Source: a virus. From it: DNA of 64,000 nt. Location of the stretch: IMG/VR virus record IMGVR_UViG_2867339791_000001, positions 7,046 through 71,045 of that record. The stretch is one strand, 5' to 3'. Within the stretch, counting starts at the first letter, position 1, and the number at the start of each line of letters is the position of its first letter. Below the pieces are notes generated by a model. The model was given only the letters and a program-made list of their open reading frames with translations. It was not told the DNA's origin and did not search any database. Of the stretch, positions 1-64,000 are shown in pieces. A program made the position numbers and the translations under genes.

Positions 1-1
1 G

Positions 2-226
2 GCCGGGATCGACCTGCTCTGGCACGACGGCAGCAGCAACACCGAGCTGGACGCCGCCCGCGTCGAGATCGAGCGACTGACCGCCGAGCTGGACAGGGCC
101 CGGCAGGTCGTTGAGGCCGCTCAGGCGTGGAGCGCCCCCTACCGCACCGTGTTGGAGTTCGGCGACCGCTGCGAACGGCTGGCCGCCGCGGTGAAGGCCC
201 ACGCCAGCGAGCAGGTGCCAGCGTGA
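2..226 (+). CDS. 5'-truncated hypothetical phage protein (coiled-coil, AARVEIERLTAELDRARQ)
   Basis: Open frame from nt 2 to TGA 224-226, overlapping the next GTG start (GTGA coupling). Confidence 0.55.
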   Translation, partial: AGIDLLWHDGSSNTELDAARVEIERLTAELDRARQVVEAAQAWSAPYRTVLEFGDRCERLAAAVKAHASEQVPA

Positions 227-792
227 CGGCCCCGGCCCTCCGGGCGGCCTCCCCGAAGCAGCGCCGCTCCCCTGCCGCCGCCCCGACCCGGAACCGGGAG
301 GAGGACGAGCTGTTGGGCAAGGCATTCGACCTGGCGCAGCGGCTCGGCATCCTCGCCTACCACCCGCTGCCGGCGCAGATCCGGCCCGGCCGGTACGTCA
401 CCGCCGCGCAGGGCAGCGGCGCGAAGGGGTTCCTCGACTCCGTGTTCGCCGGCCCCGGGGGTCAGCTGTTCCGCGAGTTCAAGGCCACCGACGGGGTTGT
501 CAGCGTCGAGCAGCAGCGGTGGATGGACATGCTCGCGGCCGGTGGCGCCGACGTGGCCGTGTGGCGGCCGGTCGACCTGCTGTCCGGGCGGATCAGTGCC
601 GAGCTGAACGGCATCCGCCGGCCGCGCAAGCCGGTCGGGGACGTGGACGCGTTCCGGGCCGCGTTGGAGCAGATCCGCGACGCAAGCCCTGACGCGGTGT
701 CCACGTCGGCGCTGCTGGCCACGGTGCAGCAGCTCGCCGCCGACGTCCTCGCCGGCCGGTACCACGACCTGACGGGGATGGCCCGTGGCTGA
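223..792 (+). CDS. VRR-NUC family nuclease
   Basis: GFLDSVF...REFK...EQQRW...WRP matches the VRR-NUC/PD-(D/E)xK pattern; GTG start at 223 coupled to the upstream stop. Confidence 0.75.
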   Translation: MTAPALRAASPKQRRSPAAAPTRNREEDELLGKAFDLAQRLGILAYHPLPAQIRPGRYVTAAQGSGAKGFLDSVFAGPGGQLFREFKATDGVVSVEQQRWMDMLAAGGADVAVWRPVDLLSGRISAELNGIRRPRKPVGDVDAFRAALEQIRDASPDAVSTSALLATVQQLAADVLAGRYHDLTGMARG

Positions 793-2809
793 GAACACCG
801 GGATCTCGTGGGCGGACCACACATTCAACCCGTGGTGGGGGTGCTCGAAAGTCAGCCCCGCGTGCCGGTTCTGCCTGGACCCGGCGACCCGGGTCCTGTA
901 CGCCGACATGACCTGGCGACCGATTGGGGACGTGAAGGTCGGCGACGTGCTCGTCGGGTTCACCGAGACGCCCGCGTTGGGCGTCAACCGGGTGATCGAG
1001 CCCGCCGTGGTCGAGGCCGTGTGGCGTACCGAGCAGCCCACCGTCGAGCTGACCGTGGGCGACCGCGTGATCGTTGCGAGCGCCGAGCATCGGTGGCTGA
1101 CCGACCAGGCCCGCCCGACCTGGAAGACCACCGAGGAGCTGACCCTCGGGATGCCGCTGAAGACGCTCGGCTGGGGCGTGGAAGGTCCCGACCTGTCCAG
1201 CGAGGACTACCGGGCGGGCTACATCGCAGGGGTCACCACGGGCGACGGCACCATGCGCTGGGACGCCACCTGGGACCTGCCAGCGCGTGACCACCCGCAG
1301 GTCTACTGGCGGGTCGCGGTGAACGCCGACGACCGCGCCATCCTCGACCGGCTCGTGGACTACCTCGCGGGGTTCGGAGTCGAGGTCGAGGTCCGCGACT
1401 TCAACGGCGGCCCGTGCGCCAAGCCGGTGCTGAAGGTCGAGACGCGTAGCCGCCCGAAGCTGGCGCGCATCGCGGAACTGCTGGCCGAGCGGTCCGCGCC
1501 GGACTGGCAGGCCGGATGGCTCGCCGGCATGTTCGACACCGACGGCTCCTACAGCCGGGCCGACAAGTACACGCTCCTGCGGATCGCGCAGAAGAAGGAC
1601 AACGGGGCCCTGGCCGCCGTCGAGCGGTACGCCGCGAACCTCGGCTACGCGATGAAGCGCGAGAACCACAAGGGCTGCCCCACTGCCCGCCTGCACGGCC
1701 GTGTGGACACGCAGGTCGCGTTCCTGTCCCGGATCGCACCGGCGCTCACCCGCAAGTGCGAGGGGTTCTACGGCCGGCGGCTGTTCGGCCAGTCCGTGGA
1801 GGTGAACGGCATCCGCCGTGGCCCTGTGCGCGAGCTGGTCGACATCCAGACCAGCACGCGGACGTTTATCGCCGAGGGCGTGGCCACCCACAACTGCTAC
1901 GCCAGCGCCACCGACAAGCGCTGGGGTGGCGAGCACTGGGGCCGCAAGGCCCGCCGCCGCATGATGTCGGAGAAGTACTGGCAGACGCCGCGCCGGTGGA
2001 ACCGGGAGGCCCTGGCCACCGGTAAGCCGCTGTTCATCTTCGCCGCGTCGATGGCCGACGTGTTCGAGGACCACCCCGACGTGGTCGACGCCCGCCGCCG
2101 GCTGTGGAACCTGATCGAGCAGACCCCCGCCCTGGTGTGGATGCTCCTGACGAAGCGGCCGGAGAACGTCGCCGCCATGGTGCCGTGGGGTCGCTCGTGG
2201 CCGTCCAACGTGTGGCTCGGGGTGAGCGCCGAGAACCAGCGGTTCGCCGAGCAGCGCATCCCGATCCTGTCCGAGCTGCCGGCTGCCGTGCGGTTCGTGT
2301 CCGCCGCGCCGCTGCTCGGCCCGGTCGACCTGACCTGCTCCGCATGTCGCGGTCGGGGTGGGTGGACGGGTCACACCAATCTACGCGGGGAACAGGACGC
2401 GGACTGCGGACTGTGTGAGGGCCGAGGCGTGTGGCCGGTCCAGTGGGTCATCACCGAGGGCGAGTCTGGGCCGAAGGCGCGGCCGTCGCACCCGGACTGG
2501 TTCCGGTCGTTGCGTGACCAGTGCCAGGCCGCCGGGGTGGCGTTCCACCACAAGCAGAACGGCGAGTTCACCCCGTACGGGCCGAAGGTCCGCGACGACT
2601 CCTACCCGGGTGGGTGGGCGCCGGACTGGGACCGAGAGCCCGACGCCTGGGTGAACCGGGAGACCGGCAAGTCCGTCCGCACCGAGGCTGAGGTGCCGGT
2701 GACCGGGGCGTGGCAGGCGGTGTGGAAGGTCGGCCTGAAGCAGGCCGGCCGGCTGCTCGACGGCGAACTGCACGACGCCCGCCCGGAGCCGGTGGGGGTG
2801 CTGTCGTGA
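785..2809 (+). CDS. DUF5131 (phage Gp37/Gp68) radical-SAM-like protein interrupted by an intein
   Basis: ISWADHTFNPWWGCSKVSPAC..CYA, FAASMADVF, LLTKRPEN, WLGVSAENQ, VRFVSAAPLLG, QWVITEGESG are family hallmark motifs. Confidence 0.9.
   Translation: MAENTGISWADHTFNPWWGCSKVSPACRFCLDPATRVLYADMTWRPIGDVKVGDVLVGFTETPALGVNRVIEPAVVEAVWRTEQPTVELTVGDRVIVASAEHRWLTDQARPTWKTTEELTLGMPLKTLGWGVEGPDLSSEDYRAGYIAGVTTGDGTMRWDATWDLPARDHPQVYWRVAVNADDRAILDRLVDYLAGFGVEVEVRDFNGGPCAKPVLKVETRSRPKLARIAELLAERSAPDWQAGWLAGMFDTDGSYSRADKYTLLRIAQKKDNGALAAVERYAANLGYAMKRENHKGCPTARLHGRVDTQVAFLSRIAPALTRKCEGFYGRRLFGQSVEVNGIRRGPVRELVDIQTSTRTFIAEGVATHNCYASATDKRWGGEHWGRKARRRMMSEKYWQTPRRWNREALATGKPLFIFAASMADVFEDHPDVVDARRRLWNLIEQTPALVWMLLTKRPENVAAMVPWGRSWPSNVWLGVSAENQRFAEQRIPILSELPAAVRFVSAAPLLGPVDLTCSACRGRGGWTGHTNLRGEQDADCGLCEGRGVWPVQWVITEGESGPKARPSHPDWFRSLRDQCQAAGVAFHHKQNGEFTPYGPKVRDDSYPGGWAPDWDREPDAWVNRETGKSVRTEAEVPVTGAWQAVWKVGLKQAGRLLDGELHDARPEPVGVLS
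872..1894 (+). mobile_element. Intein (341 aa) with LAGLIDADG homing endonuclease
   Basis: Starts CLDPATRV (block A); block B ASAEHRWLT; two LAGLIDADG helices (YIAGVTTGDG, WLAGMFDTDG); ends FIAEGVATHN followed by Cys+1. Confidence 0.93.
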
Positions 2810-3015
2810 TCGCCGGCACCACCTACCTGCTGCGCGGGGAGCCCGTCACCGTCCTGGTGGCGTGGCGGCCACAGCGCCGCGCCGAACGCCTCGACAACGG
2901 CCCGCACCTGCACCTGCGGGCGACCGCCCCGCAGAACGTGATGATCCGCCGGGCCGACGGGTCGACCGAGGTGCGCCCGTTCCGTGGGCTGCGCCGGCCG
3001 AAGGCGAGGCACTGA
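2806..3015 (+). CDS. Small hypothetical phage protein
   Basis: GTGA-coupled start; fits the tightly packed operon. Confidence 0.6.
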   Translation: MIAGTTYLLRGEPVTVLVAWRPQRRAERLDNGPHLHLRATAPQNVMIRRADGSTEVRPFRGLRRPKARH

Positions 3016-3179
3016 TGGCCCGCCCCCGTCTCGCCCGGATCACCTGCCCCGGCTGCCAGAGGTGGCCCGTCTCAGTCGGCCGTGCTGGGCAGCGGATCTA
3101 CCCCCACAAGGACCCGCAGACCGGTGAGCAGTGCACCAACTCTGGCCAGGAATTCGACCTGTACGGAGCCGGCCAGTGA
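3015..3179 (+). CDS. Small Cys/His (zinc-ribbon-like) protein
   Basis: TGATG coupling; CPGC...H...C. Confidence 0.55.
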   Translation: MARPRLARITCPGCQRWPVSVGRAGQRIYPHKDPQTGEQCTNSGQEFDLYGAGQ

Positions 3180-3364
3180 CTCACCACGGACCCCTCCACA
3201 TCCGGCCGGTCATCGACCTCGACCTTGGCCGCGCCCACCAGTACGGCTACCGGCGCCCCCGCACCAACCCGATCCGCATCGGCGGAGAGCAGCCCGATCT
3301 GCCCGCCGACCAGACCCGCAACCCAGCAGAGGAGCCGACATGCGGCGATCGACCCACGGACTGA
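3176..3364 (+). CDS. Small hypothetical protein
   Basis: GTGA coupling to the previous gene; overlaps the start of whiB. Confidence 0.35.
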   Translation: MTHHGPLHIRPVIDLDLGRAHQYGYRRPRTNPIRIGGEQPDLPADQTRNPAEEPTCGDRPTD

Positions 3365-3654
3365 GCGCCAACGCCACGTCCGCCGACCTCGGAGCCATCG
3401 ACTGGCGGCACCACGCCGCCTGCCGCGACGAGGACCCCGAACTGTTCTTCCCCATCGGCACCAGCGGGCCGTGCCTGTTGCAGGTCGAGCAGGCCAAGGC
3501 CGTCTGCCGCCGCTGCACGGTCACCGACCAGTGCCTCTCCTGGGCCATCGCATCGGGCCAGGACGCGGGGGTGTGGGGCGGCATGTCCGAGGAGGAACGC
3601 CGCGCCCTGAAGCGCCGTGGTGGCCTCCGCGTCCTCCGCGCCCACAACGCATAA
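3340..3654 (+). CDS. whiB: WhiB-family Fe-S transcription factor (WhiB1-like)
   Basis: DWRHHAACRDEDPELFFP...C..C...C...GVWGGMSEEERR; RBS GAGGAG. Confidence 0.95.
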   Translation: MRRSTHGLSANATSADLGAIDWRHHAACRDEDPELFFPIGTSGPCLLQVEQAKAVCRRCTVTDQCLSWAIASGQDAGVWGGMSEEERRALKRRGGLRVLRAHNA

Positions 3655-3672
3655 CCAACTAAGGAGATCAAC

Positions 3673-4170
3673 ATGGCGGGAGACACCACCATCACCGTCG
3701 TCGGCAACCTGACCGACGACCCCGAGCTGCGCTTCACCCCCGCAGGCAAGCCGGTCGCCAAGTGGCGGATCGCCTCCACCCCCCGGTTCATGGACCGGGC
3801 GTCCGGTGAGTGGAAGGACGGCGAACCGCTGTTCCTCGCCTGCACCTACTGGGGGCAGTCGGCCGAGAACGTCGCCGAGTCGTTGCAGCGCGGACACCGC
3901 GTCATCGTGCAGGGCCGGCTGCGGCAGCGCTCGTACGAGACCCGCGAGGGCGAGAAGCGCACCGTCATCGAGCTGGAAGTGGACGAGATCGGCCCGTCGC
4001 TGCGCTACGCCACGGCGAAGGTCCAGAAGATGTCCCGCGCCAGCAGCGGCGCCGGGGGCGGGGTGCCGCGCGGCGGCGCGGACGACGACCCCTGGGCGAC
4101 GTCGGCGAGCCCGGCACACGGCCGCTCCGGCACCAGCGGCAGCGGCTTCGACGAGGAACCCCCGTTCTGA
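3673..4170 (+). CDS. ssb: Single-stranded DNA-binding protein
   Basis: [23 protein letters not shown]...acidic C-terminus DEEPPF; RBS AAGGAG. Confidence 0.97.
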
Positions 4171-4385
4171 TGGCCGCCCGCCAGCTCACCCTCCTCACCG
4201 CCTACCTCGGCGCCGTCATCGCCATGACCATCACCTTCGCGGTCCAGAAGGTCATCGGCGTCGTCGCCTGGTCCTGGTGGTTGGTGCTGTCCCCCTTGCT
4301 GATCGCCGTGGGCGCGTTCGCCGTCCGGTTGGCGGTCGTGTTCTTCACCGAGTTCGCCAAGGCTTGGAAGGAGCCCGCGACGTGA
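4170..4385 (+). CDS. Small two-TM membrane protein
   Basis: TGATG coupling; hydrophobic WSWWLVLSPL. Confidence 0.65.
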   Translation: MAARQLTLLTAYLGAVIAMTITFAVQKVIGVVAWSWWLVLSPLLIAVGAFAVRLAVVFFTEFAKAWKEPAT

Positions 4386-5056
4386 CCCTGTTCATCCCCA
4401 CTGGCGAGTTCACCGGCCTGCTCGAAGACGTGATGGGCTTCGCCTGCCCCGACCCGGAGTTGCCCCGCATCCACGCGGTGCGGATCGAGTTCGACGGCGA
4501 GGCCGTGCACGCCATGGCCACCGACGACGTGCACGCGGGCGTGTCGACCTGGCACCCGGACGACCTGCCCGAGGGCGCCGGCAGCCAGGAGGGCCTGTTC
4601 GCCCGCCGGGGCGGCGGGGACGACCCGTGGCACATCGTCATCTCCCTCACCGACGCCGCCGACCTGGTGAAGAAGGTGAAGCTGAAGGAGAAGGACCGGT
4701 GGGTGCCCCTCGGCCTCGACTTCATCGAGGGCGTGACGGACGTGCACCGGTTGCGGGTGGCCCGCAACACCGACTGCGGCTACCCCGGCCTGGCGGTCAC
4801 CGTCCTCGACCGGGACGTGGAGTTCCCGAGCATCCGCGGCAGCCTCGACCCCAACACCGTCGGCCGGCCCGTGTCGGAGATGGAGTTCAACCCGATCCTG
4901 CTGGGTCACTTCGGCGCGGTGCGGATGCGCGGCGACTCGATGCGGATCGCGTTCACCGGCGAGGAGTCGATGGCCGTCGTGACGATCGGCGACCGCTTCG
5001 TGGGCGGTATCCGCCCCGTTCGGCGCACCTCCCGCCGGCTCAGCTCCGTCGCCTGA
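4382..5056 (+). CDS. Hypothetical protein, possibly sliding-clamp (DnaN)-like
   Basis: LPRIHAVRIEF..AVHAMATD..; FPSI; FNPILL; MRIAFTGEESMAVV resemble beta-clamp repeat segments (by eye). Confidence 0.45.
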   Translation: MTLFIPTGEFTGLLEDVMGFACPDPELPRIHAVRIEFDGEAVHAMATDDVHAGVSTWHPDDLPEGAGSQEGLFARRGGGDDPWHIVISLTDAADLVKKVKLKEKDRWVPLGLDFIEGVTDVHRLRVARNTDCGYPGLAVTVLDRDVEFPSIRGSLDPNTVGRPVSEMEFNPILLGHFGAVRMRGDSMRIAFTGEESMAVVTIGDRFVGGIRPVRRTSRRLSSVA

Positions 5057-5070
5057 CCAGACAGCTACGC

Positions 5071-5106
5071 GGGGGCGGCCGAAGCCACCCGAAGCCGGCC
5101 GCCCCC
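5071..5106. terminator. GC-rich inverted repeat (terminator-like)
   Basis: GGGGGCGGCCG ... CGGCCGCCCCC, 11-bp stem immediately after a stop codon. Confidence 0.45.
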
Positions 5107-5140
5107 ACCCCCGCAACCCAACCACGAACAGGAGCACCAC

Positions 5141-5647
5141 ATGGGAAGTTTCGAGCGCACCCGGCAGGCGCGGCGCGAGGTCGCCGACGGTGCCGCGGTC
5201 GGCATGTCCGCCGGCTGGCGGATCGGCATCGCGGTCCTCGTCGTCCTCGCCGTCGGTGCCGCGATCGCCATCGGCAGCTGGTACTTCAGGGTCGCCACCT
5301 CCGGCGTGAAGGGCGCCGGTGACGCGACCCGCATCACCAACGACGGCCAGAACCGGGTCAACGCCCAGGAGTGGTTCGCCGGCATGTACCAGGAGATCCG
5401 CTCGACGGACCGGCGGATCGACGAGGCGTACGCCGAGGTGTCGCGCAAGCCCACCGAGATCAACCAGGAGAACTACCGCGGCCTGGTGAACCGGTGCATC
5501 GACATGGTCGGCGACTACAACGCCGAGGCGCAGAAGGTGTCCCGCGGCCAGTGGCGCGACCCGAGCCTGCCGGCGCAGATCGACGACACCGACCCCACCA
5601 CCGACTGCCGGGCCGCGCACTCGCCGGACCCGGCCACAACCCGCTGA
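5141..5647 (+). CDS. Membrane-anchored hypothetical protein
   Basis: RBS AGGAG; one TM helix (IGIAVLVVLAVGAAIAIGSWYF). Confidence 0.75.
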   Translation: MGSFERTRQARREVADGAAVGMSAGWRIGIAVLVVLAVGAAIAIGSWYFRVATSGVKGAGDATRITNDGQNRVNAQEWFAGMYQEIRSTDRRIDEAYAEVSRKPTEINQENYRGLVNRCIDMVGDYNAEAQKVSRGQWRDPSLPAQIDDTDPTTDCRAAHSPDPATTR

Positions 5648-5667
5648 CCCGAGAGGACTACCTACCC

Positions 5668-6216
5668 GTGAAGAAAACCCGCGCCCGCAACCTCGTCGTC
5701 CTGGCCGCGCTGATCGGCGTCGCGTTCGCCGCCGGTGGCGCGTCGTGCACCTCGTCCACGCCCGACAGCATCCCGCAGAACGACAAGCAGGCCAACGCCA
5801 ACTACGAGGCGCAGAAGAAGAACGACCCGTTGCCGAACCTGAACGACTCGTTGGAGCGGGCCAACGTCATCGAGCACCTGAAGCGCAACAACCAGCCCGA
5901 CCGGGTGCGCTACATCTACCTGCTCGCTGACACCGGAGGCGTCTACGCCTACTACGTGATCAAGGGCAAGGTCACGTCCACCGCCGCGCAGCTCACCCCG
6001 ACGGACAACGTCGTGGACGTCTGCTCGAAGGGCACCGACTACTGCCCGGAGGTGGTGCAGGGCCCCACCGACGACGGCTCGTACGGCGGCGACGAGGGCG
6101 GCATCTACTTCTTCACCAGCACCGGTGTGGAGGTCCAGTGGAACGGCCGGTGGCTCCTCACCGACGCCCCCATGGAGATCAAGACGCCGACGCTGACCCT
6201 CACCGAGAGGAAGTAG
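5668..6216 (+). CDS. Putative lipoprotein/secreted protein
   Basis: Signal-like N-terminus ending GASC; RBS GAGAGG. Confidence 0.7.
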   Translation: MKKTRARNLVVLAALIGVAFAAGGASCTSSTPDSIPQNDKQANANYEAQKKNDPLPNLNDSLERANVIEHLKRNNQPDRVRYIYLLADTGGVYAYYVIKGKVTSTAAQLTPTDNVVDVCSKGTDYCPEVVQGPTDDGSYGGDEGGIYFFTSTGVEVQWNGRWLLTDAPMEIKTPTLTLTERK

Positions 6217-6282
6217 CTCGCGGCCTGGCGCGGCTCGTCGAGGGGGCGGGCCGCGCCGCCGGCCGGCAGGACCAGGAGGGGG

Positions 6283-6510
6283 GTGACGGCGGTGAGCCGT
6301 CCGTTGATGGTGATCGAGCGGCGGCCGGTGCCGGGGTTCGTTCGCCGGTCGCCGCCGTCTCAGGGCTGCGGGGCCGGTGTGGTGCCGTGCGGGCGGCCGG
6401 CGCGGCTGTACGCGTGCGGGTGGCGGTGCGTCGAGCATCCGCCGGTGGGCCGGGCGGGCGGCATGAAGCCCGCGGCCGAGGTGGCGGCGGGCTCAGGCGG
6501 TGCGGGGTGA
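6283..6510 (+). CDS. Small Cys-rich hypothetical protein
   Basis: RBS AGGAGG; C..C...RLYACGWRC..H. Confidence 0.45.
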   Translation: MTAVSRPLMVIERRPVPGFVRRSPPSQGCGAGVVPCGRPARLYACGWRCVEHPPVGRAGGMKPAAEVAAGSGGAG

Positions 6511-6515
6511 GGCGG

Positions 6516-6704
6516 CTACAGGTCGGTCGGGTCGCCGAGGGCTTCGCGGGCGCGGCGGTACCAGTCCAGTTCCACCACCACGAGGCTGTCGGTGCTGTGC
6601 CTGCCGACGAGCTTGTGCGAGTCAAGCGGCCCGGAGGCAGCCTGCTTCGCCCACTCGCCGATCTCCTTGCGGACGGTCTCGACGCTGACCCGTTCCACCT
6701 TCAT
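6516..6704 (-). CDS. Phd/YefM-like antitoxin-fold protein
   Basis: MKVERVSVETVRKEIGEW..A....KLVGRH....LVVVELDWY follows the Phd beta-alpha-beta-beta pattern. Confidence 0.55.
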   Translation of the reverse strand: MKVERVSVETVRKEIGEWAKQAASGPLDSHKLVGRHSTDSLVVVELDWYRRAREALGDPTDL

Positions 6705-6776
6705 GCCGAGATCGTATCCGCCTTCCTGCGGATCTCCTGCGGTAGTCCTCCGCCGATCGCCCATAACCGCCCAAAC

Positions 6777-6808
6777 TCCTTAGGTTGTTCTCTGGAAAGT
6801 CCTAAGGA
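6777..6808. promoter_or_regulatory. Inverted repeat TCCTTAGG-N16-CCTAAGGA in a divergent intergenic region
   Basis: Seen directly; AT-richer spacer between the Phd-like gene and the replication operon. Confidence 0.45.
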
Positions 6809-6909
6809 AAGAGGTTAGGGTCAGGACGTGGCCAGGTCAATCTGGCCGCACAAACCGGCAGCTCACCTGCCCTGCACAACCCCCCAGCACCACCAGAACG
6901 GAGCACCAC

Positions 6910-7386
6910 GTGACACGCAGCAACGAGCACTACGACAGCGTTCGCAGTGCCGTGTCGTGTTCGCAGCTTCCCCCACCGGCGCGGCTTCTGATCCACGCCC
7001 TGTGCTTCGAGTACCAGGACAAGCGCCCGGACCACCCGTCCAACTTCAGGGCCACCATCGGCACCCTGCAACGCGTCACCGGCATGGCCCGCTCCACCGT
7101 GGCCGAATACGTCGTCGCACTGGAAGAGGCCGGCTGGCTTGACCGCACCGTCCGGCCCTGGGACGTGACGATCGGCCTGCCCACCTGCCGGCTCCGCGAC
7201 TCGATTCCCGACGAGGTGCGGCAACAACTGATCATCAGGGACGGCTACATCCGTCGCGCCTGCGGCGCCACCACTGACCTCACCGTTGACCACGTCCACC
7301 CCTGGTCGAAGGGCGGAACCGACGACCTCGACAACCTGCAACTCCTTTGCCGGCCCTGCAACAGCCGGAAGGGGGCGCGGGACTGA
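6910..7386 (+). CDS. Winged-HTH + HNH endonuclease fusion
   Basis: TIGTLQRVTGMARSTVAEYVVALEEAGWL (HTH); VDHVHPWSKGGTDDLDNLQLLCRPCNSRK (HNH). Confidence 0.85.
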   Translation: MTRSNEHYDSVRSAVSCSQLPPPARLLIHALCFEYQDKRPDHPSNFRATIGTLQRVTGMARSTVAEYVVALEEAGWLDRTVRPWDVTIGLPTCRLRDSIPDEVRQQLIIRDGYIRRACGATTDLTVDHVHPWSKGGTDDLDNLQLLCRPCNSRKGARD

Positions 7387-8381
7387 TGGCGCGGAACTAC
7401 GCACAAATCTTCTGCGCCATCTGGCGCGATCCGGACTTCATCGCGCTCCGAGAGTCGACGCAACGCGCATACCTGATGGTCGTCACCCAGCCGGGGATCT
7501 CCGCCGCTGGCGTGCTGCCTCTGACCCTGCGCCGTTGGGTGAAGCTCGCCGAGGACAGCACCAGCGAGAGGCTGCGCGCGGACATCGCCCACCTGGAGGC
7601 AGTCGGCATGGTGTTCGTGGACGAGGACACCGAGGAGCTGCTGGTCAGGTCGTTCGTGCGGCACGACAACGGCTACCGCAACCCTCGTCGCCAGCCGTCC
7701 ATCCGGGACGCCGCCGCTGAGGTTGAGTCGCCGCGGCTGCGGGCTTCGCTCGCGGCCGAGTTGGTGCGCCTGGGTTGCCCGCCGTGGATGCCGGAGATGG
7801 CAACGGTGACCGGGGTGACGCCCGAAGTCCCGGCGCCGGGGAATGGCTATGGCGACGACCCGGTGGGGGCTATGGCGTCGCAACTCGATAGCCAGCCGAA
7901 TAGCCATTCCGATAGCCATTCCGGTGACGGGGATGGCATCGACCGAATGCCTATCGAGTTGGCACCGGCGCGTACCGCAACCCCCAACCCACAACCCCCA
8001 ACCCACAACCCCGACCGTCCTTCGGACGGTCTGTTCACCGCGCCGCCTGCGGCGACGCCGGCCAGCAAAGCACCGCGAGGGCCACGCCGAGCAACCCGCA
8101 TCCCCGACGACTTCGAGGTCACCGAGGGCATGGCCGCGTGGGCTGCCCAGCAGATGCCGCACGTCAACGTGCAAACGGAGACCGACAAGTTCCGCGACTA
8201 CTGGCGGGCGAAGGCCGGCAAGGACGCCACCAAGACCGACTGGCCGGCGACATGGCGCAACTGGATGCGTACCGCCGCTGAGCGGTCGCCGAACGTGCAG
8301 GGCCGCCGCAGCGGTGGCCCGCTCAACCAGCCGTACCGCAACCAGGACAGCGACGAGTACACGAGATGGGTGAGCCAGTGA
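7386..8381 (+). CDS. Phage replication initiator protein
   Basis: IWRDPDF..L..wHTH-type N-terminus, low-complexity linker with DNA repeats, C-terminal KFRDYW...DWPATWRNW; directly upstream of loader and helicase. Confidence 0.75.
   Translation: MARNYAQIFCAIWRDPDFIALRESTQRAYLMVVTQPGISAAGVLPLTLRRWVKLAEDSTSERLRADIAHLEAVGMVFVDEDTEELLVRSFVRHDNGYRNPRRQPSIRDAAAEVESPRLRASLAAELVRLGCPPWMPEMATVTGVTPEVPAPGNGYGDDPVGAMASQLDSQPNSHSDSHSGDGDGIDRMPIELAPARTATPNPQPPTHNPDRPSDGLFTAPPAATPASKAPRGPRRATRIPDDFEVTEGMAAWAAQQMPHVNVQTETDKFRDYWRAKAGKDATKTDWPATWRNWMRTAAERSPNVQGRRSGGPLNQPYRNQDSDEYTRWVSQ
7841..7961. repeat. Iteron-like ATAGCCATTC repeats, both orientations (putative origin)
   Basis: GAATGGCTAT 7841; GATAGCCA 7887; AATAGCCATTCC 7899; GATAGCCATTCC 7911; CAACTCGATAG 7881 inverted with CTATCGAGTTG 7951. 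Confidence 0.55.
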
Positions 8382-9073
8382 GCACCGACCACGACACCGA
8401 GCCGGTCCGGGCCGGCGACATCCTCGCCGCCGCCGGCTTCCGACCCGGCGCCGAGCCCGCACAGGTCGAGCCCAAACCGTTCGAGCCCGAACCGTTCGAC
8501 CGCATCGCGTTCCGCACCGACCAGGCTGCCGCCACGCTGGCCGCCCGCATCCCGCCGATGTTCGCCGACGCGACCCCCGACCACCCGCAGGTCGCCGCCT
8601 GGGTACGCCGGTTCCTCGCCAACCGACACGACTTCCCGTCGCTGGTCCTGGTCGGCCCGACCGGCACCGGCAAGACCTGGCTGTGCTGGGGCGCGGTCCG
8701 GGCCGTCGTCGAGGGCGTGGCCGCCCGCGGTGAGGGTCTGCGGTGGGAGGCCACCACCCACCCGGCCCTCAACGCGGCGCTGCGGCCCAGCGCCGACAAC
8801 GCCCACGTCGGGACGCTGGAACGGCTGATGCACGCGGACCTCGTGTTCCTCGACGACCTCGGCGCCGGCAAGCAGACCGAGTGGACCGGCGACGGCCTGC
8901 TGAGGCTGGTCGACTACCGCTGGTCACACCGCCTGCCGATGATCTACTCCGCCAACGCGGTCGGTCAGCCGCTCATCAACGCCGTCGGCGACCGGATCAA
9001 CTCCCGCCTCGGTGACGCAGTCAAGGTCGCGCTCCTAGGCGACGACCGGCGGTGGCGGCGGAGGTCAGCGTGA
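8378..9073 (+). CDS. DnaC/IstB-like AAA+ helicase loader
   Basis: Walker A GPTGTGKT, Walker B LVFLDDLG, R..SRL arginine finger. Confidence 0.88.
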   Translation: MSTDHDTEPVRAGDILAAAGFRPGAEPAQVEPKPFEPEPFDRIAFRTDQAAATLAARIPPMFADATPDHPQVAAWVRRFLANRHDFPSLVLVGPTGTGKTWLCWGAVRAVVEGVAARGEGLRWEATTHPALNAALRPSADNAHVGTLERLMHADLVFLDDLGAGKQTEWTGDGLLRLVDYRWSHRLPMIYSANAVGQPLINAVGDRINSRLGDAVKVALLGDDRRWRRRSA

Positions 9074-10473
9074 CCGGCCTCATGGAGCGCACCGCCACCA
9101 GCCCGGAGGAGTGGGGTCCGCCGCCGACCGACGAGCCGCCGCCGTCGGAGGGCCAGTACGACCGGGTGCCGCCGCACAACGTCAAGGCCGAGCAGATCGT
9201 CCTGGGCGCCATGATGATGTCCGTCGAGGCGATCGTCGACATCGAGCGGATCGTCAAGCCCGGCGACTTCTACCGGCCGCTGCACGGGCGGATCTTCGAG
9301 ACGATCACGAAGCTGGCCGCGCAGCGGGAACCGACCGACCCCATCGCGATCGCCGAGGCACTGGGCCCGGACCTGTCCCTCGTCGGTGGGGCCCCGTACC
9401 TCCACACCTGCTACGCCGCTGTTCCAACGGCCGCCAACGGGCCGTGGTACGCGCGGATCGTCAAGGAGAAGGCCGACCTACGGCGCATCGCCGACGTTGC
9501 CACGTTCATCCGGCAGCGCGTGTTCGAGCTGGGCGACCTGCCGGCCGCCGACCTGGCCGAGCAGGTGCGGGAGCGGCTGAACGCGATCGAGGACGGCACG
9601 GTCGAGGGTGCCCGCCGGTGGGCGCAGATCATCCCGGACGTCGTGAAGGCGATGGAGGCCGCCGCCGACCCGGAGCAGGACGACGCGCCGCGGATCCCCA
9701 CCGGCTTCCGGGACCTGGACCGGCTGCTCGGTGGGGGCTGGAAGGGCGGGCAGCTCATCGTCGTGGCCGCCCGCACCGGCGTCGGCAAGAGCATCGCCAC
9801 CCTCGGGTTCGCGAAGACAGCCGCCGTCGATTGCGAGATCCCGTCGGCGATCGTGTCGCTGGAAATGGACGACGTCGAGATCGGCCTACGGCTGCTGTCG
9901 TCCGGGTCGAAGGTGCCGCACAAGGTCATCCTCACCGGCCTGCTCGACGAACAGGACGCGAGCTGGGTCGAGTGGTTCAAGAGGATCAGCAAGGACGCCC
10001 CGCTGTGGGTCGACGGCACCTCCTGCCAGTCGCTGGCGGACATCCGCTCCCTGGCCCGGAAGCTGCACCGGCAGCACGGGCTGCGGCTGCTGGTCGTGGA
10101 CTACCTGCAACTCGTGGAGACGACGAAGGGGGCGGAGAACCGGCAGCAGGCTGTTGCGGCGATCTCCCGCGGGCTGAAGCTGCTGGCGAAGGAACTCGAC
10201 ATCGCGGTGATCGCCGTGTCGCAGCTGAACCGGGGTCCGGAGCAGCGCGCCGACAAGCGGCCCATCCTCAGTGATCTTCGCGAGTCCGGTGCGATCGAGA
10301 ACGATGCCGACGTGATCATCCTGCTGCACCGGGATGACTACTACGACAAGGAGTCGCCCCGCGCCGGGGAAGCGGACTTGATCGTCGCGAAGCAGCGCGG
10401 CGGCTCCACCGACACGGTGACGGTGGCCGCGCAACTTCACCTGTCCCTCTTCGCGGACATGGCGATCGTCTAG
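9070..10473 (+). CDS. dnaB: Replicative DNA helicase DnaB
   Basis: PPHNVKAEQIVLG; AARTGVGKS; VVDYLQL; SQLNRGPEQRADKRPILSDLRESGAIENDAD. Confidence 0.97.
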   Translation: MTGLMERTATSPEEWGPPPTDEPPPSEGQYDRVPPHNVKAEQIVLGAMMMSVEAIVDIERIVKPGDFYRPLHGRIFETITKLAAQREPTDPIAIAEALGPDLSLVGGAPYLHTCYAAVPTAANGPWYARIVKEKADLRRIADVATFIRQRVFELGDLPAADLAEQVRERLNAIEDGTVEGARRWAQIIPDVVKAMEAAADPEQDDAPRIPTGFRDLDRLLGGGWKGGQLIVVAARTGVGKSIATLGFAKTAAVDCEIPSAIVSLEMDDVEIGLRLLSSGSKVPHKVILTGLLDEQDASWVEWFKRISKDAPLWVDGTSCQSLADIRSLARKLHRQHGLRLLVVDYLQLVETTKGAENRQQAVAAISRGLKLLAKELDIAVIAVSQLNRGPEQRADKRPILSDLRESGAIENDADVIILLHRDDYYDKESPRAGEADLIVAKQRGGSTDTVTVAAQLHLSLFADMAIV

Positions 10474-10925
10474 GCGCACGTCGGCCAGGTCCGGTGCTTA
10501 GGCGAGTTTCTGGTCCGGATCTGGTCGCCGTAGGGTGACGTGTGGCTGCCGTCGCCGACAGCCGCCCGGGTTCCCCCAAGGCCGTGTCACCGACGACCTC
10601 CTGTGCATTCGCCTACACAGGGCCGAATCAGCGAAGGCCAGCGACGGCACCGCCACCAAGTCGGCGCTGCCCTCGTCCACGTCGGGTTCCCGGACGGCGA
10701 AGCTGGGCCGGTTGCCGTTCGGCGACGTCTGCTCGGCAGCCGCGGGTGGAGCGGCGTGGGTTCGGCAGGCAGGTGTTCGAGCGGATCGTCGCCGCGCGGC
10801 GAGCTGGTGGGGACGTCGCCGGCTAGGGCGTGCGGATCGACGCGAAGGACAAGTTCGGGGGCGGGTTCGACTCGCGGGATGCTCCGCTCGCCGGACCAGG
10901 TGGGCTAGTCCGCCTGGCGGACCAG

Positions 10926-10958
10926 ACGGCCCCCGCACCGAGCCGGTGCGGGGGCCGT
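10926..10958. terminator. Perfect 15-bp hairpin, terminator-like
   Basis: ACGGCCCCCGCACCG-AGC-CGGTGCGGGGGCCGT just downstream of the minus-strand gene ending at 10965. Confidence 0.6.
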
Positions 10959-10964
10959 ACTGGT

Positions 10965-11180
10965 TCAGCGGATCTGCCGGTACACCCGGTCGAGGACCAG
11001 GAAGGTGGCCAGCGCCAGGCTCACCGGCGTGGACATCTCCGGGAGGTACTGCGCGCCGACCCCGACGACGGCCGCGACCAGCGCGAACGCGAGGGTGCGC
11101 AGCGGGACCGTGCGGCCCTGTGGCGCTCCGCTCGGGACCTTGTACTGCGGTTCTGGGGGATAAGGAAGTACGCTGTTCAT
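10965..11180 (-). CDS. Small two-TM membrane protein
   Basis: RBS GAAAGG; two hydrophobic helices; followed by a hairpin. Confidence 0.65.
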   Translation of the reverse strand: MNSVLPYPPEPQYKVPSGAPQGRTVPLRTLAFALVAAVVGVGAQYLPEMSTPVSLALATFLVLDRVYRQIR

Positions 11181-11704
11181 TGGCGACTTGCCTTTCTGCC
11201 TGCTCCGGCGATTGGTAATTGCGCTTCGACGGGCGCCCGGCTGCAACCGGGCGCTCGTCCTTCTTCTCGCGCCGCGTCGGTCGACGACGGCACGTCGTCC
11301 GGCGCCTCGAAGTGGGTCCACGTGCCGCGGTCCCGCCCTTGGTGCTGGAACTTCCCAGACTCTATCCGGCCGATACGGCATGCCGCGCCCACGGCACCGG
11401 TTGGACAGCTATCGGACCTTGCCCCGGACGCCTTGTGTGGCAAGGCGAGGCCCGATAGTTCTGGCCCGGGTGGACGGCCCGGACGTGCGCGACCGCCCGG
11501 AGAAGGATGCCTGGCAGAAAGGGCCGGTGACCAGGATTTGGCGGTTTGCCACCCAAGTTCCGGCGGCTCCTCGGTGGGCTTGACGACCGGCTTGCGCTCG
11601 ACCTCCGCGGCGTTGTCCACAGACCCGTAGATGGGACTCGCGCAGGCGGCCAGCGGCCTTGTAGGAAGACCCGTAGGCGGGACTCGGCCAGAACGGCCAC
11701 GGAG

Positions 11705-12067
11705 TCACCGTGGCCGGACGTCGCAGTCGGCGCTGATGATCGGGTCCACCCGGACGTCGGGGCGGAGGCGGCAGCGGAGCACCAGGTGACCGCCGCAGGA
11801 ACAGGGCCGCCAGTCGCGGACCGGCCGGGTCGCCGACCCGCCGGCGTACGGATGCCCCTCCTTGCAGACCTCCGGCTCCTCGCCGACCAGCTCGCGGACC
11901 TGCCGGTGGGGGAAGGCGACCACGTGGGGGTCGGCGCGGGCGCGGTCGACCAGGTGGCGCAGCTCGGCGGGCGAGCCCACGACCCGCTCGATCACGGTGA
12001 CACCGGCCCGGCTGTTGCCGGCCCGGTCCCAGCGGATCGTGAAGTGCCACCGGTTGCGCCACTCCAC
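11705..12067 (-). CDS. Hypothetical Cys/His-motif protein
   Basis: C..GH...W.PCSCGGH..LRC motif, shared with the frameshifted gene at 49678-50057. Confidence 0.55.
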   Translation of the reverse strand: MEWRNRWHFTIRWDRAGNSRAGVTVIERVVGSPAELRHLVDRARADPHVVAFPHRQVRELVGEEPEVCKEGHPYAGGSATRPVRDWRPCSCGGHLVLRCRLRPDVRVDPIISADCDVRPR

Positions 12068-12137
12068 GCCCGCAGGCTACTCGCACAGACGTTCGATCGG
12101 CGGTTGGACTGTCCGACCCGCCGGACATACTGGCGGG

Positions 12138-13046
12138 ATGTCCAGTGCGATGAATGTGACGTACCGGGTGGCCCGCGACCTGCCGGCCGCCCAGCAGGCC
12201 ACCTGGAGCAACCTGCTCGCCGACTTCACCGCGGAGGTGCCCAACCCGGAGAAGGTCGAGGTGGTCATCACCGACGAGTACGAGAAGGTGACCGGCGAGT
12301 ACCTGGTCCAGGAGGTCGACCGCTCCAACGACACGATGACCGCCGAGCAGTACCGGGCCGACAGGGCCGACGGTGCGCGGGCGGCCGCCAAGACCTGCGT
12401 CTTGCCGGGCGACCGGATCGTCGTCGTGGCCAGCAGCGGCCTGGTGCCGTACGGGATCCGTCCCGCCCGGCACGGTCTGCTCCACGAGGCGCAGCATGTG
12501 CGCCTGCACCAGCACGGGGACGCCGCATGGGCCCTGCACCGGCGGGCGCCGTTCACGCTGCCCGAGCGGGAGATCACGTGGGAGTACCTGTGGCTCGCCG
12601 AGAGCGCCATCGACGAGTACCGGTGCGAGCGCACCGTCCACGACCGGGGGTGGACGGACCCGGTGAACACGGTCGGCGCCGGTGATGTTGCCGGCGTCGT
12701 CGCGACCTTCCGCGCTGCCCGCACCGCCTGGGACCGCACCGGCGACCTGATGGGCGCCTACCACGCCGCGTTCGCCTCGCTGGACCGGATGTCGAAGGTC
12801 CTCGGCTACGGGGCTGCCGGTGTCGTCAGCGGGGTAATCCCGGCCGCCGCGTGGGCGAAGGCGCCCGTGGCGGGCCGGATTCTGGACGTGGTGGAGAACC
12901 TGCCGGGCACTGACGCGCTTGTGCCGCCTGAGGATCTGCTCGCGGCGGCCGTGGAGGTGGCGAAGCGGCTGCGCCGGATCTTGCAGGAGATGGGCTTCGA
13001 CTACTTCTTTACGCCCGACGGCGGCACGTACCTCAAGCCGCTGTGA
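12138..13046 (+). CDS. Hypothetical protein with HExxH zincin-like motif
   Basis: LLHEAQHV at 12483 and a downstream E(SAIDE); phage-like codon usage. Confidence 0.6.
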   Translation: MSSAMNVTYRVARDLPAAQQATWSNLLADFTAEVPNPEKVEVVITDEYEKVTGEYLVQEVDRSNDTMTAEQYRADRADGARAAAKTCVLPGDRIVVVASSGLVPYGIRPARHGLLHEAQHVRLHQHGDAAWALHRRAPFTLPEREITWEYLWLAESAIDEYRCERTVHDRGWTDPVNTVGAGDVAGVVATFRAARTAWDRTGDLMGAYHAAFASLDRMSKVLGYGAAGVVSGVIPAAAWAKAPVAGRILDVVENLPGTDALVPPEDLLAAAVEVAKRLRRILQEMGFDYFFTPDGGTYLKPL

Positions 13047-13115
13047 CCCGCCGGCCCGCTGGGTGACCTGCGGGCCAGCATGGCCGGAAGGTGTCCGGCC
13101 GCAGTCCGATTGCCT

Positions 13116-13212
13116 ATGCTCATAGCCGTGACGGGGCTGATAGAGATCGCGGTGGTGGTGCTCTTCGTAACGCGGGTGACCCGGCTGATCGTCGCCGATT
13201 AGATCACCCGCC
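13116..13212 (+). pseudogene. Remnant of a DUF1360-like phage membrane protein
   Basis: MLIAVTGLIEIAVVVLFVTRVTRLIVAD*IT; in-frame TAG 13200-13202, then truncated. Confidence 0.4.
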
Positions 13213-13224
13213 GCGCGTGTTCGT

Positions 13225-14985
13225 CTAATCGGCCGCACTGACCTCCAGGGTTCGAACTTGGCGAGGAATAGCAACCCGTGCAAGTGGACCCGAATAATAG
13301 TTGCTCCACAGAACTGTCAGCCACTTCTCGTCGGGAAGCACGATCTCAGTAACAGACTCATAATTGAATCTTGAATTCCATAGGTTGATCACGGCCCTCA
13401 CACAATATGCCTTTTCGAGCGAAATCCTCCCTCCTCGAAAGTCCACTCCCACTAAGTCGAAGACCGAATCATGGATCGACGAGTGATCCAGATTAAGGCT
13501 GCCGGCCCAAAATTCGGCGGAATTGAACTGGAGGGTTGCCTTTGGGTGATCATCCCACACCATGTCGCGCTCTTCCACGGGCAACCGTTCGAGCCTCTTA
13601 ACCCAATCAGAGACCTCCCGCGAAGGCTCTTTCCGCTCCGGCCCCTCGAAGTGTGAGTACTCGAAGTCGACCAGACAGCCCTTGAATCTAGCTCCGGCGA
13701 AGTTGACCTCACTACGTGTGAAGCGCGCGTACGCGAATGAAAGGCGCCCTCCAGCGAGGACCGAGTTCGCGAGGGAGATTATGCCCCCCTCGAATCTAGA
13801 TTCGCGAAATGAAACTGTGCCCCCATTCAACAAGATGTGCTCTAGAGTTACCCAACAACCATCTCGACGCGCTCCTCGGACGAGCTTTTCGTCGCGAGCC
13901 GTCTCGCTACTTGACCGTTCTTCATACTGAAGTGAGCCGAGGTAAATGCGGCCGTCCTGGATGATTGAGTCGTTGAAGCTAAGCGGCGCAGAGCCACGTC
14001 TGTCACCAGTCGGGTAGACCGAAAGGCGACCGAAATTGAGCAGCGAACCGTCAATCAGGCAGCCCTCGAAGGAAAGTTGGCCGCCACGAATCACTCCATG
14101 ACTGCACGCAAGTGCGGCGCCCGAAAATTGGGCTTCCACAAAGGACACTTTACCACCGTCAAGGAGTAGGCCACTTAGCGCCACCTCACCCCCCGAAAGC
14201 TGTGCATGGCTAAGGTCTAGACACCCACCAGCCACCACCAGCCCCTTGAGACTGAGTTCGCCTTCCAACAACTTCGCATTCGAGAGGTTCAAGGTCGACC
14301 GCTCAAGCCTTATATCATCAAAACAGGCGCCATCAAGCGTGGCGCCACTCATGTCGAAACGATACCCATCCCACGTCTGGGCCGCCTCCTCCAACAAATG
14401 CTCTCGGATCACCGAGAACACAGTCCGCCGAACCTCCCGCTCGCCACTGTTCTCTATACCCGGCATCACCGGGAGTCGCGCATATGCACAGAGGACATCG
14501 ATACATCGCTGACGGCCCGCCGGCCAATCCTCAGCCAAAGACGCAAGAGAGTAGACGCCGCTTAGCCGAACGGCAGGCGAGTCAGCGTTACCGAGAAGGA
14601 TTACGGCCTGATCAAACCTTTCATTGAGGCTTCGATACACCTCGCGTTGTTCAGACCGTTCACTCCGCTGGTGATCCTTCTCGCCTCGGAGATGCTCAGC
14701 TTCCGTTGCAAGTTGCTTCCTGTAGGCAACAACAAGAGCACCAGCGCCCCCGATGCCACCGGCAACGGCTAGTGCCACCTTCGCGAGGTCCAAGACGTCC
14801 TTGGGCGACGAGGCTCCGATTTTCGTGCGAGGGTTCATCAAGAGGAGCCAACCAACAAAGCCCACCGTGGCCGCTACAGCTAGCGCGAGAATTACGACAA
14901 AAGTAATCGCCATGATAAGAGGAACTCGTCCAACGGAATGGGGGTTCTTAAGGACAGTTGAATTTCGTTCCGCTTCGTCCGTCAT
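13225..14985 (-). CDS. Membrane-anchored pentapeptide-repeat protein (low GC)
   Basis: Two N-terminal TM helices; ERF..AV..LG...AVRL.GVY.LA.LA.DW...RQ.CIDVLCAY; then [VL].F..A.[FL].GG decapeptide-period repeats. Confidence 0.85.
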   Translation of the reverse strand: MTDEAERNSTVLKNPHSVGRVPLIMAITFVVILALAVAATVGFVGWLLLMNPRTKIGASSPKDVLDLAKVALAVAGGIGGAGALVVAYRKQLATEAEHLRGEKDHQRSERSEQREVYRSLNERFDQAVILLGNADSPAVRLSGVYSLASLAEDWPAGRQRCIDVLCAYARLPVMPGIENSGEREVRRTVFSVIREHLLEEAAQTWDGYRFDMSGATLDGACFDDIRLERSTLNLSNAKLLEGELSLKGLVVAGGCLDLSHAQLSGGEVALSGLLLDGGKVSFVEAQFSGAALACSHGVIRGGQLSFEGCLIDGSLLNFGRLSVYPTGDRRGSAPLSFNDSIIQDGRIYLGSLQYEERSSSETARDEKLVRGARRDGCWVTLEHILLNGGTVSFRESRFEGGIISLANSVLAGGRLSFAYARFTRSEVNFAGARFKGCLVDFEYSHFEGPERKEPSREVSDWVKRLERLPVEERDMVWDDHPKATLQFNSAEFWAGSLNLDHSSIHDSVFDLVGVDFRGGRISLEKAYCVRAVINLWNSRFNYESVTEIVLPDEKWLTVLWSNYYSGPLARVAIPRQVRTLEVSAAD

Positions 14986-15093
14986 TCGCATACCGTTTCC
15001 GTTGCACAGTGTCTATAGTGTGTCGCCAGAGCGCGATCGGAGCCTAAGCTGTTCGCTCCTGCAGCACCCTGGTCGAGGGCTCGATCCCATCCC

Positions 15094-15211
15094 GATGCTC
15101 CTATAGAGGTCAAGGGGTGAGGAGGGCGAAGTCGCCGCGTAGGGCGGTGTAGATGTTTCTAAAGATGTAGCGCTTCAGGCAGCCGGAGGCTTCCTGCTTG
15201 TTGAGGACCCC
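15094..15211 (-). mobile_element. IS110-family right-end remnant
   Basis: Minus frame GVLNKQEASGCLKRYIFRNIYTALRGDFALLTP* resembles IS110 transposase C-termini (CLKRYIAREIY); followed by CCTTGACCTCTATAGGAGCATC. Confidence 0.6.
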
Positions 15212-15380
15212 GGTGGCGCGTGGTTGCCGCTAAGACCGGGTGCGTAGGCTACTGCGTCCGAACACGCCAGCGGCGGCCGAGCCCCCCGACCCGGCCGCCA
15301 CCACGATCCCGTTACCTTCCACGGCACGTGTGATCACCGCCCACAGTAGCCCCTGAGCTGCGCCGGAGGAGATCACCAGC

Positions 15381-16193
15381 ATGACCGACACCACCAGCTC
15401 CGACCGGCAGTGCATCTCCGGCGACCGCTGCAAGGGCTACGACCACCTGGCCAAGCACCCCGCCTGGACCGACCCGTACTGCGCGCTGTGCGAAGCGTGC
15501 CTTGCCGCCGCCCGCCGCGACGTCCGCACCCTGCTCTACGACTGGCTCGACCTGGCGCAGATGCAGGCCCCGTCCCTGTCGCAGGCGATCAACCCGCAGC
15601 CCGGCGCCCACCGCGACCCGCCGATGCCGCTGCGCGGCGAACCCGACGCCCTGCAACGGGAGATCCACCACGTTCTCACCACCTGGGAGACGGAGGTCCG
15701 CAACGCGGCCGGCCTCGCCGACCTGCCACCGCTGGCCCAGCACGGCGCCGCGGTGCAACGCGCCGTCACCGTCCTCGAACCCCGCCTGCGGCTGCTCGCA
15801 ATGTTGCCGCCGACGGCCGTGTACCCGACCGGCTGCGAGGACCCCGCCACCGACGTCGCCGGCTGGGAGGCCGTCGCCCACCTGTCCCGGCTGCGTGCCC
15901 GCGCCCGCTCGATGCTCGGCTGGACGTTCCGCTCCCGCTGGGTGCCGGGGGACTGCTGGGCGTGCGAGGGCCGCGACGCCGACGACCTCGACGGCCCCCT
16001 GTACCGGGCGGAACCGCGGTACGAGGAGGACGACTGCGAGGTGTGGTGCGACCGCTGTGGGGAGCACCGGCCGGCCGCCGACTACGACGAGTACGTGCGG
16101 ACGCTCCGCTGGCCTGGCACCCCCGACCCAGAGCCCGATCCGGAGCCCGATCCGCAGCCGGCGCCGGAGACGCCCGCCGAGGCGACGGCGTGA
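15381..16193 (+). CDS. Phage protein with C-terminal CxxC..CxxC zinc ribbon (possible late-gene regulator)
   Basis: RBS GGAGGAG; CWAC..CDRC; position just before the packaging module. Confidence 0.7.
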   Translation: MTDTTSSDRQCISGDRCKGYDHLAKHPAWTDPYCALCEACLAAARRDVRTLLYDWLDLAQMQAPSLSQAINPQPGAHRDPPMPLRGEPDALQREIHHVLTTWETEVRNAAGLADLPPLAQHGAAVQRAVTVLEPRLRLLAMLPPTAVYPTGCEDPATDVAGWEAVAHLSRLRARARSMLGWTFRSRWVPGDCWACEGRDADDLDGPLYRAEPRYEEDDCEVWCDRCGEHRPAADYDEYVRTLRWPGTPDPEPDPEPDPQPAPETPAEATA

Positions 16194-16591
16194 AGCCCGA
16201 CTACGACCGGCAGACCAACCCCCGCTGGCCGAACCACCTCGACGACGCCACCCACCGGGCGCGGGCGGTCGCCCGCATGTACCGGGCGCACCTGCGCGCC
16301 GTCCGCCCGGACCTGTGCGACCAGGCCGACGCCACCGCCGCCGGCTTCGGCGAGGACTGGATGCTCGACCGCCCCGAGGTCATCGAGCCGGACCGGGAGC
16401 TCACCACCGCTCAGGCCGCCGAGCTGGTCAACGTCTCCCCGCTCACCATCCGCAAGTGGGCGTGCCTCGACCACCCGGACGACCCGACCCGCAAGCTGCT
16501 TCCCCGCTTCGACAAGCGGGGCCGCGAGACCGTCTACCTGGCCGGTCAGGTACTCGAAGCGGTCGCCGTCCTGCGACGCGCCAAACCGTGA
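16190..16591 (+). CDS. HTH DNA-binding protein (excisionase/MerR-like wHTH)
   Basis: LTTAQAAELVNVSPLTIRKW; GTGA coupling. Confidence 0.8.
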   Translation: MKPDYDRQTNPRWPNHLDDATHRARAVARMYRAHLRAVRPDLCDQADATAAGFGEDWMLDRPEVIEPDRELTTAQAAELVNVSPLTIRKWACLDHPDDPTRKLLPRFDKRGRETVYLAGQVLEAVAVLRRAKP

Positions 16592-16655
16592 CCAGCAAGG
16601 TCACTTGCGGCGACGTGTTCCGGCCGGTATACGTTTGAGCAGCACCGTTGTCTCC

Positions 16656-16692
16656 AAAGGCCCGCCGCGTCCCCCGTTCGCGGCGGGCTTTT
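16656..16692 (+). terminator. Intrinsic terminator
   Basis: GCCCGCCGCG/CGCGGCGGGC stem followed by TTTT. Confidence 0.75.
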
Positions 16693-16712
16693 GCGTGTCC
16701 GGGGGTGGTGCG

Positions 16713-16919
16713 ATGGCCGCGAGGATGCGCCGCGCCCGCACGATCGTGGCCTGGATCCTCCTGGCCGGCTCGATCATCTGCTGGCCGATCTCGATGAAGA
16801 CGTGGGCGAAGGACGAGCCGCCGTTCGTGCTGTCGCTGTCCTTCCTGGCGATCATCATCGAGGCCGCGACCCTGCTCACCTCGTCCCAGGTCCACGAGAG
16901 CCAGGAACGCGACCAGTGA
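16713..16919 (+). CDS. Small two-TM membrane protein
   Basis: Two hydrophobic helices. Confidence 0.6.
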   Translation: MAARMRRARTIVAWILLAGSIICWPISMKTWAKDEPPFVLSLSFLAIIIEAATLLTSSQVHESQERDQ

Positions 16920-17010
16920 CCCGGCGGGGCCTGAACCTCCGACTCCCGCCGTGATGGCGGATGCCCGCCGCCCGGGGTCCAGGGCGAATCCCGTGATGGG
17001 CGACGGCGTG

Positions 17011-17265
17011 ATGCCGAAGGAAACGATCTACGACCTTGTGGGCACGTTCGATGTGCAGGTCGGCTGGCAACCCACCCCCACCGGCTCCGTGCAGTTGGGC
17101 ATCGAAACCCACGACGGGCGCAGCATCGCCGAGCACCTGACCGGCGACGGCGAAACCCCGGCCAACTTCACCGGCCTGTGGGGCACCCTCGACCGCGAGG
17201 GCATCAACCGGCTGATCCGCACCCTGCGCCGTGCCCGTGACTCCGCGTTCGGCCGCGACGAGTGA
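17011..17265 (+). CDS. Small conserved-looking phage protein
   Basis: VQVGW...VQLG...LDREGINRLIRTLRRARDSAFG; start could be 16951. Confidence 0.65.
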   Translation: MPKETIYDLVGTFDVQVGWQPTPTGSVQLGIETHDGRSIAEHLTGDGETPANFTGLWGTLDREGINRLIRTLRRARDSAFGRDE

Positions 17266-17312
17266 GTGCCGCCCCGGCCCGGCTCGCACCGCCGGGCCGG
17301 GGCCACCCCCGG

Positions 17313-17924
17313 TTACCGCACCTGCTTCAACAGTGCCTCGACGTCGGTCAGGGTGAACGGTAGGCGCTCCCCGTCGGTGGCCGGCAGCTCCACCTCCACG
17401 GTCAGGTCACCGAGCGCTGACACCGGTACCGAACTGGACTCCACCAGCCTGCCCGAACCGCCGACCGGGATCCGGTTCCCGGCATCCGCCTGAAGCAGCT
17501 TCTGCTTCTCGCCGTCCGGCCAGTCGTACCCCGCCTCCAGCTCGGCGTCCTCCCGGTTCGGCCCGTACATGAGGTCCATCTCCCCGTTGCCCGGCATCAG
17601 CGGCAGTACGTCCTGGGTGCCGTTGCGGACCTCCAACGTCAGCCGCACGATCGCCCTCGACTTCGGGACGTCGACCCCCCACGCGTTGGGGACCTGCTCG
17701 ACGGCGACCAGCTTGGCGGTCAGCCCGTCGGGCCAACTCGCACCCTCGGCCGCGGGCCCTTCCAACACCGGCATCGCCCCGTCCGTCCCATCAGGCGCCG
17801 GGGACAACGTCGGGACGGCGGCCGTGGACGGCGAACCCCCAACCACCGGGTCCATACCCCCCGAGCACCCCGTGGCCAGCACGGCAACAACACCCGCAAC
17901 TGCGACATAACGAAGAACATGCAT
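17313..17924 (-). CDS. Lipoprotein (possibly DUF4352-like Ig fold)
   Basis: Signal peptide with lipobox LATGC, Pro/Thr linker, beta-rich domain (IVRLTLEVRNGT). Confidence 0.7.
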   Translation of the reverse strand: MHVLRYVAVAGVVAVLATGCSGGMDPVVGGSPSTAAVPTLSPAPDGTDGAMPVLEGPAAEGASWPDGLTAKLVAVEQVPNAWGVDVPKSRAIVRLTLEVRNGTQDVLPLMPGNGEMDLMYGPNREDAELEAGYDWPDGEKQKLLQADAGNRIPVGGSGRLVESSSVPVSALGDLTVEVELPATDGERLPFTLTDVEALLKQVR

Positions 17925-17982
17925 CGGGCCAGCATGGCTGACGCTGCGTGAGGTCGCTGTCACCGACACGAACCCGCCGAAG

Positions 17983-18660
17983 GTGACCATGACACCCAAA
18001 CCCAACCCCGCCCGGCATGACAGAAACCTCTGCCTCGGCAAAAAGCACGGCAAGCAACGCCCCGGAGCCAAGCACGGCAAGAACCCCGTCCGTGACGAGC
18101 ACGGCAACGACCTGTGCACCCGCCCCGCCGGCTGGGGAACCGACCACCCCGGGATCGGCCGCTGCAAGCTCCACGGCGGAGCCACCACGAGCCACAAGGT
18201 CGCGGGGATGGTGGCCATGGCCGAGCAAGCCGTGAGGACGTACGGCCTGCCGGTCGACGTGTCCCCCACCGACGCCCTGCTTGACGAGGTGAAGTGGACC
18301 GCCGGGCATGTCGCGTGGCTACGCGCCCGCGTGCAGGAGATGGAAGCCGAGGCCCTGTCCTGGGGCAAGCGGTCGACGGTCGACAAGCAGAGTGGCGAAC
18401 ATCCGGGCGTCGACACCACCGAGGGGGCTGCGCCGCCGGTGCTGCTGGACCTGTACCAGCGGGAACGCAAGCACCTCCTCGACGTGTGCAAGGCCGCGAT
18501 CGCCGCCGGCATCGAGGAGCGGCGCGTCCGCTTGGCCGAGTCGCAGGGCGCGCTGCTGGCCGACGTGATCCGCCGCATCCTCGGCGACCTGAACCTGACC
18601 CCGCAGCAGCAGGCCCTTGTGCCCGACGTGGTGCCCCGGCACCTGCGCGCCGTGTCCTGA
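17983..18660 (+). CDS. terS: Terminase small subunit
   Basis: GRCKLHGG (HGGxSTG-like) motif; helical C-terminus; directly upstream of TerL. Confidence 0.75.
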   Translation: MTMTPKPNPARHDRNLCLGKKHGKQRPGAKHGKNPVRDEHGNDLCTRPAGWGTDHPGIGRCKLHGGATTSHKVAGMVAMAEQAVRTYGLPVDVSPTDALLDEVKWTAGHVAWLRARVQEMEAEALSWGKRSTVDKQSGEHPGVDTTEGAAPPVLLDLYQRERKHLLDVCKAAIAAGIEERRVRLAESQGALLADVIRRILGDLNLTPQQQALVPDVVPRHLRAVS

Positions 18661-18683
18661 CCCTCGGTTCGGGGGAGGGCGCT

Positions 18684-20159
18684 GTGGTGTCGCCTTGGGA
18701 GGCCGCGGCCCGGCAGTTCGAGCCGCCGGTGCGCCGGTGGGTGTCGCCGCTGGACCTGGCCTGCGACCTGGACCCGCAGATGGTCCGCACCCCGGCGTTG
18801 GAGGCCATCAACCGCAACCTGGTCGACTTGGCGGAGGGCCGGTTGCCGGGCAACCGACTGGCCGTGTTCATGCCCCCGCAGGAGGGCAAGTCCACGCTCT
18901 GCTCGTATTGGCATCCGCTGTGGCTGCTGGCCGACTTCGACCCGGACCTGCGGATCATCGACGTGTCGTACTCCGACGAGATGGCCCGCCGGTGGGGTGC
19001 CGACGTCAAGCTGGCCGTGGAGACGTACACCGGCGATGAGGGCACGGTGGACCTGGGTGTGCGGCTGCGCGCCGACTCCCGCGCTGCGGGGCGGTGGCAG
19101 GTTGCCGACCGGCGCGGCGGCATCTACTGCGCCGGGGTCGGCGGTTCGATCACCGGTAAGCCGGCGGACTACATCATCGTCGATGACCCGCTGAAGAACA
19201 TGGAGGAAGCCCAGTCGGAGGCGTACCGGCAGCGGGTCATGCGGACCTGGCAGTCCGTGCTGATCCCCCGGATGGGCCCGCGTACGAAGGTCGTGTGGAT
19301 CCAGACGCTGTGGCATGAGGCGGAGCCGATTCAGGAGATCATCAGTGGGGAGACCGGCGCCGACTGGAAGATCATCCGGATTCCGGCGATCGCCGACCGC
19401 CCCGAAGACCCGCTCGGCCGGAAAGTCGGGGAACCGCTGATCTCCGCCCGAGGCAACCGGGACTGGGCGAAGATCCGCAAGGCCGTCGGCGCGTACGTGT
19501 TCTCCGCCCTCTACCAGCAGTCCCCCACCCCCGCCGAGGGCAACCTGTTCAAGCGGATGTGGTGGCGGTACTGGACCGCCCACGGCACCACCCTCACGCT
19601 GGGGCAGCGGACGTACGACCTGCGGGACTGCTGGCGGTTCGCCACCGTCGACCTCGCCGCGTCCACCAAGGCGTCCGCCGACTGGACCGTCATCTCCGCG
19701 TGGGCGCGCACCATCTCCGGCGACCTGGTCCTCCTCGACCGGGTCCGGGCCCACATCAGCGAGAACCAGCACTTCACGCACGCTCGGCCGCTGATCGAAC
19801 GATGGGGCCTCGACACCCTGTTCGTTGAGGCCACCCAGCACGGCATGACCATCACCCGGGAGGCCGCGAACGCCGGAGTGTCCATCACCCCGGTCAGCGC
19901 GGAGACGGACAAGCTGTCTCGCGCTCTGCCCGCCTCGGCGTGGGCGAGCGGCGGCCGGGTGTGGCTGCCGGCCGGCGCGTGGTGGCTCAACGAGTGGGTC
20001 AACGAGCACGCCGCGTTCCCCAACGGGGCGAACGACGACCAGGTGGACACCCTCGCCTACGCGGTGCGGGTCGCCGTCACCCAGGCCGCCCCCGGACCCC
20101 CGCCGCCGCCGGCCTCGCCGCCGGCCGACGAGGTCGACTGGAACAGCGAGCCGCTGTAG
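18684..20159 (+). CDS. terL: Terminase large subunit
   Basis: PPQEGKST Walker A, IIVDDP Walker B, SALYQQSP, TVDLAAS..DWT, FPNGANDDQVD nuclease motif. Confidence 0.95.
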   Translation: MVSPWEAAARQFEPPVRRWVSPLDLACDLDPQMVRTPALEAINRNLVDLAEGRLPGNRLAVFMPPQEGKSTLCSYWHPLWLLADFDPDLRIIDVSYSDEMARRWGADVKLAVETYTGDEGTVDLGVRLRADSRAAGRWQVADRRGGIYCAGVGGSITGKPADYIIVDDPLKNMEEAQSEAYRQRVMRTWQSVLIPRMGPRTKVVWIQTLWHEAEPIQEIISGETGADWKIIRIPAIADRPEDPLGRKVGEPLISARGNRDWAKIRKAVGAYVFSALYQQSPTPAEGNLFKRMWWRYWTAHGTTLTLGQRTYDLRDCWRFATVDLAASTKASADWTVISAWARTISGDLVLLDRVRAHISENQHFTHARPLIERWGLDTLFVEATQHGMTITREAANAGVSITPVSAETDKLSRALPASAWASGGRVWLPAGAWWLNEWVNEHAAFPNGANDDQVDTLAYAVRVAVTQAAPGPPPPPASPPADEVDWNSEPL

Positions 20160-20177
20160 CAGGACGGGGGTGGCTCG

Positions 20178-23100
20178 ATGAACGCCCCCACCTCGCTGAT
20201 CGGCATGGTCGACGACAACCAGTACGGCACGATCGTCACCGACGTCTACGAACACATCCCCGACCTGCTGTACCCGGCGTCGGTGCCGATCTACGCGCAG
20301 ATGCGCCGCGACCCCCGCCTGGCCGCCGTGGTCGACGGTTACGGGTTGCAGATCCGCCGCGCCCAGTGGCAGCTCGACGGCGCCGGCTGCCGGCCCGAGG
20401 TGACCCAGTTCGTGGCTGACTGCCTGGGTCTCAACGTGGTCGGTGAGGACAAGGCTACCGGTGCCCGCCGCCGCGGCGTGTCGTGGAACGACCACCTGCG
20501 CTCCGCCCTGCTCAGCCAGGTGTGGGGGCACTACGCGTTCGAGTTGGAAGCGGAGATCGTGGACGGCCGGCGTGCCCGCCTCACGACCCTCGCCGAGCGC
20601 ATCCCTGCGACGATCATGGCAATCCACGCCGACCCGCGCACTGGCGCCCTGCTCGGCATCGACCAGCAGATCACCTCCCGGCAGCCGTCCCCGCAGATCC
20701 CGGCCGACCGGCTCGTCTTCTACTCCCGCAACCGGGAAGGTTCCGGCTGGCAGGGCACGAGCCTGCTGCGGCCGGCGTACGCGCCGTGGCTGCTGAAGCG
20801 GGAGATGCTGCGCGTCAACGCAATCTCCAACCGGCGCTGGGGTGCCGGCGTCCCCGTCGCCGAAGCCAACCCCGGCACCAACCCGTCGCCCGCCCAGATG
20901 GCCGAGGCGCAGCGGATGGTGTCCGCGGCCCGCGCCGGGGACCAGGCTGGCGCGTCGGTGCCGCCCGGGTTCACCATGCGCATCGTCGGCCTGTCGGGCA
21001 GCATCCCCGACACCCTCGGCTTCATCCGGTTCCTCAACCAGGAGATGTCCGGGTCGGTGCTGATGCCGCACCTGGACCTGGGCACCACCCAGACCGGCGC
21101 CCGCGCCCTCGGCGAGTCCTTCATCGACTCGTGGACCCTCGCCCTGGAATCGGAGGCGGAGGCGATCGCCGACACCGCCACCCGGCAGGTGTGCGTGCCG
21201 ATCGTCGACTGGAACTGGGGCGAGGACGAACCCGTCCCCCGCGTCGTCGTGTCCGGTGTCGGCTCGCGCCGTGAGGTGACCGCCGAGTCGCTACAGCTGC
21301 TCCTCAACTCGGGGGCGCTGTCGGCAGATCCGAGGCTGGAAGCGTGGGTGCGCCGCGAGTACCGCCTTCCGGAGCGGGACCCGGACGCCCCGAGGCCCCT
21401 GCCGGCCGGAGCGCCGGCCCGCGTTCCTGACCGGCCTCAGGTCGACGAGGAACGCGCCCAGGAGGAAGAAGAGACCCCGGGGGGCGGCGACGGTGAGCGG
21501 GTCGCCGCCGCCGCCCCACCGGCTGTCGATGTGCAGGGCATGGACGCCGCCTACCGGCAGGCCGTCGAGGACATGACGGCCGCCTGGTCGCAGGCGTCCG
21601 GGCCCCTGGTGGCTGCTCTGGCCGCTGCTGTGGCCGCCGAGGTGGCCGGTGGGGCGCTCGCCGGCCTGGCCGCCCTCGCCATCCCCGCCACCGCCACCAG
21701 CGCGCTCACCCGGGCCGTCACCGACGGCATGACCACGCTCGCCCGCGCATCCGCTTCGGCCGCGGCCGTCGAGGTCCGCCCCATCGCCCGCATCAACCCC
21801 GCCCTGTCCCGCACCAGCCTCGGCCGGATCGCCGAGAACGCCCAGGTGGCCACCCACCTGATCGTGGCCGGCTACCGGTCCGCGGCGACCCGCGTCGCGC
21901 TGGCCCACGCCGGCGTCAAGGCCACCGTCGAGCAGGTCCGCCAGGCCGTCACCACGGCCCTCACGGACCTCTCTGAGCCGAAGACCGGCGGCCTGGTCGC
22001 GGGCAACCTGTCCGCCGCGGCCGGCACCGCGCAGGGCATCGGCCGGGAACAGGTGCTCGGGGAGCTGCCCGACGGCGTCCGGTTCCGGGCGTCGGAGGAG
22101 CTGGACCGCAACACCTGCCGGCCGTGCCGGCTCGTGGACGGCGCGGAGTACGCCACGTTCGAGGACGCGTTGGCCGACTACCCGACCGGACGGTACCTGT
22201 ACTGCGCCGGCCGGGAACGCTGCCGTGGCTTCATCTACGCCGTCATCGACGAGGACACCGCCGAGGTGGCCGCCCGCCGCAACGGCTTCAACCCGAACCA
22301 GCGGCGCGACGACCACGGCATGTGGACCCGCGGCGGCGGGGCCGGGTCGGCGAGCGGCGTCGAATCAGCTCACGCCGCCCTGCTTCGAGGCGAGGCCGTC
22401 ACCGTCGACCCGGAGAACATCGACGCGCTGATGCGCCTGTCCGCGGGCGGGCCGATCTACAACCTGTCCCGCTTGCAGGTCAAGGGCGAGAACCCGAACC
22501 TGTTCCGCCGCAGCGCACGCGACGTTTCCCGAGCAGAGATGCCGCAGCTGTCCCGGCAGGACGGCAGCCTCGACGCGTTCGTTCGGACGCTCGCCGAGCG
22601 GGGCATCGGGGTCCGGCGGGAGGAGGTCGACCCGCGCCGGCTGACCGCCACCCAGAACCAGCTCGAAGGGGCGAAGGTCAGCAAGCTCTACGCCACGCTG
22701 AAGGCTGAGGGCTGGCCCGAGGGCTCCGCCATCTTCGTCTCCCGCGACGGTGTGGTCCTCGACGGGCACCACCGGTGGGCGGCGGCTGCGGCCGTGGCGG
22801 TGACCGGCCCGATGGAGATCACGGTGCTCCGCGTCGACACCGACATCGACACCCTGTTGGACCTCGCACACGAGGTGTCCGCTCTGCGTAAGGGCTTGGA
22901 GGACGTCGCCGTGACCGCCAGCCGGGTTTACACCTTCGAGGTGACGGAGATCGTCACGGACACCGACGATGGTGTCCCCGAGGCGCTGTTCGGCGACGAG
23001 GTGGCGGCCCGCCGGAAGGGCTTCGACCCGAACCAGAAGCGGGACGAGGACGGCAAATGGACCCGGTTCCTACCCGGCCGCAGGGGCGGGAAGTCCGACG

Positions 23101-24272
23101 GCAGCGGCAACGGTCGCAACGGCGGCGGGGACGGCGACGCCAGTTCCTACGGGCTGATGAGCGACGAGGAGTTCGAGGCCCGGCAGAAGATGATCGCCGA
23201 CGTCATCGGCAAGGCGCGGAAGACGCTGGCCACCGAGGTCACCCACACCACCGCCGACGGTGCGTGGCAACCGGAGCGTGACCGGATGCACCGGGAGATC
23301 GCCGCCGAGCTGTACGCGAAGGCCGACAAGGTGCCTCGCGGCGGCAAGGCGGTCATCGCCGGTGGCCTCGGCGGCGCGGGCAAGAGCACGGTCCTGCGGG
23401 ACCACGCCGGCATCGACCAGTCGCAGTACCTCACCCTGAACCCGGACGACGTCAAGGAGCTGATGGCCGAACGCGGGCTGATCCCCGAGGTGCCCGACCA
23501 CCCGGACCTGTCACCCATGGAACGGGCCGCCCTCATCCACGAGGAGTCGTCCCGCATCACGAAGCTCCTCGCCGACATGGCGTACCGCGACCGCCGCAAC
23601 ATCATCTGGGACATCACCATGTCCTCCGAGAGCGGCGTCGTCTCCCGGCTCGACGACCTCGACCGGAACGGCTACGAGACGCGCGGCGTGTTCGTCGACA
23701 TCCCGGTGGAAGTGTCCGTGGAGCGGGCGTTGTCCCGCTACCGGAACGGCGCCGACCGCTACCGGCAGGGCAAGGGTCTCGGTGGGCGGTTCGTGCCTCC
23801 GGCGATCATCCGGGCGCAGGAAACCCGCAAGGGCCGGACGGTCAACCGTGAGGTGTTCGACGGGCTGCAAGAGCGGTTCGACGGCTGGGCGATCTACGAC
23901 AACAGCGTCACCGGTCGCGCCCCGAAGCTCGTGGCTGAGGACTACCGGTCGACCGACTTCGGCGCCGACGGCGTGAAGAAGATCGACCAGGCGGTGTCCA
24001 ACGCGGGCGTGTCCGGGCTGAAGCGGAAGGTCACCTTCCGCAAGCGTGACTGGGACGGCCCGTTCAAGCAGCGGGTGGACGTGTTCACCAAGGGGGACCG
24101 GCGTGTTGAGGTCGAGCACCTTCCCGGCGGGGCGATCCTCGCCGAACTGATCTTCGAAAAGGGCAAGCGCCGGATGGTGCTCGGCCGACTGACCAGCCCG
24201 TCGGCCCGTCAACTCGCCGGATTGCTGCGCGAGTTGGCGAAACCGTTCAACCCGTCTGAGACAATGGGGTAG
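20178..24272 (+). CDS. Portal-MuF(minor head)-ParB-like-Zeta toxin-like kinase fusion protein
   Basis: N-terminal ~400 aa Mu gp29/DUF935-type portal; MuF-like TCRPC..CAGRERCRG; ParB/Srx DGHHRW (22761); P-loop GGLGGAGKST (23361) with NPDDVK, WDITM, GRFVP, YDNS Zeta-type motifs; single uninterrupted frame. Confidence 0.85.
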   Translation: MNAPTSLIGMVDDNQYGTIVTDVYEHIPDLLYPASVPIYAQMRRDPRLAAVVDGYGLQIRRAQWQLDGAGCRPEVTQFVADCLGLNVVGEDKATGARRRGVSWNDHLRSALLSQVWGHYAFELEAEIVDGRRARLTTLAERIPATIMAIHADPRTGALLGIDQQITSRQPSPQIPADRLVFYSRNREGSGWQGTSLLRPAYAPWLLKREMLRVNAISNRRWGAGVPVAEANPGTNPSPAQMAEAQRMVSAARAGDQAGASVPPGFTMRIVGLSGSIPDTLGFIRFLNQEMSGSVLMPHLDLGTTQTGARALGESFIDSWTLALESEAEAIADTATRQVCVPIVDWNWGEDEPVPRVVVSGVGSRREVTAESLQLLLNSGALSADPRLEAWVRREYRLPERDPDAPRPLPAGAPARVPDRPQVDEERAQEEEETPGGGDGERVAAAAPPAVDVQGMDAAYRQAVEDMTAAWSQASGPLVAALAAAVAAEVAGGALAGLAALAIPATATSALTRAVTDGMTTLARASASAAAVEVRPIARINPALSRTSLGRIAENAQVATHLIVAGYRSAATRVALAHAGVKATVEQVRQAVTTALTDLSEPKTGGLVAGNLSAAAGTAQGIGREQVLGELPDGVRFRASEELDRNTCRPCRLVDGAEYATFEDALADYPTGRYLYCAGRERCRGFIYAVIDEDTAEVAARRNGFNPNQRRDDHGMWTRGGGAGSASGVESAHAALLRGEAVTVDPENIDALMRLSAGGPIYNLSRLQVKGENPNLFRRSARDVSRAEMPQLSRQDGSLDAFVRTLAERGIGVRREEVDPRRLTATQNQLEGAKVSKLYATLKAEGWPEGSAIFVSRDGVVLDGHHRWAAAAAVAVTGPMEITVLRVDTDIDTLLDLAHEVSALRKGLEDVAVTASRVYTFEVTEIVTDTDDGVPEALFGDEVAARRKGFDPNQKRDEDGKWTRFLPGRRGGKSDGSGNGRNGGGDGDASSYGLMSDEEFEARQKMIADVIGKARKTLATEVTHTTADGAWQPERDRMHREIAAELYAKADKVPRGGKAVIAGGLGGAGKSTVLRDHAGIDQSQYLTLNPDDVKELMAERGLIPEVPDHPDLSPMERAALIHEESSRITKLLADMAYRDRRNIIWDITMSSESGVVSRLDDLDRNGYETRGVFVDIPVEVSVERALSRYRNGADRYRQGKGLGGRFVPPAIIRAQETRKGRTVNREVFDGLQERFDGWAIYDNSVTGRAPKLVAEDYRSTDFGADGVKKIDQAVSNAGVSGLKRKVTFRKRDWDGPFKQRVDVFTKGDRRVEVEHLPGGAILAELIFEKGKRRMVLGRLTSPSARQLAGLLRELAKPFNPSETMG

Positions 24273-24277
24273 AGGAG

Positions 24278-24541
24278 GTGATGGAAGTGTCGAGCGTCCG
24301 TGACGTGCTTGACCGGCTGGCAGCCGGGGAGATCACGCTGAAGCAGGCCGCCGAGGACTTCCGCACCCGCAAGTGGCCGGCACAGCCCGCCACCACCGAG
24401 GAGCAGGCGTGGGGTGTCCACGATGACCCGGCCCCAGCCGAGGACTCGTGGGACCTCGTGAACGCCGACTCCCGGCTCACCAGCGACCAGTACAAGGTGC
24501 TCGCCGAGGCGTACACCGAGGCGATCTCCGCCAAGAGCTGA
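24278..24541 (+). CDS. Small acidic/helical protein, candidate antitoxin/immunity
   Basis: RBS GAGGAGG directly after the fusion-gene stop; followed by a hairpin. Confidence 0.7.
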   Translation: MMEVSSVRDVLDRLAAGEITLKQAAEDFRTRKWPAQPATTEEQAWGVHDDPAPAEDSWDLVNADSRLTSDQYKVLAEAYTEAISAKS

Positions 24542-24579
24542 TCGCAGCCCTGTAGCTCTCTCGCCCGGCCGGGCGTGAC

Positions 24580-24616
24580 CTCGGCCCCCTGACCAGTCAT
24601 TGGTGAGGGGGCCGAG
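24580..24616. terminator. Long hairpin, terminator-like
   Basis: CTCGGCCCCCT..ACCA / TGGT..AGGGGGCCGAG. Confidence 0.55.
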
Positions 24617-24853
24617 TTGTCCCGCGTCGAGATCACCACCGCTGGTCACAGCATCGTCGTGGACGCCGATGGGCCGCTCGACCAGGTCGCAGGCAAGGCA
24701 CTGTACCTGTGGGAGCGGACCCGTGATCCGCGTATCGACCGCGTCTACGGAGCGGTCGGCTTCTCCATGGAACGCTCCGACCCCGCCTACGTGGGCAGGC
24801 CGGACGTCGACCTCCACCATCCCGATCCGCAGAGAGGACGGGATGGCCCATGA
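24617..24853 (+). CDS. Small hypothetical protein
   Basis: TTG start; stop overlaps the next ATG. Confidence 0.5.
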   Translation: MSRVEITTAGHSIVVDADGPLDQVAGKALYLWERTRDPRIDRVYGAVGFSMERSDPAYVGRPDVDLHHPDPQRGRDGP

Positions 24854-25104
24854 AGCCGACCGTCGGCCGCATCGTGCAGTACGTCTCCTACGGCACCCCC
24901 GGCGGTGAGTACACCAGCCAGTGCCGGGCCGCGATCGTCGCCGGAGTCCCCGACGGCGCCCCGCCCTCGATCGGACCCGACGGGCCCGCCCGGCAGCTCG
25001 ACCTGGCCGTGCTCAACCCCACCGGCCTGTTCTTCAACCGCTGCGCGCAGGACGAGACCGGCAAGGCCGGCGGCACCTGGCACTGGCCCGAGCGGGAGGA
25101 GTAA
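24850..25104 (+). CDS. Small phage protein (MKPTVGRIVQY family)
   Basis: P.VGRIV.Y...CRAAIVA...DLAVLNPTG...GTWHWPER pattern common in phage head regions. Confidence 0.75.
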   Translation: MKPTVGRIVQYVSYGTPGGEYTSQCRAAIVAGVPDGAPPSIGPDGPARQLDLAVLNPTGLFFNRCAQDETGKAGGTWHWPEREE

Positions 25105-25107
25105 CCG

Positions 25108-27423
25108 ATGCCCTCCACAGCCCCGCTGGCCCGCCGCGACGGCGTCGAGCTGGTCCGCACCGGCCGCTGGGACATTTCCACCGGCCAGTGGACCGCCGCC
25201 CGGGAAGACCTCGCCGCCGCCGTGGCCGCCCTGTCCTGCCCGGCCATCCAGAAGCCCATCATCAAGATCGGCCACACGGACACCCGGTTCACCCCCGGCG
25301 ACGGGGAACCCGCGATCGGCTGGTACGAGAACCTGCGCACCACCGACGGTGGACACACCCTCGTCGCCGACCAGGTCGCCCCCGCCTGGCTCAGCGACGT
25401 GCAGGCCGCCGCCTGGCCGAACCGGTCCGTCGAGGGCTCCTACAACTACCGGTGCGGGCTCGGCCACACCCACCCGTTCGTGCTGACCGCCGTGGCGCTG
25501 CTCGGCGTGACCCCTCCCGGGGTGTCCACCCTCACCAGCCTGAACAGCCTCGACGACGTGCGCGCCCTGTACGGGCTGGCCGCATCATCCCGGCAGCCCG
25601 GCGTAGCCGAAGTGCGGATCGCCGCGTCGGTGGGCGGTGACCTGACGCTGCACGTCGCCGCCGCCGAGCAGACCGAGCACACGGGCGCGATGGTCGCCCT
25701 CATCCCCCGCGCCGCCGACGCCGCCCGCCTGGCCGTCGAGGGCGGCGAGCCGGTCGACGAGCTGCACCTGACCCTGCTCTACCTCGGCAAGGCCGTCGAC
25801 TTCTCCCCGAAGGCGCAGGCCGCGGTCGTGGACGCGGTACGCCGCGCCACCACCGACACCCCGCCCGTCGAAGCGCACGCGTTCGCGGTGTCCGTGTTCA
25901 ACCCGCCCGGCGTGACCAGCGCGGACGGCCGGGACCGGGACACCTGCCTCGTCCTCGGGATCGGCGGCGACGACCTCGAATACGTGCAGGCCGTGGCCGC
26001 ATCCGCCGCCCGGCACGCCGCCCTTCAATTCCAGGTCGACGTGAGCAAGCCGCACCGGCCGTGGGTGCCGCACGTGACGCTCACCTACACCGACGACCTG
26101 TCGCAGATCCCGGCGCTGGCCGCCCGCACCGGCCCGGTCGTCTTCGACCGAGTGCGGGTCGCGTTCGCCGGCCAGCACATCGACATCCCCCTCACCGCGG
26201 TCGACCTCGCCGACATCTACGGCCCGCAGGCGGTCGACCCGGTCGCCGCCGCCGCAGCCGACACCGACGGCAACCAGCTCAAGCGGTACTGGCTGCACGG
26301 CGAGGGCCTGAAGAAGTGGGCGAACAACCCCCACCCATGGACCGCCCTGTACCGGCACCTGAAGAAGCACGTCGACCCCGAGCGGGCCAAGCGCATCGCG
26401 AGCGAGTGGTTCCACGAGCACTTCGGCTACTGGCCGGGCTCGAAGGAGCACCGCAAGACCGCCGCCTCGACCGGCCTGCCAGGAGAGGACACCATGCCCA
26501 ACCCGACCCCCAGCCTGACCGAGCGGATCCACCAGGCGTGGAACGCCGCCGGCCAGCCCGAGCAGCAGTGGATCGTCGAGGCCGCCGAGGACGAGGTCAT
26601 CGTCATGGACAACACCGACCGCAGCTTGGTGCGGGTGCCGGTGACGGTCGACGGCGACAGCATCTCGTTCGGCGCCCCGCAGCGGGTCCGCACCGCGTAC
26701 GTGCCGGCCGACGAGCAGGTGGCCGCCTCCCGGATGGTGTTCGCCTCCGCCGAGGAGTCCCGGCCGGCCCAGCCGCCGGCCGCGCCGGCCCCGGAGCCGC
26801 CCGCCGACCCGGCCGGCGAACCCACCACCGACCCGGCCGAGGGCGAGCCCGCCCCGGTCGAGCCCGCCGAGCCCGCCACCGGCGAGCCGGCCCCCGTTCC
26901 CCCGGCCGCCGAGCCGGAGCCCAACACCGATCCGAAGGAGGACCCTGTGTCCACCCTGAGCACTGACGTGCGCTCGCGGCTCGGCCTGCCCGAGGACGCC
27001 GACGACAACGCGGTCATGGCCGCGCTCGCCGACCTGAAAGCGAAGGCCGACGCCGCCCCGAACCCCGAGCAGGTCGCCGCCTCGACGGCCGCGACCAACG
27101 AGATGAAGGCGGAGATCACCCGCCTGTCGACGGAACTGGCGAAGATCAACGCCAGCGCGGCGGCCGACGCGAAGAAGGCCCTCTTCGACGGCGCCGTCCA
27201 GACCGGCCGCATCAAGCCGGCCGACCGGGCGACGTGGGAGGAGCGGTACGACCGCGCCCCCGAGGTCACCGCCGACATCCTCGCCTCCCTGGCCCCGAAC
27301 ACCGCCGTCCCCGTGGCCGCGTCCGGGTTCACCGGCGACGTCGACATGGCCGGCGTCGACACCGAGTACGAGGCGCTGGTGGCCGGCATCGACGGCCCGT
27401 TCGCCGAGAAGGGAGCCAACTGA
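25108..27423 (+). CDS. Prohead protease (Mu I-like) - 2H phosphoesterase - scaffold fusion
   Basis: Protease-like N-terminus (IKIGH, PNRSVEG, VALLGVTPPG); two HxT motifs (25765, 26071); Pro/Glu linker; coiled-coil scaffold C-terminus; position between portal and capsid. Confidence 0.82.
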   Translation: MPSTAPLARRDGVELVRTGRWDISTGQWTAAREDLAAAVAALSCPAIQKPIIKIGHTDTRFTPGDGEPAIGWYENLRTTDGGHTLVADQVAPAWLSDVQAAAWPNRSVEGSYNYRCGLGHTHPFVLTAVALLGVTPPGVSTLTSLNSLDDVRALYGLAASSRQPGVAEVRIAASVGGDLTLHVAAAEQTEHTGAMVALIPRAADAARLAVEGGEPVDELHLTLLYLGKAVDFSPKAQAAVVDAVRRATTDTPPVEAHAFAVSVFNPPGVTSADGRDRDTCLVLGIGGDDLEYVQAVAASAARHAALQFQVDVSKPHRPWVPHVTLTYTDDLSQIPALAARTGPVVFDRVRVAFAGQHIDIPLTAVDLADIYGPQAVDPVAAAAADTDGNQLKRYWLHGEGLKKWANNPHPWTALYRHLKKHVDPERAKRIASEWFHEHFGYWPGSKEHRKTAASTGLPGEDTMPNPTPSLTERIHQAWNAAGQPEQQWIVEAAEDEVIVMDNTDRSLVRVPVTVDGDSISFGAPQRVRTAYVPADEQVAASRMVFASAEESRPAQPPAAPAPEPPADPAGEPTTDPAEGEPAPVEPAEPATGEPAPVPPAAEPEPNTDPKEDPVSTLSTDVRSRLGLPEDADDNAVMAALADLKAKADAAPNPEQVAASTAATNEMKAEITRLSTELAKINASAAADAKKALFDGAVQTGRIKPADRATWEERYDRAPEVTADILASLAPNTAVPVAASGFTGDVDMAGVDTEYEALVAGIDGPFAEKGAN

Positions 27424-27425
27424 CC

Positions 27426-27785
27426 ATGGGCGCCTACGAGCCGAAGTACCTGTACTCCGACCAGATCAACGCCACCTTCTCGGCGAACACCACCGGCGGC
27501 CAGTCGGTCATCGTGACCGGCAACGGCACCGTCGGCCCGGCCACCGCCGGCAGCCCCGCGTGCGTGGGTGTCGCCGCGAACGACGTGGCCGCGAACCAGC
27601 GCGGCGCCTACTTCCCGCGCGGCAAGGTCCACGTCTCGAAGGCGTCCGGCGCGATCACCGCCGGAGCCCGCGTCGACACCGGCGCCGCCGGCACCGTCGC
27701 CTCCGGCGCCGCCGGGGTCAACAACGTCGGCATCGCCCTCACCACGGCCGCCGACGGCGCGGACGTGGAGTGGATGGAGATCTGA
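27426..27785 (+). CDS. Head decoration/capsid cement protein (DUF2190-like)
   Basis: Gly/Ala/Thr-rich, GVAANDVAA..AITAGARV..GIALT.AADG; directly before MCP. Confidence 0.8.
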   Translation: MGAYEPKYLYSDQINATFSANTTGGQSVIVTGNGTVGPATAGSPACVGVAANDVAANQRGAYFPRGKVHVSKASGAITAGARVDTGAAGTVASGAAGVNNVGIALTTAADGADVEWMEI

Positions 27786-27952
27786 CCCACCCCGCTGTCG
27801 TGACGCCCGCCGGCCGCCACTCCTGACCGGCGGGCGCCCGCACACCCCGCACCACAACCCCAGACCCGCGCACCACCAAGGCCCCACGCATCCCCGCGTG
27901 CGGGCCTCTTCGTCGTGCCCGCCAGCCGGGCCACCTTGGAAGGACGACCCGA

Positions 27953-28888
27953 ATGCCGGGCGCTTACCCTCCGGCCGCACCCACGCTGGCCGGCGACCTG
28001 CTCACCATCCACCGCCTGCTCCAGAACCCGACGTACCTGCGTCGCAGGCTGCGCACGATCGCCGAGCTGCGGTTCGTCGCGGACCGCATCCTCACCGGCC
28101 GCTTCCGCACCAGCGGCGGCGCGATCGCGTTCGAGCAGTCCGAGCCGATCATGAACAGCCGTCCCGTCGAGGCCGTCGCTCCCGGCGGCGAGTACCCGCG
28201 GGACAGCACGCCCGAGGGCACCGCCGCGCTGGCGGCGGTCAGCAAGTGGGGCCAGGCGGTCCCGCTGACCGACGAGAAGCTGAAGCGGTCCGTCTACATG
28301 GGCCAGGAGCTGAACCGGGCCCTGATCAAGACCGCGAACACGGTCATCTCGAAGGTCGACCGGCTCGCCACCTCCGCCGTGGCGTCGGCCGTCACCAACT
28401 CGATCGCCGCGTCGGCCGCGTGGAACGCCGCCTCGCCGATGCTGTTCCGCGATGTCGAGCTGGCCGCGGCGAAGATCGTGGACCTCAACCAGGGCTACAA
28501 CCCGCGCGCCGTGCTCATGTCCACCACCAAGTACGCGCTGCTGATCACCGACCCGGCGATCGCCGCGCTGCGCCGCCGCGAAGCGTCGGACAACCCGATC
28601 TACGGCGGCGACATCGACCGGCTCGGCAAGTACGAGATCGTCACCACCGCCGTCGCGAACCTGCCGTCCGACGACGTGTGGGTGTACGACCCCGACCAGC
28701 TCGGCGGCATGGCCGACGAGACCGAGGTGGACCCGGGCTACGCCACCCTGCCGAACAACCTTCAGTACAAGACCAAGCGGATCGACGAGCGGGACTCGTG
28801 GGACATCTGGGCCCGCCGGATCACCGTCCCGGTCGTGCAGGAGCCGGGCGCGGCGATCCGCCTCACCGGCACCGGTTCGCTGGGCTGA
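27953..28888 (+). CDS. Major capsid protein
   Basis: 311 aa after protease and decoration genes; HK97-fold-like pattern (YNPRAVLMS, VPVVQEP). Confidence 0.85.
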   Translation: MPGAYPPAAPTLAGDLLTIHRLLQNPTYLRRRLRTIAELRFVADRILTGRFRTSGGAIAFEQSEPIMNSRPVEAVAPGGEYPRDSTPEGTAALAAVSKWGQAVPLTDEKLKRSVYMGQELNRALIKTANTVISKVDRLATSAVASAVTNSIAASAAWNAASPMLFRDVELAAAKIVDLNQGYNPRAVLMSTTKYALLITDPAIAALRRREASDNPIYGGDIDRLGKYEIVTTAVANLPSDDVWVYDPDQLGGMADETEVDPGYATLPNNLQYKTKRIDERDSWDIWARRITVPVVQEPGAAIRLTGTGSLG

Positions 28889-28902
28889 GAGGGGACCTGA
28901 TC

Positions 28903-29439
28903 GTGGCTACCTACCAGCTCGTGGGCGAGTGCGCCTACGTGTCCACCAACACGGCGCTCGGCCGGGCGAAGGTGCTCGTGCACAAGGGCGCGCTCATCCC
29001 CGCCGACGCGCCGGAGCTGAAGCACCTGCTCGACATCGGCATGGCCGCCCGCGTGGGCGGCGACGAGACGGGCGGGGTCAACGCGGCCGGTGAGCCGGCC
29101 GCGGTCGCCGACCGCACCGTGGTCCCCGCCTCGGACGGCTCCCGGGCGATGGAGCCCGTCGAGGAGCAGACCGCGACCGGCACGGCGCACGGCCAGTCCC
29201 TCAACGTCAGCAACGCCGACGCGGAGCCGACCGAGGAGGACAAGGCTGCCGCCGAGACGGCCGCCCGCCGCCAGGCCGCCCGGGAGAAGCTGGCCGCCCT
29301 CGGCGGCAAGGCGCCCGACGGCCGCGCGTCCACCGACGTGCTCGTGGAGTACCTGGTCGCCCAGGGCGGCAACTACGACGACCTCATCCGGTCCGAGCGC
29401 TCGGACCTGGTCGAGACGGTCAAGTCCCGGCAGGGCTGA
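28903..29439 (+). CDS. Head-associated hypothetical protein
   Basis: RBS GAGAGGGG; open frame after MCP. Confidence 0.7.
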   Translation: MATYQLVGECAYVSTNTALGRAKVLVHKGALIPADAPELKHLLDIGMAARVGGDETGGVNAAGEPAAVADRTVVPASDGSRAMEPVEEQTATGTAHGQSLNVSNADAEPTEEDKAAAETAARRQAAREKLAALGGKAPDGRASTDVLVEYLVAQGGNYDDLIRSERSDLVETVKSRQG

Positions 29440-29450
29440 CCCCCTGGTCC

Positions 29451-29491
29451 GGTCCGGCCGCCCGAACTCCCCAGCGCCGGGCGGCCGGACC
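29451..29491. terminator. Perfect 14-bp hairpin
   Basis: GGTCCGGCCGCCCG / CGGGCGGCCGGACC after a stop codon. Confidence 0.6.
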
Positions 29492-29522
29492 ACCCCTGCT
29501 CAACCCCTGAACGGAGGCCGCC

Positions 29523-29801
29523 GTGGCGGTGTCACCGCAGCACTTCACCCTCACCGCCAACGTCGAGAAGACGTTCACCTTCGATGTGAACGGGGCGACC
29601 GTCGAGGTCACCAACCTGGACGGGGCGGCCGAGGTCTACTTCACCGTCAACAACACCCCCGCCGTCGTCGGCCAAGACGGCTGCCACGTCCTGCCCGCGG
29701 CGATCTGCTCGATGGAGCTGCCCGACGAGACGAAGGGCGTCAACTCGGTCGTGCGGGTCCGCTCCGCCGGCACCCCGAAGGTGTCGGTGAGGGTGTGGTG
29801 A
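29523..29801 (+). CDS. Small beta-rich virion protein
   Basis: RBS GGAGG; beta-strand-rich sequence. Confidence 0.7.
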   Translation: MAVSPQHFTLTANVEKTFTFDVNGATVEVTNLDGAAEVYFTVNNTPAVVGQDGCHVLPAAICSMELPDETKGVNSVVRVRSAGTPKVSVRVW

Positions 29802-30367
29802 GCCGCGCGTTCTGGGGCCCCGGCAGTGGAGCCGGAAGCCTGCCCGCGGTGCAACCGATTCCGTCCGGGCAGTGGCGGGGCAGCCCCGGCGCCATCGCCA
29901 CCCTTTCCGCCGCCGTGGACATCGAACGGGCGCAGCTCGTGTGGCTGCCCCCCGGACAGGCGTTGCAGGCCCTCGGCGTATACGTCAACGTCGGCGTCGC
30001 CGACACCGACCTGCGGTTGGGGATCCGCGCCGACAGCACCGGCCTCCCCGGCGCGCTGCTCCTCGACGCCGGCATCATCGCCGCCACCCCCGCCGGTGTC
30101 CGCGCCCTCGCGATCACGTTCACCGTTCCGGCCGGACCCGCCACTGGCGTGCCGCTCTGGCTGACCGTCACACCGCAGGGCACCAACACGGTGAGCCTGG
30201 TCGGCACGGTCACCGGCCAGGAGACACGGGACCTACCGAACGCCAACTCGGCGTTGCTCTACCACGGCACCGTCACCCAGGGCGGTGTCACCGGCGCCTT
30301 GCCTGCCGGGTTCACCCCCAACGGGTACGCGTCGCCAGGCCCGGCGTTCGCCATTCAAGCCGCCTGA
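29798..30367 (+). CDS. Virion protein, stand-alone copy of the domain at the C-termini of the next two genes
   Basis: LRLGIRADSTGLPGALLLDAG..GVPLWL parallels VRHGVYANDPATGLPSG..GWHWY. Confidence 0.65.
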   Translation: MSRAFWGPGSGAGSLPAVQPIPSGQWRGSPGAIATLSAAVDIERAQLVWLPPGQALQALGVYVNVGVADTDLRLGIRADSTGLPGALLLDAGIIAATPAGVRALAITFTVPAGPATGVPLWLTVTPQGTNTVSLVGTVTGQETRDLPNANSALLYHGTVTQGGVTGALPAGFTPNGYASPGPAFAIQAA

Positions 30368-30432
30368 CCAGGCCAGTCCATACCGGCCGCGCGCCGGACC
30401 CCACCCCATGAACCCCTGAATGGAGGTGGCCC

Positions 30433-33027
30433 GTGGCCCGGCTGTACTCCGACCTCGGCCAGCGGACCGTCTACCTGCGTAACGGCCTCGCGCTGGCGCA
30501 GGGCCTTCCGTGCCTGATCTACAAGACCCCGCCCGGCCACCCGTCGCCACAGCCCGCCAACCTGGCTGCCTTCGACCCGGCCAACCGCGACGCTCCCGGC
30601 GCCCCGATCGTCGGTGGCGCTCTCGTCGTTGACCTCCACTCGAACAGGCCCGCGTTCTGGGACCTCGACGACATGCCCTGCCTGTGGATCACGGTCAGCG
30701 GCGGGCCGATGGAAGCGATCTACCCGGACTCGCAGCCGCAGCTCGACGCGCAGGCCGCGCGGATCACCGCCTTGGAGCCGGGCGGCGGAAACGAGGTCGC
30801 GACCGCCGCTGCCCTCGCTGCCGAAACGACCGCCCGCACTCAGGCGCTCACCGCCGAAGTGAACGCCCGAGTGGCCGGCGACTCGACCACCGCGGCCACC
30901 GCCGCCGCAGACGCCACAGCCAAGGCCAACGCGGCGCAGACCGCCGCGATCGCCGCCGTCACACCACGGTTCGCCGCCCTCGAACGGTTGTCCGGCCTGG
31001 CCGTGTTCCGTGACGCGGAGAACCTGCTGGTCCGCGCCCCCTTCGACGCGACCCGCGACATCCTCATGCCGTTCGACGCCAACGGCGGCGCCGAGAACAT
31101 GTTCATGCTCAGCAACCCCGTCGTGTCATCGGTGGCGCTGATCCCGTCGTCAGCCGCCGACTCGACGATCTGGCCGACTGTCACCGGCGCCACCAACATC
31201 CACGGCACCGGCGACGAGAACGCGCCGATCAACACCGGCTGGTCGTACGTCGGAGGGAACCACGGATACAGCGTCGGCTCCCAGGTGACGGCCACCGGTC
31301 ACGGGAAGACCACCGCTGACGTCGGCTCGCAATGGTCGGACGGCACCCGCACCTACACGCTGCTGCGGGTCGTGGACGTGAACACCCTGCTGTTCGCCAA
31401 CCCGTACACCGTCTCCAACGGCATCGCCACGGGCGGGGCCGTCGCGCCGGCTGCCACGCTCACGCACGTCTCCGGGGCCACGAACACCGGTTCGGTGCCG
31501 ATCACCGGCGGAGTGGCCGGGGCGGTGCAGATCCACCCGTCCACCTACGGCCGCACCTACACGATCGAGCTGGACGGCCGGCCGGTCGCCGACGGTAAGA
31601 CGTTCGGGCAGGTGCTCACCGTCACGGAGACGTACTACGTCGCCTCCTACAAGGGCCTGGTGGACACGGCGCAGGCCAACATCGGCACCCCCGTGCACAC
31701 GATCATGAGCCAGGTGCCGGCGCTCGCCCGGGTGTCGAACACCTACCGGGTCACCCCCGCCACGGTCGTTGTCGCCCAACGCCTCACCGCGCTGGAAAAG
31801 ACGAACGTGAACATGGGTGTCACCCAGGCGATCGGGTTGACCACGCCAGCGGGTGGGAAGCTGCGCCAGTTCATGGCCGGCATCGGCACCGTCGGCGGGT
31901 TCAACTTCTCGACCCTCGCCGACCTCTCTGCCATGACCACCACCCTCAACTTCGGGCCGGCCACCTACCTCAACCCGGTCCAGCCGGCGGTCAGCGTGCA
32001 GCAGTGGGCGTGCAACGCGGCCGGCGACCCGCAGTGGGGCCTGGCGCTGGGCGTCCTACCCATCGCCGACGGTCACCCGACGCAGCGGCTGAAGAACGCG
32101 CCCACGCAGACGTGGTTCATGCCGAACACGACGAAGAAGAACTACCCGCAGATCGCGTGGTCGAAGCCGATGAACCCTGGTGAGAGCCTGTCCGCGACCG
32201 CGTACCGGCGTTACCTCGCACCGCCGGCCGAGGTCACCGAGTTCACCGTTTCCGACGGCACGAACACGTGGGCGATCATCGAGCGGACCACCACCACCAG
32301 CGAAGGCCGGGCCGCCGCGCCGCAGCTCCTCGGCCGCCGGCTGGTGCCGGCAGGCGTGACGACCATCGCCGCGGCCGAACGAGTCACCGGTGAGGGCATC
32401 GCCTACTCGGCGCCGGCCCTGCCGGCGTACGGCATGTGGCAGGCCGTCCCGGACGCATCGCGGTTGGAGACGATCCCCGGCGCGACCGGACAGCCGGGTA
32501 GCTACTTCCTGGTGGCGCAGGGCAACGTCACCACCGCCGCGCTCACCGGCAGCTTCAACATCCTGTACCTGTTCCCGATGTACCTGCCCGAGGCTGTGCT
32601 GGTCGACCGGGCCTGCATCGAGGTGACGGCTGTCGGTACCGGCGTGGTCCGGCACGGGGTGTACGCCAACGACCCGGCGACTGGTCTGCCCTCCGGCGCC
32701 GGCCCGATCGCCGACTACGGGACGGTCGACGTCAGCGCCACGGGCATCAAGGAATCGACGCTGTCGACGCCTGTGCTCCTCCCTGCCGGCTGGCACTGGT
32801 ACGGCTGGGTGTGGCAGGAGACCAACACCACCCCGCCGACCATGCGCCTCCTCAACAGCGGAACCGGAATCGGTCCGTTCAACATCGGCGGCTCCCCATC
32901 GCTCATGAGTGGGGCGAGGCTGGGCTACTTCGTCAACGCGGTGGCCGGCCCGCTCGGCGCGGTGACGGTCAGCGCCGGCAACAGCCACCAGCTCAACTCC
33001 CCGCGCGTCGCTTACCGCCGCGCCTGA
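30433..33027 (+). CDS. Large fibre/spike-like virion protein
   Basis: 864 aa, Ala-rich coiled segment, Thr/Gly-rich beta region, C-terminal 184-aa domain duplicated in the next gene. Confidence 0.7.
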   Translation: MARLYSDLGQRTVYLRNGLALAQGLPCLIYKTPPGHPSPQPANLAAFDPANRDAPGAPIVGGALVVDLHSNRPAFWDLDDMPCLWITVSGGPMEAIYPDSQPQLDAQAARITALEPGGGNEVATAAALAAETTARTQALTAEVNARVAGDSTTAATAAADATAKANAAQTAAIAAVTPRFAALERLSGLAVFRDAENLLVRAPFDATRDILMPFDANGGAENMFMLSNPVVSSVALIPSSAADSTIWPTVTGATNIHGTGDENAPINTGWSYVGGNHGYSVGSQVTATGHGKTTADVGSQWSDGTRTYTLLRVVDVNTLLFANPYTVSNGIATGGAVAPAATLTHVSGATNTGSVPITGGVAGAVQIHPSTYGRTYTIELDGRPVADGKTFGQVLTVTETYYVASYKGLVDTAQANIGTPVHTIMSQVPALARVSNTYRVTPATVVVAQRLTALEKTNVNMGVTQAIGLTTPAGGKLRQFMAGIGTVGGFNFSTLADLSAMTTTLNFGPATYLNPVQPAVSVQQWACNAAGDPQWGLALGVLPIADGHPTQRLKNAPTQTWFMPNTTKKNYPQIAWSKPMNPGESLSATAYRRYLAPPAEVTEFTVSDGTNTWAIIERTTTTSEGRAAAPQLLGRRLVPAGVTTIAAAERVTGEGIAYSAPALPAYGMWQAVPDASRLETIPGATGQPGSYFLVAQGNVTTAALTGSFNILYLFPMYLPEAVLVDRACIEVTAVGTGVVRHGVYANDPATGLPSGAGPIADYGTVDVSATGIKESTLSTPVLLPAGWHWYGWVWQETNTTPPTMRLLNSGTGIGPFNIGGSPSLMSGARLGYFVNAVAGPLGAVTVSAGNSHQLNSPRVAYRRA

Positions 33028-33141
33028 TCCGCGCGTCCCCCGCTGGCTCCGGCCGCCCCCGTGTGGTGGACGGCCGGAGCGCATCCCCCATCGGCCGGTC
33101 CTGCCCGGCCGGACTCCGCCCGAGCAGACAAGGACACCACC

Positions 33142-34254
33142 ATGCCCGTCCCCGCCGGAGGCACCAACCCGCAGGAATCCGGACGCCTCATCGGCCCCGA
33201 CGAGGCGTACCGGGTCGTGTTCCTGCAAGACGGTCGGGCCCGCGCCCGCGGCTACCCGGTCCCACTGTTCGCCGACGAAGCCGGGTCGATCCCCGCCGAC
33301 GTCTTGACCGTCAACGGCGACGACGTCCCCGAGTCCACGCTGATCGTGGACGTGCACTCGCGCATCCCCCTGTTCCAGTACCCGCCCGGCAGCGACGTGG
33401 TCTACACGTCGATCAACGGTGGGCCGATCGTGCCGCTGTACGCCCGCGTGGACGACCGCATCGATAAGCTCGCCGACAGCGTTGCCGGGGTCGGCGACGA
33501 CATCGCGAACGCGGTCGCAGCAGAAGCCGCGAACCGGGCCGCCGCCATCACCGCAGCGATCGGCCCCGAACAGGCCGCCCGGGTGGCCGGTGACAACGCG
33601 CTCAGCGCCCGACTCAACACCGTCGAGTCCGCCACGGAAGGCATGGCCGACGACCTGGCCGACGTCATCGCCGCCGTCGCGCAGCCTCCCCGGATCGGTA
33701 TCCCCGGCGCGACCGGGCTGCCCGGCCAGTACTTCCTGGTGAGCCAGGGGTCGCTCGTCACCGTAGCCCTGACCGGCAGCTTCAACATCCTCTACATGTG
33801 GCCGATGTACCTGACGCAGGCCGTCTCGGTCGACCGGGCCTGCATCGAGGTGACGGCGGTCGGTACGGGTGTGATCCGGCACGGGGTGTACGCCAACAAC
33901 CCGGCCAACGGCTGCCCGGTTGCTACCGGCCCGATCGCCGACTTCGGCACGGTCGACGTCAGCGCCACCGGCGTCAAGGAGTCGGTTCTGTCCCCGGCGG
34001 TGCAGCTCCCTGCCGGCTGGCACTGGTACGGCCTCGTGTGGCAGGGCGTCAACACCACCGCTCCTGCCGTGCGGTCCATGAACGCCACCAGCGGTTTCGG
34101 TCCGCTCAACATCGGCGCCGCACCGTCGCTGATGAGCGGCAACCGGCTCGGCTACTTCGCGACTCCGGTCCCCGCAGCGTTGGGAACGATCGTGGCGGAG
34201 CCGTCCAACGCCCACCAGCTCACACCCCCGCGTGTCGCGTACCGGCGGGCCTGA
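33142..34254 (+). CDS. Fibre-like virion protein with duplicated C-terminal domain
   Basis: RBS AAGGA; coiled-coil middle; C-terminal domain highly similar to 32473-33027. Confidence 0.7.
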   Translation: MPVPAGGTNPQESGRLIGPDEAYRVVFLQDGRARARGYPVPLFADEAGSIPADVLTVNGDDVPESTLIVDVHSRIPLFQYPPGSDVVYTSINGGPIVPLYARVDDRIDKLADSVAGVGDDIANAVAAEAANRAAAITAAIGPEQAARVAGDNALSARLNTVESATEGMADDLADVIAAVAQPPRIGIPGATGLPGQYFLVSQGSLVTVALTGSFNILYMWPMYLTQAVSVDRACIEVTAVGTGVIRHGVYANNPANGCPVATGPIADFGTVDVSATGVKESVLSPAVQLPAGWHWYGLVWQGVNTTAPAVRSMNATSGFGPLNIGAAPSLMSGNRLGYFATPVPAALGTIVAEPSNAHQLTPPRVAYRRA

Positions 34255-34275
34255 CCACCGTTTGGAGGTGGCGGT

Positions 34276-34761
34276 ATGCCGGTCCCCGCGGGTGGCAACG
34301 ACCTGCCGATCATCGTCGAGGACCCGCCCGTCTGGGCGCCCACCATCGAGCAGGTCGCCGACCACGTCCCGTACATGACCGTCGACACCGTGACTCCCGG
34401 GTCGCAGGAGTACCTGGGCGTCTTCAACGTCCTCACCACTCCGACAGGGGAGCAGGCGCGGCGGCTCATCGACGCCACCTGGCCGTCGGTGCAGGCCGCC
34501 GTCGGCGAGATGGTCGAGCAGGTGTGGCCGCTCGCGCAGACGGTGGCCGCGCTACGCGCCGCCGCGGCGATCGTCCGCGCTTACCCCCGCGATGACGGGG
34601 ACCTCGCCAGGGCCGCCGCTCTGGACGCCCGCGCCGACGCCGACCTTGCCCGGCTGATCGCCGCGAACGACGCCGCCGGTGGCGGTGACGGCAACAGCCT
34701 CGACCTGCTGCCCGTCTACTCGTTCCCCCCGCCCGTCCCGTGGGGCGACTCCCTGCTGTAA
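34276..34761 (+). CDS. Head-tail adaptor-like protein
   Basis: WAPTIEQVA..P.; helical; RBS GGAGGTGG; position. Confidence 0.6.
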   Translation: MPVPAGGNDLPIIVEDPPVWAPTIEQVADHVPYMTVDTVTPGSQEYLGVFNVLTTPTGEQARRLIDATWPSVQAAVGEMVEQVWPLAQTVAALRAAAAIVRAYPRDDGDLARAAALDARADADLARLIAANDAAGGGDGNSLDLLPVYSFPPPVPWGDSLL

Positions 34762-34793
34762 CCCCCCGCCCTGCACCTCGAAAGCGAGCACCG

Positions 34794-35111
34794 ATGACCG
34801 ACTTCAACGCCGAGCTGCCCACGAACGCGGGTGTGCTTCTGACCACCCGCACCGGCACCACCAGCGGCGACACGGTCCCCGCCGGCTGCGTGCTGATCCT
34901 CCGCAACGCGGGCGCCGCGTCCCACACCGTCAGCCTGACCGTAGGCGCAACGTTCGACGGCCTGTCCGTCTCGAACAGGGCAGTGTCGATCGGCGCGGGC
35001 GGTGTCGGCGCGATCCGGGTCCCGGCCAACTACGGCGACGCGAACGGCCGCGTGCCTATCGCGATCAACGGCACCGCCAACGAAGTCACCTACCAGATCC
35101 TCGGGATGTGA
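34794..35111 (+). CDS. Small virion protein
   Basis: Beta-rich; neck region. Confidence 0.6.
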   Translation: MTDFNAELPTNAGVLLTTRTGTTSGDTVPAGCVLILRNAGAASHTVSLTVGATFDGLSVSNRAVSIGAGGVGAIRVPANYGDANGRVPIAINGTANEVTYQILGM

Positions 35112-35113
35112 GC

Positions 35114-35680
35114 ATGCGACCGAACGCCGAGTACATCGCCAACCGGACCATCCTGGTGAACTCCGTCCGGGCCTACAACCCGGGCGACGACGTGTTCGCC
35201 TCCGCCGTCGAGAACCTGGGCCTCACCGTGGGGGTGGACGTGCTTCCCGCCAACCCGAACGTGATCCCCCGCCCGGCGGCGAACGCGCGCCGCGCCGACT
35301 GGGTGGCGTACTGGGTGGGGCAGGGCATGCCGCAGGACCAGGTCGACGAGATGACCCGCGACCAGCTCGCCGCCCGGGAGCCCGAGGTCATCGGCTCTCC
35401 CGACCTCGACGCCAATTTGACCGTGCCGGCCGTCCCGAACCCCACCCCGAGCCCGGCCCCGGACACGGTGGCGTTCCAGGTGGCCGAGCAGTCTGGCCAG
35501 GCCGCCGAGCAGCAGGCGGCGGAACGGGTGGAGCGGCCCGGCCAGGGCGCCCGGAAGGCCGAGTGGGTGGAGTACGCCGTCTACCGGGGCATGGCGCGTG
35601 AGACGGCCGAGGAATCGACGATCCCGCAGCTCGCCGCCTGCGACTACGACAACCTGTTCGGCCCCGAACGGCCCGAGTAA
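35114..35680 (+). CDS. Hypothetical neck-region protein with repeated (R/K)A(D/E)WV.Y motif
   Basis: RRADWVAYW and RKAEWVEYA repeats. Confidence 0.6.
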   Translation: MRPNAEYIANRTILVNSVRAYNPGDDVFASAVENLGLTVGVDVLPANPNVIPRPAANARRADWVAYWVGQGMPQDQVDEMTRDQLAAREPEVIGSPDLDANLTVPAVPNPTPSPAPDTVAFQVAEQSGQAAEQQAAERVERPGQGARKAEWVEYAVYRGMARETAEESTIPQLAACDYDNLFGPERPE

Positions 35681-35719
35681 ACAACGATGGCGGCCGAGTC
35701 GTCCCCAGCCGCCGTCGTT

Positions 35720-36235
35720 CTAGCGCCGGAAAAGACCTCTGTTCTCGCGCCTGTACCTGAATGCCGGCCGCACGATGAGGATGGCCAGGCCGATCTGAAC
35801 CACAAGAGCGATCACGACCAGGATGGCCGATGCTCGCCCGTGCACGGACCCTGACGCGTAGCCGAAACCAAAGGTCGACACGATCGCCGCCACGAAGAAG
35901 GGCAGCGCCTCGTTCCATACCTTCTCCGGGACAGTCGTGTGACGCGCGAGCCATTGCGTTGTGGCGTGCCTGACGGACACGAACACTCTTGGCAATGCCC
36001 TACCCGCTGCCCCCGTTGAGAAGCGAAGTGCGGTCATCAACTTGAGCAGCTTCCCCGGCCGCTCATCGATGATTGCGGTCCATTCCTCCGCGTACCCGGC
36101 CGCGATGTCCGGGTCGATCGTCCACCTGTAGGCGGCCCAGCGGACGAGCTTGCGGGCCGCCCACGGGGACACGTCGGTCATCTCGTTGACCAGCAGCCCG
36201 AAGACGAAGCTGGCGATGATCTCCCAGCCGTTCAC
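35720..36235 (-). CDS. Membrane protein of a PadR moron
   Basis: GTG coupled to the PadR stop; three hydrophobic segments; lower GC. Confidence 0.65.
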   Translation of the reverse strand: MNGWEIIASFVFGLLVNEMTDVSPWAARKLVRWAAYRWTIDPDIAAGYAEEWTAIIDERPGKLLKLMTALRFSTGAAGRALPRVFVSVRHATTQWLARHTTVPEKVWNEALPFFVAAIVSTFGFGYASGSVHGRASAILVVIALVVQIGLAILIVRPAFRYRRENRGLFRR

Positions 36236-36561
36236 GCCTCGCACCAGCCGAAGGCCAGACGGGGGCGCGTGGTCGGCGCGGGCTTCGGCCGGCGGGCGGC
36301 GATCAGCTCGCGTGCGCTCGTGACGCCGTGCGGGGTGAGGCGGTAGTACCGGCGGCGGGGCTTGCCCGGCTCGGCGTCCTCCTCCCAGCGGGAGGTGACC
36401 CACTTCGACTCGGCGAGCCGTTCGAGCATCTTGTAGATCGTGGGGCCCGACTTCCCGGTCGCCTTCATAATCGCCCAGCCGTGCAGCTCGTTGTCGTCTG
36501 CGTCGAGGAGGGCGTCGAGGACGGCCAGGAGTGGCCCGGTAACACGTACAGGTCCATCCAC
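36232..36561 (-). CDS. PadR-family transcriptional regulator
   Basis: LHGWAIMKATGKSGPTIYKMLERL...GKPRRRYYRLTPHG. Confidence 0.9.
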   Translation of the reverse strand: MDGPVRVTGPLLAVLDALLDADDNELHGWAIMKATGKSGPTIYKMLERLAESKWVTSRWEEDAEPGKPRRRYYRLTPHGVTSARELIAARRPKPAPTTRPRLAFGWCEA

Positions 36562-36657
36562 GGCCTTAACGATACTAGGTGAAATAAGGGTCGTCCACTC
36601 GCGCAGCGGGCGTGTCCCACCAGGACCGTCCCACCAGGACGACGCGACCGACCGGGG

Positions 36658-37095
36658 GTGATGCACATGGCCCGTGTGGCGTGGAACTACGCCGAAGATG
36701 AACGGCTCCTGCACTCCGAGGCCGGCCCGGTCGGACGGGACCTGGCCCGCAAGGGCGAACGCGTCGCGGCCGAGCAGCGCCGCACCGCCCCCGTCTCCCC
36801 CGACGGCTCCCACGGCCGTGAGCCCGGCTACATGCGCGACCACATCAGCTCGAACCTCGACCGCGACAGCCTCGGCCTGTACGTCGACATCGGCACCGAC
36901 GCGAAGACCCCCAACGGCCACGCGTACCCGCTCGATGTGGAGCTGGGCACCCGCCCGCACACCATCACCTCGCACGGCGACTACCCGCTGCGGAACCCGA
37001 AGACCGGGCAGGTGTTCGGCAAGACCGTCGAGCACCCGGGCGCCGACCCGCAGCCGTTCCTACGGCCCAGCCTGGACGTGCTCCGGCGCGAGTAA
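36658..37095 (+). CDS. Neck/tail-completion protein (HK97 gp10-like)
   Basis: APVS..G.MRDHI..YP..VELGT..HPG..PQPFLRPSL. Confidence 0.8.
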   Translation: MMHMARVAWNYAEDERLLHSEAGPVGRDLARKGERVAAEQRRTAPVSPDGSHGREPGYMRDHISSNLDRDSLGLYVDIGTDAKTPNGHAYPLDVELGTRPHTITSHGDYPLRNPKTGQVFGKTVEHPGADPQPFLRPSLDVLRRE

Positions 37096-37117
37096 CCCCC
37101 TGAGGGCGGAGGTGATC

Positions 37118-37543
37118 GTGGCCGCCTTCGTAGACGCCGAACGGGCCGTCGCCGACTGGGTCAACTCCCTCGACGGCAGCCTCGTCGGCGTCGGCCACCC
37201 CCTCGCCAAGGGCGCACACCTCACCGCCCTACGCGGCGCCGCATCGGCCTGCTACGCCCTGATCAGCCTCCTGCCCGGCTCCGTCGCCCTCGGCCCCGAG
37301 AACCCCGACCACCGGGCCCGCATCTCCGCCTCCATCTACGGCCCCACCAAGGAAGCCGCCACCGCCGCAGCGGTCGCCTACGCGAACGCGCTGCTCACCC
37401 TCGACGGCCGCCGCCAACCCATGGGCCAAGCCGTCATCTGCCTCGTCGTCGACCCCGACAGCATCTCCGGCCCCTCCTGGGCGCCCGAGCCCACCGGACC
37501 GCGGCTGCTGGTCGACGCCGACTTCTACCTCCGCGCGGCGTAG
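37118..37543 (+). CDS. Tail terminator-like protein
   Basis: Position before the major tail gene; RBS GGAGG. Confidence 0.6.
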   Translation: MAAFVDAERAVADWVNSLDGSLVGVGHPLAKGAHLTALRGAASACYALISLLPGSVALGPENPDHRARISASIYGPTKEAATAAAVAYANALLTLDGRRQPMGQAVICLVVDPDSISGPSWAPEPTGPRLLVDADFYLRAA

Positions 37544-37610
37544 CGCCGCCCGGCCCCGCCTGCCTTCCGCCCCTACTGGCCCGGCGTAGCGCCGGGGAGA
37601 GGACCCTGTC

Positions 37611-38192
37611 ATGCCTGCTGTCGCCGCACCGAAGAACGCCCTCAGCTTCGGCGCCGGGTGGCTGTACTACGCCCTGCCCGGCACCAGCGTTCCCGCCTCC
37701 ACCGTCGCCGGATCGGTGTTCACCGACGCCTGGCCCGCCGGCTGGACCCTGCTCGGCGTGACCCGCGAGGGCCACGAGTTCTCCTACGAGCTGGCCACCG
37801 AGCCCGTCGAGGCCGCCGAATACCTGGACCCGATCGCCACCGTCACGACCGGCCGCACCGTCGGCATGACCTTCGAGATGATGCAGATCCACGCCACGAA
37901 CCTGAAGCGGGCGCTCAACGGCGGCAACATCGTCACCACCGGCTCCGGGGGCACCCTGCGGTCGGAGTACACGCCGCCGGCGATGGGCCAGGAAATCCGC
38001 TGCATGATCGGCTGGGAATCCACCGACCTCACCGAGCGGGTCTACGCCGAGCAGGCGTTCCAGGTCGGCAACGTGGCGATCGCCCGCCGCCGAGGCGCGG
38101 CCAACGCCGGCCTGCCCGTCGACTTCCGGTTCGAGCCGGCCGCCGACGGCCAGCCGTTCCACCACATCTTCGCGGGCACCGCCCGCGGCTGA
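37611..38192 (+). CDS. Major tail protein
   Basis: GAGWLYYA..WT.LG.TREG..F.YE; RBS GGAGAGG; position. Confidence 0.85.
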   Translation: MPAVAAPKNALSFGAGWLYYALPGTSVPASTVAGSVFTDAWPAGWTLLGVTREGHEFSYELATEPVEAAEYLDPIATVTTGRTVGMTFEMMQIHATNLKRALNGGNIVTTGSGGTLRSEYTPPAMGQEIRCMIGWESTDLTERVYAEQAFQVGNVAIARRRGAANAGLPVDFRFEPAADGQPFHHIFAGTARG

Positions 38193-38227
38193 ACCCTGAC
38201 CAACAACACCGCTGGGGGTGCTGAGTA

Positions 38228-38704
38228 ATGACCGTGCACGAGTTGCAGGCGGCGTCGGAAGGCGTCGAGATCGTCGGAGGCGGTGAGAAGGTCGAGTTCC
38301 TGGGCGAGTGGTATCGCATCGCCGAGAAGGTCGGCCTGATGCCGCTGATGCGGTTCGCGATGACCGCGAAGCAGGGCGCGAAAGCAGACGACATGGAGGG
38401 CCTGGCAGCCATGTACGCCCTGATCCGCGACTGCATCGACCCGACCGACTGGGACCGGTTCGAGGACGACGCGACGATGAAGAAGGCCGAGGCGGACGAC
38501 CTGCTGAAGGTCGTCCAGGACACCATCCAGATCCTGTCCGCCCGCCCTACCCAGCGGCCCGCCGACTCCTCGGTTGGGCCGCAGACCACCTCGGAGAGCT
38601 CGAAGGCACCCTCCTCCTCGCCGCAGGCGGACCAGCGTGTGCCGCAGGGTGCCGACGAGATGGTGTCCATCGACGAGCTGCTTGCAGCCCAGTCGAGCAC
38701 CTGA
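38228..38704 (+). CDS. Tail assembly chaperone
   Basis: Between major tail and tape measure; DWDRF..; RPTQRPADSS tail. Confidence 0.75.
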   Translation: MTVHELQAASEGVEIVGGGEKVEFLGEWYRIAEKVGLMPLMRFAMTAKQGAKADDMEGLAAMYALIRDCIDPTDWDRFEDDATMKKAEADDLLKVVQDTIQILSARPTQRPADSSVGPQTTSESSKAPSSSPQADQRVPQGADEMVSIDELLAAQSST

Positions 38705-38889
38705 CCGTCCGGGAGCTGTGCAACATCGTCTACGCCTACCTGCGGCGTGACCTGGCCCAGTCCCTCACCCTCGCCACCGGCAAGGAACGCCAGACCGCCA
38801 TGTCGGACTTCGACGCCTGGGTGAACGGCCCGATCGAAGGCTGGGACGAGATGGACCGCAAGCTCAACCGGGCGCTCCAACGCGCGTGA
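38701..38889 (+). CDS. Tail assembly chaperone downstream (-1 frame) segment
   Basis: LTVRELCNIVYAYL..; no ATG/GTG/TTG near its 5' end; -1 frame open from at least 38308. Confidence 0.45.
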   Translation: MTVRELCNIVYAYLRRDLAQSLTLATGKERQTAMSDFDAWVNGPIEGWDEMDRKLNRALQRA

Positions 38890-38910
38890 CCGCACGGCTG
38901 GGGGTGCCCG

Positions 38911-41900
38911 ATGGGTGTCCCCCTGGCTGAGGCGTTCGTGAGGGTCCGCGCCGACACCCGCGACTTCAAGCGGGACACCGAGCGGGACGCTTCCCAGTCC
39001 GGTGACCGGGCCGGGAACAGCTTCGCCGGGGCGTTCGGCCGCACCCTCGCCGGTAAGGCCGCCGGCCTGTTCGCCCGGTTCCGGCGGCAGGCCGAGGCGT
39101 CCACGGACGGGGCCGGAGCGACCGCCGGTGCCCGATTCGGCAGCGAGTTCGTCCGCGACGCGGTCGGCCGGCTCCGCGACGGCAGGGGCCGGTTCGTGTC
39201 GGAGGGCGCGGCGGCCGGCGCCGGCTTCGGTGACGCGTTCGTGCGGGACGCGTCCGGGCGGCTGCGGGACGCCCGCGGCCGGTTCACCGCGGAGGGCCGC
39301 GCCAGCGGGGACGGCTTCGCCAACGCGTTCGGTCCTGGCGTGGCCAGCAGCATCTCCCGGGTCAGCGCGCTGATCGCGGTGGGTGTTGCTCTCGGCCCGG
39401 CGATCATCCCCGTTGCGGCCGCTGCTGCGGCGGCGGTCGCCGGCATCGGCACGGCCGCGATCGCCGCGTTCGCCGGCCTCGGCGTCGGGGTGCTCGCGTT
39501 CATGGGCGTCGCGGACGCGGTCAAGGCCATGGGTGCGGCCGAGGACGCGGCGGCCGACAACGCCGCCGCCCTGTCCCGGGCCCATTCCGCCGTCGAAGCG
39601 GCGGCCGACGGGGTGCGGCAGGCAGAGCAGTCTCTCGCGCGTACCCGCGAGCAGGCCGCCGCGTCGAACGAGCAGGCCGCGCGCCGGGTCGCCGAGAGTG
39701 AGCGGGACCTGTCCCGCGCCCTCAAAGATCAACTCCGGGTGGCTCAGGAGCTGAACGAGGCCCGCGAGGAAGCCAAGCGGCGACTCGACGACCTCAACCA
39801 GTCCCTCGCCGAGAACACCCTCAGCCAGCGTCAGGCCACCCTCGACGTCGCCGAGGCCAAGGCCGAGCTGGACAAGGTGCTCGCCGACCCGAAGGCGACC
39901 GAAGCGCAGCGCGAGCAGGCCCGCATCACCTACGAGCGCAACGTCCTGCAACTGGCCGACCTTCAGCGGCGCGGCAAGGAGCTGGCCGACGACACCGCGA
40001 AGGCCAACAAGGCCGGCGTCGAGGGATCCCGGGAGGTGCAGGCCGCCCGCGAGCGCATCGCGGACGCCGACGAGCGGGTGCGGGCCAGCCAGCAGGCCCT
40101 CACGGATGCCCGCCGGGAGCAGGCCCGCGCGGAGCGGGACGGGATCTACCAGATCCAGCAGGCCCAACAGCAGTTGATCTCCGCTCAGCGGTCGCTGCGG
40201 GACGCGACCGTCGCCTCCGGCACCGCCGGGGCCGCGGCCATGGACAAGCTGCGCCAGTCCTTGGAAGGGCTGTCGCCGGCCGGCCAGCGCTTCGCCAAGT
40301 TCCTGTTCGGGCTGAAGGACGAAGTCCAGCGGATCCGGGCTGCCGCCCAGGAAGGGCTGCTACCCGGAGCGCAGGAGGCCATCGAGAACCTGCTGCCGTA
40401 TCTGCCGCAGGTCGAGCGGTTCGTGGGCGGGATCGCCGGCCGGCTGGGTGACATGGCGGTGCGGGCGTCGAAGGCGCTGACGGGGCCGTTCTGGCGGTCC
40501 TTCTTCGGCATGATCGACAAAACGGCCGGGCCCGCCCTGGACGGCATGTTCGAGGCGACGGGCAACATCGCCGAGGGCTTCGCCGCGATCTTGCAGGCGT
40601 TCATGCCGCTCAACCGCGACATGGGCAAGGGCCTGGTCGGACTGACCGCGTCCTTCGCCGACTGGGCCAAGGGCCTGTCCGGGTCGAAGGGCTTCCAAGA
40701 GTTCGTCGATTACGTCCGCGAGTACGGGCCGCCCGCCCTGCGCTTCCTGTGGGATCTGCTGAAGGTCGGCGGCAAGCTGCTCGTCTCCCTCGCCCCGCTC
40801 GGCGCCGTCCTGGTGACCGGGCTCGGCAAGCTCGCCGACATCCTGGCCAGCCTCGACCCGGGCGTGCTGCTCGCGATCACCGCCGGCATCGCCGCACTGA
40901 TCGCGGTGTCCATCGGCCCGCTGTCCGCCGCGATCATCGCGATCGTCGCCGCCGCTGGCGGCATCTACTACCTGCTCAACCGGTTCGGCCTGCTGAAGCC
41001 CCTCATCGCCGGGGTCACCGCCGCAGTGCAGTGGGCGTGGCAGAACGTGCTTCAGCCGACGTTCGCGGCGATCGCCTCGTTCGTCATGGAGCAGGTCGTG
41101 CCGGCCGTCATGTGGCTGTGGCACAACGCGATCGGGCCCGCGTTCCAGGGCATCGCCGCGGCCGGCCAGTGGCTGTGGAACACGGTGCTGCTGCCGGTGT
41201 TCTCGGCGCTGCGCGCGTACGTGGTCGACTTCGTGGCCCCCATGTTCCTGTGGTGGTACCGCGAGGTCATCAAGCCGGTGTTCGAGCGGTTCGCGCTCGC
41301 CGCGCAGGTCGCCTGGACGCTGGTCAAGGTCGTCTTCGGGCTGATGCAAATCTATGTGAAGACGGTCCTGGCACCGCTGTGGCGGTGGCTCTACGACAAC
41401 GTGATCAAGCCGGTGTGGAACGGCATCAAGGACACGATCACGCGGATCTGGACCATGTACATCCGGCCGCTGTTCGAGACCTTCGGCGGGTTCATCAAGA
41501 ACCACGTCGCGCCTGCGTTCGAGGCCGGCGTGAAGGCGATCGGCAAGGCGTGGGAGAAGATCCGCGACCTGACGAAGATCCCCGTGCGGTTCGTGGTCGA
41601 GACGGTGATCAACTCGGCGATCATCGGCACCTACAACAAGCTCGCTGGCGTGTTCGGAGTCGACAAGGTCGACAAGGTCGCTCTGCCGAAGGGCTTCGCC
41701 CGCGGTGGTGTCCTGCCCGGCTACACCCCCGGCAAGGACGTCCACCGGTTCTACTCCCCCACCGCCGGGGCGATCGACCTGTCCGGCGGGGAGGCGATCA
41801 TCCGGCCCGAGGGCACCCGCGCCCTGGGCGCCGGCTGGGTCGACGCGGTCAACCGGGCCGCCCGCTCCGGCGGTGTCGCCGGGGTGCGCCGGTTCCTCGG

Positions 41901-42771
41901 CGGCTACGCCGACGGCGGCATCCTCGACCGGCTCGGCAAGGCCGCGTCCTGGGCGAAGCAGAAGGCCGGTGACGCCATCTCCGGCGTCACCGACCTGTTC
42001 ACCGACCCCGCCGGCACCCTCCGCAAGATCGCCGACAAGGTGATCGGGCTGGTGCCTGGCCGGGACACGGCGTTCGGCCGGTTCGCCATCGGGATGCCCC
42101 GCAAGGTCGCCGACGCGGCGGTGGACAAGGTGAAGTCGTGGTTCCGCGGCGGTGAGGACGGCGGCCCCGGGGTGACCGGCTCGTCGCCGCTGGGCGGCTC
42201 GGCCGGCATGATGCGGATCCTGCGCGCCGCGTTCCCCGGCCTGCCGCTGCTGAGTGGTTTCCGGCCGGGATCGATCACCCTGACCGGCAACCGGTCGTAC
42301 CACTCGACGAACCGGGCGGTCGACGTGCCGCCCATCCGCGCAGTCGCCGAATGGATCTTCAAGCACTTCCGGTCCATCACCCGGGAGCTGATCACCCCGT
42401 GGCAGGAATTCAACCTGCACAACGGCAGGTCACACCGCTACACCGGCGCCGTCTGGAACCAGCACAACTTCAGCGGGGGCAACGCGCACAACCACTGGGC
42501 CGCACGCCTCGGCGGCATCGTCCCCGGCATGCCGGCCCGCCTGTTCGACTCCGGCGGCGACTGGCCCTCCGGCACCGTCGGCGTCAACCTCAGCGGACGC
42601 ACGGAGCACGTCGCCACCGGCAGCAGCATGGACAAGGTCGCCGAGCTGCTGGCCGCGATCCGGAAAGACCTGCGGGACCTCGCCGACGCGGTCCGCTCCG
42701 TCGGCCCCGACGTCGGCCAGCAGATCAACGGGGCGACGGCGAACGCCCTGCACCGCGGAAGGGCGAAGTGA
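38911..42771 (+). CDS. Tape measure protein
   Basis: 1286 aa, Ala-rich helical, coiled coils, W/F-periodic repeats, FARGG/YADGG motifs. Confidence 0.93.
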   Translation: MGVPLAEAFVRVRADTRDFKRDTERDASQSGDRAGNSFAGAFGRTLAGKAAGLFARFRRQAEASTDGAGATAGARFGSEFVRDAVGRLRDGRGRFVSEGAAAGAGFGDAFVRDASGRLRDARGRFTAEGRASGDGFANAFGPGVASSISRVSALIAVGVALGPAIIPVAAAAAAAVAGIGTAAIAAFAGLGVGVLAFMGVADAVKAMGAAEDAAADNAAALSRAHSAVEAAADGVRQAEQSLARTREQAAASNEQAARRVAESERDLSRALKDQLRVAQELNEAREEAKRRLDDLNQSLAENTLSQRQATLDVAEAKAELDKVLADPKATEAQREQARITYERNVLQLADLQRRGKELADDTAKANKAGVEGSREVQAARERIADADERVRASQQALTDARREQARAERDGIYQIQQAQQQLISAQRSLRDATVASGTAGAAAMDKLRQSLEGLSPAGQRFAKFLFGLKDEVQRIRAAAQEGLLPGAQEAIENLLPYLPQVERFVGGIAGRLGDMAVRASKALTGPFWRSFFGMIDKTAGPALDGMFEATGNIAEGFAAILQAFMPLNRDMGKGLVGLTASFADWAKGLSGSKGFQEFVDYVREYGPPALRFLWDLLKVGGKLLVSLAPLGAVLVTGLGKLADILASLDPGVLLAITAGIAALIAVSIGPLSAAIIAIVAAAGGIYYLLNRFGLLKPLIAGVTAAVQWAWQNVLQPTFAAIASFVMEQVVPAVMWLWHNAIGPAFQGIAAAGQWLWNTVLLPVFSALRAYVVDFVAPMFLWWYREVIKPVFERFALAAQVAWTLVKVVFGLMQIYVKTVLAPLWRWLYDNVIKPVWNGIKDTITRIWTMYIRPLFETFGGFIKNHVAPAFEAGVKAIGKAWEKIRDLTKIPVRFVVETVINSAIIGTYNKLAGVFGVDKVDKVALPKGFARGGVLPGYTPGKDVHRFYSPTAGAIDLSGGEAIIRPEGTRALGAGWVDAVNRAARSGGVAGVRRFLGGYADGGILDRLGKAASWAKQKAGDAISGVTDLFTDPAGTLRKIADKVIGLVPGRDTAFGRFAIGMPRKVADAAVDKVKSWFRGGEDGGPGVTGSSPLGGSAGMMRILRAAFPGLPLLSGFRPGSITLTGNRSYHSTNRAVDVPPIRAVAEWIFKHFRSITRELITPWQEFNLHNGRSHRYTGAVWNQHNFSGGNAHNHWAARLGGIVPGMPARLFDSGGDWPSGTVGVNLSGRTEHVATGSSMDKVAELLAAIRKDLRDLADAVRSVGPDVGQQINGATANALHRGRAK

Positions 42772-43145
42772 TGGCCGTCATCAACCTCGACCGCGTGTGG
42801 ATCAACCTGATGAGCACCGGCGAAGCCGTCGCCGCGTTCTCCGCCGACCGGGCACGCCGGGTGTCCGTGCAAGGCGAGAACCGCACCTACGGCGGCGGCC
42901 GACGCCGGGCCATCACCCAGGAAGGCCACACCGACGTCATCACGTTCACGCTGCGCCGGGTCACCACCGCGCAGCGGGACCAGCTCCGCGACTGGCTCGG
43001 CCGGGACGTCATGTACCGCGACTACCGCGGCCAGCGGATCGTCGGCACCCTGTTCGACCTCGACATCCGCGAGTACAAGGCGGAGCGGGACCTGTACGAC
43101 CTCGCCACCACCCTCAACGGGGTGACCTGGGTGGAGGGGGCATGA
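42771..43145 (+). CDS. Distal-tail-like minor tail protein
   Basis: Coupled to the TMP stop; position. Confidence 0.65.
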   Translation: MAVINLDRVWINLMSTGEAVAAFSADRARRVSVQGENRTYGGGRRRAITQEGHTDVITFTLRRVTTAQRDQLRDWLGRDVMYRDYRGQRIVGTLFDLDIREYKAERDLYDLATTLNGVTWVEGA

Positions 43146-43414
43146 CCGAGCCGCGCATGGAGCTGGTGCAGGCGGTCGCCGTCAGCGGCGACGAGCGGAC
43201 CCGCTGGTGCGACGGCTGCCTCACCTCCGCCGGGTTCGAGGCCGGCGTGTTCGCCATGCTGCCGTCGGGGTTGCAGCTGCTCGCCACCTTCCAGGGCTGC
43301 GACCGCTGCGACCCCGACGGGACGCTGCTCTGCTTCTACTGCCCCGCCCGAGTCGTCGGCGGCGCGGCGTTCTGGCTGCACATCCGCGACCGGCACGGCA
43401 CCGCGGGAGGCTGA
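43142..43414 (+). CDS. Small zinc-finger protein
   Basis: CDGC..CDRC..CFYC..H..RH; ATGA coupling. Confidence 0.6.
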   Translation: MTEPRMELVQAVAVSGDERTRWCDGCLTSAGFEAGVFAMLPSGLQLLATFQGCDRCDPDGTLLCFYCPARVVGGAAFWLHIRDRHGTAGG

Positions 43415-43415
43415 C

Positions 43416-44543
43416 GTGCAGCCGATCACCGCCGCGCCGCGGAACACGATGACCACGGCGGCGGTCACCCGGCTGCTCCGCGACGCGCCAGCCCTCACCG
43501 TTGGCAAGGGCTTGGAGCTGATCGACCGGAACCTTCAGGTGATCGAGGACATCAGCGCCGACCTGGCCGGCGGTCAGGTGTCCCGCAACTCGTACGCCAA
43601 CCTGCACGCCACCGCCACGCTGTCGCTGTCGCGGGAGCTGGCGTGGGCGTCGGCGCTGGTCCGCCCGTACATGACCCTCTCGGACGGTGTCGACACCGCC
43701 CGGTTCAACCTCGGCGCGTTCTTCACCAACGTGCCCGAGCAGCCCGTGGACGAGCAGCCCGTCACCTACAACGTGAACGGCTACGACATCCTCCACGCCC
43801 TGTACTCGCCCACCGGTGAGGCGTACGCCGTGGACGCCGGGGTCAGCTACCTGGCCGAGGTCGAGCGGATCCTTCAGGCGCAGGGCTACACCCGCTACCT
43901 GATCGACCAGACCCGCGCCGACGCGGTGCTGCCGTCAGCGAAGGTGTGGCCGCTGGACGACCAAACCCGCTGGCTGACCATCGTCAACGACCTCCTCGCC
44001 GCGGTCGGCTACCAGGGCGTCTGGTCGGACTGGGACGGGCAACTGCGGTGCCAGCCGTACCAGCTCCCCCGCGAGCGGGCACCGGAGTGGCTGTACGACA
44101 ACGGCCAGGCCACGGCGATGATCGGCCCCGGCCTGGTCGTCGCCCGGGACTACTTCGAGGCCCCCAACCGGTGGGTCGTGGTGCGGCAGAACGACATCGA
44201 CGGCCCGCCGCCGACCGAGGGGGCCGGCGTCTACACCTGGACGAACGAGGACCAGGGCGACATCAGCGTGGAGGGCCGCGACGGGCGGATCATCACCCGG
44301 GTCGTCTACGTGGACGCCGCCGACCAGGCCGCGTTGGAACGCCTCGCTGAGGTGACCATCGACGCGGACATGCGGATCCCCACGCAGGTGCGGTTGTCGA
44401 CCTCGCCGAACCCGCTGCACTGGCACTTCGACCTGCTGGTGGTCGACCACGCGGCGGTCGGCCGGTACTCCCAGGTGCTCGGCACCTCCTGGACGTTGCC
44501 CCTCGACGGCGGCGACATGACCCACGAGTGGTCGGTGCTGTAG
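43416..44543 (+). CDS. Baseplate hub/minor tail protein
   Basis: Position; PNRWVV, GRIITRV, PNPLHWHFD. Confidence 0.75.
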   Translation: MQPITAAPRNTMTTAAVTRLLRDAPALTVGKGLELIDRNLQVIEDISADLAGGQVSRNSYANLHATATLSLSRELAWASALVRPYMTLSDGVDTARFNLGAFFTNVPEQPVDEQPVTYNVNGYDILHALYSPTGEAYAVDAGVSYLAEVERILQAQGYTRYLIDQTRADAVLPSAKVWPLDDQTRWLTIVNDLLAAVGYQGVWSDWDGQLRCQPYQLPRERAPEWLYDNGQATAMIGPGLVVARDYFEAPNRWVVVRQNDIDGPPPTEGAGVYTWTNEDQGDISVEGRDGRIITRVVYVDAADQAALERLAEVTIDADMRIPTQVRLSTSPNPLHWHFDLLVVDHAAVGRYSQVLGTSWTLPLDGGDMTHEWSVL

Positions 44544-44559
44544 CGGCCGAGGGGGTGTC

Positions 44560-45240
44560 GTGTTCGGGCTGGACCTGCTGAAGCTCATCGACGCCCGCAT
44601 TGAGGCGTACCGGCAAAAGCAGACCGCCACCGGCACGGTGCAGACCCGCCAGTCCGCGAGCCGCGCCACGGTCACGTTCGACGGGTCGGCGCTCGCCGTC
44701 CCCGTCAAGGTGCTCGGCCACGTCCACGTGCGGGAGAACTCCCGAGTCACGCTGGCCCGGTTCGGCTCCGAGTGGGTCGTGGTCGGCGTGTTCGGCGGCG
44801 CCGGCAGCCTGCTCACCACCTGGGCAGCTCCCACCAACTCCTCCGGCGTGTTCACCGAGGCCGCCGTCCTCGCCGTCACCGGGTTCACGTTCGAACCGCA
44901 GGCGGTGTACCGGCTGCGGCTCGGCGGGCAGGTGCAAGGCTCCGTCGCCAACTACAGCCTGTGGCGCGTCCGCGACCGGGCGACCGGCCCCTACCCGGTC
45001 GACTGGGGCCAGTTCGGGCACTACCACTGCCCCGTCGCGGACCTGCCGTTCGCGCTGCTCGGCGAGCACTACCTGGCGCACGTCGGGTCGACACCGCTGG
45101 AAGGGCAGACGATCGCCGTCACCGCGCAGGCGTCGACCGGCACCGTCCAGCACATCGGTTCGGCCACCACGCCGCGGTACCTGGCCATCGAGCGGTGCCC
45201 CGGCTCACCGGCCGAGTACCCCCACGCACTCGTGATCTAG
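44560..45240 (+). CDS. Minor tail protein
   Basis: N-terminal OB-like TGTV..ATVTFDG..RVTL..W.VVG. Confidence 0.65.
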   Translation: MFGLDLLKLIDARIEAYRQKQTATGTVQTRQSASRATVTFDGSALAVPVKVLGHVHVRENSRVTLARFGSEWVVVGVFGGAGSLLTTWAAPTNSSGVFTEAAVLAVTGFTFEPQAVYRLRLGGQVQGSVANYSLWRVRDRATGPYPVDWGQFGHYHCPVADLPFALLGEHYLAHVGSTPLEGQTIAVTAQASTGTVQHIGSATTPRYLAIERCPGSPAEYPHALVI

Positions 45241-45249
45241 GAGGCGTCG

Positions 45250-47808
45250 GTGGGTTTCATCGACGATTCGCTGCTCGCCAACCCGCTCGCCGCGTCCCCG
45301 GCCGTCGCCCGAATCGACCGGCAGAACAGCGGCGTCCTCTGGTTCACGATGATCAGCAACGCGCAGAACTCGGTGCTCTACTACCGGTCCACCGACAACG
45401 GGTCGACCTGGCAGTACGCGGGCGGCTGGAACTTCGGCGTCACCATCCACGAGATCTCGAACCTGCACATCACCAACTACGGTGACCTGTGGCTGGCGTT
45501 CCGCACCAACGAGAACAGCCGCGACCGCATCTCGATCATCCGGGCGACCGGCGGCTCCACCACCTTCGCCGCCGGCAGCCCGCGGATGCTGGCCGAGCCC
45601 GCCAACGGCGGTGTGGCCGGCGCGATCCACAACGGGCTGGAAATCCACTCGATCGGCCTGCCGCCGTCGCAGGCGCAGCGGATCGTCGTCGCCGCCGGCA
45701 CCCGAGTCGGCGGGTCGAGCGGCGTCACCCTGTACGGGGCGAACATGGCCACCAACGGGGCCCTCACCGCCAACAACGCCCTGTTCACCGGCAAGCGGCA
45801 ATGGCTGTACCCCGGCGCTGCCGGCCGGCTCACCCCGCAGATCGAGATCGAACACTGGGGTGACGGCAAGTCGGCGTCCGTGCCGCACCTGTGGGTGTCG
45901 TTCGGCCGCACCGACCTGCGGGTGGTCAAGCTGGCCTGGAACGGGTCGACGTGGGCGGGGCCGACGAACACCGTCCTGCTCACCTCCGGCCTGACCGCGC
46001 AGAACGCGATCGCCGGCCGATGGGACGGCACCCGGTTCCTCACCGCCGTACCGAACCCCGACAGCGCCGCCACGGACACGGTGCTGGTGCTCGAACGGAA
46101 CCAGGCCAACAGCTCCACCATCCTGCGGACCTCCCCCTCCCACCCCGCCGGGGCGGTCCGCAACTGCACGCTCGCCTACAACTCGGTGTCCCGCGACTTC
46201 CGGGTGTTCGCCGTCGGCACGAGCTCCGACCTGCTCTACTACGTCGACTACGCCCGCGCCGCCGGCACCTGGACCACCTGGACCACCGTCACCGCGGTCA
46301 TGGGCGGCAGCAACTATTCGGTGCGGCACGAGTCGTACGGGTCGGCCCGCTACGACGTGATCACCGCCCACGCGGGCAGCCCCAACACCCTCGTGTCCAC
46401 CAACGTTGGCCTCAGCTACGCGCCGAGCCTGCCGACCTGGCAGTACGGCACCAACCCGACGACGCCGCCCGCGAACGGGGCGGCCGTGGACGTCGCCAAG
46501 GCGATGCTGCTGGACTGGGCGTTCTCCGACCCGGACCCGAACGACGCCCAGTCGGCGTGGGCGCTGTCCCGGCAGATCGGCTCCGGCACCGTCCAGTACC
46601 TCCGTGCCTCCGACAGCACGTGGCAGGCCGGCGAGGTGAAGAACCCGGGCGGCAGCACGCAGGTGAACATGCCCGCCAGCCTGTGGGTCGGGGCGGGCGG
46701 GGCCGGGGACCCGGCGCACACCTACCGGGTGAAGGTGTGGGACGGGGCCAACCTGGCGTCGCTGTACTCGTCGGCGCTGGTGGTCGTCCCCTCCGCAGTC
46801 ACCAACCCGACGATCACCAGCCCCGACACGGACGGGGCGTCGTGGACCAGCGACACGATCACCCTGTTCTGGACCGTCACCGAGCAGACCGCCTACCAGG
46901 TGCAGCTGCTCAACGCCTCCGCCGCGCTGATCTACGACTCGGGCTGGCGGGGAGGCACCGCCCCCACCTTCAGCATCCCCACCCGCGTCGAGGACGGGCA
47001 GACGTACACGATTCGGCTGCGCACCCGCAACGGTGAGGGCTTGGCCTCGAATCCGGTCGACCGCACCGTGGTCGTCGACTACACGGAGCCGACGCCACCG
47101 GTCGTGGCAGCCCTGCCGATGCCCCACCGCGGGCTGGTGCGGGTGTCCATCACCAACCCCCTCGCGCCGTCCCTGATCCCCGACACGTCGTTCGAGGTGG
47201 ACCTGTCAGGGTGGACCGCGCTCAACGCCACCCAGGCCCGGGTCAACACGTGGGCGTCGGACGGCGAATGGTCGTGCCAGATCACCCCGTCAGGGTCCGC
47301 GTCGAACGCGTACACCCAGAGCGTCCAGGTCCCGGCCGCCCCCGGTGATGTGCTGACCGGCTGGGCCGACGTGCTGCCGGTCACCGGCAACAAGCCGGCC
47401 GCCGCGTACCTGCACTGGTTCACCGGCGCCGGGGTCTTTATCTCCTCGACGGTCGCGCATTTCCCGGCCACCGCCGGGGAGCCGCAGCGGGTGTCCGTGA
47501 CCGGCGTGGCCCCGGCCTCCACCGGCCGGGTTGCCGTCGCTGCTGGGGTGGCCCTCAACCCGGCCAGCGGGGACGTCGTGTTCGTCGATGCGGTGCGGCT
47601 GATGGCCGGCGCGGTGCCGTACGTGCTGTCCAACGACCTTCAGCGCCGGCACCTCGGGGACACCGCCTCCGAAGTGACGATCGGCCGAGGCATCCCCGAG
47701 GGCGGCACCTGGGACGACTGGACCGTCCGCTCGGGGCAGCCGTACGAGTACCGGGCCGTGACGTACGGCGCGAACGGCACCACCTCGTACGGGCCTTGGA
47801 CGGCCTAA
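45250..47808 (+). CDS. Minor tail/receptor-binding protein with FN3-like and CBM-like domains
   Basis: W.FSDPDPND.Q, YRVKVWD, YTIRLRT (FN3-like); PDTSFEVDLSGW (CBM4-like). Confidence 0.7.
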   Translation: MGFIDDSLLANPLAASPAVARIDRQNSGVLWFTMISNAQNSVLYYRSTDNGSTWQYAGGWNFGVTIHEISNLHITNYGDLWLAFRTNENSRDRISIIRATGGSTTFAAGSPRMLAEPANGGVAGAIHNGLEIHSIGLPPSQAQRIVVAAGTRVGGSSGVTLYGANMATNGALTANNALFTGKRQWLYPGAAGRLTPQIEIEHWGDGKSASVPHLWVSFGRTDLRVVKLAWNGSTWAGPTNTVLLTSGLTAQNAIAGRWDGTRFLTAVPNPDSAATDTVLVLERNQANSSTILRTSPSHPAGAVRNCTLAYNSVSRDFRVFAVGTSSDLLYYVDYARAAGTWTTWTTVTAVMGGSNYSVRHESYGSARYDVITAHAGSPNTLVSTNVGLSYAPSLPTWQYGTNPTTPPANGAAVDVAKAMLLDWAFSDPDPNDAQSAWALSRQIGSGTVQYLRASDSTWQAGEVKNPGGSTQVNMPASLWVGAGGAGDPAHTYRVKVWDGANLASLYSSALVVVPSAVTNPTITSPDTDGASWTSDTITLFWTVTEQTAYQVQLLNASAALIYDSGWRGGTAPTFSIPTRVEDGQTYTIRLRTRNGEGLASNPVDRTVVVDYTEPTPPVVAALPMPHRGLVRVSITNPLAPSLIPDTSFEVDLSGWTALNATQARVNTWASDGEWSCQITPSGSASNAYTQSVQVPAAPGDVLTGWADVLPVTGNKPAAAYLHWFTGAGVFISSTVAHFPATAGEPQRVSVTGVAPASTGRVAVAAGVALNPASGDVVFVDAVRLMAGAVPYVLSNDLQRRHLGDTASEVTIGRGIPEGGTWDDWTVRSGQPYEYRAVTYGANGTTSYGPWTA

Positions 47809-47874
47809 CCCTGTCTCCAATCCCCTGTAGCCGGCCCTGCGGTGGTCGGCCGATCTGTGCTGGGCGGAGGACCC

Positions 47875-48765
47875 ATGACCCGCGCACCCGCGAACCTGCT
47901 GGCTGTCCGCAGCCTGCTACTCACCCATCTCAACCCGGCCGCCGCGAACCGCTCCGCGGACCTCGAACCGGCCGAGGTGGGCATCGTCGGCGACCCGGCC
48001 CACCGGGGCGGGTACCACTGCGGCTCCAACCGGGTCGTCACCAACGACTACTCGGTGGTCGAGTCGCCCCGAGACCGGGCCGGTCTCACGCTCGACGCGG
48101 CTGGCCTCGACGTCGGCCAGTTCGAGGTGCGGGTGGACGGCCGGACCCACAACCTTCAGACGTTCTCCACCTGGTGCGTCGGCCAGTGCGCGGCGAACGC
48201 CGCGGACACCCGCGACATCCGGGAGATCATCTACAGCCCCGATGGGCGGACCGTGCGCCGCTGGGACCGGCTCGGCCGCCGCAAGAGCGGCGACAACTCG
48301 CACCTCTGGCACACCCACTTCAGCTTCTTCCGCGACGCGATCAAGGCGGGCCGCGACCAGACCCCCCTGTTCCGCCGCTACCTGACCACCATCGGACTCT
48401 TGGAAGGACCAGACATGACCAAGGAAGAGCACGACTGGCTCGCCACCATCTTCAAGAACCTGACCGTGCTCGACGGGCGCAACCCGATCGGCCAGATCTA
48501 CACCCGCATGTCCGTGGGCGAGGACCACACCGGGGCGAAGCCGCCCACCTACCCCACCCTGAAGTCGATCAGCACGCAGCTCTCCGCGTTGCAGAGCGCG
48601 TTGTCGACGCTGTCCGGCCGGGACTTCACCGACGAGGACGCGATCGTCGCCGGAGTTCTCGCCGGCCTCGACCCGGCCACCATCGCTGCGCGCATCGTCG
48701 AGCACATGCCCGCCGAACACGCCAGGCAGCTCGCCGACGAGCTGGCCGCCCGCCTGGCCGCATGA
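47875..48765 (+). CDS. Putative endolysin (Zn peptidase-like)
   Basis: GIVGDPAH..GYH..D..SHLWHTHFSF; first gene after the tail genes, before holin-like genes. Confidence 0.6.
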   Translation: MTRAPANLLAVRSLLLTHLNPAAANRSADLEPAEVGIVGDPAHRGGYHCGSNRVVTNDYSVVESPRDRAGLTLDAAGLDVGQFEVRVDGRTHNLQTFSTWCVGQCAANAADTRDIREIIYSPDGRTVRRWDRLGRRKSGDNSHLWHTHFSFFRDAIKAGRDQTPLFRRYLTTIGLLEGPDMTKEEHDWLATIFKNLTVLDGRNPIGQIYTRMSVGEDHTGAKPPTYPTLKSISTQLSALQSALSTLSGRDFTDEDAIVAGVLAGLDPATIAARIVEHMPAEHARQLADELAARLAA

Positions 48766-49232
48766 CCCCGCTCCGGCCGGTCCAGATCGCGAGCGGCCGG
48801 CACCCGTTCGAGATGGCGGTGCTCCTCGCCGCCGTCTGCTCCGGCGTCGCCCTCGTCGTTACCGACCGGCGACCCGCCTCAGTCCTCGCCGCCATGCCCG
48901 CCACGGTGCAGCTCCTGTGGGAGGTGGGACTGATCGTGGCCGGCGTCATCGGTCTGATCGGCGTCACCTGGAACGGCGACCTGTCGACGTCGATGGGCGT
49001 CGAGATGATCGGGATCATCCTGCTCGGCACCGTCACCACCATGTACGCGGTCGCGCTGTTCGTCGTGTCCGGTTCGGCGGCGATCGCCGCCGGGGCGTTC
49101 ATCTGCGCGATCGCCGCCGCCTCGTGGGCACGCGCGGTGCAGGTGCTCGTGGACCTTCGGCGGGTCGGCCGCGCCGCGCAGGCTGGCCGTACCGCCGATG
49201 TGACCCTGCTCGTGGAGAGGGACCCGTCATGA
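48762..49232 (+). CDS. Four-TM membrane protein (lysis cassette)
   Basis: Four hydrophobic helices; ATGA coupling. Confidence 0.7.
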   Translation: MTPLRPVQIASGRHPFEMAVLLAAVCSGVALVVTDRRPASVLAAMPATVQLLWEVGLIVAGVIGLIGVTWNGDLSTSMGVEMIGIILLGTVTTMYAVALFVVSGSAAIAAGAFICAIAAASWARAVQVLVDLRRVGRAAQAGRTADVTLLVERDPS

Positions 49233-49681
49233 TCTGGGCTGCCGACGCACCCCCGGCAGCCGGAGGCTCGTGGGTCCAGACGCTCATCACCGTCATCGGT
49301 CTGCTCGGTGGCGCCGGTGGCATCGCGGCGTTGGCGGCGACGCTGCTGCAACGACGCAAGATCAGGGCGGACGCCGCGGACGTCATCACCGACACCGCGC
49401 TCACCCTCGTCGCCCCGCTGCGCGAGCGGGTCGCCGAGTTGGAGACCGAAGCCGCCGGCGCAAGGCGGGAAGCGACCGCTGCGAGGATGCAGGCAGAGCA
49501 GGCCAACGTCGAGATGAGCGACCTACGGACCGTCGTTCAGGAGCTGACGGGGATGCTGACCCGCTGGCGAGACGAGGTGCTGGCGACCGCTGGTGCGCCG
49601 GACGCGGAGGCGGCCCTGGCCCGGCTACGGATCATGGTGTCCGCCGCGCACCACCACAACGGCAACGTGCCACCCAGCTAG
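49229..49681 (+). CDS. TM-anchored coiled-coil protein (lysis cassette)
   Basis: N-terminal TM LITVIGLLGGAGG followed by heptads. Confidence 0.7.
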   Translation: MIWAADAPPAAGGSWVQTLITVIGLLGGAGGIAALAATLLQRRKIRADAADVITDTALTLVAPLRERVAELETEAAGARREATAARMQAEQANVEMSDLRTVVQELTGMLTRWRDEVLATAGAPDAEAALARLRIMVSAAHHHNGNVPPS

Positions 49682-50057
49682 CCGCGCGCCCCGGGCCCGA
49701 AGTACGGGGCGGCGTCCACGTCCTGGTGCGGCGGCCACATCTGCCGGTCTCCGCACTGCCGGCACTCCCAGGTCCGGTGCATGCCGCCGGGCTGCACGAG
49801 CAGGCCGCGGAGCTGAGGTACACCTGGCCGGGCTTCAGCGGGTGCCGGTCCGGGCCGGCGCAGGTCGCGGGGATCGTCTCCTGCCACACCACCGTCTTCA
49901 CGGCCGGGTCGTACACGGCCCGGTGGGCGGCCCGCCCGCAGTCCCGGCACGCCGGCACGAGCTGCTGCCACGGCTGCACGAGCCCGTGCACCGGGCAGGC
50001 GTACTGGCCCGCCCTGGCCTTGATCCGGCCCCAGTCCACCTGACCCGTCTCTGCCAT
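49678..50057 (-). pseudogene. Frameshifted Cys/His-rich protein
   Basis: ..HPLKPGQVYLSSAACSC in one frame continues as GGMHRTWECRQCGDRQMWPP in another; shift near 49790. Confidence 0.55.
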
Positions 50058-50146
50058 GCCGGCGATCGTACCGGCCTTCATTCGCCGGCCCGAAATGAAG
50101 GTTTTGGGCCGGTTCCTTGCGTTCCAAGATCAGCCCAGGAGGGGTC

Positions 50147-50584
50147 ATGTCCGAGCCCACCAACCTGCCCGCGAAGGGCACGATCCTCGGCCGCGAGCCG
50201 GCCGTCCTCATCAACGCGGTCGCCGCGTTGCTTGCCCTGTTCGTCGCGTTCGGCGCGGACTTCCTCACCGCGAAGCAGGCCGGCGCGGTCGAGGCGTTCC
50301 TGGCCGCCGCGGCGACCGCGTGGCTCCTGTCGAAGGTCCGCCCGATCGCGCCCACCCTGTTCACCGGCGTCATCACCACCGGCGCCACCCTCGCCGCGGC
50401 GTACGGGTTCGAGCTGTCGCAGGAGCAGGTCGGCTCGATCACCGCCGCGTCCATCGCGCTGATGACCGCGCTCGTGATCCGTCCGCAGTCCACCCCGAAG
50501 TCTGACCCGCGGACGATCGACGGCGTTGTGGTGCCCGGTGACGTGCGCGCCGCCGACGTACGCCCGCAGACCCGACTGCGCTGA
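50147..50584 (+). CDS. Holin-like membrane protein
   Basis: GREPAV...four TM segments; RBS AGGAGG. Confidence 0.75.
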   Translation: MSEPTNLPAKGTILGREPAVLINAVAALLALFVAFGADFLTAKQAGAVEAFLAAAATAWLLSKVRPIAPTLFTGVITTGATLAAAYGFELSQEQVGSITAASIALMTALVIRPQSTPKSDPRTIDGVVVPGDVRAADVRPQTRLR

Positions 50585-50626
50585 CCGCTGCTGCCGTCTG
50601 CTCCAGGCTGCTCCCGAACTGGCAGC

Positions 50627-50683
50627 AAGCGCCCCGCCCCACCGACCGCCTCGTGCGGCTGGTGGGGCGGGGCGCTTTCGTCG
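50627..50683. terminator. Bidirectional terminator hairpin, copy 1
   Basis: AAGCGCCCCGCCCCACC..GGTGGGGCGGGGCGCTTT. Confidence 0.75.
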
Positions 50684-51022
50684 TTAACCGGCGACGTAGT
50701 CGGCGTAGATCCAGCCCCTGTCGGTCTCGTACCAGAGCGACCCCTTGGAATTGCGGTACCGCGCCAAGATCACCACGTCGGTGCCGTAGGAGAGATGCGT
50801 GAAGACGTAGCAGCTCGCGTACGGTCCGACGTGCACCGCCGCGCTGGCGACGATGATGTAGGACAGGGTGCTCTCTTTTGCCGGTACGAAGACGTTGCAG
50901 TTGTCTGCGGCCACCGCCGCCCCGGCCTCGGCGGGCGCCGCCATGGCCGGGGTGGCAGTGGCCGGCGTCAACACCAGCCCAGCGAGCAGCACGACCATGA
51001 GCTTCTTGATTTTCTTGGCCAA
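50684..51022 (-). CDS. Secreted SH3b-like small protein
   Basis: Signal peptide KKIKKLMVVLLAG..AMA; HVGP...Y..WY....GWI. Confidence 0.65.
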   Translation of the reverse strand: MAKKIKKLMVVLLAGLVLTPATATPAMAAPAEAGAAVAADNCNVFVPAKESTLSYIIVASAAVHVGPYASCYVFTHLSYGTDVVILARYRNSKGSLWYETDRGWIYADYVAG

Positions 51023-51194
51023 CTTCGGGCCCCCTACCTCGATTGATCGTGCCATTGGGAGGCACGCACTCAGCAGAAACAGTGATCCGCCTCGATCGCC
51101 TTGCCTTGTCGCAACGTAATGAATTCGGGCGGGCGGCAGCAATCCTGGGGCTGGATGCTTGCGGTACTTGGCGCGATACCTGCGCTTGACTCGA

Positions 51195-51249
51195 CGCCCC
51201 CGCGCCACCGATCGCCTCGTGCGGCTGGTGGGGCGGGGCGCTTTCGTCG
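51195..51249. repeat. Second copy of the terminator hairpin
   Basis: CGCCTCGTGCGGCTGGTGGGGCGGGGCGCTTTCGTCG identical to copy 1; left arm degenerate. Confidence 0.8.
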
Positions 51250-51298
51250 CTGGAGGCGGGGGCCACACGACGATGACACGGTCGGTACGGTGCCGGGC

Positions 51299-51997
51299 AT
51301 GCTCCGCCCCCGCCTACTTGCAGCCACCACCCTGCTCCTGGCTCTGCCTGGCTGCGCCAGCGATACCCCGCAACCGACGACGCCCACGAACGTCGCCTCG
51401 CCCCCGTACGCGTCCCCGCCCGGCGGTGCACCGGCCGGCAGCAGCCCGCCCGTGGACGTCTTCGTCACCGACTCCGCCCGGGACTTCTGGGATTGGGTCA
51501 CGGTGGGCGGCGGGGTTCTGTTCGGGCTCGCGTCCGTGGTGGTCGGCATTCTCGCGGTGATCCTCGCCCGCAAGGCGAACATGGCGGCGGAGCGAGCCAA
51601 CGCTGAGGCGAGCAAGGCACGGGCAGCGGTTGCTATCGAGCGGCGGCGCACGTTCGAGTTGGAGATTCTTCGTGATCTCCTAGAGGCGCTGGATCAACCA
51701 ACTTGGCTGGGCGAGGTGATCGAATTCCGCCGGTCGTTTGAAGGCACGTTTGGTGCTCGTCTCAGCCTGTTGCCAGTTGACGAGTTGCCAGCGTGGCGGG
51801 CGGTCGTGGCGATCCGGAAGATGGAAGGACTTGTGGATCTCGTGGGCCGGACGGCCGAGGACGAAGAGGCATTGGAGCAGAACAGGACGCTTGGTGTTCG
51901 GTTTGCGCCGCCTAGTTTGCGCGGGCGGCTGAGGTCCCGGCTGCGGCTCGATGTTGAGGAGGCGGTGGAGCGCCGGATGGTGGAGCGGGACGACTAA
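51299..51997 (+). CDS. Lipoprotein with an additional TM helix and cytoplasmic helical domain
   Basis: Lipobox LPGC; P/T linker; TM VGGGVLFGLASVVVGILAVIL. Confidence 0.6.
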   Translation: MLRPRLLAATTLLLALPGCASDTPQPTTPTNVASPPYASPPGGAPAGSSPPVDVFVTDSARDFWDWVTVGGGVLFGLASVVVGILAVILARKANMAAERANAEASKARAAVAIERRRTFELEILRDLLEALDQPTWLGEVIEFRRSFEGTFGARLSLLPVDELPAWRAVVAIRKMEGLVDLVGRTAEDEEALEQNRTLGVRFAPPSLRGRLRSRLRLDVEEAVERRMVERDD

Positions 51998-52015
51998 GCG
52001 TCGGGCCGCGGGTCG

Positions 52016-52291
52016 CTACCGGCGGCGGGCGGCCAGCTCGCGACGGAACGCCTCCACCCTCGGCCTCGACCAGTCCCGCAGCTCGCAGCCGGCCGGCCCG
52101 CACTGGTGGCAGGCTCGGCCGTTGCGGTGCAGCTCCTCGATCACGCTCGCCAACGCCACGTCCCCGGCCGGTGGGTGCGGGTCCGTGCACGCGCACGCGA
52201 CCTGCTGGCCGGCGACGAGAACGAAGCCGGGGCAGTCGTGACCGAGGTCCAGGGCCCGACCGAGCTGGCATTCAGCGCACCACACGATCAC
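52016..52291 (-). CDS. Small Cys-rich protein
   Basis: CAEC..C..CAC..H..CHQC..C. Confidence 0.55.
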   Translation of the reverse strand: MIVWCAECQLGRALDLGHDCPGFVLVAGQQVACACTDPHPPAGDVALASVIEELHRNGRACHQCGPAGCELRDWSRPRVEAFRRELAARRR

Positions 52292-52485
52292 GCGCCCCCG
52301 TCCAGGGACGGCGGGATGTACGGGGGTTCGCCGACGATCTGAAGGTAGTAGGCGGCGTTGCCTCGGGCTCGGCACACCATGACTCCGCAGATCGGGCAAC
52401 GGTCGGGGTTGGGCCAGTGGTCCGTGATGATGACCTTGGCGGAGAGGATCATCCGGGAGCGGACGAGAGACGGGGCGCTGGTCAT
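52288..52485 (-). CDS. Small zinc-ribbon protein
   Basis: H..CPIC...C; coupled start/stop overlaps. Confidence 0.55.
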   Translation of the reverse strand: MTSAPSLVRSRMILSAKVIITDHWPNPDRCPICGVMVCRARGNAAYYLQIVGEPPYIPPSLDGGA

Positions 52486-52826
52486 CCGCCCACCGCCCGG
52501 GGACGCGCCGGCCGCCGCCGGTGAGGCTCCGCAGGCAGCGCCTTCCGCGTGGTGACCGGCCCCGCCGGAGGGAGCCGCGTCACGGGGGCCGGCCTCGACC
52601 AGCTCACGAGCCGGTCGTACGGGGCCTCCGGGCTGACCGTCAGCAGGTCCATCGCCGCGTCGAAGTAGTAGGTGGCCAGCTGCACCGCCAGGCCCGCCAC
52701 GTCCCGCTCGTGCTCGCGAAGCAGGGTGGCCTTCGCCTGCGGGCACGGCCAGTCGTGCTCGCACCGCCGGCACTTCCAGCTCGGCCGGCGCGGCGCGTGC
52801 ACGGGCGCGCTGGCCGCCGCGGTCAC
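52482..52826 (-). CDS. HxPxRPxWxCxxCxxxWPC-family small protein
   Basis: HAPRRPSWKCRRCEHDWPC; family common in actinomycete mobile elements. Confidence 0.7.
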   Translation of the reverse strand: MTAAASAPVHAPRRPSWKCRRCEHDWPCPQAKATLLREHERDVAGLAVQLATYYFDAAMDLLTVSPEAPYDRLVSWSRPAPVTRLPPAGPVTTRKALPAEPHRRRPARPRAVGG

Positions 52827-53035
52827 TCCCGCCTCCCGGTGTCGCGACCGATCTGCCCCGGGGGGACAACCGGGGACACGGTGGGGATCGTGGAGCGACC
52901 GTCCCAGCCGGGCTCGACCGGCGGCTCCTCGTCCTCGCCTCGGGCCGGCAGAGCGCCGGAGCGGTACGGGTAGACGGTGGCGGGGCCGGTCGCGTCGAGC
53001 GGGGCGTCGGTGCGCCGCCGCTTGCAGGGCCACAT
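52823..53035 (-). CDS. Small hypothetical protein
   Basis: Coupled to the downstream GTG; RBS GGAGGGAG. Confidence 0.45.
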   Translation of the reverse strand: MWPCKRRRTDAPLDATGPATVYPYRSGALPARGEDEEPPVEPGWDGRSTIPTVSPVVPPGQIGRDTGRRE

Positions 53036-53285
53036 CAGCCGGTGCTCCCTCCTCGTCCGGAGGGCGGGAGAGGCCACCCAGGTACCGCCCGCTCCCGCCC
53101 CGCTCGGGGGACCGGGGCGACGGCGGTGCTCGCACACACCGTTGGGTGCGGGCCTTGACACCGCCGCCGCCCCAACCGTCCGGTCTCGCACGGGGGAACA
53201 GGACCGGACGATCTGCGACAGACGGTAAGCGCGCGACTACTGCCCCACCGGCACGCGGCGGGGGACTACCCCACGGCGGGGTACC

Positions 53286-54491
53286 TCAGACGACGCCGAC
53301 CCGCTCCGCGAGCACCCGCAGGTCACCCCGCGTCGTCGGCGTCTCCCGGGCCAGCAGTTCCCGCACGGTCCCGCGCATCAGCAGGTTCAGGCGGGACTCC
53401 TCCGGCGACTCCCGGTCAGCGCGCAGCAGCATCGTGATCGAGGCGAGGTCTTCCCGCTTCGCCGCGTACGCCCGCGCCAGGTGGGTGAGGTGCGAGTGGC
53501 GGCGCTCGATGCTCGGTGACCGTTCGATGTCGACCCGCTCCCCGATCCGGATCGCCTCACCCGGCCGGGACAGTTCGAGGACGGCGGCGGCCCGGTGGAT
53601 CGCCACGTTCGTCGGCCCGAAGAAGATGAAATGGTGCTCGGTCTCGCCGGTGCGGCGGGCCAGCTCGTCGGCCTCGTCGAGCACCTGGTGGGTGCGCCGC
53701 TCGTCGCGCAGCCGCGCGTACTGGATCGACAGCAGCAGCCGCAGCCCGCCCAGCACCGACAGCCGGACCGGGTCGTCGTCGTTGTCGCGTTCGAGGTCGG
53801 CGATCGCCTGCCGGCACATCTCCACCGACTCCTCGGTGTGCCCCCGGTTCGATAGCACCTGGCCCATGTTCCAGGCGGCCGACGCCCGGTAGGCGGGGTC
53901 GTCGGCCTCGTAGGAGGCGTTCAGCGCCCGGTCGGCGGCGATGACGGCGATGTCGTTCGCGCCGACCCGCTTGGCGTACGCGCGCACGAGCAGGTACAGG
54001 TCGGCGGTGACCCGCTGCGCCTCCCGCCGCTGGTTGCCGTCGAGGTTGGCGACGACGGCCCGCGCCGAGTGGATGAGGTCGGGCAGCACCGGCGCCGTGT
54101 ATGTGTACCGCTGCCGGGACTGGTACCAGGTTGTCCAGGCCAGACGCACGGCGGCCCGCAGCTCGTCAAGGGGCGGCGGCTGCTCGACGACCGGGGCGTA
54201 GGAGTGGATGGCGGCCCGCAGCGGCTTCACAGACTCGTGTTCGGCGGGGTCGTCGGGCATGGTGCCGAGCGGCTGACCGGTGAGCTGGTACAGGTCACGG
54301 ACACCGAGGATCCTCGCGATCTCGAACCAGTCGGCCAGGCTGTTGACCGACCGTTCGCCGCTCTCCCACTTCCGCCACGCACCGACGGACTTGCCCATGA
54401 GTTGGGCGCACACTTCCTGGGTGAGGCCGCGGCGACGGCGGTAGAGCTTGATCCGCTCGCCTGGCGGCATCGGGTCCATGGTCTGGTCCAC
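53286..54491 (-). CDS. XRE-family HTH regulator with TPR-like C-terminal domain
   Basis: GERIKLYRRRRGLTQ..AQLMGKSVGAWRKWESG; FGPTNVAIH; RBS GGAGG before GTG 54491. Confidence 0.9.
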   Translation of the reverse strand: MDQTMDPMPPGERIKLYRRRRGLTQEVCAQLMGKSVGAWRKWESGERSVNSLADWFEIARILGVRDLYQLTGQPLGTMPDDPAEHESVKPLRAAIHSYAPVVEQPPPLDELRAAVRLAWTTWYQSRQRYTYTAPVLPDLIHSARAVVANLDGNQRREAQRVTADLYLLVRAYAKRVGANDIAVIAADRALNASYEADDPAYRASAAWNMGQVLSNRGHTEESVEMCRQAIADLERDNDDDPVRLSVLGGLRLLLSIQYARLRDERRTHQVLDEADELARRTGETEHHFIFFGPTNVAIHRAAAVLELSRPGEAIRIGERVDIERSPSIERRHSHLTHLARAYAAKREDLASITMLLRADRESPEESRLNLLMRGTVRELLARETPTTRGDLRVLAERVGVV

Positions 54492-54668
54492 GGTGGGCAC
54501 CTCCCGCACGAGGTTGTCTGCCACCATCGACGGTACTCGCCATCGTGGATGAAGGTAGGATCGGATCGAACAACCCCACGGGGGAGGCCAGCCCGCACGC
54601 CGGCCTCCCCCGGTTCCGTTTCCGGCGAATCGTGCCTGGCCAGGCGGCCGGCGGCTGATGATCGTGGG

Positions 54669-54902
54669 ATGTGGCAGCGGGCCGACGTGCCAGCCGTCGG
54701 CGGTCCGGTCGACGGCCGCAACCTGCTCGTGCCCACGAACGACGAGGGGCTGCCACCCGAGACGATCGACCAGTCGTGGCTGTGGATCGAGTACGGCGGC
54801 GAGCTGCTGGACGCCGATGTCGACGGGCAGTACGAGTTGGAGAGCCAAGCCGGCGCCGGCCCGCCGTGGGTGTACGTGTGGGTGCCGAATCGGCGGCCCT
54901 GA
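54669..54902 (+). CDS. Small hypothetical protein
   Basis: VGGPVDG..Y..YVW motif; divergent from the XRE gene. Confidence 0.55.
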   Translation: MWQRADVPAVGGPVDGRNLLVPTNDEGLPPETIDQSWLWIEYGGELLDADVDGQYELESQAGAGPPWVYVWVPNRRP

Positions 54903-54917
54903 GCAGGAGGTCGGCCG

Positions 54918-55586
54918 TTGTGGCGGCGAGTCCGTACGATCGGCGCTGTGCTGCCGCCCAGCGTCTCGCTGACCCTGTTCCTGTTCTGGGCCGAACTCGG
55001 GGACGTGGCGACGTGGATCGGAGCGCTTGCGAACGCCGCCACGCTCGGCCTCGCCCTCGCCGCCGGCATAGTCAGCTACAACATCTACAAGATTGAGTCT
55101 GGCCGCGATCGGCGGGCCGAGGACGAACGACGGGAACGCGCGTTCGACGCGAGACGCGACCAAGCGTCGCTCGTGTCCGCCTGGTTCGACAAGAGGGCGG
55201 TCTCGTCCGTCGTGATCGCATCCTCCGACGGGGTGAAGCGCATCCCGAACAACACAGCCGGAGCGCGCATCCTGAACGCTTCCAACTTGCCGATCTACGA
55301 TGTGCGCGTCAGCTTCCGACTTTTCCCAGCCATGCTCCGGCTCGGAGACCCGATCCGAGCGGTGCCGCCGCACAAGGGGGAGGTTGTCTCACGGCTGCCG
55401 GATGAGATGTGGCAGTTACTCCCGGAGGGCGACGTGGAACTCCTGGTCGACGTCGCCTTGGAGTTCCGCGACGCGGCTGGGCGCTGCTGGAAGCGTGATT
55501 TCGACGGGTTCCTGAGTGAGGCGCCGACTCTGATCTCCGAACTATTCGCCATCTTGGATCGGTCGACGCCGGTCGAGCGCGGCTGA
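54918..55586 (+). CDS. TM-anchored protein, paralogue A
   Basis: GDVATWIGALAN..YKIESGRDRRAEDERRER; start uncertain. Confidence 0.7.
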   Translation: MWRRVRTIGAVLPPSVSLTLFLFWAELGDVATWIGALANAATLGLALAAGIVSYNIYKIESGRDRRAEDERRERAFDARRDQASLVSAWFDKRAVSSVVIASSDGVKRIPNNTAGARILNASNLPIYDVRVSFRLFPAMLRLGDPIRAVPPHKGEVVSRLPDEMWQLLPEGDVELLVDVALEFRDAAGRCWKRDFDGFLSEAPTLISELFAILDRSTPVERG

Positions 55587-55754
55587 CCGCTCGGCGGCCT
55601 CCCACAGGCCGAGCTGCCGCCACAGCCACCGCTTGCACGGCCCCCGGTGGCGGGTGATCACCCAGGTCATGCCCGGTGTTAGCGGGTAGGCCACGCTCCG
55701 CAGGCTACGCAGTTCCGCCCCGTGGCGCTGCTGCCGCGAACGCGACAGTGAAGG

Positions 55755-56377
55755 TTGTGGCGGCTCCGTACGCTCGGCGCGTGCTGCCGCAATACGCCCT
55801 GCTGCCCGCGTGGCTGTCCGACGTCGAGTTGGGAGACGTGGCGACGTGGGTCGGCGCGCTTGCCAACGTCGCCACTCTTGCTCTTGCGACTGTCGCTGCC
55901 GTGGTCGGGTTCCGCGTCTACAAGATTGAGTCTGGCCGTGATCGACGGGCCGAGGACGAGCGACGAGAACGCGCGCTCGATGCTAGACGCAGCCAGGCCC
56001 AGCTCGTTTCTATCTGGTACAACGGACCGCGGCACGCGCCAGGGGTCGCGTACGTCCTCAACGCCTCCAATTTGCCCGCATACGAACTGTTTCTCCACTT
56101 CACCGTAGAGCCGCCCGTGGAATTTCTGGGAGTGTTTGAGGACGCTACCGAGGATTGGCCCTGGAACTACCTCTTCGGTTTCGAGGACATCAAAGTGCTG
56201 CCACCTCACATCGGCCCTCAGGCGGTCCCGCTGACGGAGTCCCTTGTAGCGGCGATCCAGGCTTGCGATCTCCCTTTCGAAGGCATCTACGAAGGCATCC
56301 GGGTCACAATGGCATTCCGTGACGCGGCAGGGCGGATGTGGCGGCGCGAGGAGAACGGCGTGCTAACCCAGTTGTGA
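55755..56377 (+). CDS. TM-anchored protein, paralogue B
   Basis: GDVATWVGALAN..YKIESGRDRRAEDERRER; start uncertain. Confidence 0.7.
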
Positions 56378-56404
56378 ATGCCGGGAAGAAGCGAGACCGG
56401 GCAG

Positions 56405-56989
56405 CTACCGGCGTCGCCGCCACCGCAGCCAGACCGTGACAGCGGTCGCCACCAGCACAGAGATCACCGCCGTCTGCCGCCACGACCCGCCGGCCTCGAC
56501 CCCGCCGACCGCCGTCAACGCGACCAGGGCGAACCACAGCCCCAACCAGCCGGTGGCGCGGAGGCGGGTGCGGACGACGTGCCGGGGCAGGTGCCTGCGT
56601 CGGCGAGCCACCGACCCGGGCCGGTTGTGGACAACGTTGTGGATAGGCCCCTCGGCGATGATCGCTGCGGCCTCGGCCGCCTCCACCTCCACGCGCGTCC
56701 GCCACACCCGAGGGTCGCGTTCCCAGCAGGCCACCTGCGGGGCCCACACCTGCCGGTCCATGTGCTCCGCCCACCTCGCGGGCGCGGTCCGCTCCGTGAT
56801 GCCGATGTAGAGCAGGTGTTGCCAGGCGCCGAGCAGCCACGCCAGGAGCCGCGGCCACAGGCCCTTCTCCGGCGGCAGGTCACCCCACGCCCGGTACAGC
56901 CGGAACTCGCCGGCGGGGGCCCAGTGCGCCGGCCGCTGGTCGGGGTCGCGGTGCCAGGAGCGTCCGGTGACGCTGGTCCGGAGGGTCAC
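56405..56989 (-). CDS. GIY-YIG nuclease with C-terminal TM helices
   Basis: LYR..LLYIGIT..RWAEH..AE..AI..E.P.HN..HN; two C-terminal hydrophobic helices. Confidence 0.75.
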   Translation of the reverse strand: MTLRTSVTGRSWHRDPDQRPAHWAPAGEFRLYRAWGDLPPEKGLWPRLLAWLLGAWQHLLYIGITERTAPARWAEHMDRQVWAPQVACWERDPRVWRTRVEVEAAEAAAIIAEGPIHNVVHNRPGSVARRRRHLPRHVVRTRLRATGWLGLWFALVALTAVGGVEAGGSWRQTAVISVLVATAVTVWLRWRRRR

Positions 56990-57052
56990 GGTCGGTGCCC
57001 GACACGCGGCCCGTTGTCGACGTGAGTGGCGTTGACATGCCATCCTGTGCTC

Positions 57053-57322
57053 ATGACGTACACGCAGAGCGACAGGGATCGCTGGGTTCGCCAGTTGCGC
57101 GACGCAGCGATCGAGCTGACCTGCGCTGGCGTCCCCGAGGGCGAGTTGCACGACCTGGTGTTGGAGGGCGTCGTCGAGGGCCAGCGGCTCAACGCGCTGC
57201 GCGCCGCCACGGCCACCTCGGACACGGTGCCCGCGCCGCGCAGCCCCGACGCCACCCGCCCCGCTGTCACGCCGGAGCCGGGTAGCGCCCTCGCGCGGCT
57301 CGCCAGCGGCGCCGGCATCTAG
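57053..57322 (+). CDS. Small helical protein convergent with the FtsK/TraB-like gene
   Basis: Open frame ending in a 4-nt overlap with the FtsK stop; shares a motif with it. Confidence 0.55.
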   Translation: MTYTQSDRDRWVRQLRDAAIELTCAGVPEGELHDLVLEGVVEGQRLNALRAATATSDTVPAPRSPDATRPAVTPEPGSALARLASGAGI

Positions 57323-59577
57323 TCCGCCAGCCCGTAGTACGGGCCGTTCGGCCGGGTCTCGTCTCGCACCAGCTCCCCCTGCTCGACCAGCTTGCCGAGC
57401 AGTTCACCAACGCGCTGCTTGGACACGTCCACTCCCCACCGCTGAAAGATCGCGGTGCGGATCTGCGTGGCGGTGAGCATGGTCGGGTGCTCGTCGTGCA
57501 CGACCAGCAGGATCGACTGCCGCGTGTTCGGTGCCTGCCCCGCTGACGCCGGCACCAGCTCGGCCGACGCGGTCGGGGCGTCGATGCGTGGGCGGACCGG
57601 TTCGGCGTCCACGGCCATGTGCGCGTCGGACAGCAACGCCTCCGCGACCGCGTCCACATCGTCCGGGGCGGTCGGCTGCTGCACGGCCGGCGGCTCGGGC
57701 TGCTGCTGGGAAGGGATGACGGGCTTCGCGGGCTCCTGCTGGGTGGCCTGCGCGGTGGGCTTCGCGTCGGCCGCTACCCCAGCGCCGCGGGCGAGCCGGT
57801 CCAGCGCCGACCCCGGCTTGGCGATCGACGTCGGTGTCGGTGCCGGCCGGGACGGGCCGGGCTCGTCGTCCTCGGGCAGATCCTCGTCGCGGAGCTGGGC
57901 CAACATCGCGGCCTTCCGCTTCCACCGGTTTTCGTAGGCGACGCCCGCAAGCACGTCGTCGATCACCGGGATCCCGAGCAGTGGGGCGAACTTCGCGTCG
58001 TTGGGGTCGCGGCCGTCGAGCACGTCCGCGAGCGTGACGCGGCTGGCGATCAGCTTCCCTCGGTCGTCGAGCTTCGGCCGCAGGTGCGCGGTGGCGATCG
58101 CGTGCCGCTCGATGGAGGCGATGTCGACGTTCACGGTGCGGCCGAGGACCGGCCGGTAGTCCCGGTCGGTGCGGTAGATGAACGCGGAACCCTTGTGGAG
58201 CAGCCGCACCCGGCCCGGGTTCTTGCCCAGGACGTGGTCGTACTCGCCCTCTTCGTCCATGCGCAGGCACACCCGGATGCCCTGGACGGCGCGCAGCGAC
58301 TTCTCCAACAGGTCGCTGGTGCCTCGCAGGACGGACTGGATGACGCGGACGCCCTCGGCGCGGCCGATCTGCGCGATGCGGGCGATGTACTGGTCGACCA
58401 GCGCGGCGAGCAGCCCGATTGCCTGGCGGATCTCACCGCCCTCGTCGGTGATGATGACGATCGCTGGCATGTCCTTGTCGACGGGCAGCACGGTGGTGTT
58501 CGCCTGCCGCTTGCGGCGCATCGAGAACCGGTTGGTCTTGCGGTCCTTGGCGATGGCGATCGCGATGGCGCACATGACGGCCGCCTCGACTTCGTCCTCC
58601 GCGACCCAGTCGATCGTGGGTGTGTCCACCTCCCCGCGGGCGAAGGGGGTGAGCCACGGGCCGGCGACACCGCCACCGTTCGGGTCGATGACCCAGATCA
58701 GGGCGTCGATGCAGCGTGCCAGCCGCATGATGATCCGGTGGAGCAGGGTCGTCTTGCCGGACCCGGTGGTCCCGCCGACGATCATGCCCTTCTCCCGCAG
58801 GCACACCGTCATCGGCTCGCCGCGCGGGGTGGTGGCCACATCCATCTCGTCGTAGATCGACGCCGCTGTGGTGGGCTCCGAGATCAGCCGCTCGTCGGCG
58901 AGGCAGTCCCGCAGCATCACGTCGAGGATCGCCGCGCCCTGGTGGTCGGCGTCGAGGATCCGCACGACGCAGCCCTGCGGCAGCTTCACGGCCCCGGCGA
59001 CGTCGTCGGCGAGGGTCGAGTCCGACAGCTTCTTGACGGTCAGGCCCTCGGGCAGGTCGATGTGGACCTGCATGCCGTCCTGCGGGGCGTCCGCCCACGG
59101 CCGAACGCCCCGGACGGTGATGGGTGCCTTGGCGAGCCGGCGCAGCAACGCCTGCCACGCCGCCTCCTCGTCGGTCTGCTCCTGGTGTACGACCGGCGTG
59201 ACGGTCTGCTGCTGGACGACCTGGGCGACGGCGACCGCCGGAGCGAAGATCGCTTCCAGGATGAACAGGGCCCCAGCGCCGACGAGGACCGCCACCGTGC
59301 GGGTGAGCGACCAGCCGGAGTAGGCGACCAGCGTCATCCAGTAGCTGCACCCGACGACGGCCGCCAGGCGGTGCGCCAGCGCGATGCCCCGGTCGGTCGC
59401 CGCGGTGATCAGCCCGGTGAGGAGCAGTCCGAGCGCCCCGGCGCCGATGGCGAGGATCCAGCTCTGGTTGCCCCGCTCGGTGCCCTCGCGCAGGACAGCC
59501 GCCAGGACGAGGACGACGATCGTCCACGCCGGCACCCACGTCGCCCCGCTGGGGCGGCTGCCCTGCTGCTCGTTCAC
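57319..59577 (-). CDS. FtsK/SpoIIIE-family TraB-like conjugative DNA translocase
   Basis: Four N-terminal TM helices; GGTTGSGKT; WVIDPNGG; IITDEG; GRAEGV; C-terminal wHTH-like domain; RBS GGAGGGAGG. Confidence 0.88.
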   Translation of the reverse strand: MNEQQGSRPSGATWVPAWTIVVLVLAAVLREGTERGNQSWILAIGAGALGLLLTGLITAATDRGIALAHRLAAVVGCSYWMTLVAYSGWSLTRTVAVLVGAGALFILEAIFAPAVAVAQVVQQQTVTPVVHQEQTDEEAAWQALLRRLAKAPITVRGVRPWADAPQDGMQVHIDLPEGLTVKKLSDSTLADDVAGAVKLPQGCVVRILDADHQGAAILDVMLRDCLADERLISEPTTAASIYDEMDVATTPRGEPMTVCLREKGMIVGGTTGSGKTTLLHRIIMRLARCIDALIWVIDPNGGGVAGPWLTPFARGEVDTPTIDWVAEDEVEAAVMCAIAIAIAKDRKTNRFSMRRKRQANTTVLPVDKDMPAIVIITDEGGEIRQAIGLLAALVDQYIARIAQIGRAEGVRVIQSVLRGTSDLLEKSLRAVQGIRVCLRMDEEGEYDHVLGKNPGRVRLLHKGSAFIYRTDRDYRPVLGRTVNVDIASIERHAIATAHLRPKLDDRGKLIASRVTLADVLDGRDPNDAKFAPLLGIPVIDDVLAGVAYENRWKRKAAMLAQLRDEDLPEDDEPGPSRPAPTPTSIAKPGSALDRLARGAGVAADAKPTAQATQQEPAKPVIPSQQQPEPPAVQQPTAPDDVDAVAEALLSDAHMAVDAEPVRPRIDAPTASAELVPASAGQAPNTRQSILLVVHDEHPTMLTATQIRTAIFQRWGVDVSKQRVGELLGKLVEQGELVRDETRPNGPYYGLAD

Positions 59578-59618
59578 GGTGGTCCTCCCTCCGCTCGTCG
59601 TCATCCCGTCGGGTCCGA

Positions 59619-61553
59619 TCAGACGTCCCGCTCGGCGGCTGCGATGTCGGCGCGCTTCTCCGCCGCCCGGCTGCCACGGACACCGTTCATGCGGTCCTCG
59701 TCGCCGAAGTGGCCGCGTTCGTACATGCCGTGCAGCGTCTCGGCGCGGGCCGACAGGGTCCGGTAGCGGGCCATCACGGCCTCGGCCTCGTCCTTGATCG
59801 CGGCGAGGTCGGAGGCGACGGATTCGACCTCGGCGACGAGCGGCTTCATGGCCGGCAGATCGTTCTCGCCGTGAGTGGCGAGCTGCTTGACGCTTGTCGC
59901 CAGCACCCCCGCCCGCTCGACGAGCGGGTTCAGGTCGGTGGTGACCTCGTCGATCGCGGGTGCGATCTCCTTCAGGGTGCGGCCCCACCGTTGGAGGCTC
60001 ATGTCTTCGGTGATGCGGATTCCCATCGTGTTGCTCCTTCCGTGCGACGCCTCCCGGGGCGGAGGCGTCGGCGTCTTCGTGGGCGCGGGGCGCGGAGTGT
60101 GCTCCCGGGCCGGGGGTGGGGTGGTGGTGGCCTGCCGGCCGGTGGTGGCCGGCTGGGCGGGCTGCTTCGGCTGGTTGGCCGGCTGCGCGGCCTTTGGCGG
60201 TTCCGGCTCGGTCGGGTCGGGCCGCCGCGGCTCCGGCTTCCGGGTCGGCTGCTGGCCGGTCGGCTTCGGCTTCGGTGCGCCGACGCCGGATACCGCGTCG
60301 GCGCCCTGCGTGCCTCCCGTCACCAGGTCCCGGCCCAGCCGACGCCAGAACCCGGGACCCTTCTTCTTGCCTTCGCCGGTGTGGTTACCAGCCCCGGCGT
60401 CGTGGTTGCGGCCGTTGCCGCCCCGCGTTCCCCGTCGGGTCCGCCGGCCGTTCGCCGACGGCCCGTCCCCGTGCGATCCCCCGCCCCCGTGCGATCCCCC
60501 CGCGCCGCCGCCGGAACCTCCCGGCGACCCGCCGCCCTTGCGGCGCAGGAACGACGGCATCCGCAGCCGGAACCCGCCGGACTTGCCGGGCTTCGACCCA
60601 CCCCCGCCCGAACCGCTGCCGCCTCCGTGGCCGGAGCTGCCGTGGCCCGCAGCGCCGCCGCCGGACCCGCTGCCGCCGCCGGGGTTCTTCCGGCCCAGCC
60701 GGTTACGGAGCCGACTGAGCAGCCCGGACTTCCTGCCGCCGTGGCCGCCGCCGTGGCCGTCACCGGAGCCGCCGCCAGGGCCGCCACCCGACGAGCCGCC
60801 ACCACCGTGACGGCCGCCACCGAACAGACCCGCGAGCCGGCCCAGCAGACCGCCACGACCCCGGGCGCGGTGCCGGCCACGATGCCGACCGCCGCTAGCC
60901 CCGCCGTCGCCGGACCCGCCGCCGTCGCCGTCCCGGCCGTCACGGTCCCCGCCACGACGGCGACGGCGACGGCGCAGCCACGAGAACAGCCCGCGACGCC
61001 CGGCGTCGCCCTTCTTGTCGCCGCCACCCTGTCCGCCGTTGCGGGACCGGGCTGCGGCCTTCTTCGCGACGCTGGCGCGACGCCACGCCAACGCCGCCCA
61101 GAACAGCAGCATCAGCGACGCAAGGTGCACGGCGATCGCCCACCGCCAGCCCGCGGCCAGCCACAGCAGCACCTCCGCGCCGACGAACATGAGGGCGGCG
61201 GTGGCGAGCACCTGCGGGGTCATGAGCTGGGTCATGAGCTTGGCGACCAGGGGGTGGATCTGCTTGGTGCGGACCTTGACCTGGTCGCCGGTGGCCTGCT
61301 TCGCGCCGGCCTGGCCGGTGGTGGCCGTCCCGGTGGTTCCCGCCTCCGGCGCGGGGGCCGGGGGCGGGCCGACGAGGGTGGGAGGCGCCGGCGGTACGGC
61401 CGGCCCGGTCACGGTCTGCGACTGGTCAACCCCTTGACCGGTCAGGGGGCTGACCGGCGAAGGAACCTCCCCCTCTGAGCGCGCAGGAGCCGCCTCAGCG
61501 GGCGCGTCAAGGGATTGACGCCTCCGCCAGGTCAAGGGGTTGACGCTACGCAC
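59619..61553 (-). CDS. TM + Gly/Pro-rich protein with a TraA-like C-terminal domain (internal start at 60026)
   Basis: RBS GGAGG at the 5' end; two TMs; Gly/Arg-rich linker; internal RBS AAGGAG-ATG; C-terminus RGSRAAEKRADI. Confidence 0.6.
   Translation of the reverse strand: MRSVNPLTWRRRQSLDAPAEAAPARSEGEVPSPVSPLTGQGVDQSQTVTGPAVPPAPPTLVGPPPAPAPEAGTTGTATTGQAGAKQATGDQVKVRTKQIHPLVAKLMTQLMTPQVLATAALMFVGAEVLLWLAAGWRWAIAVHLASLMLLFWAALAWRRASVAKKAAARSRNGGQGGGDKKGDAGRRGLFSWLRRRRRRRGGDRDGRDGDGGGSGDGGASGGRHRGRHRARGRGGLLGRLAGLFGGGRHGGGGSSGGGPGGGSGDGHGGGHGGRKSGLLSRLRNRLGRKNPGGGSGSGGGAAGHGSSGHGGGSGSGGGGSKPGKSGGFRLRMPSFLRRKGGGSPGGSGGGAGGSHGGGGSHGDGPSANGRRTRRGTRGGNGRNHDAGAGNHTGEGKKKGPGFWRRLGRDLVTGGTQGADAVSGVGAPKPKPTGQQPTRKPEPRRPDPTEPEPPKAAQPANQPKQPAQPATTGRQATTTPPPAREHTPRPAPTKTPTPPPREASHGRSNTMGIRITEDMSLQRWGRTLKEIAPAIDEVTTDLNPLVERAGVLATSVKQLATHGENDLPAMKPLVAEVESVASDLAAIKDEAEAVMARYRTLSARAETLHGMYERGHFGDEDRMNGVRGSRAAEKRADIAAAERDV
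61425..61544. repeat. Four 14-bp palindromes GTCA(A/G)-N4-(T/C)TGAC
   Basis: 61425-61438, 61441-61454, 61506-61519, 61531-61544. Confidence 0.75.
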
Positions 61554-61562
61554 AGTCACCTC

Positions 61563-61772
61563 CTACTTGAACAACTTCGTGAGCCAGTCGATGACGATCC
61601 GGGTGGCGTTGAGCACGGCGTCGGCGCAGTCCTCCAAGAGCCCGCCGTCGCTGGCCTTGATGATCACGCCGAGGAGCAGGGCGACCACGATCACCGAGAT
61701 CGGAGGACGGTTCCGCCACCACATCCACACGAGCAAGAGCAGCAGCACCGCGCCGAGGGCGGCGGGCGTCAC
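61563..61772 (-). CDS. Small two-TM protein (Spd-like)
   Basis: GTGA coupling; hydrophobic. Confidence 0.65.
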   Translation of the reverse strand: MTPAALGAVLLLLLVWMWWRNRPPISVIVVALLLGVIIKASDGGLLEDCADAVLNATRIVIDWLTKLFK

Positions 61773-61957
61773 CGCAGGCACCACCTGACGATGGCGAACG
61801 CGGTCACGACGGCGAAGAGGATGTTGACCACCCACAGCGCGAGGGCCAGCGTCTTCCGCCTGCGGGCGCGAGCCTTCGCCCTCAGCCCCTTGTGGACGAG
61901 CGCCCGGACCTCGGTCGCGCTCAGGTGACCTGGTGGGGTCGTGTCAGCAGATGCCAT
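61769..61957 (-). CDS. Small TM protein (Spd-like)
   Basis: RBS AGGAGG; basic stretch followed by a TM helix. Confidence 0.65.
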   Translation of the reverse strand: MASADTTPPGHLSATEVRALVHKGLRAKARARRRKTLALALWVVNILFAVVTAFAIVRWCLR

Positions 61958-61972
61958 GGTCGTACCTCCTGG

Positions 61973-63745
61973 TTAGCGGGTTGTCACGGTGCGACCGTTG
62001 GCGCCGGAGGTGACCGGCTCCTTCGGGTTGGCGATCTGGCTGGCGGGGACGTCGGCGAGGCTCGCCTGGTACTCGTCGCGGTGCTTGAACCAGCGGCGGA
62101 CGGTGCTCTCGTTAGAGCCGGCCGCCTTGGCGACGTCGATCCACGTCGCGGTCGGGTTGGCGTCGCGGTACGCGAACGCGGCCTTCTGGGCGTCGCTCCA
62201 CGGTGGGCGGCGCGGTGACCGGTCCGGCGTCGCCCCGCCAGGGCGCGGCGGCGTCACGCCGTCACGGCTGGCAGGCGTCACAGCGTCACGGGCCGGCGTC
62301 GTCACCGACGTCACGGCGTCGGCGCGGGCCTTCGCCACGGCGGCGTCACGCTCGGCCGTCATCCGCTCCACCATGGCGGCCAGGTCGGCGGCGTGGCGGG
62401 CGTCGCGGTCGTCGAGCTGCCGGCGCAGCCCGTCGGCCTCATCCCGCGCCATCGCCGCCAGAGCGGCCTGCCGGCCGGCCTCCCGGTTCGCGTCGCGGAG
62501 CTGCACCCGCAGCCCGTCGGCTTCAGCGATCATCCCGACTACGCTCTGCCGGGCGGCGGCGGCCTCGGAGCGGGCGCGGGCAGCGTCGGCCTCGGCCACC
62601 TGCGCACGCTCCTCGGCGGACCGCAGCGCGCGGCCGGCCTGGTCGAGTTCCCGCGACGCGGTCTCGAACAGGGCGGTCGTGTCGGCCAGCTCGACGCGCA
62701 CGGCGTCCAGCTCGGCGCGGACGGCGACGAGTTCGGCGCGCACGGCCTCGACTTTCGCGGCGGCGGCGGCCTTCTCGGCGGCGAGCGCATCGGCGTGCCG
62801 CTGTTGCTCCTCGGCCAAGGCGGCAGCGGCCTGCTTCGCCTGGTCGGCGATCTTCGCGGTGAGCTGCCGCAGCCTCAGCCACGGCCACAGCCGAGCCCGA
62901 CCGGCGGCCGGCAGGCCGGCGGCGGGCACGTCGACCCGGTAGCGGGCGATCCGCTTCGCGCGGCGCACGGTTTCGAGGTGAGCCAGCGCGTGACGGACCG
63001 ATGCGTACCGGGCGGTCTGCTCCGGGCCCGCGTTGGCCCGCAGCGGGAGCGGCGGATGGTTCTGCCAGGCGAGCCACGCGGCGGCCGTGTCGGCAGGCGA
63101 GGTGATCCAGCGCAGGCCGAAGGTGGGGTTGACGCGGACGACGCGCGGGCCGCCAACCTCGCCCATGAGCCCGAGGATGATGTGCAGGAGCAGCATCCCG
63201 AGCAGGGACAGCAGCCCCAGGTAGAAGCCACCCGCGTTCGACCCGTCGGCGCTGCCTGCCTCGTGGTCGAAGTTGATCGCCGCTGAGGCGATCGTCGCGA
63301 TCCACACGACCCGGTAGGCCGCGTCGGCGGGCTTCTGCTTCTTGACGGCGGCGAGGGTGAGCAGGGCGCAGGCGATGGCGACACCGTCGAGGGTCAGCGG
63401 GACGAGGTATTCCCAGCCGTCGTTCCAGTGCAGCGTGTCCCGGCCGAAGGCGACGAGTCCCTTGAAGCTGCCGGCGAGGACGGCGATGAGGAAGGCGATG
63501 GTGGCGGCGATAGCGGCGGCGAAGAGGCCGCTGCTGCTCTTGCCAGCGTCACGGCGCCGTACCGCGATGACGGCGAGCGTGCCGATGAGCAGCAGTTGGG
63601 CAGCGACGGCGGTGAGCCACAGCCAGGTGGGGACGGCGTCGAGTGCCGTGGCGATGCCGTCGAGCACGGTCCGCCAGATCGGGTTGTCGGCCGCGAGGGC
63701 GGCGGTGGGCCCCGGGCTGGTGGTGTGCTCGACGGTCATCGTCAC
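61973..63745 (-). CDS. DUF2637/SpdA-like membrane protein with coiled coil and C-terminal HTH
   Basis: SFKGL.AFG...WEYLVPLTLDG..IASAAINF; long coiled coil; TWIDVAKAAGSNESTVRRW. Confidence 0.8.
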   Translation of the reverse strand: MTMTVEHTTSPGPTAALAADNPIWRTVLDGIATALDAVPTWLWLTAVAAQLLLIGTLAVIAVRRRDAGKSSSGLFAAAIAATIAFLIAVLAGSFKGLVAFGRDTLHWNDGWEYLVPLTLDGVAIACALLTLAAVKKQKPADAAYRVVWIATIASAAINFDHEAGSADGSNAGGFYLGLLSLLGMLLLHIILGLMGEVGGPRVVRVNPTFGLRWITSPADTAAAWLAWQNHPPLPLRANAGPEQTARYASVRHALAHLETVRRAKRIARYRVDVPAAGLPAAGRARLWPWLRLRQLTAKIADQAKQAAAALAEEQQRHADALAAEKAAAAAKVEAVRAELVAVRAELDAVRVELADTTALFETASRELDQAGRALRSAEERAQVAEADAARARSEAAAARQSVVGMIAEADGLRVQLRDANREAGRQAALAAMARDEADGLRRQLDDRDARHAADLAAMVERMTAERDAAVAKARADAVTSVTTPARDAVTPASRDGVTPPRPGGATPDRSPRRPPWSDAQKAAFAYRDANPTATWIDVAKAAGSNESTVRRWFKHRDEYQASLADVPASQIANPKEPVTSGANGRTVTTR

Positions 63746-63816
63746 GGGCGTTCCTCCCCTGGTCCGCTGTGTGCGTTCACGCTTCGGAGCGCGTCCGGTA
63801 CAGTCTGCCACAAGTA

Positions 63817-63942
63817 TTGGAGGTTTTGGAGGTTAGGGAGGTGCTGCATGTCTTGGAGGTTCATTCACAACCGTCTCCGGTCTGCCTGCTCCCACCCCTC
63901 CCCTGCGTCTGCAAAACTGTGGTGACCTTGGAGGTTTTGCAG
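63817..63942. promoter_or_regulatory. Divergent control region with 4x TTGGAGGTT and inverted TCTGCAAAAC/GTTTTGCAGA
   Basis: Copies at 63817, 63826, 63853, 63928; inverted repeat 63908-63942. Confidence 0.6.
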
Positions 63943-63954
63943 ACGGGGGAACCG

Positions 63955-64000
63955 GTGCCCGAGGGCAGGTGGATGAGGATCGGCGAAGTCGCCGAGGCCC
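63955..64000 (+). CDS. 3'-truncated HTH protein (MRIGEVAE..., MerR/excisionase-like)
   Basis: GTG after GGGGGA; WMRIGEVAEA. Confidence 0.5.
   Translation, partial: MPEGRWMRIGEVAEA

Follow-up and report, generated by a model that had tools for sequence, protein, structure and literature searches.

A portal-anchored fusion protein with ParB/Srx-fold and zeta/AvrRxo1-family kinase modules in an actinomycete prophage

Why does a phage portal gene run on, in a single frame, into a ParB-like module and a kinase, and is such a gene real? The question is raised by a gene on the plus strand, as are all features below, at positions 20178 to 24272 of the window, the 64,000-nucleotide stretch of viral DNA analyzed here. 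It encodes a protein of 1,364 amino acids (147 kDa) in which portal, MuF-like, ParB/Srx-like, and kinase modules are followed by a tail. All 1,364 codons are open, with zero internal stops, and GC3 is 0.88 to 1.0 for every module; this uniformity in one frame indicates that there is no frame change. An earlier note made from the sequence had described this single frame, and its domain coordinates proved to be off by no more than a few tens of bases. The source element is a prophage of a high-GC actinomycete, in which the large terminase gene (18294 to 20159; Terminase_6N/6C; phrog_38, E = 2e-93) is followed by the fusion gene, a protease/scaffold gene, and the major capsid protein gene (27953 to 28888; Phage_capsid_4; phrog_1650, E = 1e-72). 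This operon position supports the proposal of a portal-anchored chain of cargo in the head interior.

Three modules are solid: Portal_Mu, the ParB/Srx fold with its DGHHRW motif, and the zeta/AvrRxo1-family P-loop kinase. The Portal_Mu domain (formerly DUF935; amino acids 38 to 397; 20289 to 21368) matched PF06074 over profile positions 3 to 336 of 336 (E = 1e-46) and phrog_113 (1.5e-69). The domain searches proposed in the earlier note recovered Portal_Mu and Zeta_toxin, with no Pfam match for the MuF-like or ParB module. Amino acids 447 to 700 (21516 to 22277) can be called MuF-like only weakly by sequence comparison. Their C-terminal Cys motif (C..C...C.G..RCRG) is the only part that matched phrog_595 (5e-6) and gp5 of Arthrobacter phage KBurrousTX (BLASTP, 2e-18), which is annotated as a "MuF-like minor capsid protein"; searches of the region against Pfam and NCBIfam, as well as hhalign comparison with PF04233-bearing proteins, gave no match. 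The post-portal part of relatives P0002 to P0013 is homologous to this segment.

The nucleotide-binding ParB/Srx-fold module (amino acids 723 to 913; 22344 to 22916) matched phrog_2859 (1e-25) and had no match in a Pfam search. Its AlphaFold model (pLDDT, 86) had ParB-N, Noc, sulfiredoxin, and KorB as its top 23 PDB matches, confirming the ParB/Srx domain with DGHHRW that had been proposed. Conserved motifs are R..MPQ, ATQ, and DGHHRW (residue 862; 22761 to 22778), the invariant residues are kept, a search gave 2,713 representatives at E ≤ 1e-3, and PDB profile matches through DGHHRWA were to 1vk1 and the free serine kinase. The module is not DdrB-like, matching neither PF18763 nor, by hhalign, P1 DdrB.

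The kinase module (amino acids 992 to 1255; 23151 to 23942) matched Zeta_toxin (PF06414) over residues 1057 to 1224 at 69 to 72 bits (E = 4e-19 to 4e-20), against a cutoff of 22.3 bits, and AAA_33 also matched. Its Walker A sequence, GLGGAGKS, is encoded at 23364 to 23387 and the catalytic Asp1090 at 23445 to 23447. In the AF2 model, the kinase core had pLDDT values above 94 and a VIA Z of 17.0 to zeta and AvrRxo1; K1069 corresponds to zeta K46, and D1090 corresponds to zeta D67 and AvrRxo1 D193 (for which a D193N primer is given in PMC5087710). R1187 and R1204 are invariant. The kinase thus retains its catalytic residues. UDP-GlcNAc, which the earlier note had named for a kinase assay, is doubtful as a substrate, because the UDP-GlcNAc-binding residues of zeta, E100 and R120, are not kept and AvrRxo1-specific motifs (W.PER..LH, NPD, and H.ESS) are present in the kinase. 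The kinase profile scored zeta, AvrRxo1, and the RNA-repair kinase Pnkp1 nearly equally (Pnkp1 at 6.6e-9, equal to AvrRxo1), and the next-best fold matches were polynucleotide kinases (Clostridium thermocellum Pnk, Z of 13; T4 Pnk and Pnkp1, about 10.7). Beyond the kinase lies the basic C-terminal tail that had been predicted (amino acids 1256 to 1364, 109 residues; 23943 to 24269; pI 10.4). It is an orphan: searches of 5.8 billion proteins, of the Atlas, and of 400 genomes from the order gave no homologue, and its model (pLDDT, 50 to 80) predicts a helix, a beta-sheet, and a helix.

The cargo modules had been described as each standing behind a delimiter, and these delimiters are real. Linker copy 1 (amino acids 697 to 718; 22266 to 22331; VAARRNGFNPNQRRDDHGMWTR) and copy 2 (amino acids 942 to 963; 23001 to 23066; VAARRKGFDPNQKRDEDGKWTR) are a duplicated linker sharing the motif VAARRxGFxPNQxRDxxGxWTR at residues 699 to 718 and 944 to 963, and the DNA of the two is 85% identical. 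Of 190 related proteins, 58 carry the motif, and no shuffle does. Linker copy 1 also corresponds to the one linker present in L022, a prophage of Micromonospora sp. WMMD737 that is collinear with the window over 18875 to 29495 at approximately 79 to 81% DNA identity, window-specific stretches excepted. L022 shares its linker, partner gene, and 2H protein with the window, encoding a 745-amino-acid portal-linker-kinase protein (portal 83% and kinase 76% identical to those of the fusion), an orf87-like gene, and a 765-amino-acid head protein with a 2H domain. It lacks exactly window positions 21511 to 23000 (1.49 kb, comprising the MuF-like segment, a linker, and the ParB-like module) and the 109-residue tail. 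Relative to this sister prophage, the MuF+ParB block is a 1.49-kb cassette gained at the linker; the two loci form a natural before/after pair for cassette gain.

The gene immediately downstream, orf87 (24278 to 24541; 87 codons), encodes an acidic protein (pI 4.4). The earlier note had linked it to the kinase, and in all nine loci examined, some of them stand-alone pairs with kinases of 306 to 426 amino acids, an orf87-like gene indeed lies directly 3' of a gene for a zeta-type kinase. Orf87 is thus a conserved partner of such kinases and likely a candidate immunity/antitoxin protein or regulator. A VbhA antitoxin model weakly matched 9 of 50 family members, and no similarity to epsilon was detectable. 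The stand-alone pairs look like toxin-immunity cassettes: one (L023) is beside ART toxin genes and an integrase without a 2H gene, and another, on a JGI contig, has no 2H gene nearby. A 2H phosphoesterase is a recurrent third element that often follows the orf87-like gene. In the window, it is embedded in a 771-amino-acid, Mu gpI-like head protease/scaffold (25108 to 27423) with a phrog_3894 N terminus, a 2_5_RNA_ligase2/LigT domain at amino acids 210 to 340, and a Mu-like_Pro C terminus, making this the second cargo-bearing head protein of the window. The order kinase, orf87-like, 2H is found in the window, L018, L019, and L022, and P0014 and P0015 have it in one polypeptide, the orf87-like module being fused in cis between kinase and 2H. 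Such a cis fusion would be unexpected of a classical immunity protein; a functional-partner role fits equally well.

The fusion is of a type already described in 2017, the capsid-packaged "polyvalent" effector protein (the class is documented in PMC5512222, PMC5576092, and PMC9503650). Effectors fused to MuF or portal, among them a zeta-like kinase fused to MuF, were reported, and ParB-superfamily and 2H domains, the latter fused to MuF or portal, were listed (PMC5512222). The suggestion that two enzymatic cargoes on one portal-anchored chain are unusual did not hold up, since similar fusions had been published and at least 16 further proteins among those retrieved also pair a ParB-like module with a kinase. 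Like the fusion, the proteins of Iyer et al. combine several effector domains per polypeptide, are encoded among late head genes, and are predicted to be packaged and injected. The fusion differs in lacking the MPTase self-processing peptidase, the usual processing domain there, and in having a ParB module outside their DdrB-like family, and its exact order (portal-MuF-ParB-kinase-tail) had no counterpart in the databases searched; moreover, they read the zeta-like kinase as a cell wall (UDP-GlcNAc) enzyme (PMC5512222), which the residues of this kinase disfavor. MuF polymorphic toxins (Jamet et al. 2017, PMC5576092) share a head domain, a variable toxin-type C terminus, and a small downstream gene, as in KBurrousTX, where gp5 has a Gln-deamidase toxin domain and is followed by an annotated Imm35-type gene. 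In the fusion, by comparison, the MuF-like segment lies inside the chain, two cargo modules are present, and the MuF1/MuF2 Pfam-based models do not match the segment; the text of PMC5576092 mentions neither zeta, ParB, nor kinase and names the portal only as a neighboring gene. Zeta/PezT and AvrRxo1 share with the kinase its fold (Z of 17.0, 17.0, and 16.2), the Walker A Lys, and the catalytic Asp, and their inhibitors (epsilon, PezA, and AvrRxo1-ORF2) are, like Orf87, acidic proteins of about 90 residues encoded adjacently. However, orf87 lies downstream rather than upstream, and the kinase belongs as a domain to a virion protein. A survey of cargo in relatives, as had been proposed, showed that it varies (kinase, ART, peptidase, DUF7178, ParB-like). 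The relatives include portal-MuF (single frames of 700 to 816 amino acids), portal-MuF-ART (P0002 and P0003), portal-kinase (P0006, P0016, and L022), MuF-kinase (P0014, P0015, P0036, and P0038), and MuF-linker-ParB-like-linker-DUF7178 (P0046) proteins.

The best explanation, to which we assign a probability of about 0.6, is that the fusion is a portal-anchored polyvalent cargo protein that acts after injection, with Orf87 restraining the kinase. We infer packaging, processing, injection, and toxicity of the cargo as follows. The portal C terminus would face the capsid interior, and therefore up to twelve cargo chains would be built into each procapsid. The neighboring head protease may free them by cutting, possibly at or near the linkers, and the freed cargo would exit alongside the DNA and be active in the cell just infected ahead of any phage gene expression. 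There, the kinase would phosphorylate a small nucleotide-type metabolite (NAD-like or a sugar nucleotide, probably not UDP-GlcNAc), and the ParB/Srx module may be an NTP-dependent enzyme directed at DNA or nucleotides. Orf87 would block the kinase in the cell that produces the phage or is lysogenic for it, by analogy with epsilon on zeta and AvrRxo1-ORF2 on AvrRxo1. A portal-fused chain would remain stuck unless cut, which speaks against cargo delivery, as does the absence of an MPTase-type peptidase.

An unlikely but substantial competitor is a counter-defense or repair unit rather than a toxin, in which the kinase, Orf87 (serving as adaptor or specificity subunit instead of conferring immunity), and the 2H domain of the next head protein act together after injection. 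They might repair RNA ends left by host ribonucleases by means of a 5'-OH kinase and a 2',3'-cyclic phosphodiesterase, a combination resembling the kinase-CPDase arrangement in fungal and plant tRNA ligase, or might phosphorylate and degrade nucleotide immune signals. The recurrent kinase, orf87-like, 2H order, the polynucleotide kinase matches, and the NAD/nucleotide enzymes co-fused elsewhere (ART, NUDIX, and RelA/SpoT) favor such a unit, and Iyer et al. proposed signal degradation by head-fused 2H domains (PMC5512222, PMC9503650). However, a scan of window genes turned up no RNA ligase, none of the 2H versions of this kind seen by Iyer et al. was associated with a ligase (PMC5512222), the stand-alone pairs occur without 2H, and zeta and AvrRxo1 are better structural matches (Z of 17 versus 13).

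It is improbable that the modules serve only head morphogenesis or DNA handling and stay attached to the portal, undelivered, the ParB-like module holding the end of the packaged DNA and the kinase being an assembly ATPase. Such roles would suit the DNA binding typical of ParB-superfamily proteins, the lack of a recognized cleavage site or self-processing peptidase, and the precedent of SPP1 gp7, a MuF protein that binds portal and DNA without a toxin domain (PMC5576092). Yet L022 lacks MuF and ParB here and other relatives lack the kinase, and therefore these modules are dispensable for head building; the kinase+orf87 pair also occurs outside any head gene context, and ART, peptidase, or other kinase-like domains fill the cargo position in relatives. 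Least credible by far is artifact or decay (mis-assembly, separate genes joined by a frameshift, or a dead prophage gene). A full-length homologue is missing (the best match among 5.8 billion clusters spans 51% of the query), as is the element from the 37 same-genus genomes examined. Against this, GC3 is uniform, catalytic and invariant residues are all retained, the adjacent head genes are intact and share approximately 80% identity with their counterparts in a second prophage, and each junction type is found in independent natural sequences; the single-frame portal-MuF, portal-kinase, and portal-MuF-ART relatives argue against the assembly or frameshift artifact that the earlier note had raised. 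The identical fusion protein is recorded on two contigs.

Among 50,697 cultured-phage records searched, only those of Mycobacterium phages Phrappuccino and Settecandela matched the kinase (34% identity; E = 3e-29). There, it is the C-terminal part of gp57, a 1,088-amino-acid protein adjoining the major head gene and not fused to the portal. The gene after it encodes the 90-residue gp58, whose full-length alignment with the orf87 profile is weak (E = 3.7e-4 and 37% probability by hhalign). Both gp57 and gp58 are annotated merely as hypothetical.

The fusion gene (window 20178-24272, +) is a single open reading frame of 1364 codons with zero stops. G+C at the third codon position was 0.88 to 1.0 in all segments of the gene in this frame (window G+C, 70.7%), which rules out a hidden frame change, and the identical protein was found to be recorded on two contigs. 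The gene starts 18 bases past the end of the large terminase gene (18294-20159; Terminase_6N/6C, phrog_38). It is followed by three small ORFs, a 771-aa head protease/scaffold protein (25108-27423, +) with Mu gpI-like N- and C-terminal parts and an embedded LigT-like phosphoesterase (2H) domain, and the major capsid gene. Internal in-frame starts with SD-like motifs were few and unconvincing (aa 79, 697, and 912). The window lies at 937 to 1001 kb of a 2.3-Mb contig in a 7.18-Mb genome; neither an integrase nor att sites marking the ends of the element were found in the portion examined. The kinase, the ParB-like module, and orf87 (the gene immediately 3' of the fusion gene) were each present in this genome in a single copy, and the fusion gene was absent from all 37 same-genus genomes sampled. 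Relatives in the same bacterial family carry portal-MuF single frames of 700 to 816 aa, or the portal alone.

The domain assignments of the earlier note were examined individually. Its portal domain was confirmed: residues 38 to 397 matched the whole Portal_Mu profile (PF06074, formerly DUF935; positions 3-336 of 336) with an E value of 1e-46 and 160 bits versus a cutoff of 23.9, the portal also matched phrog_113 (1.5e-69), and the gene directly follows that of the terminase, with protease and capsid next. The adjoining MuF domain was upheld in part. This segment (residues 447-700) is fused directly behind the portal, the position expected of a MuF domain, and is homologous to what follows the portal in many portal fusions (P0002 to P0013). 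BLASTP matched it to Arthrobacter phage KBurrousTX gp5, annotated as a MuF-like minor capsid protein (2e-18), over the C-terminal ∼85 residues only, the same part that contains a C..C...C.G..RCRG motif; phrog_595 matched the segment at 5e-6 versus 9e-48 for KBurrousTX gp5. However, Pfam (PF04233 and PF06152; E ≤ 10) and NCBIfam (E ≤ 1) gave zero matches for aa 400-740 or 420-720, a PDB profile search with the segment gave noise only, and hhalign of its alignment against that of PF04233-bearing proteins, both shallow (11 and 5 sequences), gave no match. According to Jamet et al. (PMC5576092), actinobacterial MuF versions required dedicated MuF3/MuF4 profiles. "MuF-like" is a reasonable label, short of demonstrated membership of the MuF family.

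For the ParB/Srx-like module (aa 723-913; window 22344-22916; motifs R..MPQ, ATQ, and DGHHRW), fold matches and motif conservation agreed with the proposal made from DGHHRW. In an AlphaFold model (pLDDT 86), the top 23 PDB matches of the C-terminal half were all ParB-N, Noc, Srx, KorB, SbnI, or 1vk1 (probability up to 1.0; best E value, 3e-4), and ParB and Noc were matched in Swiss-Prot too; TM scores stayed near 0.3, a low value that reflects a core made up of only about 100 of the 222 residues. The family profile reached 1vk1 and an archaeal free serine kinase via DGHHRWA. Among 63 family members, R..MPQ, a Gln, and D-G-H-H were invariant, with the R and W of DGHHRW at least 90% conserved, in agreement with the Arg-containing nucleotide-binding motif that follows the central strand in this superfamily. 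None of the 63 matched any Pfam family, including ParBc (PF02195) and ddrB-ParB (PF18763), and Pfam returned nothing for ParB on isolated aa 700-1030; phrog_2859 (function unknown) is the sole family model covering the module, Pfam and NCBIfam having none. Identity with the DdrB-like ParB domain described for polyvalent proteins was considered and rejected, as P1 DdrB matched PF18763 (2e-39) and did not align to our profile. The family is now documented as widespread, with 2713 representatives at 50% identity (E ≤ 1e-3) in a library of 1.84 billion proteins, ranging from solo proteins of ∼220 to 280 aa to modules within proteins as long as 4757 aa. In at least 16 additional proteins this module is joined to the kinase in one polypeptide, in either order, and a related protein (P0046) has the order MuF, linker, ParB-like, linker, DUF7178.

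The assignment of a zeta-toxin-type P-loop kinase (aa 992-1255) was sustained, with Zeta_toxin (PF06414) scoring 69 to 72 bits versus a cutoff of 22.3. The model had a pLDDT above 94 over the kinase core, and in fold comparison with VIA it scored Z values of 17.0 for zeta, 17.0 for AvrRxo1, and 16.2 for PezT, with polynucleotide kinases at 13 and below. With kinase plus tail as the query, phmmer found nothing but P-loop noise when run on PDB sequences alone, and a profile search was needed instead. In the profile alignment, K1069 aligned with zeta K46 and D1090 with zeta D67 and AvrRxo1 D193, both residues being invariant in 37 homologues; a D193N primer listed in PMC5087710 confirms the NPD position. 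AvrRxo1, but not zeta, has the N-terminal W.PER..LH and H.ESS motifs of the kinase module. Zeta E100 is replaced by Lys/Arg, R120 by Ser, and E116 by Asp, while T118 is kept. In zeta, E100 and R120 are UDP-GlcNAc ligands. With the catalytic Lys and Asp kept and these two residues replaced, the enzyme looks active, and the residue pattern argues against UDP-GlcNAc as the obvious substrate. AvrRxo1 likewise lacks the UNAG residues, as described in PMC5087710. Among cultured phages, only Mycobacterium phage Phrappuccino matched the kinase.

The C-terminal tail (aa 1256-1364; window 23943-24269; 109 aa) is basic (pI 10.4) and predicted to form a small alpha/beta domain. No relatives were found in the Atlas, in a search of 5.8 billion proteins, or in 400 genomes of the order, nor by Pfam on aa 1220-1364. 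The best structural resemblance, to the TriTu immunity protein (Z 6.9), fell within the stated noise range of the tool and was not built on.

A sister prophage in Micromonospora sp. WMMD737 (L022) indicated how the fusion may have been put together. The sequence ARRxGFxPNQxRDxxGxWTR is common to aa 699-718 and 944-963, within two copies of a ∼22-aa linker that flank the ParB-like module and are 85% identical in DNA; a relaxed version of the motif was present in 58 of 190 related proteins and absent from all shuffled versions of them. L022 and window 18875-29495 are collinear, with about 79 to 81% DNA identity outside window-specific stretches, and L022 has the same head gene (765 aa) as counterpart of the 771-aa protein. 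Its portal gene is short, at 745 aa: a part 83% identical to residues 1 to 444, one linker (VAARRRGFDPNQRRDRDGKWTR), a part 76% identical to residues 939 to 1254, and a stop. The DNA specific to the window comprises 21511-23000 (MuF-like segment, linker, and ParB-like module) and the ∼330-bp tail, which is thus absent even from an ∼80% identical prophage, and both window linker copies match the single linker of L022. From this difference at the linker, the fusion protein (P0001) would have arisen from a portal-kinase backbone by cassette gain at the linker, or else the sister lost the cassette; cargo cassettes appear to be exchanged at a short linker.

The orf87 gene (24278-24541; 87 codons) encodes an acidic product (pI 4.4) that is 57% identical to the segment right behind the kinase inside two giant MuF-kinase proteins (P0014 and P0015); in both, a 2H phosphoesterase follows that segment. 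An orf87-like gene lay directly downstream of a zeta-type kinase gene in 9 of 9 loci examined (the window, L015, L016, L018, L019, L022, L023, L024, and one JGI contig). In three of these (L023, L024, and the JGI contig) the kinase stands alone (306 to 426 aa). A reading of orf87 as a mere conserved piece of the head polyprotein was considered, but its place beside stand-alone kinases favors a dedicated kinase partner. Its pattern would fit a dedicated inhibitor or immunity protein, as in epsilon/zeta and AvrRxo1-ORF2; the cis-fused copies in P0014 and P0015 would also fit an obligate partner. All 65 clusters of the family are unnamed; the VbhA antitoxin model was weakly matched by 9 of 50 members, and NCBIfam returned nothing for orf87 or for whole P0001. 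Patterns for orf87 were found among viral contigs at two loci only, and in Phrappuccino a 90-aa gene 3' of the kinase aligned weakly, over its full length, to the orf87 profile.

The surrounding genes recur as well. In L015, a metagenomic phage (locus L015:9484-9861), the order is portal; a protease-N, MuF, ART, and kinase fusion; the orf87-like gene; and a separate gene starting with the ParB-like module, so that the kinase, orf87, and ParB-like trio is linked even when unfused. A 2H domain follows the kinase/orf87 pair in the window, L018, L019, L022, P0014, and P0015. The 771-aa protein is a second cargo-bearing head protein of the same operon; a phrog_6439 segment is also inserted, with 2H, in the middle of it (25108-27423, +). 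At L023:6056-9801, a contig of Micromonospora haikouensis carries a stand-alone zeta-type kinase gene (313 aa) and an 84-aa orf87-like gene, with a 126-aa gene and two ADP-ribosyltransferase genes behind them. This pair lies outside any head operon, near an integrase and a PIN gene, and the region looks like a toxin/immunity cassette island.

P0001 belongs to a class that has already been described, the polyvalent proteins of Iyer et al. 2017 (PMC5512222). That paper lists effectors joined to MuF or portal domains, a zeta-toxin-like kinase attached to MuF, ParB-superfamily domains that serve as hubs, and 2H domains attached to MuF or portal. ART and Nudix domains on MuF or on other head proteins, along with 2H on MuF or portal, are described by Iyer et al. 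2022 (PMC9503650), and MuF toxins accompanied by immunity genes by Jamet et al. 2017 (PMC5576092). Like polyvalent proteins, P0001 joins a head-anchoring domain to at least two effector-type domains among virion genes, in the terminase-capsid interval; unlike them, it has no peptidase domain (MPTase), a separate head protease gene lying two small ORFs downstream. The earlier note had considered the chain unusual. Across the databases searched, only P0001 showed the exact order of portal, MuF-like, ParB-like, and kinase (coverage by the next best protein was 51%), yet its kind is already in PMC5512222; variable module combinations are the defining habit of the class, and the general 2017 picture is unchanged. 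Four points are new: sister prophages differ by a cassette at the linker; orf87 is linked to the kinase in 9/9 loci, stand-alone pairs included; a 2H domain recurs behind the pair; and the residue pattern resembles that of AvrRxo1 rather than zeta. None of the four was found in the text searched of PMC5512222, PMC5576092, PMC9503650, and PMC5087710.

Portals are dodecamers with the C-terminal crown towards the capsid interior, and SPP1 gp7, a MuF protein, binds the portal and is ejected. Enzymes packaged in capsids act ahead of any phage gene being read. We favor, at a probability of roughly 0.6, a general scheme in which up to twelve cargo chains per procapsid would be packaged, released by the head protease, and carried out together with the DNA; once inside the new cell, the kinase would phosphorylate a nucleotide-type metabolite and the ParB/Srx module would act on DNA or nucleotides, while Orf87 would shield the producer or lysogen. 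The main rival concerns the role of the cargo: counter-defense or repair by the kinase, Orf87, and 2H, which we consider possible but somewhat unlikely. That the chain serves assembly only seems improbable. An assembly or frameshift artefact, the outcome that would have undone the earlier note's proposal, is scarcely credible, given uniform third-position G+C and a collinear counterpart in L022 that disposes of it.

Two linked and more specific readings are, taken together, doubtful. In the first, the kinase, Orf87, and 2H would form one conserved, virion-delivered unit acting on a nucleotide-type target, for example, by AvrRxo1-like 3'-phosphorylation of NAD, on an NAD-derived or cyclic immune signal, or in cleaved-RNA healing, and its purpose would be to blunt host defense as DNA enters. 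In the second, the ∼22-residue linker (VAARRxGFxPNQxRDxxGxW) would be a portable junction, serving both as a recombination site for cassette swaps and as a processing or capsid-addressing signal.

[quoted passage not shown] The natural prophage pair differing by one cargo cassette offers a clean experimental handle, as do the partner gene at every locus examined, the recurring 2H enzyme, and a residue pattern that is set against the textbook UDP-GlcNAc target.

Several minor features of the window were also recorded. Right after orf87, a perfect 11-bp GC-rich stem (CTCGGCCCCCT ... AGGGGGCCGAG; 24580-24616) lies immediately before the TTG start codon of the small ORF that follows (24617-24853); a standard terminator was rejected for this stem, as it has no T-run. 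Upstream of the head genes lie a DnaB-type helicase gene (9052-10473, +) and, on the opposite strand, a gene for a 588-aa pentapeptide-repeat protein (13225-14991, -). In the replication region of the element, the gene at 785-2809 (+) encodes a DUF5131 protein (E 7.5e-70) whose two matching stretches are separated by a LAGLIDADG_3 domain, and it probably contains an intein.

Follow-up and report, generated by a model that had tools for sequence, protein, structure and literature searches.

A plasmid-type TraB/Spd-like cassette, predicted to translocate DNA, in an integrated tailed prophage of an actinomycete

A five-gene, transfer-like cassette and a full set of virion genes are integral parts of one integrated temperate tailed prophage in the genome of a soil actinomycete, apparently Micromonospora. 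Judged from its sequence, the region is a phage-borne, plasmid-type TraB/Spd-like cassette predicted to translocate double-stranded DNA (dsDNA), of which the most likely function, we infer, would be the capsid-independent spread of phage DNA. The stretch of DNA analysed (the window) is 64 kb in length and lies wholly inside the prophage, which measures 114.2 kb (G000:C2:928558-1042767, or window positions -8826 to 105383).

Boundaries and gene content of the prophage

Both ends of the prophage are formed by an exact 44-bp direct repeat identical to the 3' end of tRNA-Val(TAC). This repeat occurs just twice in the whole genome, and a third att-like copy was not found inside the 114.2 kb. On the right flank, the homology of four congeneric genomes begins exactly at this repeat and that of a fifth extends for another 24 bp, while the left flank adjoins the same tRNA in those genomes; the boundaries that an earlier note on this DNA had proposed to define from flanking sequence and att sites are thereby located. 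A single tyrosine integrase is the sole recombinase in the 114 kb searched between the two repeats. A CI-like repressor gene adjoins attL, and an array of 35 tRNAs is carried together with ligase, kinase, and phosphatase genes. The phage genes placed in the window are as follows.

8366-9073, plus strand: DnaC-like loader (PF01695, 6.2e-8)
9052-10473, plus strand: DnaB-like helicase (phrog_19, 5.9e-107)
17983-50584, plus strand: packaging, head, tail, and probable lysis genes (PHROG matches 1e-10 to 1e-107; collinear homologues in G472, G345, and G465), including
18684-20159, plus strand: TerL (PHROG)
20178-24272, plus strand: portal fusion (PHROG)
25108-27423, plus strand: protease (PHROG)
27953-28888, plus strand: major capsid (PHROG)
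37611-38192, plus strand: major tail (PHROG)
38911-42771, plus strand: tape measure (PHROG)
up to 47808, plus strand: tail proteins (PHROG)

Replication of the prophage is by phage DnaB/DnaC. The virion set from TerL to the tail proteins, connector included, is intact at 18684-47808 and contiguous with the transfer-like module, as the earlier note had read it. The capsid is related to those of Gordonia and Mycobacterium phages. In-frame stops were observed in the capsid genes of two relatives (G324 and G012).

The earlier note had seen nothing att-like or host-derived between the transfer-like and the virion genes, and our search of this interval for an att site, a recombinase, or a host gene likewise found none. 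It had also named a separate att site or integrase as the sign of two elements; neither was found, and the single-element reading holds. The opposite arrangement, a smaller prophage with an AICE or integrated plasmid next to it in tandem or nested within it, is largely refuted and extremely improbable. In its favor are the genome sizes of the capsid's nearest relatives (44-48 kb, far below 114 kb), the location of a 50% homologue in G306 on a contig of 20 kb that also has a serine integrase and a Prim-Pol, and the difference in ATPase between collinear prophages. Nevertheless, the 114 kb hold only the two att-repeat copies and one recombinase, the two AICE replicases tested, RepSA and Prim-Pol, are absent from the prophage though both are present elsewhere in the genome, and the genes flanking the cassette keep the same order in G472 and G345 over about 110 kb, the tRNA array included.

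Organization of the cassette and its surroundings

The cassette, with a direction of transcription opposite to that of the late genes, is located about 66-72 kb from attL, beyond the tail genes, the lysis genes, and a phage regulator. The cassette, its neighbors, and the repeats within and beside it are listed below.

53286-54527, minus strand: 413-aa HTH_31 and TPR regulator of a phage family (PF13560, 2.1e-8; phrog_5823, 6.4e-85, full length)
56405-56989, minus strand: 194-aa endonuclease-like protein with a C-terminal TM helix (phrog_3312 endonuclease, 5.4e-11; TM prediction)
57047-57322, plus strand: 91-aa convergent small protein (sequence)
57319-59577, minus strand: FtsK/TraB-like dsDNA translocase, 752 aa (PF01580, 2.1e-5; phrog_31069; NF041214)
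59619-61412, minus strand: 597-aa partner membrane protein (gene calling, TM prediction)
61424-61545, no strand: four 14-bp palindromes GTCA(A/G)-N4-(C/T)TGAC in the 150-bp gap inside the operon (read directly)
61563-61784, minus strand: 73-aa protein with two TM helices (gene calling, TM prediction)
61769-61957, minus strand: 62-aa protein with one TM helix (gene calling, TM prediction)
61973-63745, minus strand: DUF2637 membrane protein, 590 aa, first cassette gene (PF10935, 4.4e-6)
63817-63936, no strand: TTGGAGGT(T), present four times as a direct repeat in the divergent promoter region that precedes the DUF2637 gene
63919-64000, plus strand, continuing to L001:152 (window 64152): small MerR/excisionase-type (HTH_17) gene (reading frame)

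Gene calling by codon usage identified five co-oriented genes on the minus strand at 57319-63745, and together with the HMM matches bore out the leftward operon of DUF2637, two small TM, large membrane, and FtsK/TraB genes described before. Counted from the FtsK end, the genes are separated by 42 bp, 150 bp, an overlap, and 15 bp, consistent with one operon.

The 752-aa ATPase carries three to four membrane helices and a small beta domain in its N-terminal half, an ATPase motor at about 245-500 with Walker A at 268-277 and the DE pair at 378-379, and, in its C-terminal half, a disordered linker (570-680) followed by a winged helix (685-750). It matched PF01580 with 24.5 bits against a cut-off of 24, phrog_31069 ('FtsK/SpoIIIE-like') at 1.1e-53, and NF041214 (plasmid_TraB) at 1e-10 with 40.8 bits, below the equivalog cut-off of 800. 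By these matches it is placed as only a distant relative of characterised TraB. For the AF2 model (pLDDT 80.9), the best Foldseek matches were the FtsK motor (1.7e-17) and TcpA (2.4e-15), HerA-type defence ATPases being weaker. All of the 36 homologues keep Walker A, Walker B, and the arginine unchanged. A decayed cassette, passively carried in a cryptic prophage, is very unlikely: nothing specific favors such a relic apart from the stops in some relatives' capsid genes, whereas the catalytic residues are invariant, all five frames are open with host-like codon usage, and the virion genes of this prophage are intact.

The first gene of the cassette codes for a protein in which residues 76-226 form the DUF2637 domain (27.1 bits; cut-off, 22.8) and which has four TM helices, a long coiled coil (about 293-478) with SMC-like matches, and a C-terminal HTH (515-567) with a weak HTH_Tnp_1 match, an architecture like that of SpdB2. 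Neither of the 62-aa and 73-aa TM proteins matched a family in Pfam, PHROGs, or NCBIfam. The 597-aa protein carries two N-terminal TM helices, a disordered region of about 350 aa, first Gly/Arg-rich and then Pro-rich, and a conserved C-terminal helical domain of about 150 aa, which recurs beside FtsK homologues with identities of 77% (L007), 44% (G176), and 43% (G062). It had been called TraA-like. The sole hint of TraA identity is a weak embedding match (0.76) to a TraA-like cluster, with no HMM match in Pfam, PHROGs, or NCBIfam.

All four copies of the 14-bp palindrome in the 114-kb element lie in the intra-operon gap, among 25 in the 7.18-Mb genome, and the cluster is found at the same place in an 87%-identical relative (L037) but not in the 41% relative (G472); these palindromes are candidate operators of a dimeric HTH regulator. 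The TTGGAGGT repeat occurs, on both strands, nine times in the element and 77 times in the genome, with three copies at the same place in the 87% relative and no conservation in the 41% relative; the four copies are candidate clt-like TraB recognition repeats, or operators. The HTH_17 gene, divergent from the cassette, starts at 63919 or 63973, and its homologue in L037 matches PF12728 (HTH_17).

On the other side of the cassette, the C-terminus of the 91-aa protein, PGSALARLASGAGI, has a short motif in common with the FtsK linker, PGSALDRLARGAGV, and PGSAL is kept in the consensus of the 36 homologues; this gene adjoins FtsK also in L007 (57%), G062 (43%), and G176 (33%). The endonuclease-like gene, co-oriented with the FtsK-like gene and downstream of it, is 75% identical at the same place in L007, and the 413-aa regulator, between the lysis region and the cassette, is 72% identical and syntenic in the G472 and G345 prophages. 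Defence-like genes of the neighborhood include the membrane nuclease, paralogous tandem TM proteins, and a DprA/PRTase pair; no GntR Kil-Kor regulator (TraR/KorA) was found beside the cassette.

Related phages and the proposed function

The synteny that the earlier note had suggested looking for was found in two genomes of the same genus, G472 and G345, which carry collinear prophages of about 108-110 kb in which the tRNAs of the array are ordered alike and the matching place is taken by an FtsK-type module. The G472 module is 41% (FtsK), 33% (597-aa partner), and 39% (DUF2637) identical; that of G345 combines a DUF2637 protein, also 39% identical and syntenic, with a different FtsK-type ATPase. 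Among the three closest capsid relatives searched (G465, G345, and G324), no close homologue of this FtsK was present, indicating that the ATPase is exchangeable. FtsK homologues were identified in six phage records and 28 IMG/VR contigs. Those of G062, G480, Actinoplanes, and M. chersina have tail, holin, or tape-measure genes as neighbors, and those of Verrucosispora and one 90-kb metagenome contig are surrounded by small phage-like genes. Two unpublished genomes (G019 and G158) enter the tallies only and are the basis of no claim.

An FtsK-like translocase cassette is likewise carried by other phage lineages, the plaque-isolated Hiyaavirus (Streptomyces phages Hiyaa, Galactica, Keanu, and Spocter) and Thermobifida phage P1312, with genomes of 60-83 kb against 114 kb here. 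Their ATPases are 28-33% identical to this one (E 9e-37), and the partners show no sequence similarity to those of Hiyaavirus except, weakly, in the DUF2637 region (E 0.014). In Galactica, gp96 to gp99 are in turn a membrane protein, a small protein, a second membrane protein, and the FtsK-like translocase, matching the order and orientation seen here; no integrase was detected in this phage. The layout shared by Hiyaavirus, the 28 IMG/VR contigs, Micromonosporaceae prophages, and true plasmids identifies the region as a phage-borne TraB/Spd-like cassette, and its presence in related phages makes it a kind of feature already known, with a candidate transfer function in phages.

Taken as a whole, the explanation that we consider probable is that the cassette, an integral part of the prophage, pumps phage dsDNA across hyphal cross-walls or into neighboring hyphae. 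The ATPase would form a hexameric pore in the membrane, act with the DUF2637 and other Spd-like membrane partners, and recognise through its winged helix short repeats on the phage genome, the foremost candidate being the four TTGGAGGT repeats that precede the operon. Excised or replicating phage dsDNA would then be pumped across hyphal cross-walls or into a fused neighboring hypha, leading to spread within or between mycelia. Expression would probably be repressed by local HTH regulators on the four intra-operon palindromes. If so, phage DNA could travel both by virion and by conjugation, for which the plasmid-phage pZL12, as cited in two papers (PMC4487206, PMC3583192), is the precedent.

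A lysogenic-conversion or defence cassette, one that excludes superinfecting phages or conjugative plasmids or acts as an abortive system without moving its own genome, is unlikely, though it is the foremost alternative. It would fit the PHROGs class of such FtsK-like families ('moron, auxiliary metabolic gene and host takeover'), transcription against the late genes in an accessory region past lysis, the defence-like neighbors, the HerA-type ATPases among the weaker fold matches, and the swapping of the ATPase among otherwise collinear prophages, as defence islands are swapped. However, the fold is matched best by FtsK and by TcpA, a conjugation coupling protein, and a C-terminal winged helix that reads sequence suits self-recognition more than exclusion. 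Small plasmids such as pSQ10, with little else on them, have the identical five-gene layout as their transfer region, and Galactica also has the cassette, with no integrase found.

A segregation or maintenance pump, clearing or partitioning phage DNA across closing septa of spores or hyphal compartments with no inter-mycelial transfer, comes next and is also unlikely. Membership in the FtsK/SpoIIIE family by sequence and fold, the like action of chromosomal FtsK/SpoIIIE on the chromosome, and the occurrence of the cassette in Galactica agree with it, as do the replication, segregation, or development-linked roles proposed in actinophage papers (PMC11536984, PMC4569894, PMC13587820). Chromosomal FtsK, however, needs no dedicated set of polytopic partners, and the gene order conserved here is the one seen where plasmids carry their transfer genes; this pump overlaps with intramycelial spreading, and sequence hardly separates the two.

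Comparison with plasmids, AICEs, and a plasmid-phage

TraB and the Spd proteins are the shown machine of conjugation and spreading in the Streptomyces plasmids pSVH1 and pIJ101 (PMC4447253). As in these TraB-Spd regions, the FtsK-like ATPase is anchored in the membrane, has a C-terminal winged helix, and follows, in the same operon, membrane-protein genes of the plasmid type: one for a four-TM protein with DUF2637 or an HTH, others for tiny TM proteins, and one for a large membrane protein. Direct 8-bp repeats lie near the cassette as they do in clt of Streptomyces plasmids (PMC4447253). The likeness to actinomycete plasmids claimed for the module was found in the layout of pSQ10 (Nocardiopsis) and a 54-kb Streptomyces linear plasmid (NZ_CP108657.1), both of which have a DUF2637/HTH protein, small membrane proteins, a large protein, and FtsK in this identical order. 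The ATPase is about 31% identical to the plasmid proteins; the partners show no detectable sequence similarity to plasmid partners, and order and architecture alone match. Unlike the plasmid regions, the cassette is located in a 114-kb tailed prophage without RepSA or Prim-Pol and lacks an adjacent GntR gene (TraR/KorA).

The prophage resembles the AICEs pSAM2, SLP1, and pMEA300 in its tyrosine integrase, its integration at a tRNA 3' end, and its FtsK/SpoIIIE-type Tra, but AICEs are roughly 9-24 kb (PMC2440964, PMC3218068), and the prophage, without RepSA or Prim-Pol, carries phage replication genes and all the genes of a virion set. Elsewhere in the same genome (C1:716.7-719 kb) there is a classical AICE with RepSA and integrase. 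The cassette is syntenic in the phage lineage and occurs in unrelated phages including Galactica, with no integrase detected, which argues against a recent AICE fusion. The phage-AICE hybrid proposed earlier is not supported, in view of the absence of the two replicases tested, the size of 114 kb, the phage DnaB/DnaC, and the conservation of the cassette across phages.

The Streptomyces plasmid-phage pZL12, related to pSLE1, is cited from Zhong et al. 2010 (J Bacteriol 192:3747). Matches of this FtsK in Streptomyces plasmids of about 86-94 kb were no more than partial, at 27-33%. According to the citing papers, pZL12 is a circular plasmid of about 90 kb that is autonomous and has ParAB, whereas the prophage here uses a tyrosine integrase and resides at a tRNA; the single pZL12 replicon is reported to combine virion genes with a tra gene, and genes adjoining tra to be needed for conjugal transfer, a precedent for a conjugating phage (PMC4487206, PMC3583192).

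The FtsK/TraB-like cassette

The G+C content across the window is 70-74%, and raw ORF lists were noisy for this reason. Genes were called with a codon-usage score trained on long ORFs, and five genes were identified on the minus strand between 57319 and 63745. These five genes and two clusters of short repeats associated with them are as follows.

Genes and repeat clusters of the cassette (window coordinates)
61973-63745, minus strand: DUF2637 protein of 590 aa, with PF10935 over threshold, a weak C-terminal HTH, an SMC-like coiled coil and four predicted TM helices
61769-61957, minus strand: 62-aa protein with one predicted TM helix
61563-61784, minus strand: 73-aa protein with two predicted TM helices
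59619-61412, minus strand: 597-aa protein with two TM segments, about 350 residues that are Gly/Arg-rich and then Pro-rich, and a helical C-terminal domain
57319-59577, minus strand: FtsK/TraB-like ATPase of 752 aa (PF01580, phrog_31069, NF041214)
150-bp gap inside the operon: four 14-bp palindromes, GTCA(A/G)-N4-(C/T)TGAC, with a copy count of four in the whole element
63817-63936: four direct TTGGAGGT repeats, between the DUF2637 gene and a small divergent gene of the HTH_17/MerR type

The match of the 590-aa protein to DUF2637 (PF10935; residues 76-226) scored 27.1 bits against a gathering threshold of 22.8, and was also recovered by six-frame search of the genome. Nothing in the phage collection matched this protein, plasmids yielded only three matches, all short, and no solved structure of a relative was found. 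HMM searches of the 597-aa protein (the partner of the ATPase) yielded no match, and the sole hint for the "TraA-like" label attached to it in the earlier note was a weak Atlas lead; the Atlas leads pointed to two newer Pfam families, TraA-like (PF28214) and SpdB_N (PF27080). A tRNA-Arg(CCG) of 90 nt, called by ARAGORN at 60202-60291 (plus strand) within the Gly-rich coding part of the same gene, was rejected as probably a false positive because Rfam finds no tRNA there.

The 752-aa protein clears the PF01580 cut-off of 24 bits by a narrow margin (24.5 bits), and its match to phrog_31069 ("FtsK/SpoIIIE-like"), a phage family, has an E-value of 1e-53. Its match to the NCBIfam model of plasmid TraB (NF041214; residues 15-442, E 1e-10) reached 40.8 bits, far from the equivalog cut-off of 800 bits, and the ATPase is only a distant relative of Streptomyces plasmid TraB. 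It is about 30-31% identical to the plasmid and to the phage versions alike. In the AlphaFold model (AF2; pLDDT 80.9), which rests on 36 homologues, N-terminal membrane helices (11-111) are followed by an ATPase motor (245-500), a disordered linker and a C-terminal winged helix (685-750, pLDDT 86-96), within which HTH_33 weakly matches residues 700-728. Invariant in the alignment are G268, GKTT at 274-277 (Walker A), DE at 378-379 and R418. Foldseek ranked the FtsK motor first (1.7e-17) and the conjugation coupling protein TcpA next. As modeled, the protein has the architecture of TraB: it is anchored in the membrane by its N-terminus, its FtsK-like motor keeps the Walker motifs intact, and a winged helix, the DNA-recognition part in TraB, forms the C-terminus.

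The ATPase gene is met by a convergent 91-aa gene, ending at 57278-57319 (plus strand), of which the C-terminal PGSALARLASGAGI nearly repeats PGSALDRLARGAGV of the FtsK linker (57775-57816, minus strand). The PGSAL motif is kept in the linker across the 36 homologues and the 91-aa gene adjoins FtsK in three further genomes; its product may be a mimic or a regulator.

The TTGGAGGT cluster was detected by a k-mer scan for clt-like repeat clusters, the other matches of which in the module were set aside as composition-driven. Both this cluster and the palindrome cluster are kept in an 87% relative, and both are absent from a 41% relative, a pattern that would be expected of sites co-varying with their binding protein. 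The TTGGAGGT repeats may be clt-like sites or, alternatively, operators. A scan of 50000-64000 for consensus promoters and terminators gave nothing useful.

Boundaries and gene content of the prophage

The window corresponds to positions 937385-1001384 of C2, a 1.19-Mb contig of the 7.18-Mb host genome. Names of homologues suggest Micromonospora as the host. Upon search with the left flank, the sequence L002:11174-11217 was found to recur at C2:1042724. Over its exact 44 bp the repeat is identical to the 3' part of a tRNA-Val(TAC) gene, which lies at L004:1340-1412 (minus strand). Search for att copies by blastn-short identified two copies in the whole genome and no third att-like copy between them. 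No tyrosine or serine recombinase was found within the window; a tyrosine integrase gene (PF00589, 8e-25; XerC-like, 1e-38) is located at L004:135-1091, 248 bp inside the right repeat at tRNA-Val. Homology to the right flank starts exactly where the repeat does in four congeneric genomes, and in a fifth (G009) it extends 24 bp beyond that point; in these genomes the sequence on the left side of the tRNA agrees with the flank to the left of attL (two unpublished genomes, G019 and G158, were used in tallies only). Since the flank homology of the relatives abuts the repeat or the tRNA on both sides, the element is, by genome comparison, a precise 114.2-kb insertion, C2:928558-1042767. The earlier note had seen no att site between the cassette and the phage genes, and none was found between the two repeats of the element; the boundaries, which it had left to be defined from the flanks and attL/attR, are set by one 44-bp repeat pair and one tyrosine integrase, 114.2 kb in total. 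A tandem AICE is excluded by these exact boundaries.

The region directly left of attL (L002, about 1000-11170; C2:918.4-928.5 kb) carries genes for a Sel1-repeat protein, a PLP decarboxylase and others. In several congeneric genomes 0.1-7 kb separate the gene at L002:162-959 from tRNA-Val, against 10 kb here, and the region may represent an earlier island at this tRNA that has since decayed.

From attL, the element carries a CI-type repressor gene, rightward early genes, DnaC-like and DnaB-like genes and packaging genes, followed by head, tail and probable lysis genes, a phage HTH-TPR regulator (phrog_5823, 6e-85) and the cassette. After the cassette are located a DprA/PRTase pair, a UvrD-like helicase, a tRNA array, Prok-RING, kinase and HAD phosphatase genes, and the integrase. 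Terminase, portal, protease, major capsid, tail tube, tape measure and tail tip genes are arranged in canonical order at 18684-47808 (PHROG matches, to 1e-107). The characters of a temperate phage, that is, integrase, attL/attR pair, repressor and an empty site in relatives, are all present. Because the five cassette genes and a complete virion block were both found, the observation of a tra-like gene block together with a full virion set is correct, the "TraA-like" label apart.

Several other features of the prophage were noted. The tRNA array (L003:1071-7687; window 85071-91687) packs 35 tRNA genes and, between them, an ATP-dependent DNA ligase gene into about 6.6 kb, and downstream of it are genes for a Prok-RING protein, an AAA_33 kinase and a HAD_SAK phosphatase. 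A low-GC island (13100-15200; 50-59% GC against about 71% around it) contains a 588-aa ORF (13225-14991, minus strand), which runs against the surrounding early genes, was passed over by the codon-usage caller and lacks structurally solved relatives; it has the appearance of a gene recently acquired from a foreign source, perhaps a moron or one serving in defence. In the 674-aa protein at 785-2809 (plus strand), the match to DUF5131 (phage Gp37/Gp68) is split into two stretches by a LAGLIDADG-like domain with a weak HNH match, which may be an intein or a homing-endonuclease insertion. Four copies of AGCACGGCAA at 17878-18100, at the start of the gene directly upstream of the large terminase gene, are a candidate pac or small-terminase binding site, and four to five iteron-like direct copies of CCCAAAACGGGGGACC within 130 bp (L001:17925-18052; window 81925-82052) are possibly an origin or a regulator array. 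Two tandem paralogues (54948-55586 and 55748-56377, plus strand), 41% identical, each with one N-terminal TM helix and with diverged C-termini, are placed between the HTH-TPR regulator gene and a nuclease gene.

Conservation in prophages, phages and plasmids

Among 200 genomes of the genus, a capsid homologue was found in seven and an FtsK homologue in 11. The prophages of two genomes (G472 and G345) are collinear with the element over about 108-110 kb, from the early genes to the tRNA array, within which the genes are in the same order. At the syntenic place, G472 carries the regulator (72% identical), FtsK (41%), the partner (33%) and DUF2637 (39%), while G345 carries the regulator, DUF2637 and a different, 798-aa ATPase with a weak PF01580 match. 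A more distant capsid relative (G480) shows the five-gene layout 19 kb downstream of the capsid gene. The comparison with other genomes suggested by the earlier note thus located the module at the matching place in both collinear prophages, and this synteny is the strongest argument that the cassette and the phage genes form one element. Since syntenic modules are present in the two collinear prophages and the five-gene layout in G480, the cassette holds a fixed position in this phage lineage, with the ATPase allele being exchangeable. The objection that this capsid family could not accommodate 114 kb was dropped because the two independent collinear prophages keep about 110 kb. In the G345 prophage, a Cas7 gene (PF05107, 8e-77; L025:10894-11700) is located between the regulator and the FtsK-type module.

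When 56001-64000 was searched at the DNA level against phage and plasmid collections, only short stretches matched, at 65-84% identity and almost all of them within the FtsK-like gene, and no close relative of the element was found in these collections. At the protein level, a total of 133 homologues were obtained at E <= 1e-10, mostly "hypothetical" proteins of Micromonosporaceae and metagenome contigs, and most carry no context label; relatives are present on 28 IMG/VR contigs. Tail, holin or tape-measure genes stand beside the cassette in four contexts, Polymorphospora (G062), Actinoplanes, M. chersina and G480, and in Verrucosispora, a 90-kb JGI contig and the 87% relative it lies amid small phage-like genes. 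G306 carries a 50% homologue together with a serine integrase, Prim-Pol and a weak terminase match.

In the plaque-isolated Streptomyces phage Galactica (Hiyaavirus, 81 kb), gp96-gp99 are ordered as in the cassette, with an ATPase match of E 9e-37; an integrase was looked for in this phage and not found. Homologues are also present in phages Hiyaa, Spocter and Keanu and in Thermobifida phage P1312. On the plasmid side, the Nocardiopsis plasmid pSQ10 (18 kb) and a Streptomyces linear plasmid (54 kb) both carry a DUF2637/HTH protein, small proteins, a large protein and FtsK in the order of the cassette. Pairwise BLAST of the cassette partner proteins against the plasmid and phage partners detected nothing significant. 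The locus shows phages to carry the entire plasmid-type cassette, matched gene by gene, rather than a lone ATPase.

Proposed mode of action and relation to known elements

Hexamers of Streptomyces plasmid TraB recognize direct 8-bp repeats (clt) through the C-terminal domain and pump dsDNA, whereas spread within the mycelium requires SpdB2, which has four TM segments and forms pores, along with further Spd proteins (PMC4447253). Because the prophage cassette holds every architectural element of this plasmid machine, we favor, by analogy, the same mode of action, in which the cassette would act on the phage genome in the manner of plasmid TraB/Spd. A role of the same membrane-associated gene set in exclusion or defence is unlikely. 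FtsK/SpoIIIE-like genes are routinely annotated in actinophages, for which the authors guess replication, segregation or development (PMC11536984, PMC13587820, PMC4569894); segregation is slightly less likely still as the role of the cassette, which includes partner genes besides the ATPase. That the cassette is a mere relic is highly improbable.

Extending the TraB/Spd-like mode beyond this element, we tentatively raise the possibility that temperate phages of mycelial actinomycetes as a rule carry a pump of the TraB/Spd type, by which the whole ds genome (here 114 kb) is moved capsid-free between compartments and mycelia. If so, the prophage would in effect also be a conjugative element, receptor-less or phage-resistant recipients would come within reach, and conjugation and phage infection would be inseparable routes of gene flow in these bacteria. 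The cassette and its fixed place turn a vague FtsK annotation into a testable idea of capsid-independent spread of phage DNA. If true, this idea would bear on host range and phage resistance in antibiotic-producing actinomycetes, on the modelling of soil gene flow, and on telling prophages, AICEs and plasmids apart in annotation pipelines where FtsK serves as the marker of conjugation.

AICEs carry a site-specific integrase beside att, usually at a tRNA 3' end, an FtsK/SpoIIIE Tra protein and a RepSA, RepAM or Prim-Pol replicase; Int, Rep and Tra fall into a span of 30-60 kb, and known AICEs are about 9-24 kb (PMC3218068, PMC2440964). The prophage shares with them the integrase with an att site at a tRNA 3' end and an FtsK/SpoIIIE-domain Tra protein (PF01580; fold match to the FtsK motor), but differs in replication and in size. 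RepSA (PF20199) and Prim-Pol (PF09250) were searched and are absent from the element, which carries DnaB and DnaC instead; as an internal control for this absence, both were detected elsewhere in the genome, RepSA only at C1:716.7-717.6 kb and Prim-Pol only at C2:897.3 kb, which lies 31 kb beyond attL and so off the element. In place of the compact AICE arrangement, about 45 kb separate the integrase from the FtsK-like gene within 114.2 kb, and both share the element with virion, tRNA and replication genes.

The two other loci are of note on their own. At C1:716720-718943 (another contig of the host), RepSA adjoins a tyrosine integrase, the classical AICE signature. At C2:895738-897741, a 32% paralogue of the HTH-TPR regulator adjoins the only Prim-Pol of the genome, about 31 kb left of attL, and this locus is probably another mobile element.

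The plasmid-phage pZL12, known for a working tra region (PMC3583192, PMC4487206), is an autonomous plasmid (ParAB, plasmid origin), whereas the present prophage lies within a 1.19-Mb contig as an integrated element. That phage DNA could spread independently of capsids in a multicellular host was suggested in passing by Thoma et al. for SpdB2 homologues (PMC4447253). FtsK-like genes in actinophages, pZL12 and this remark are thus already known; what is new is that the phage copies represent a whole plasmid-type cassette, that the cassette has a fixed place in a tRNA-rich, 110-kb prophage lineage of Micromonospora, and that the boundaries of the element are exact and exclude a tandem AICE.
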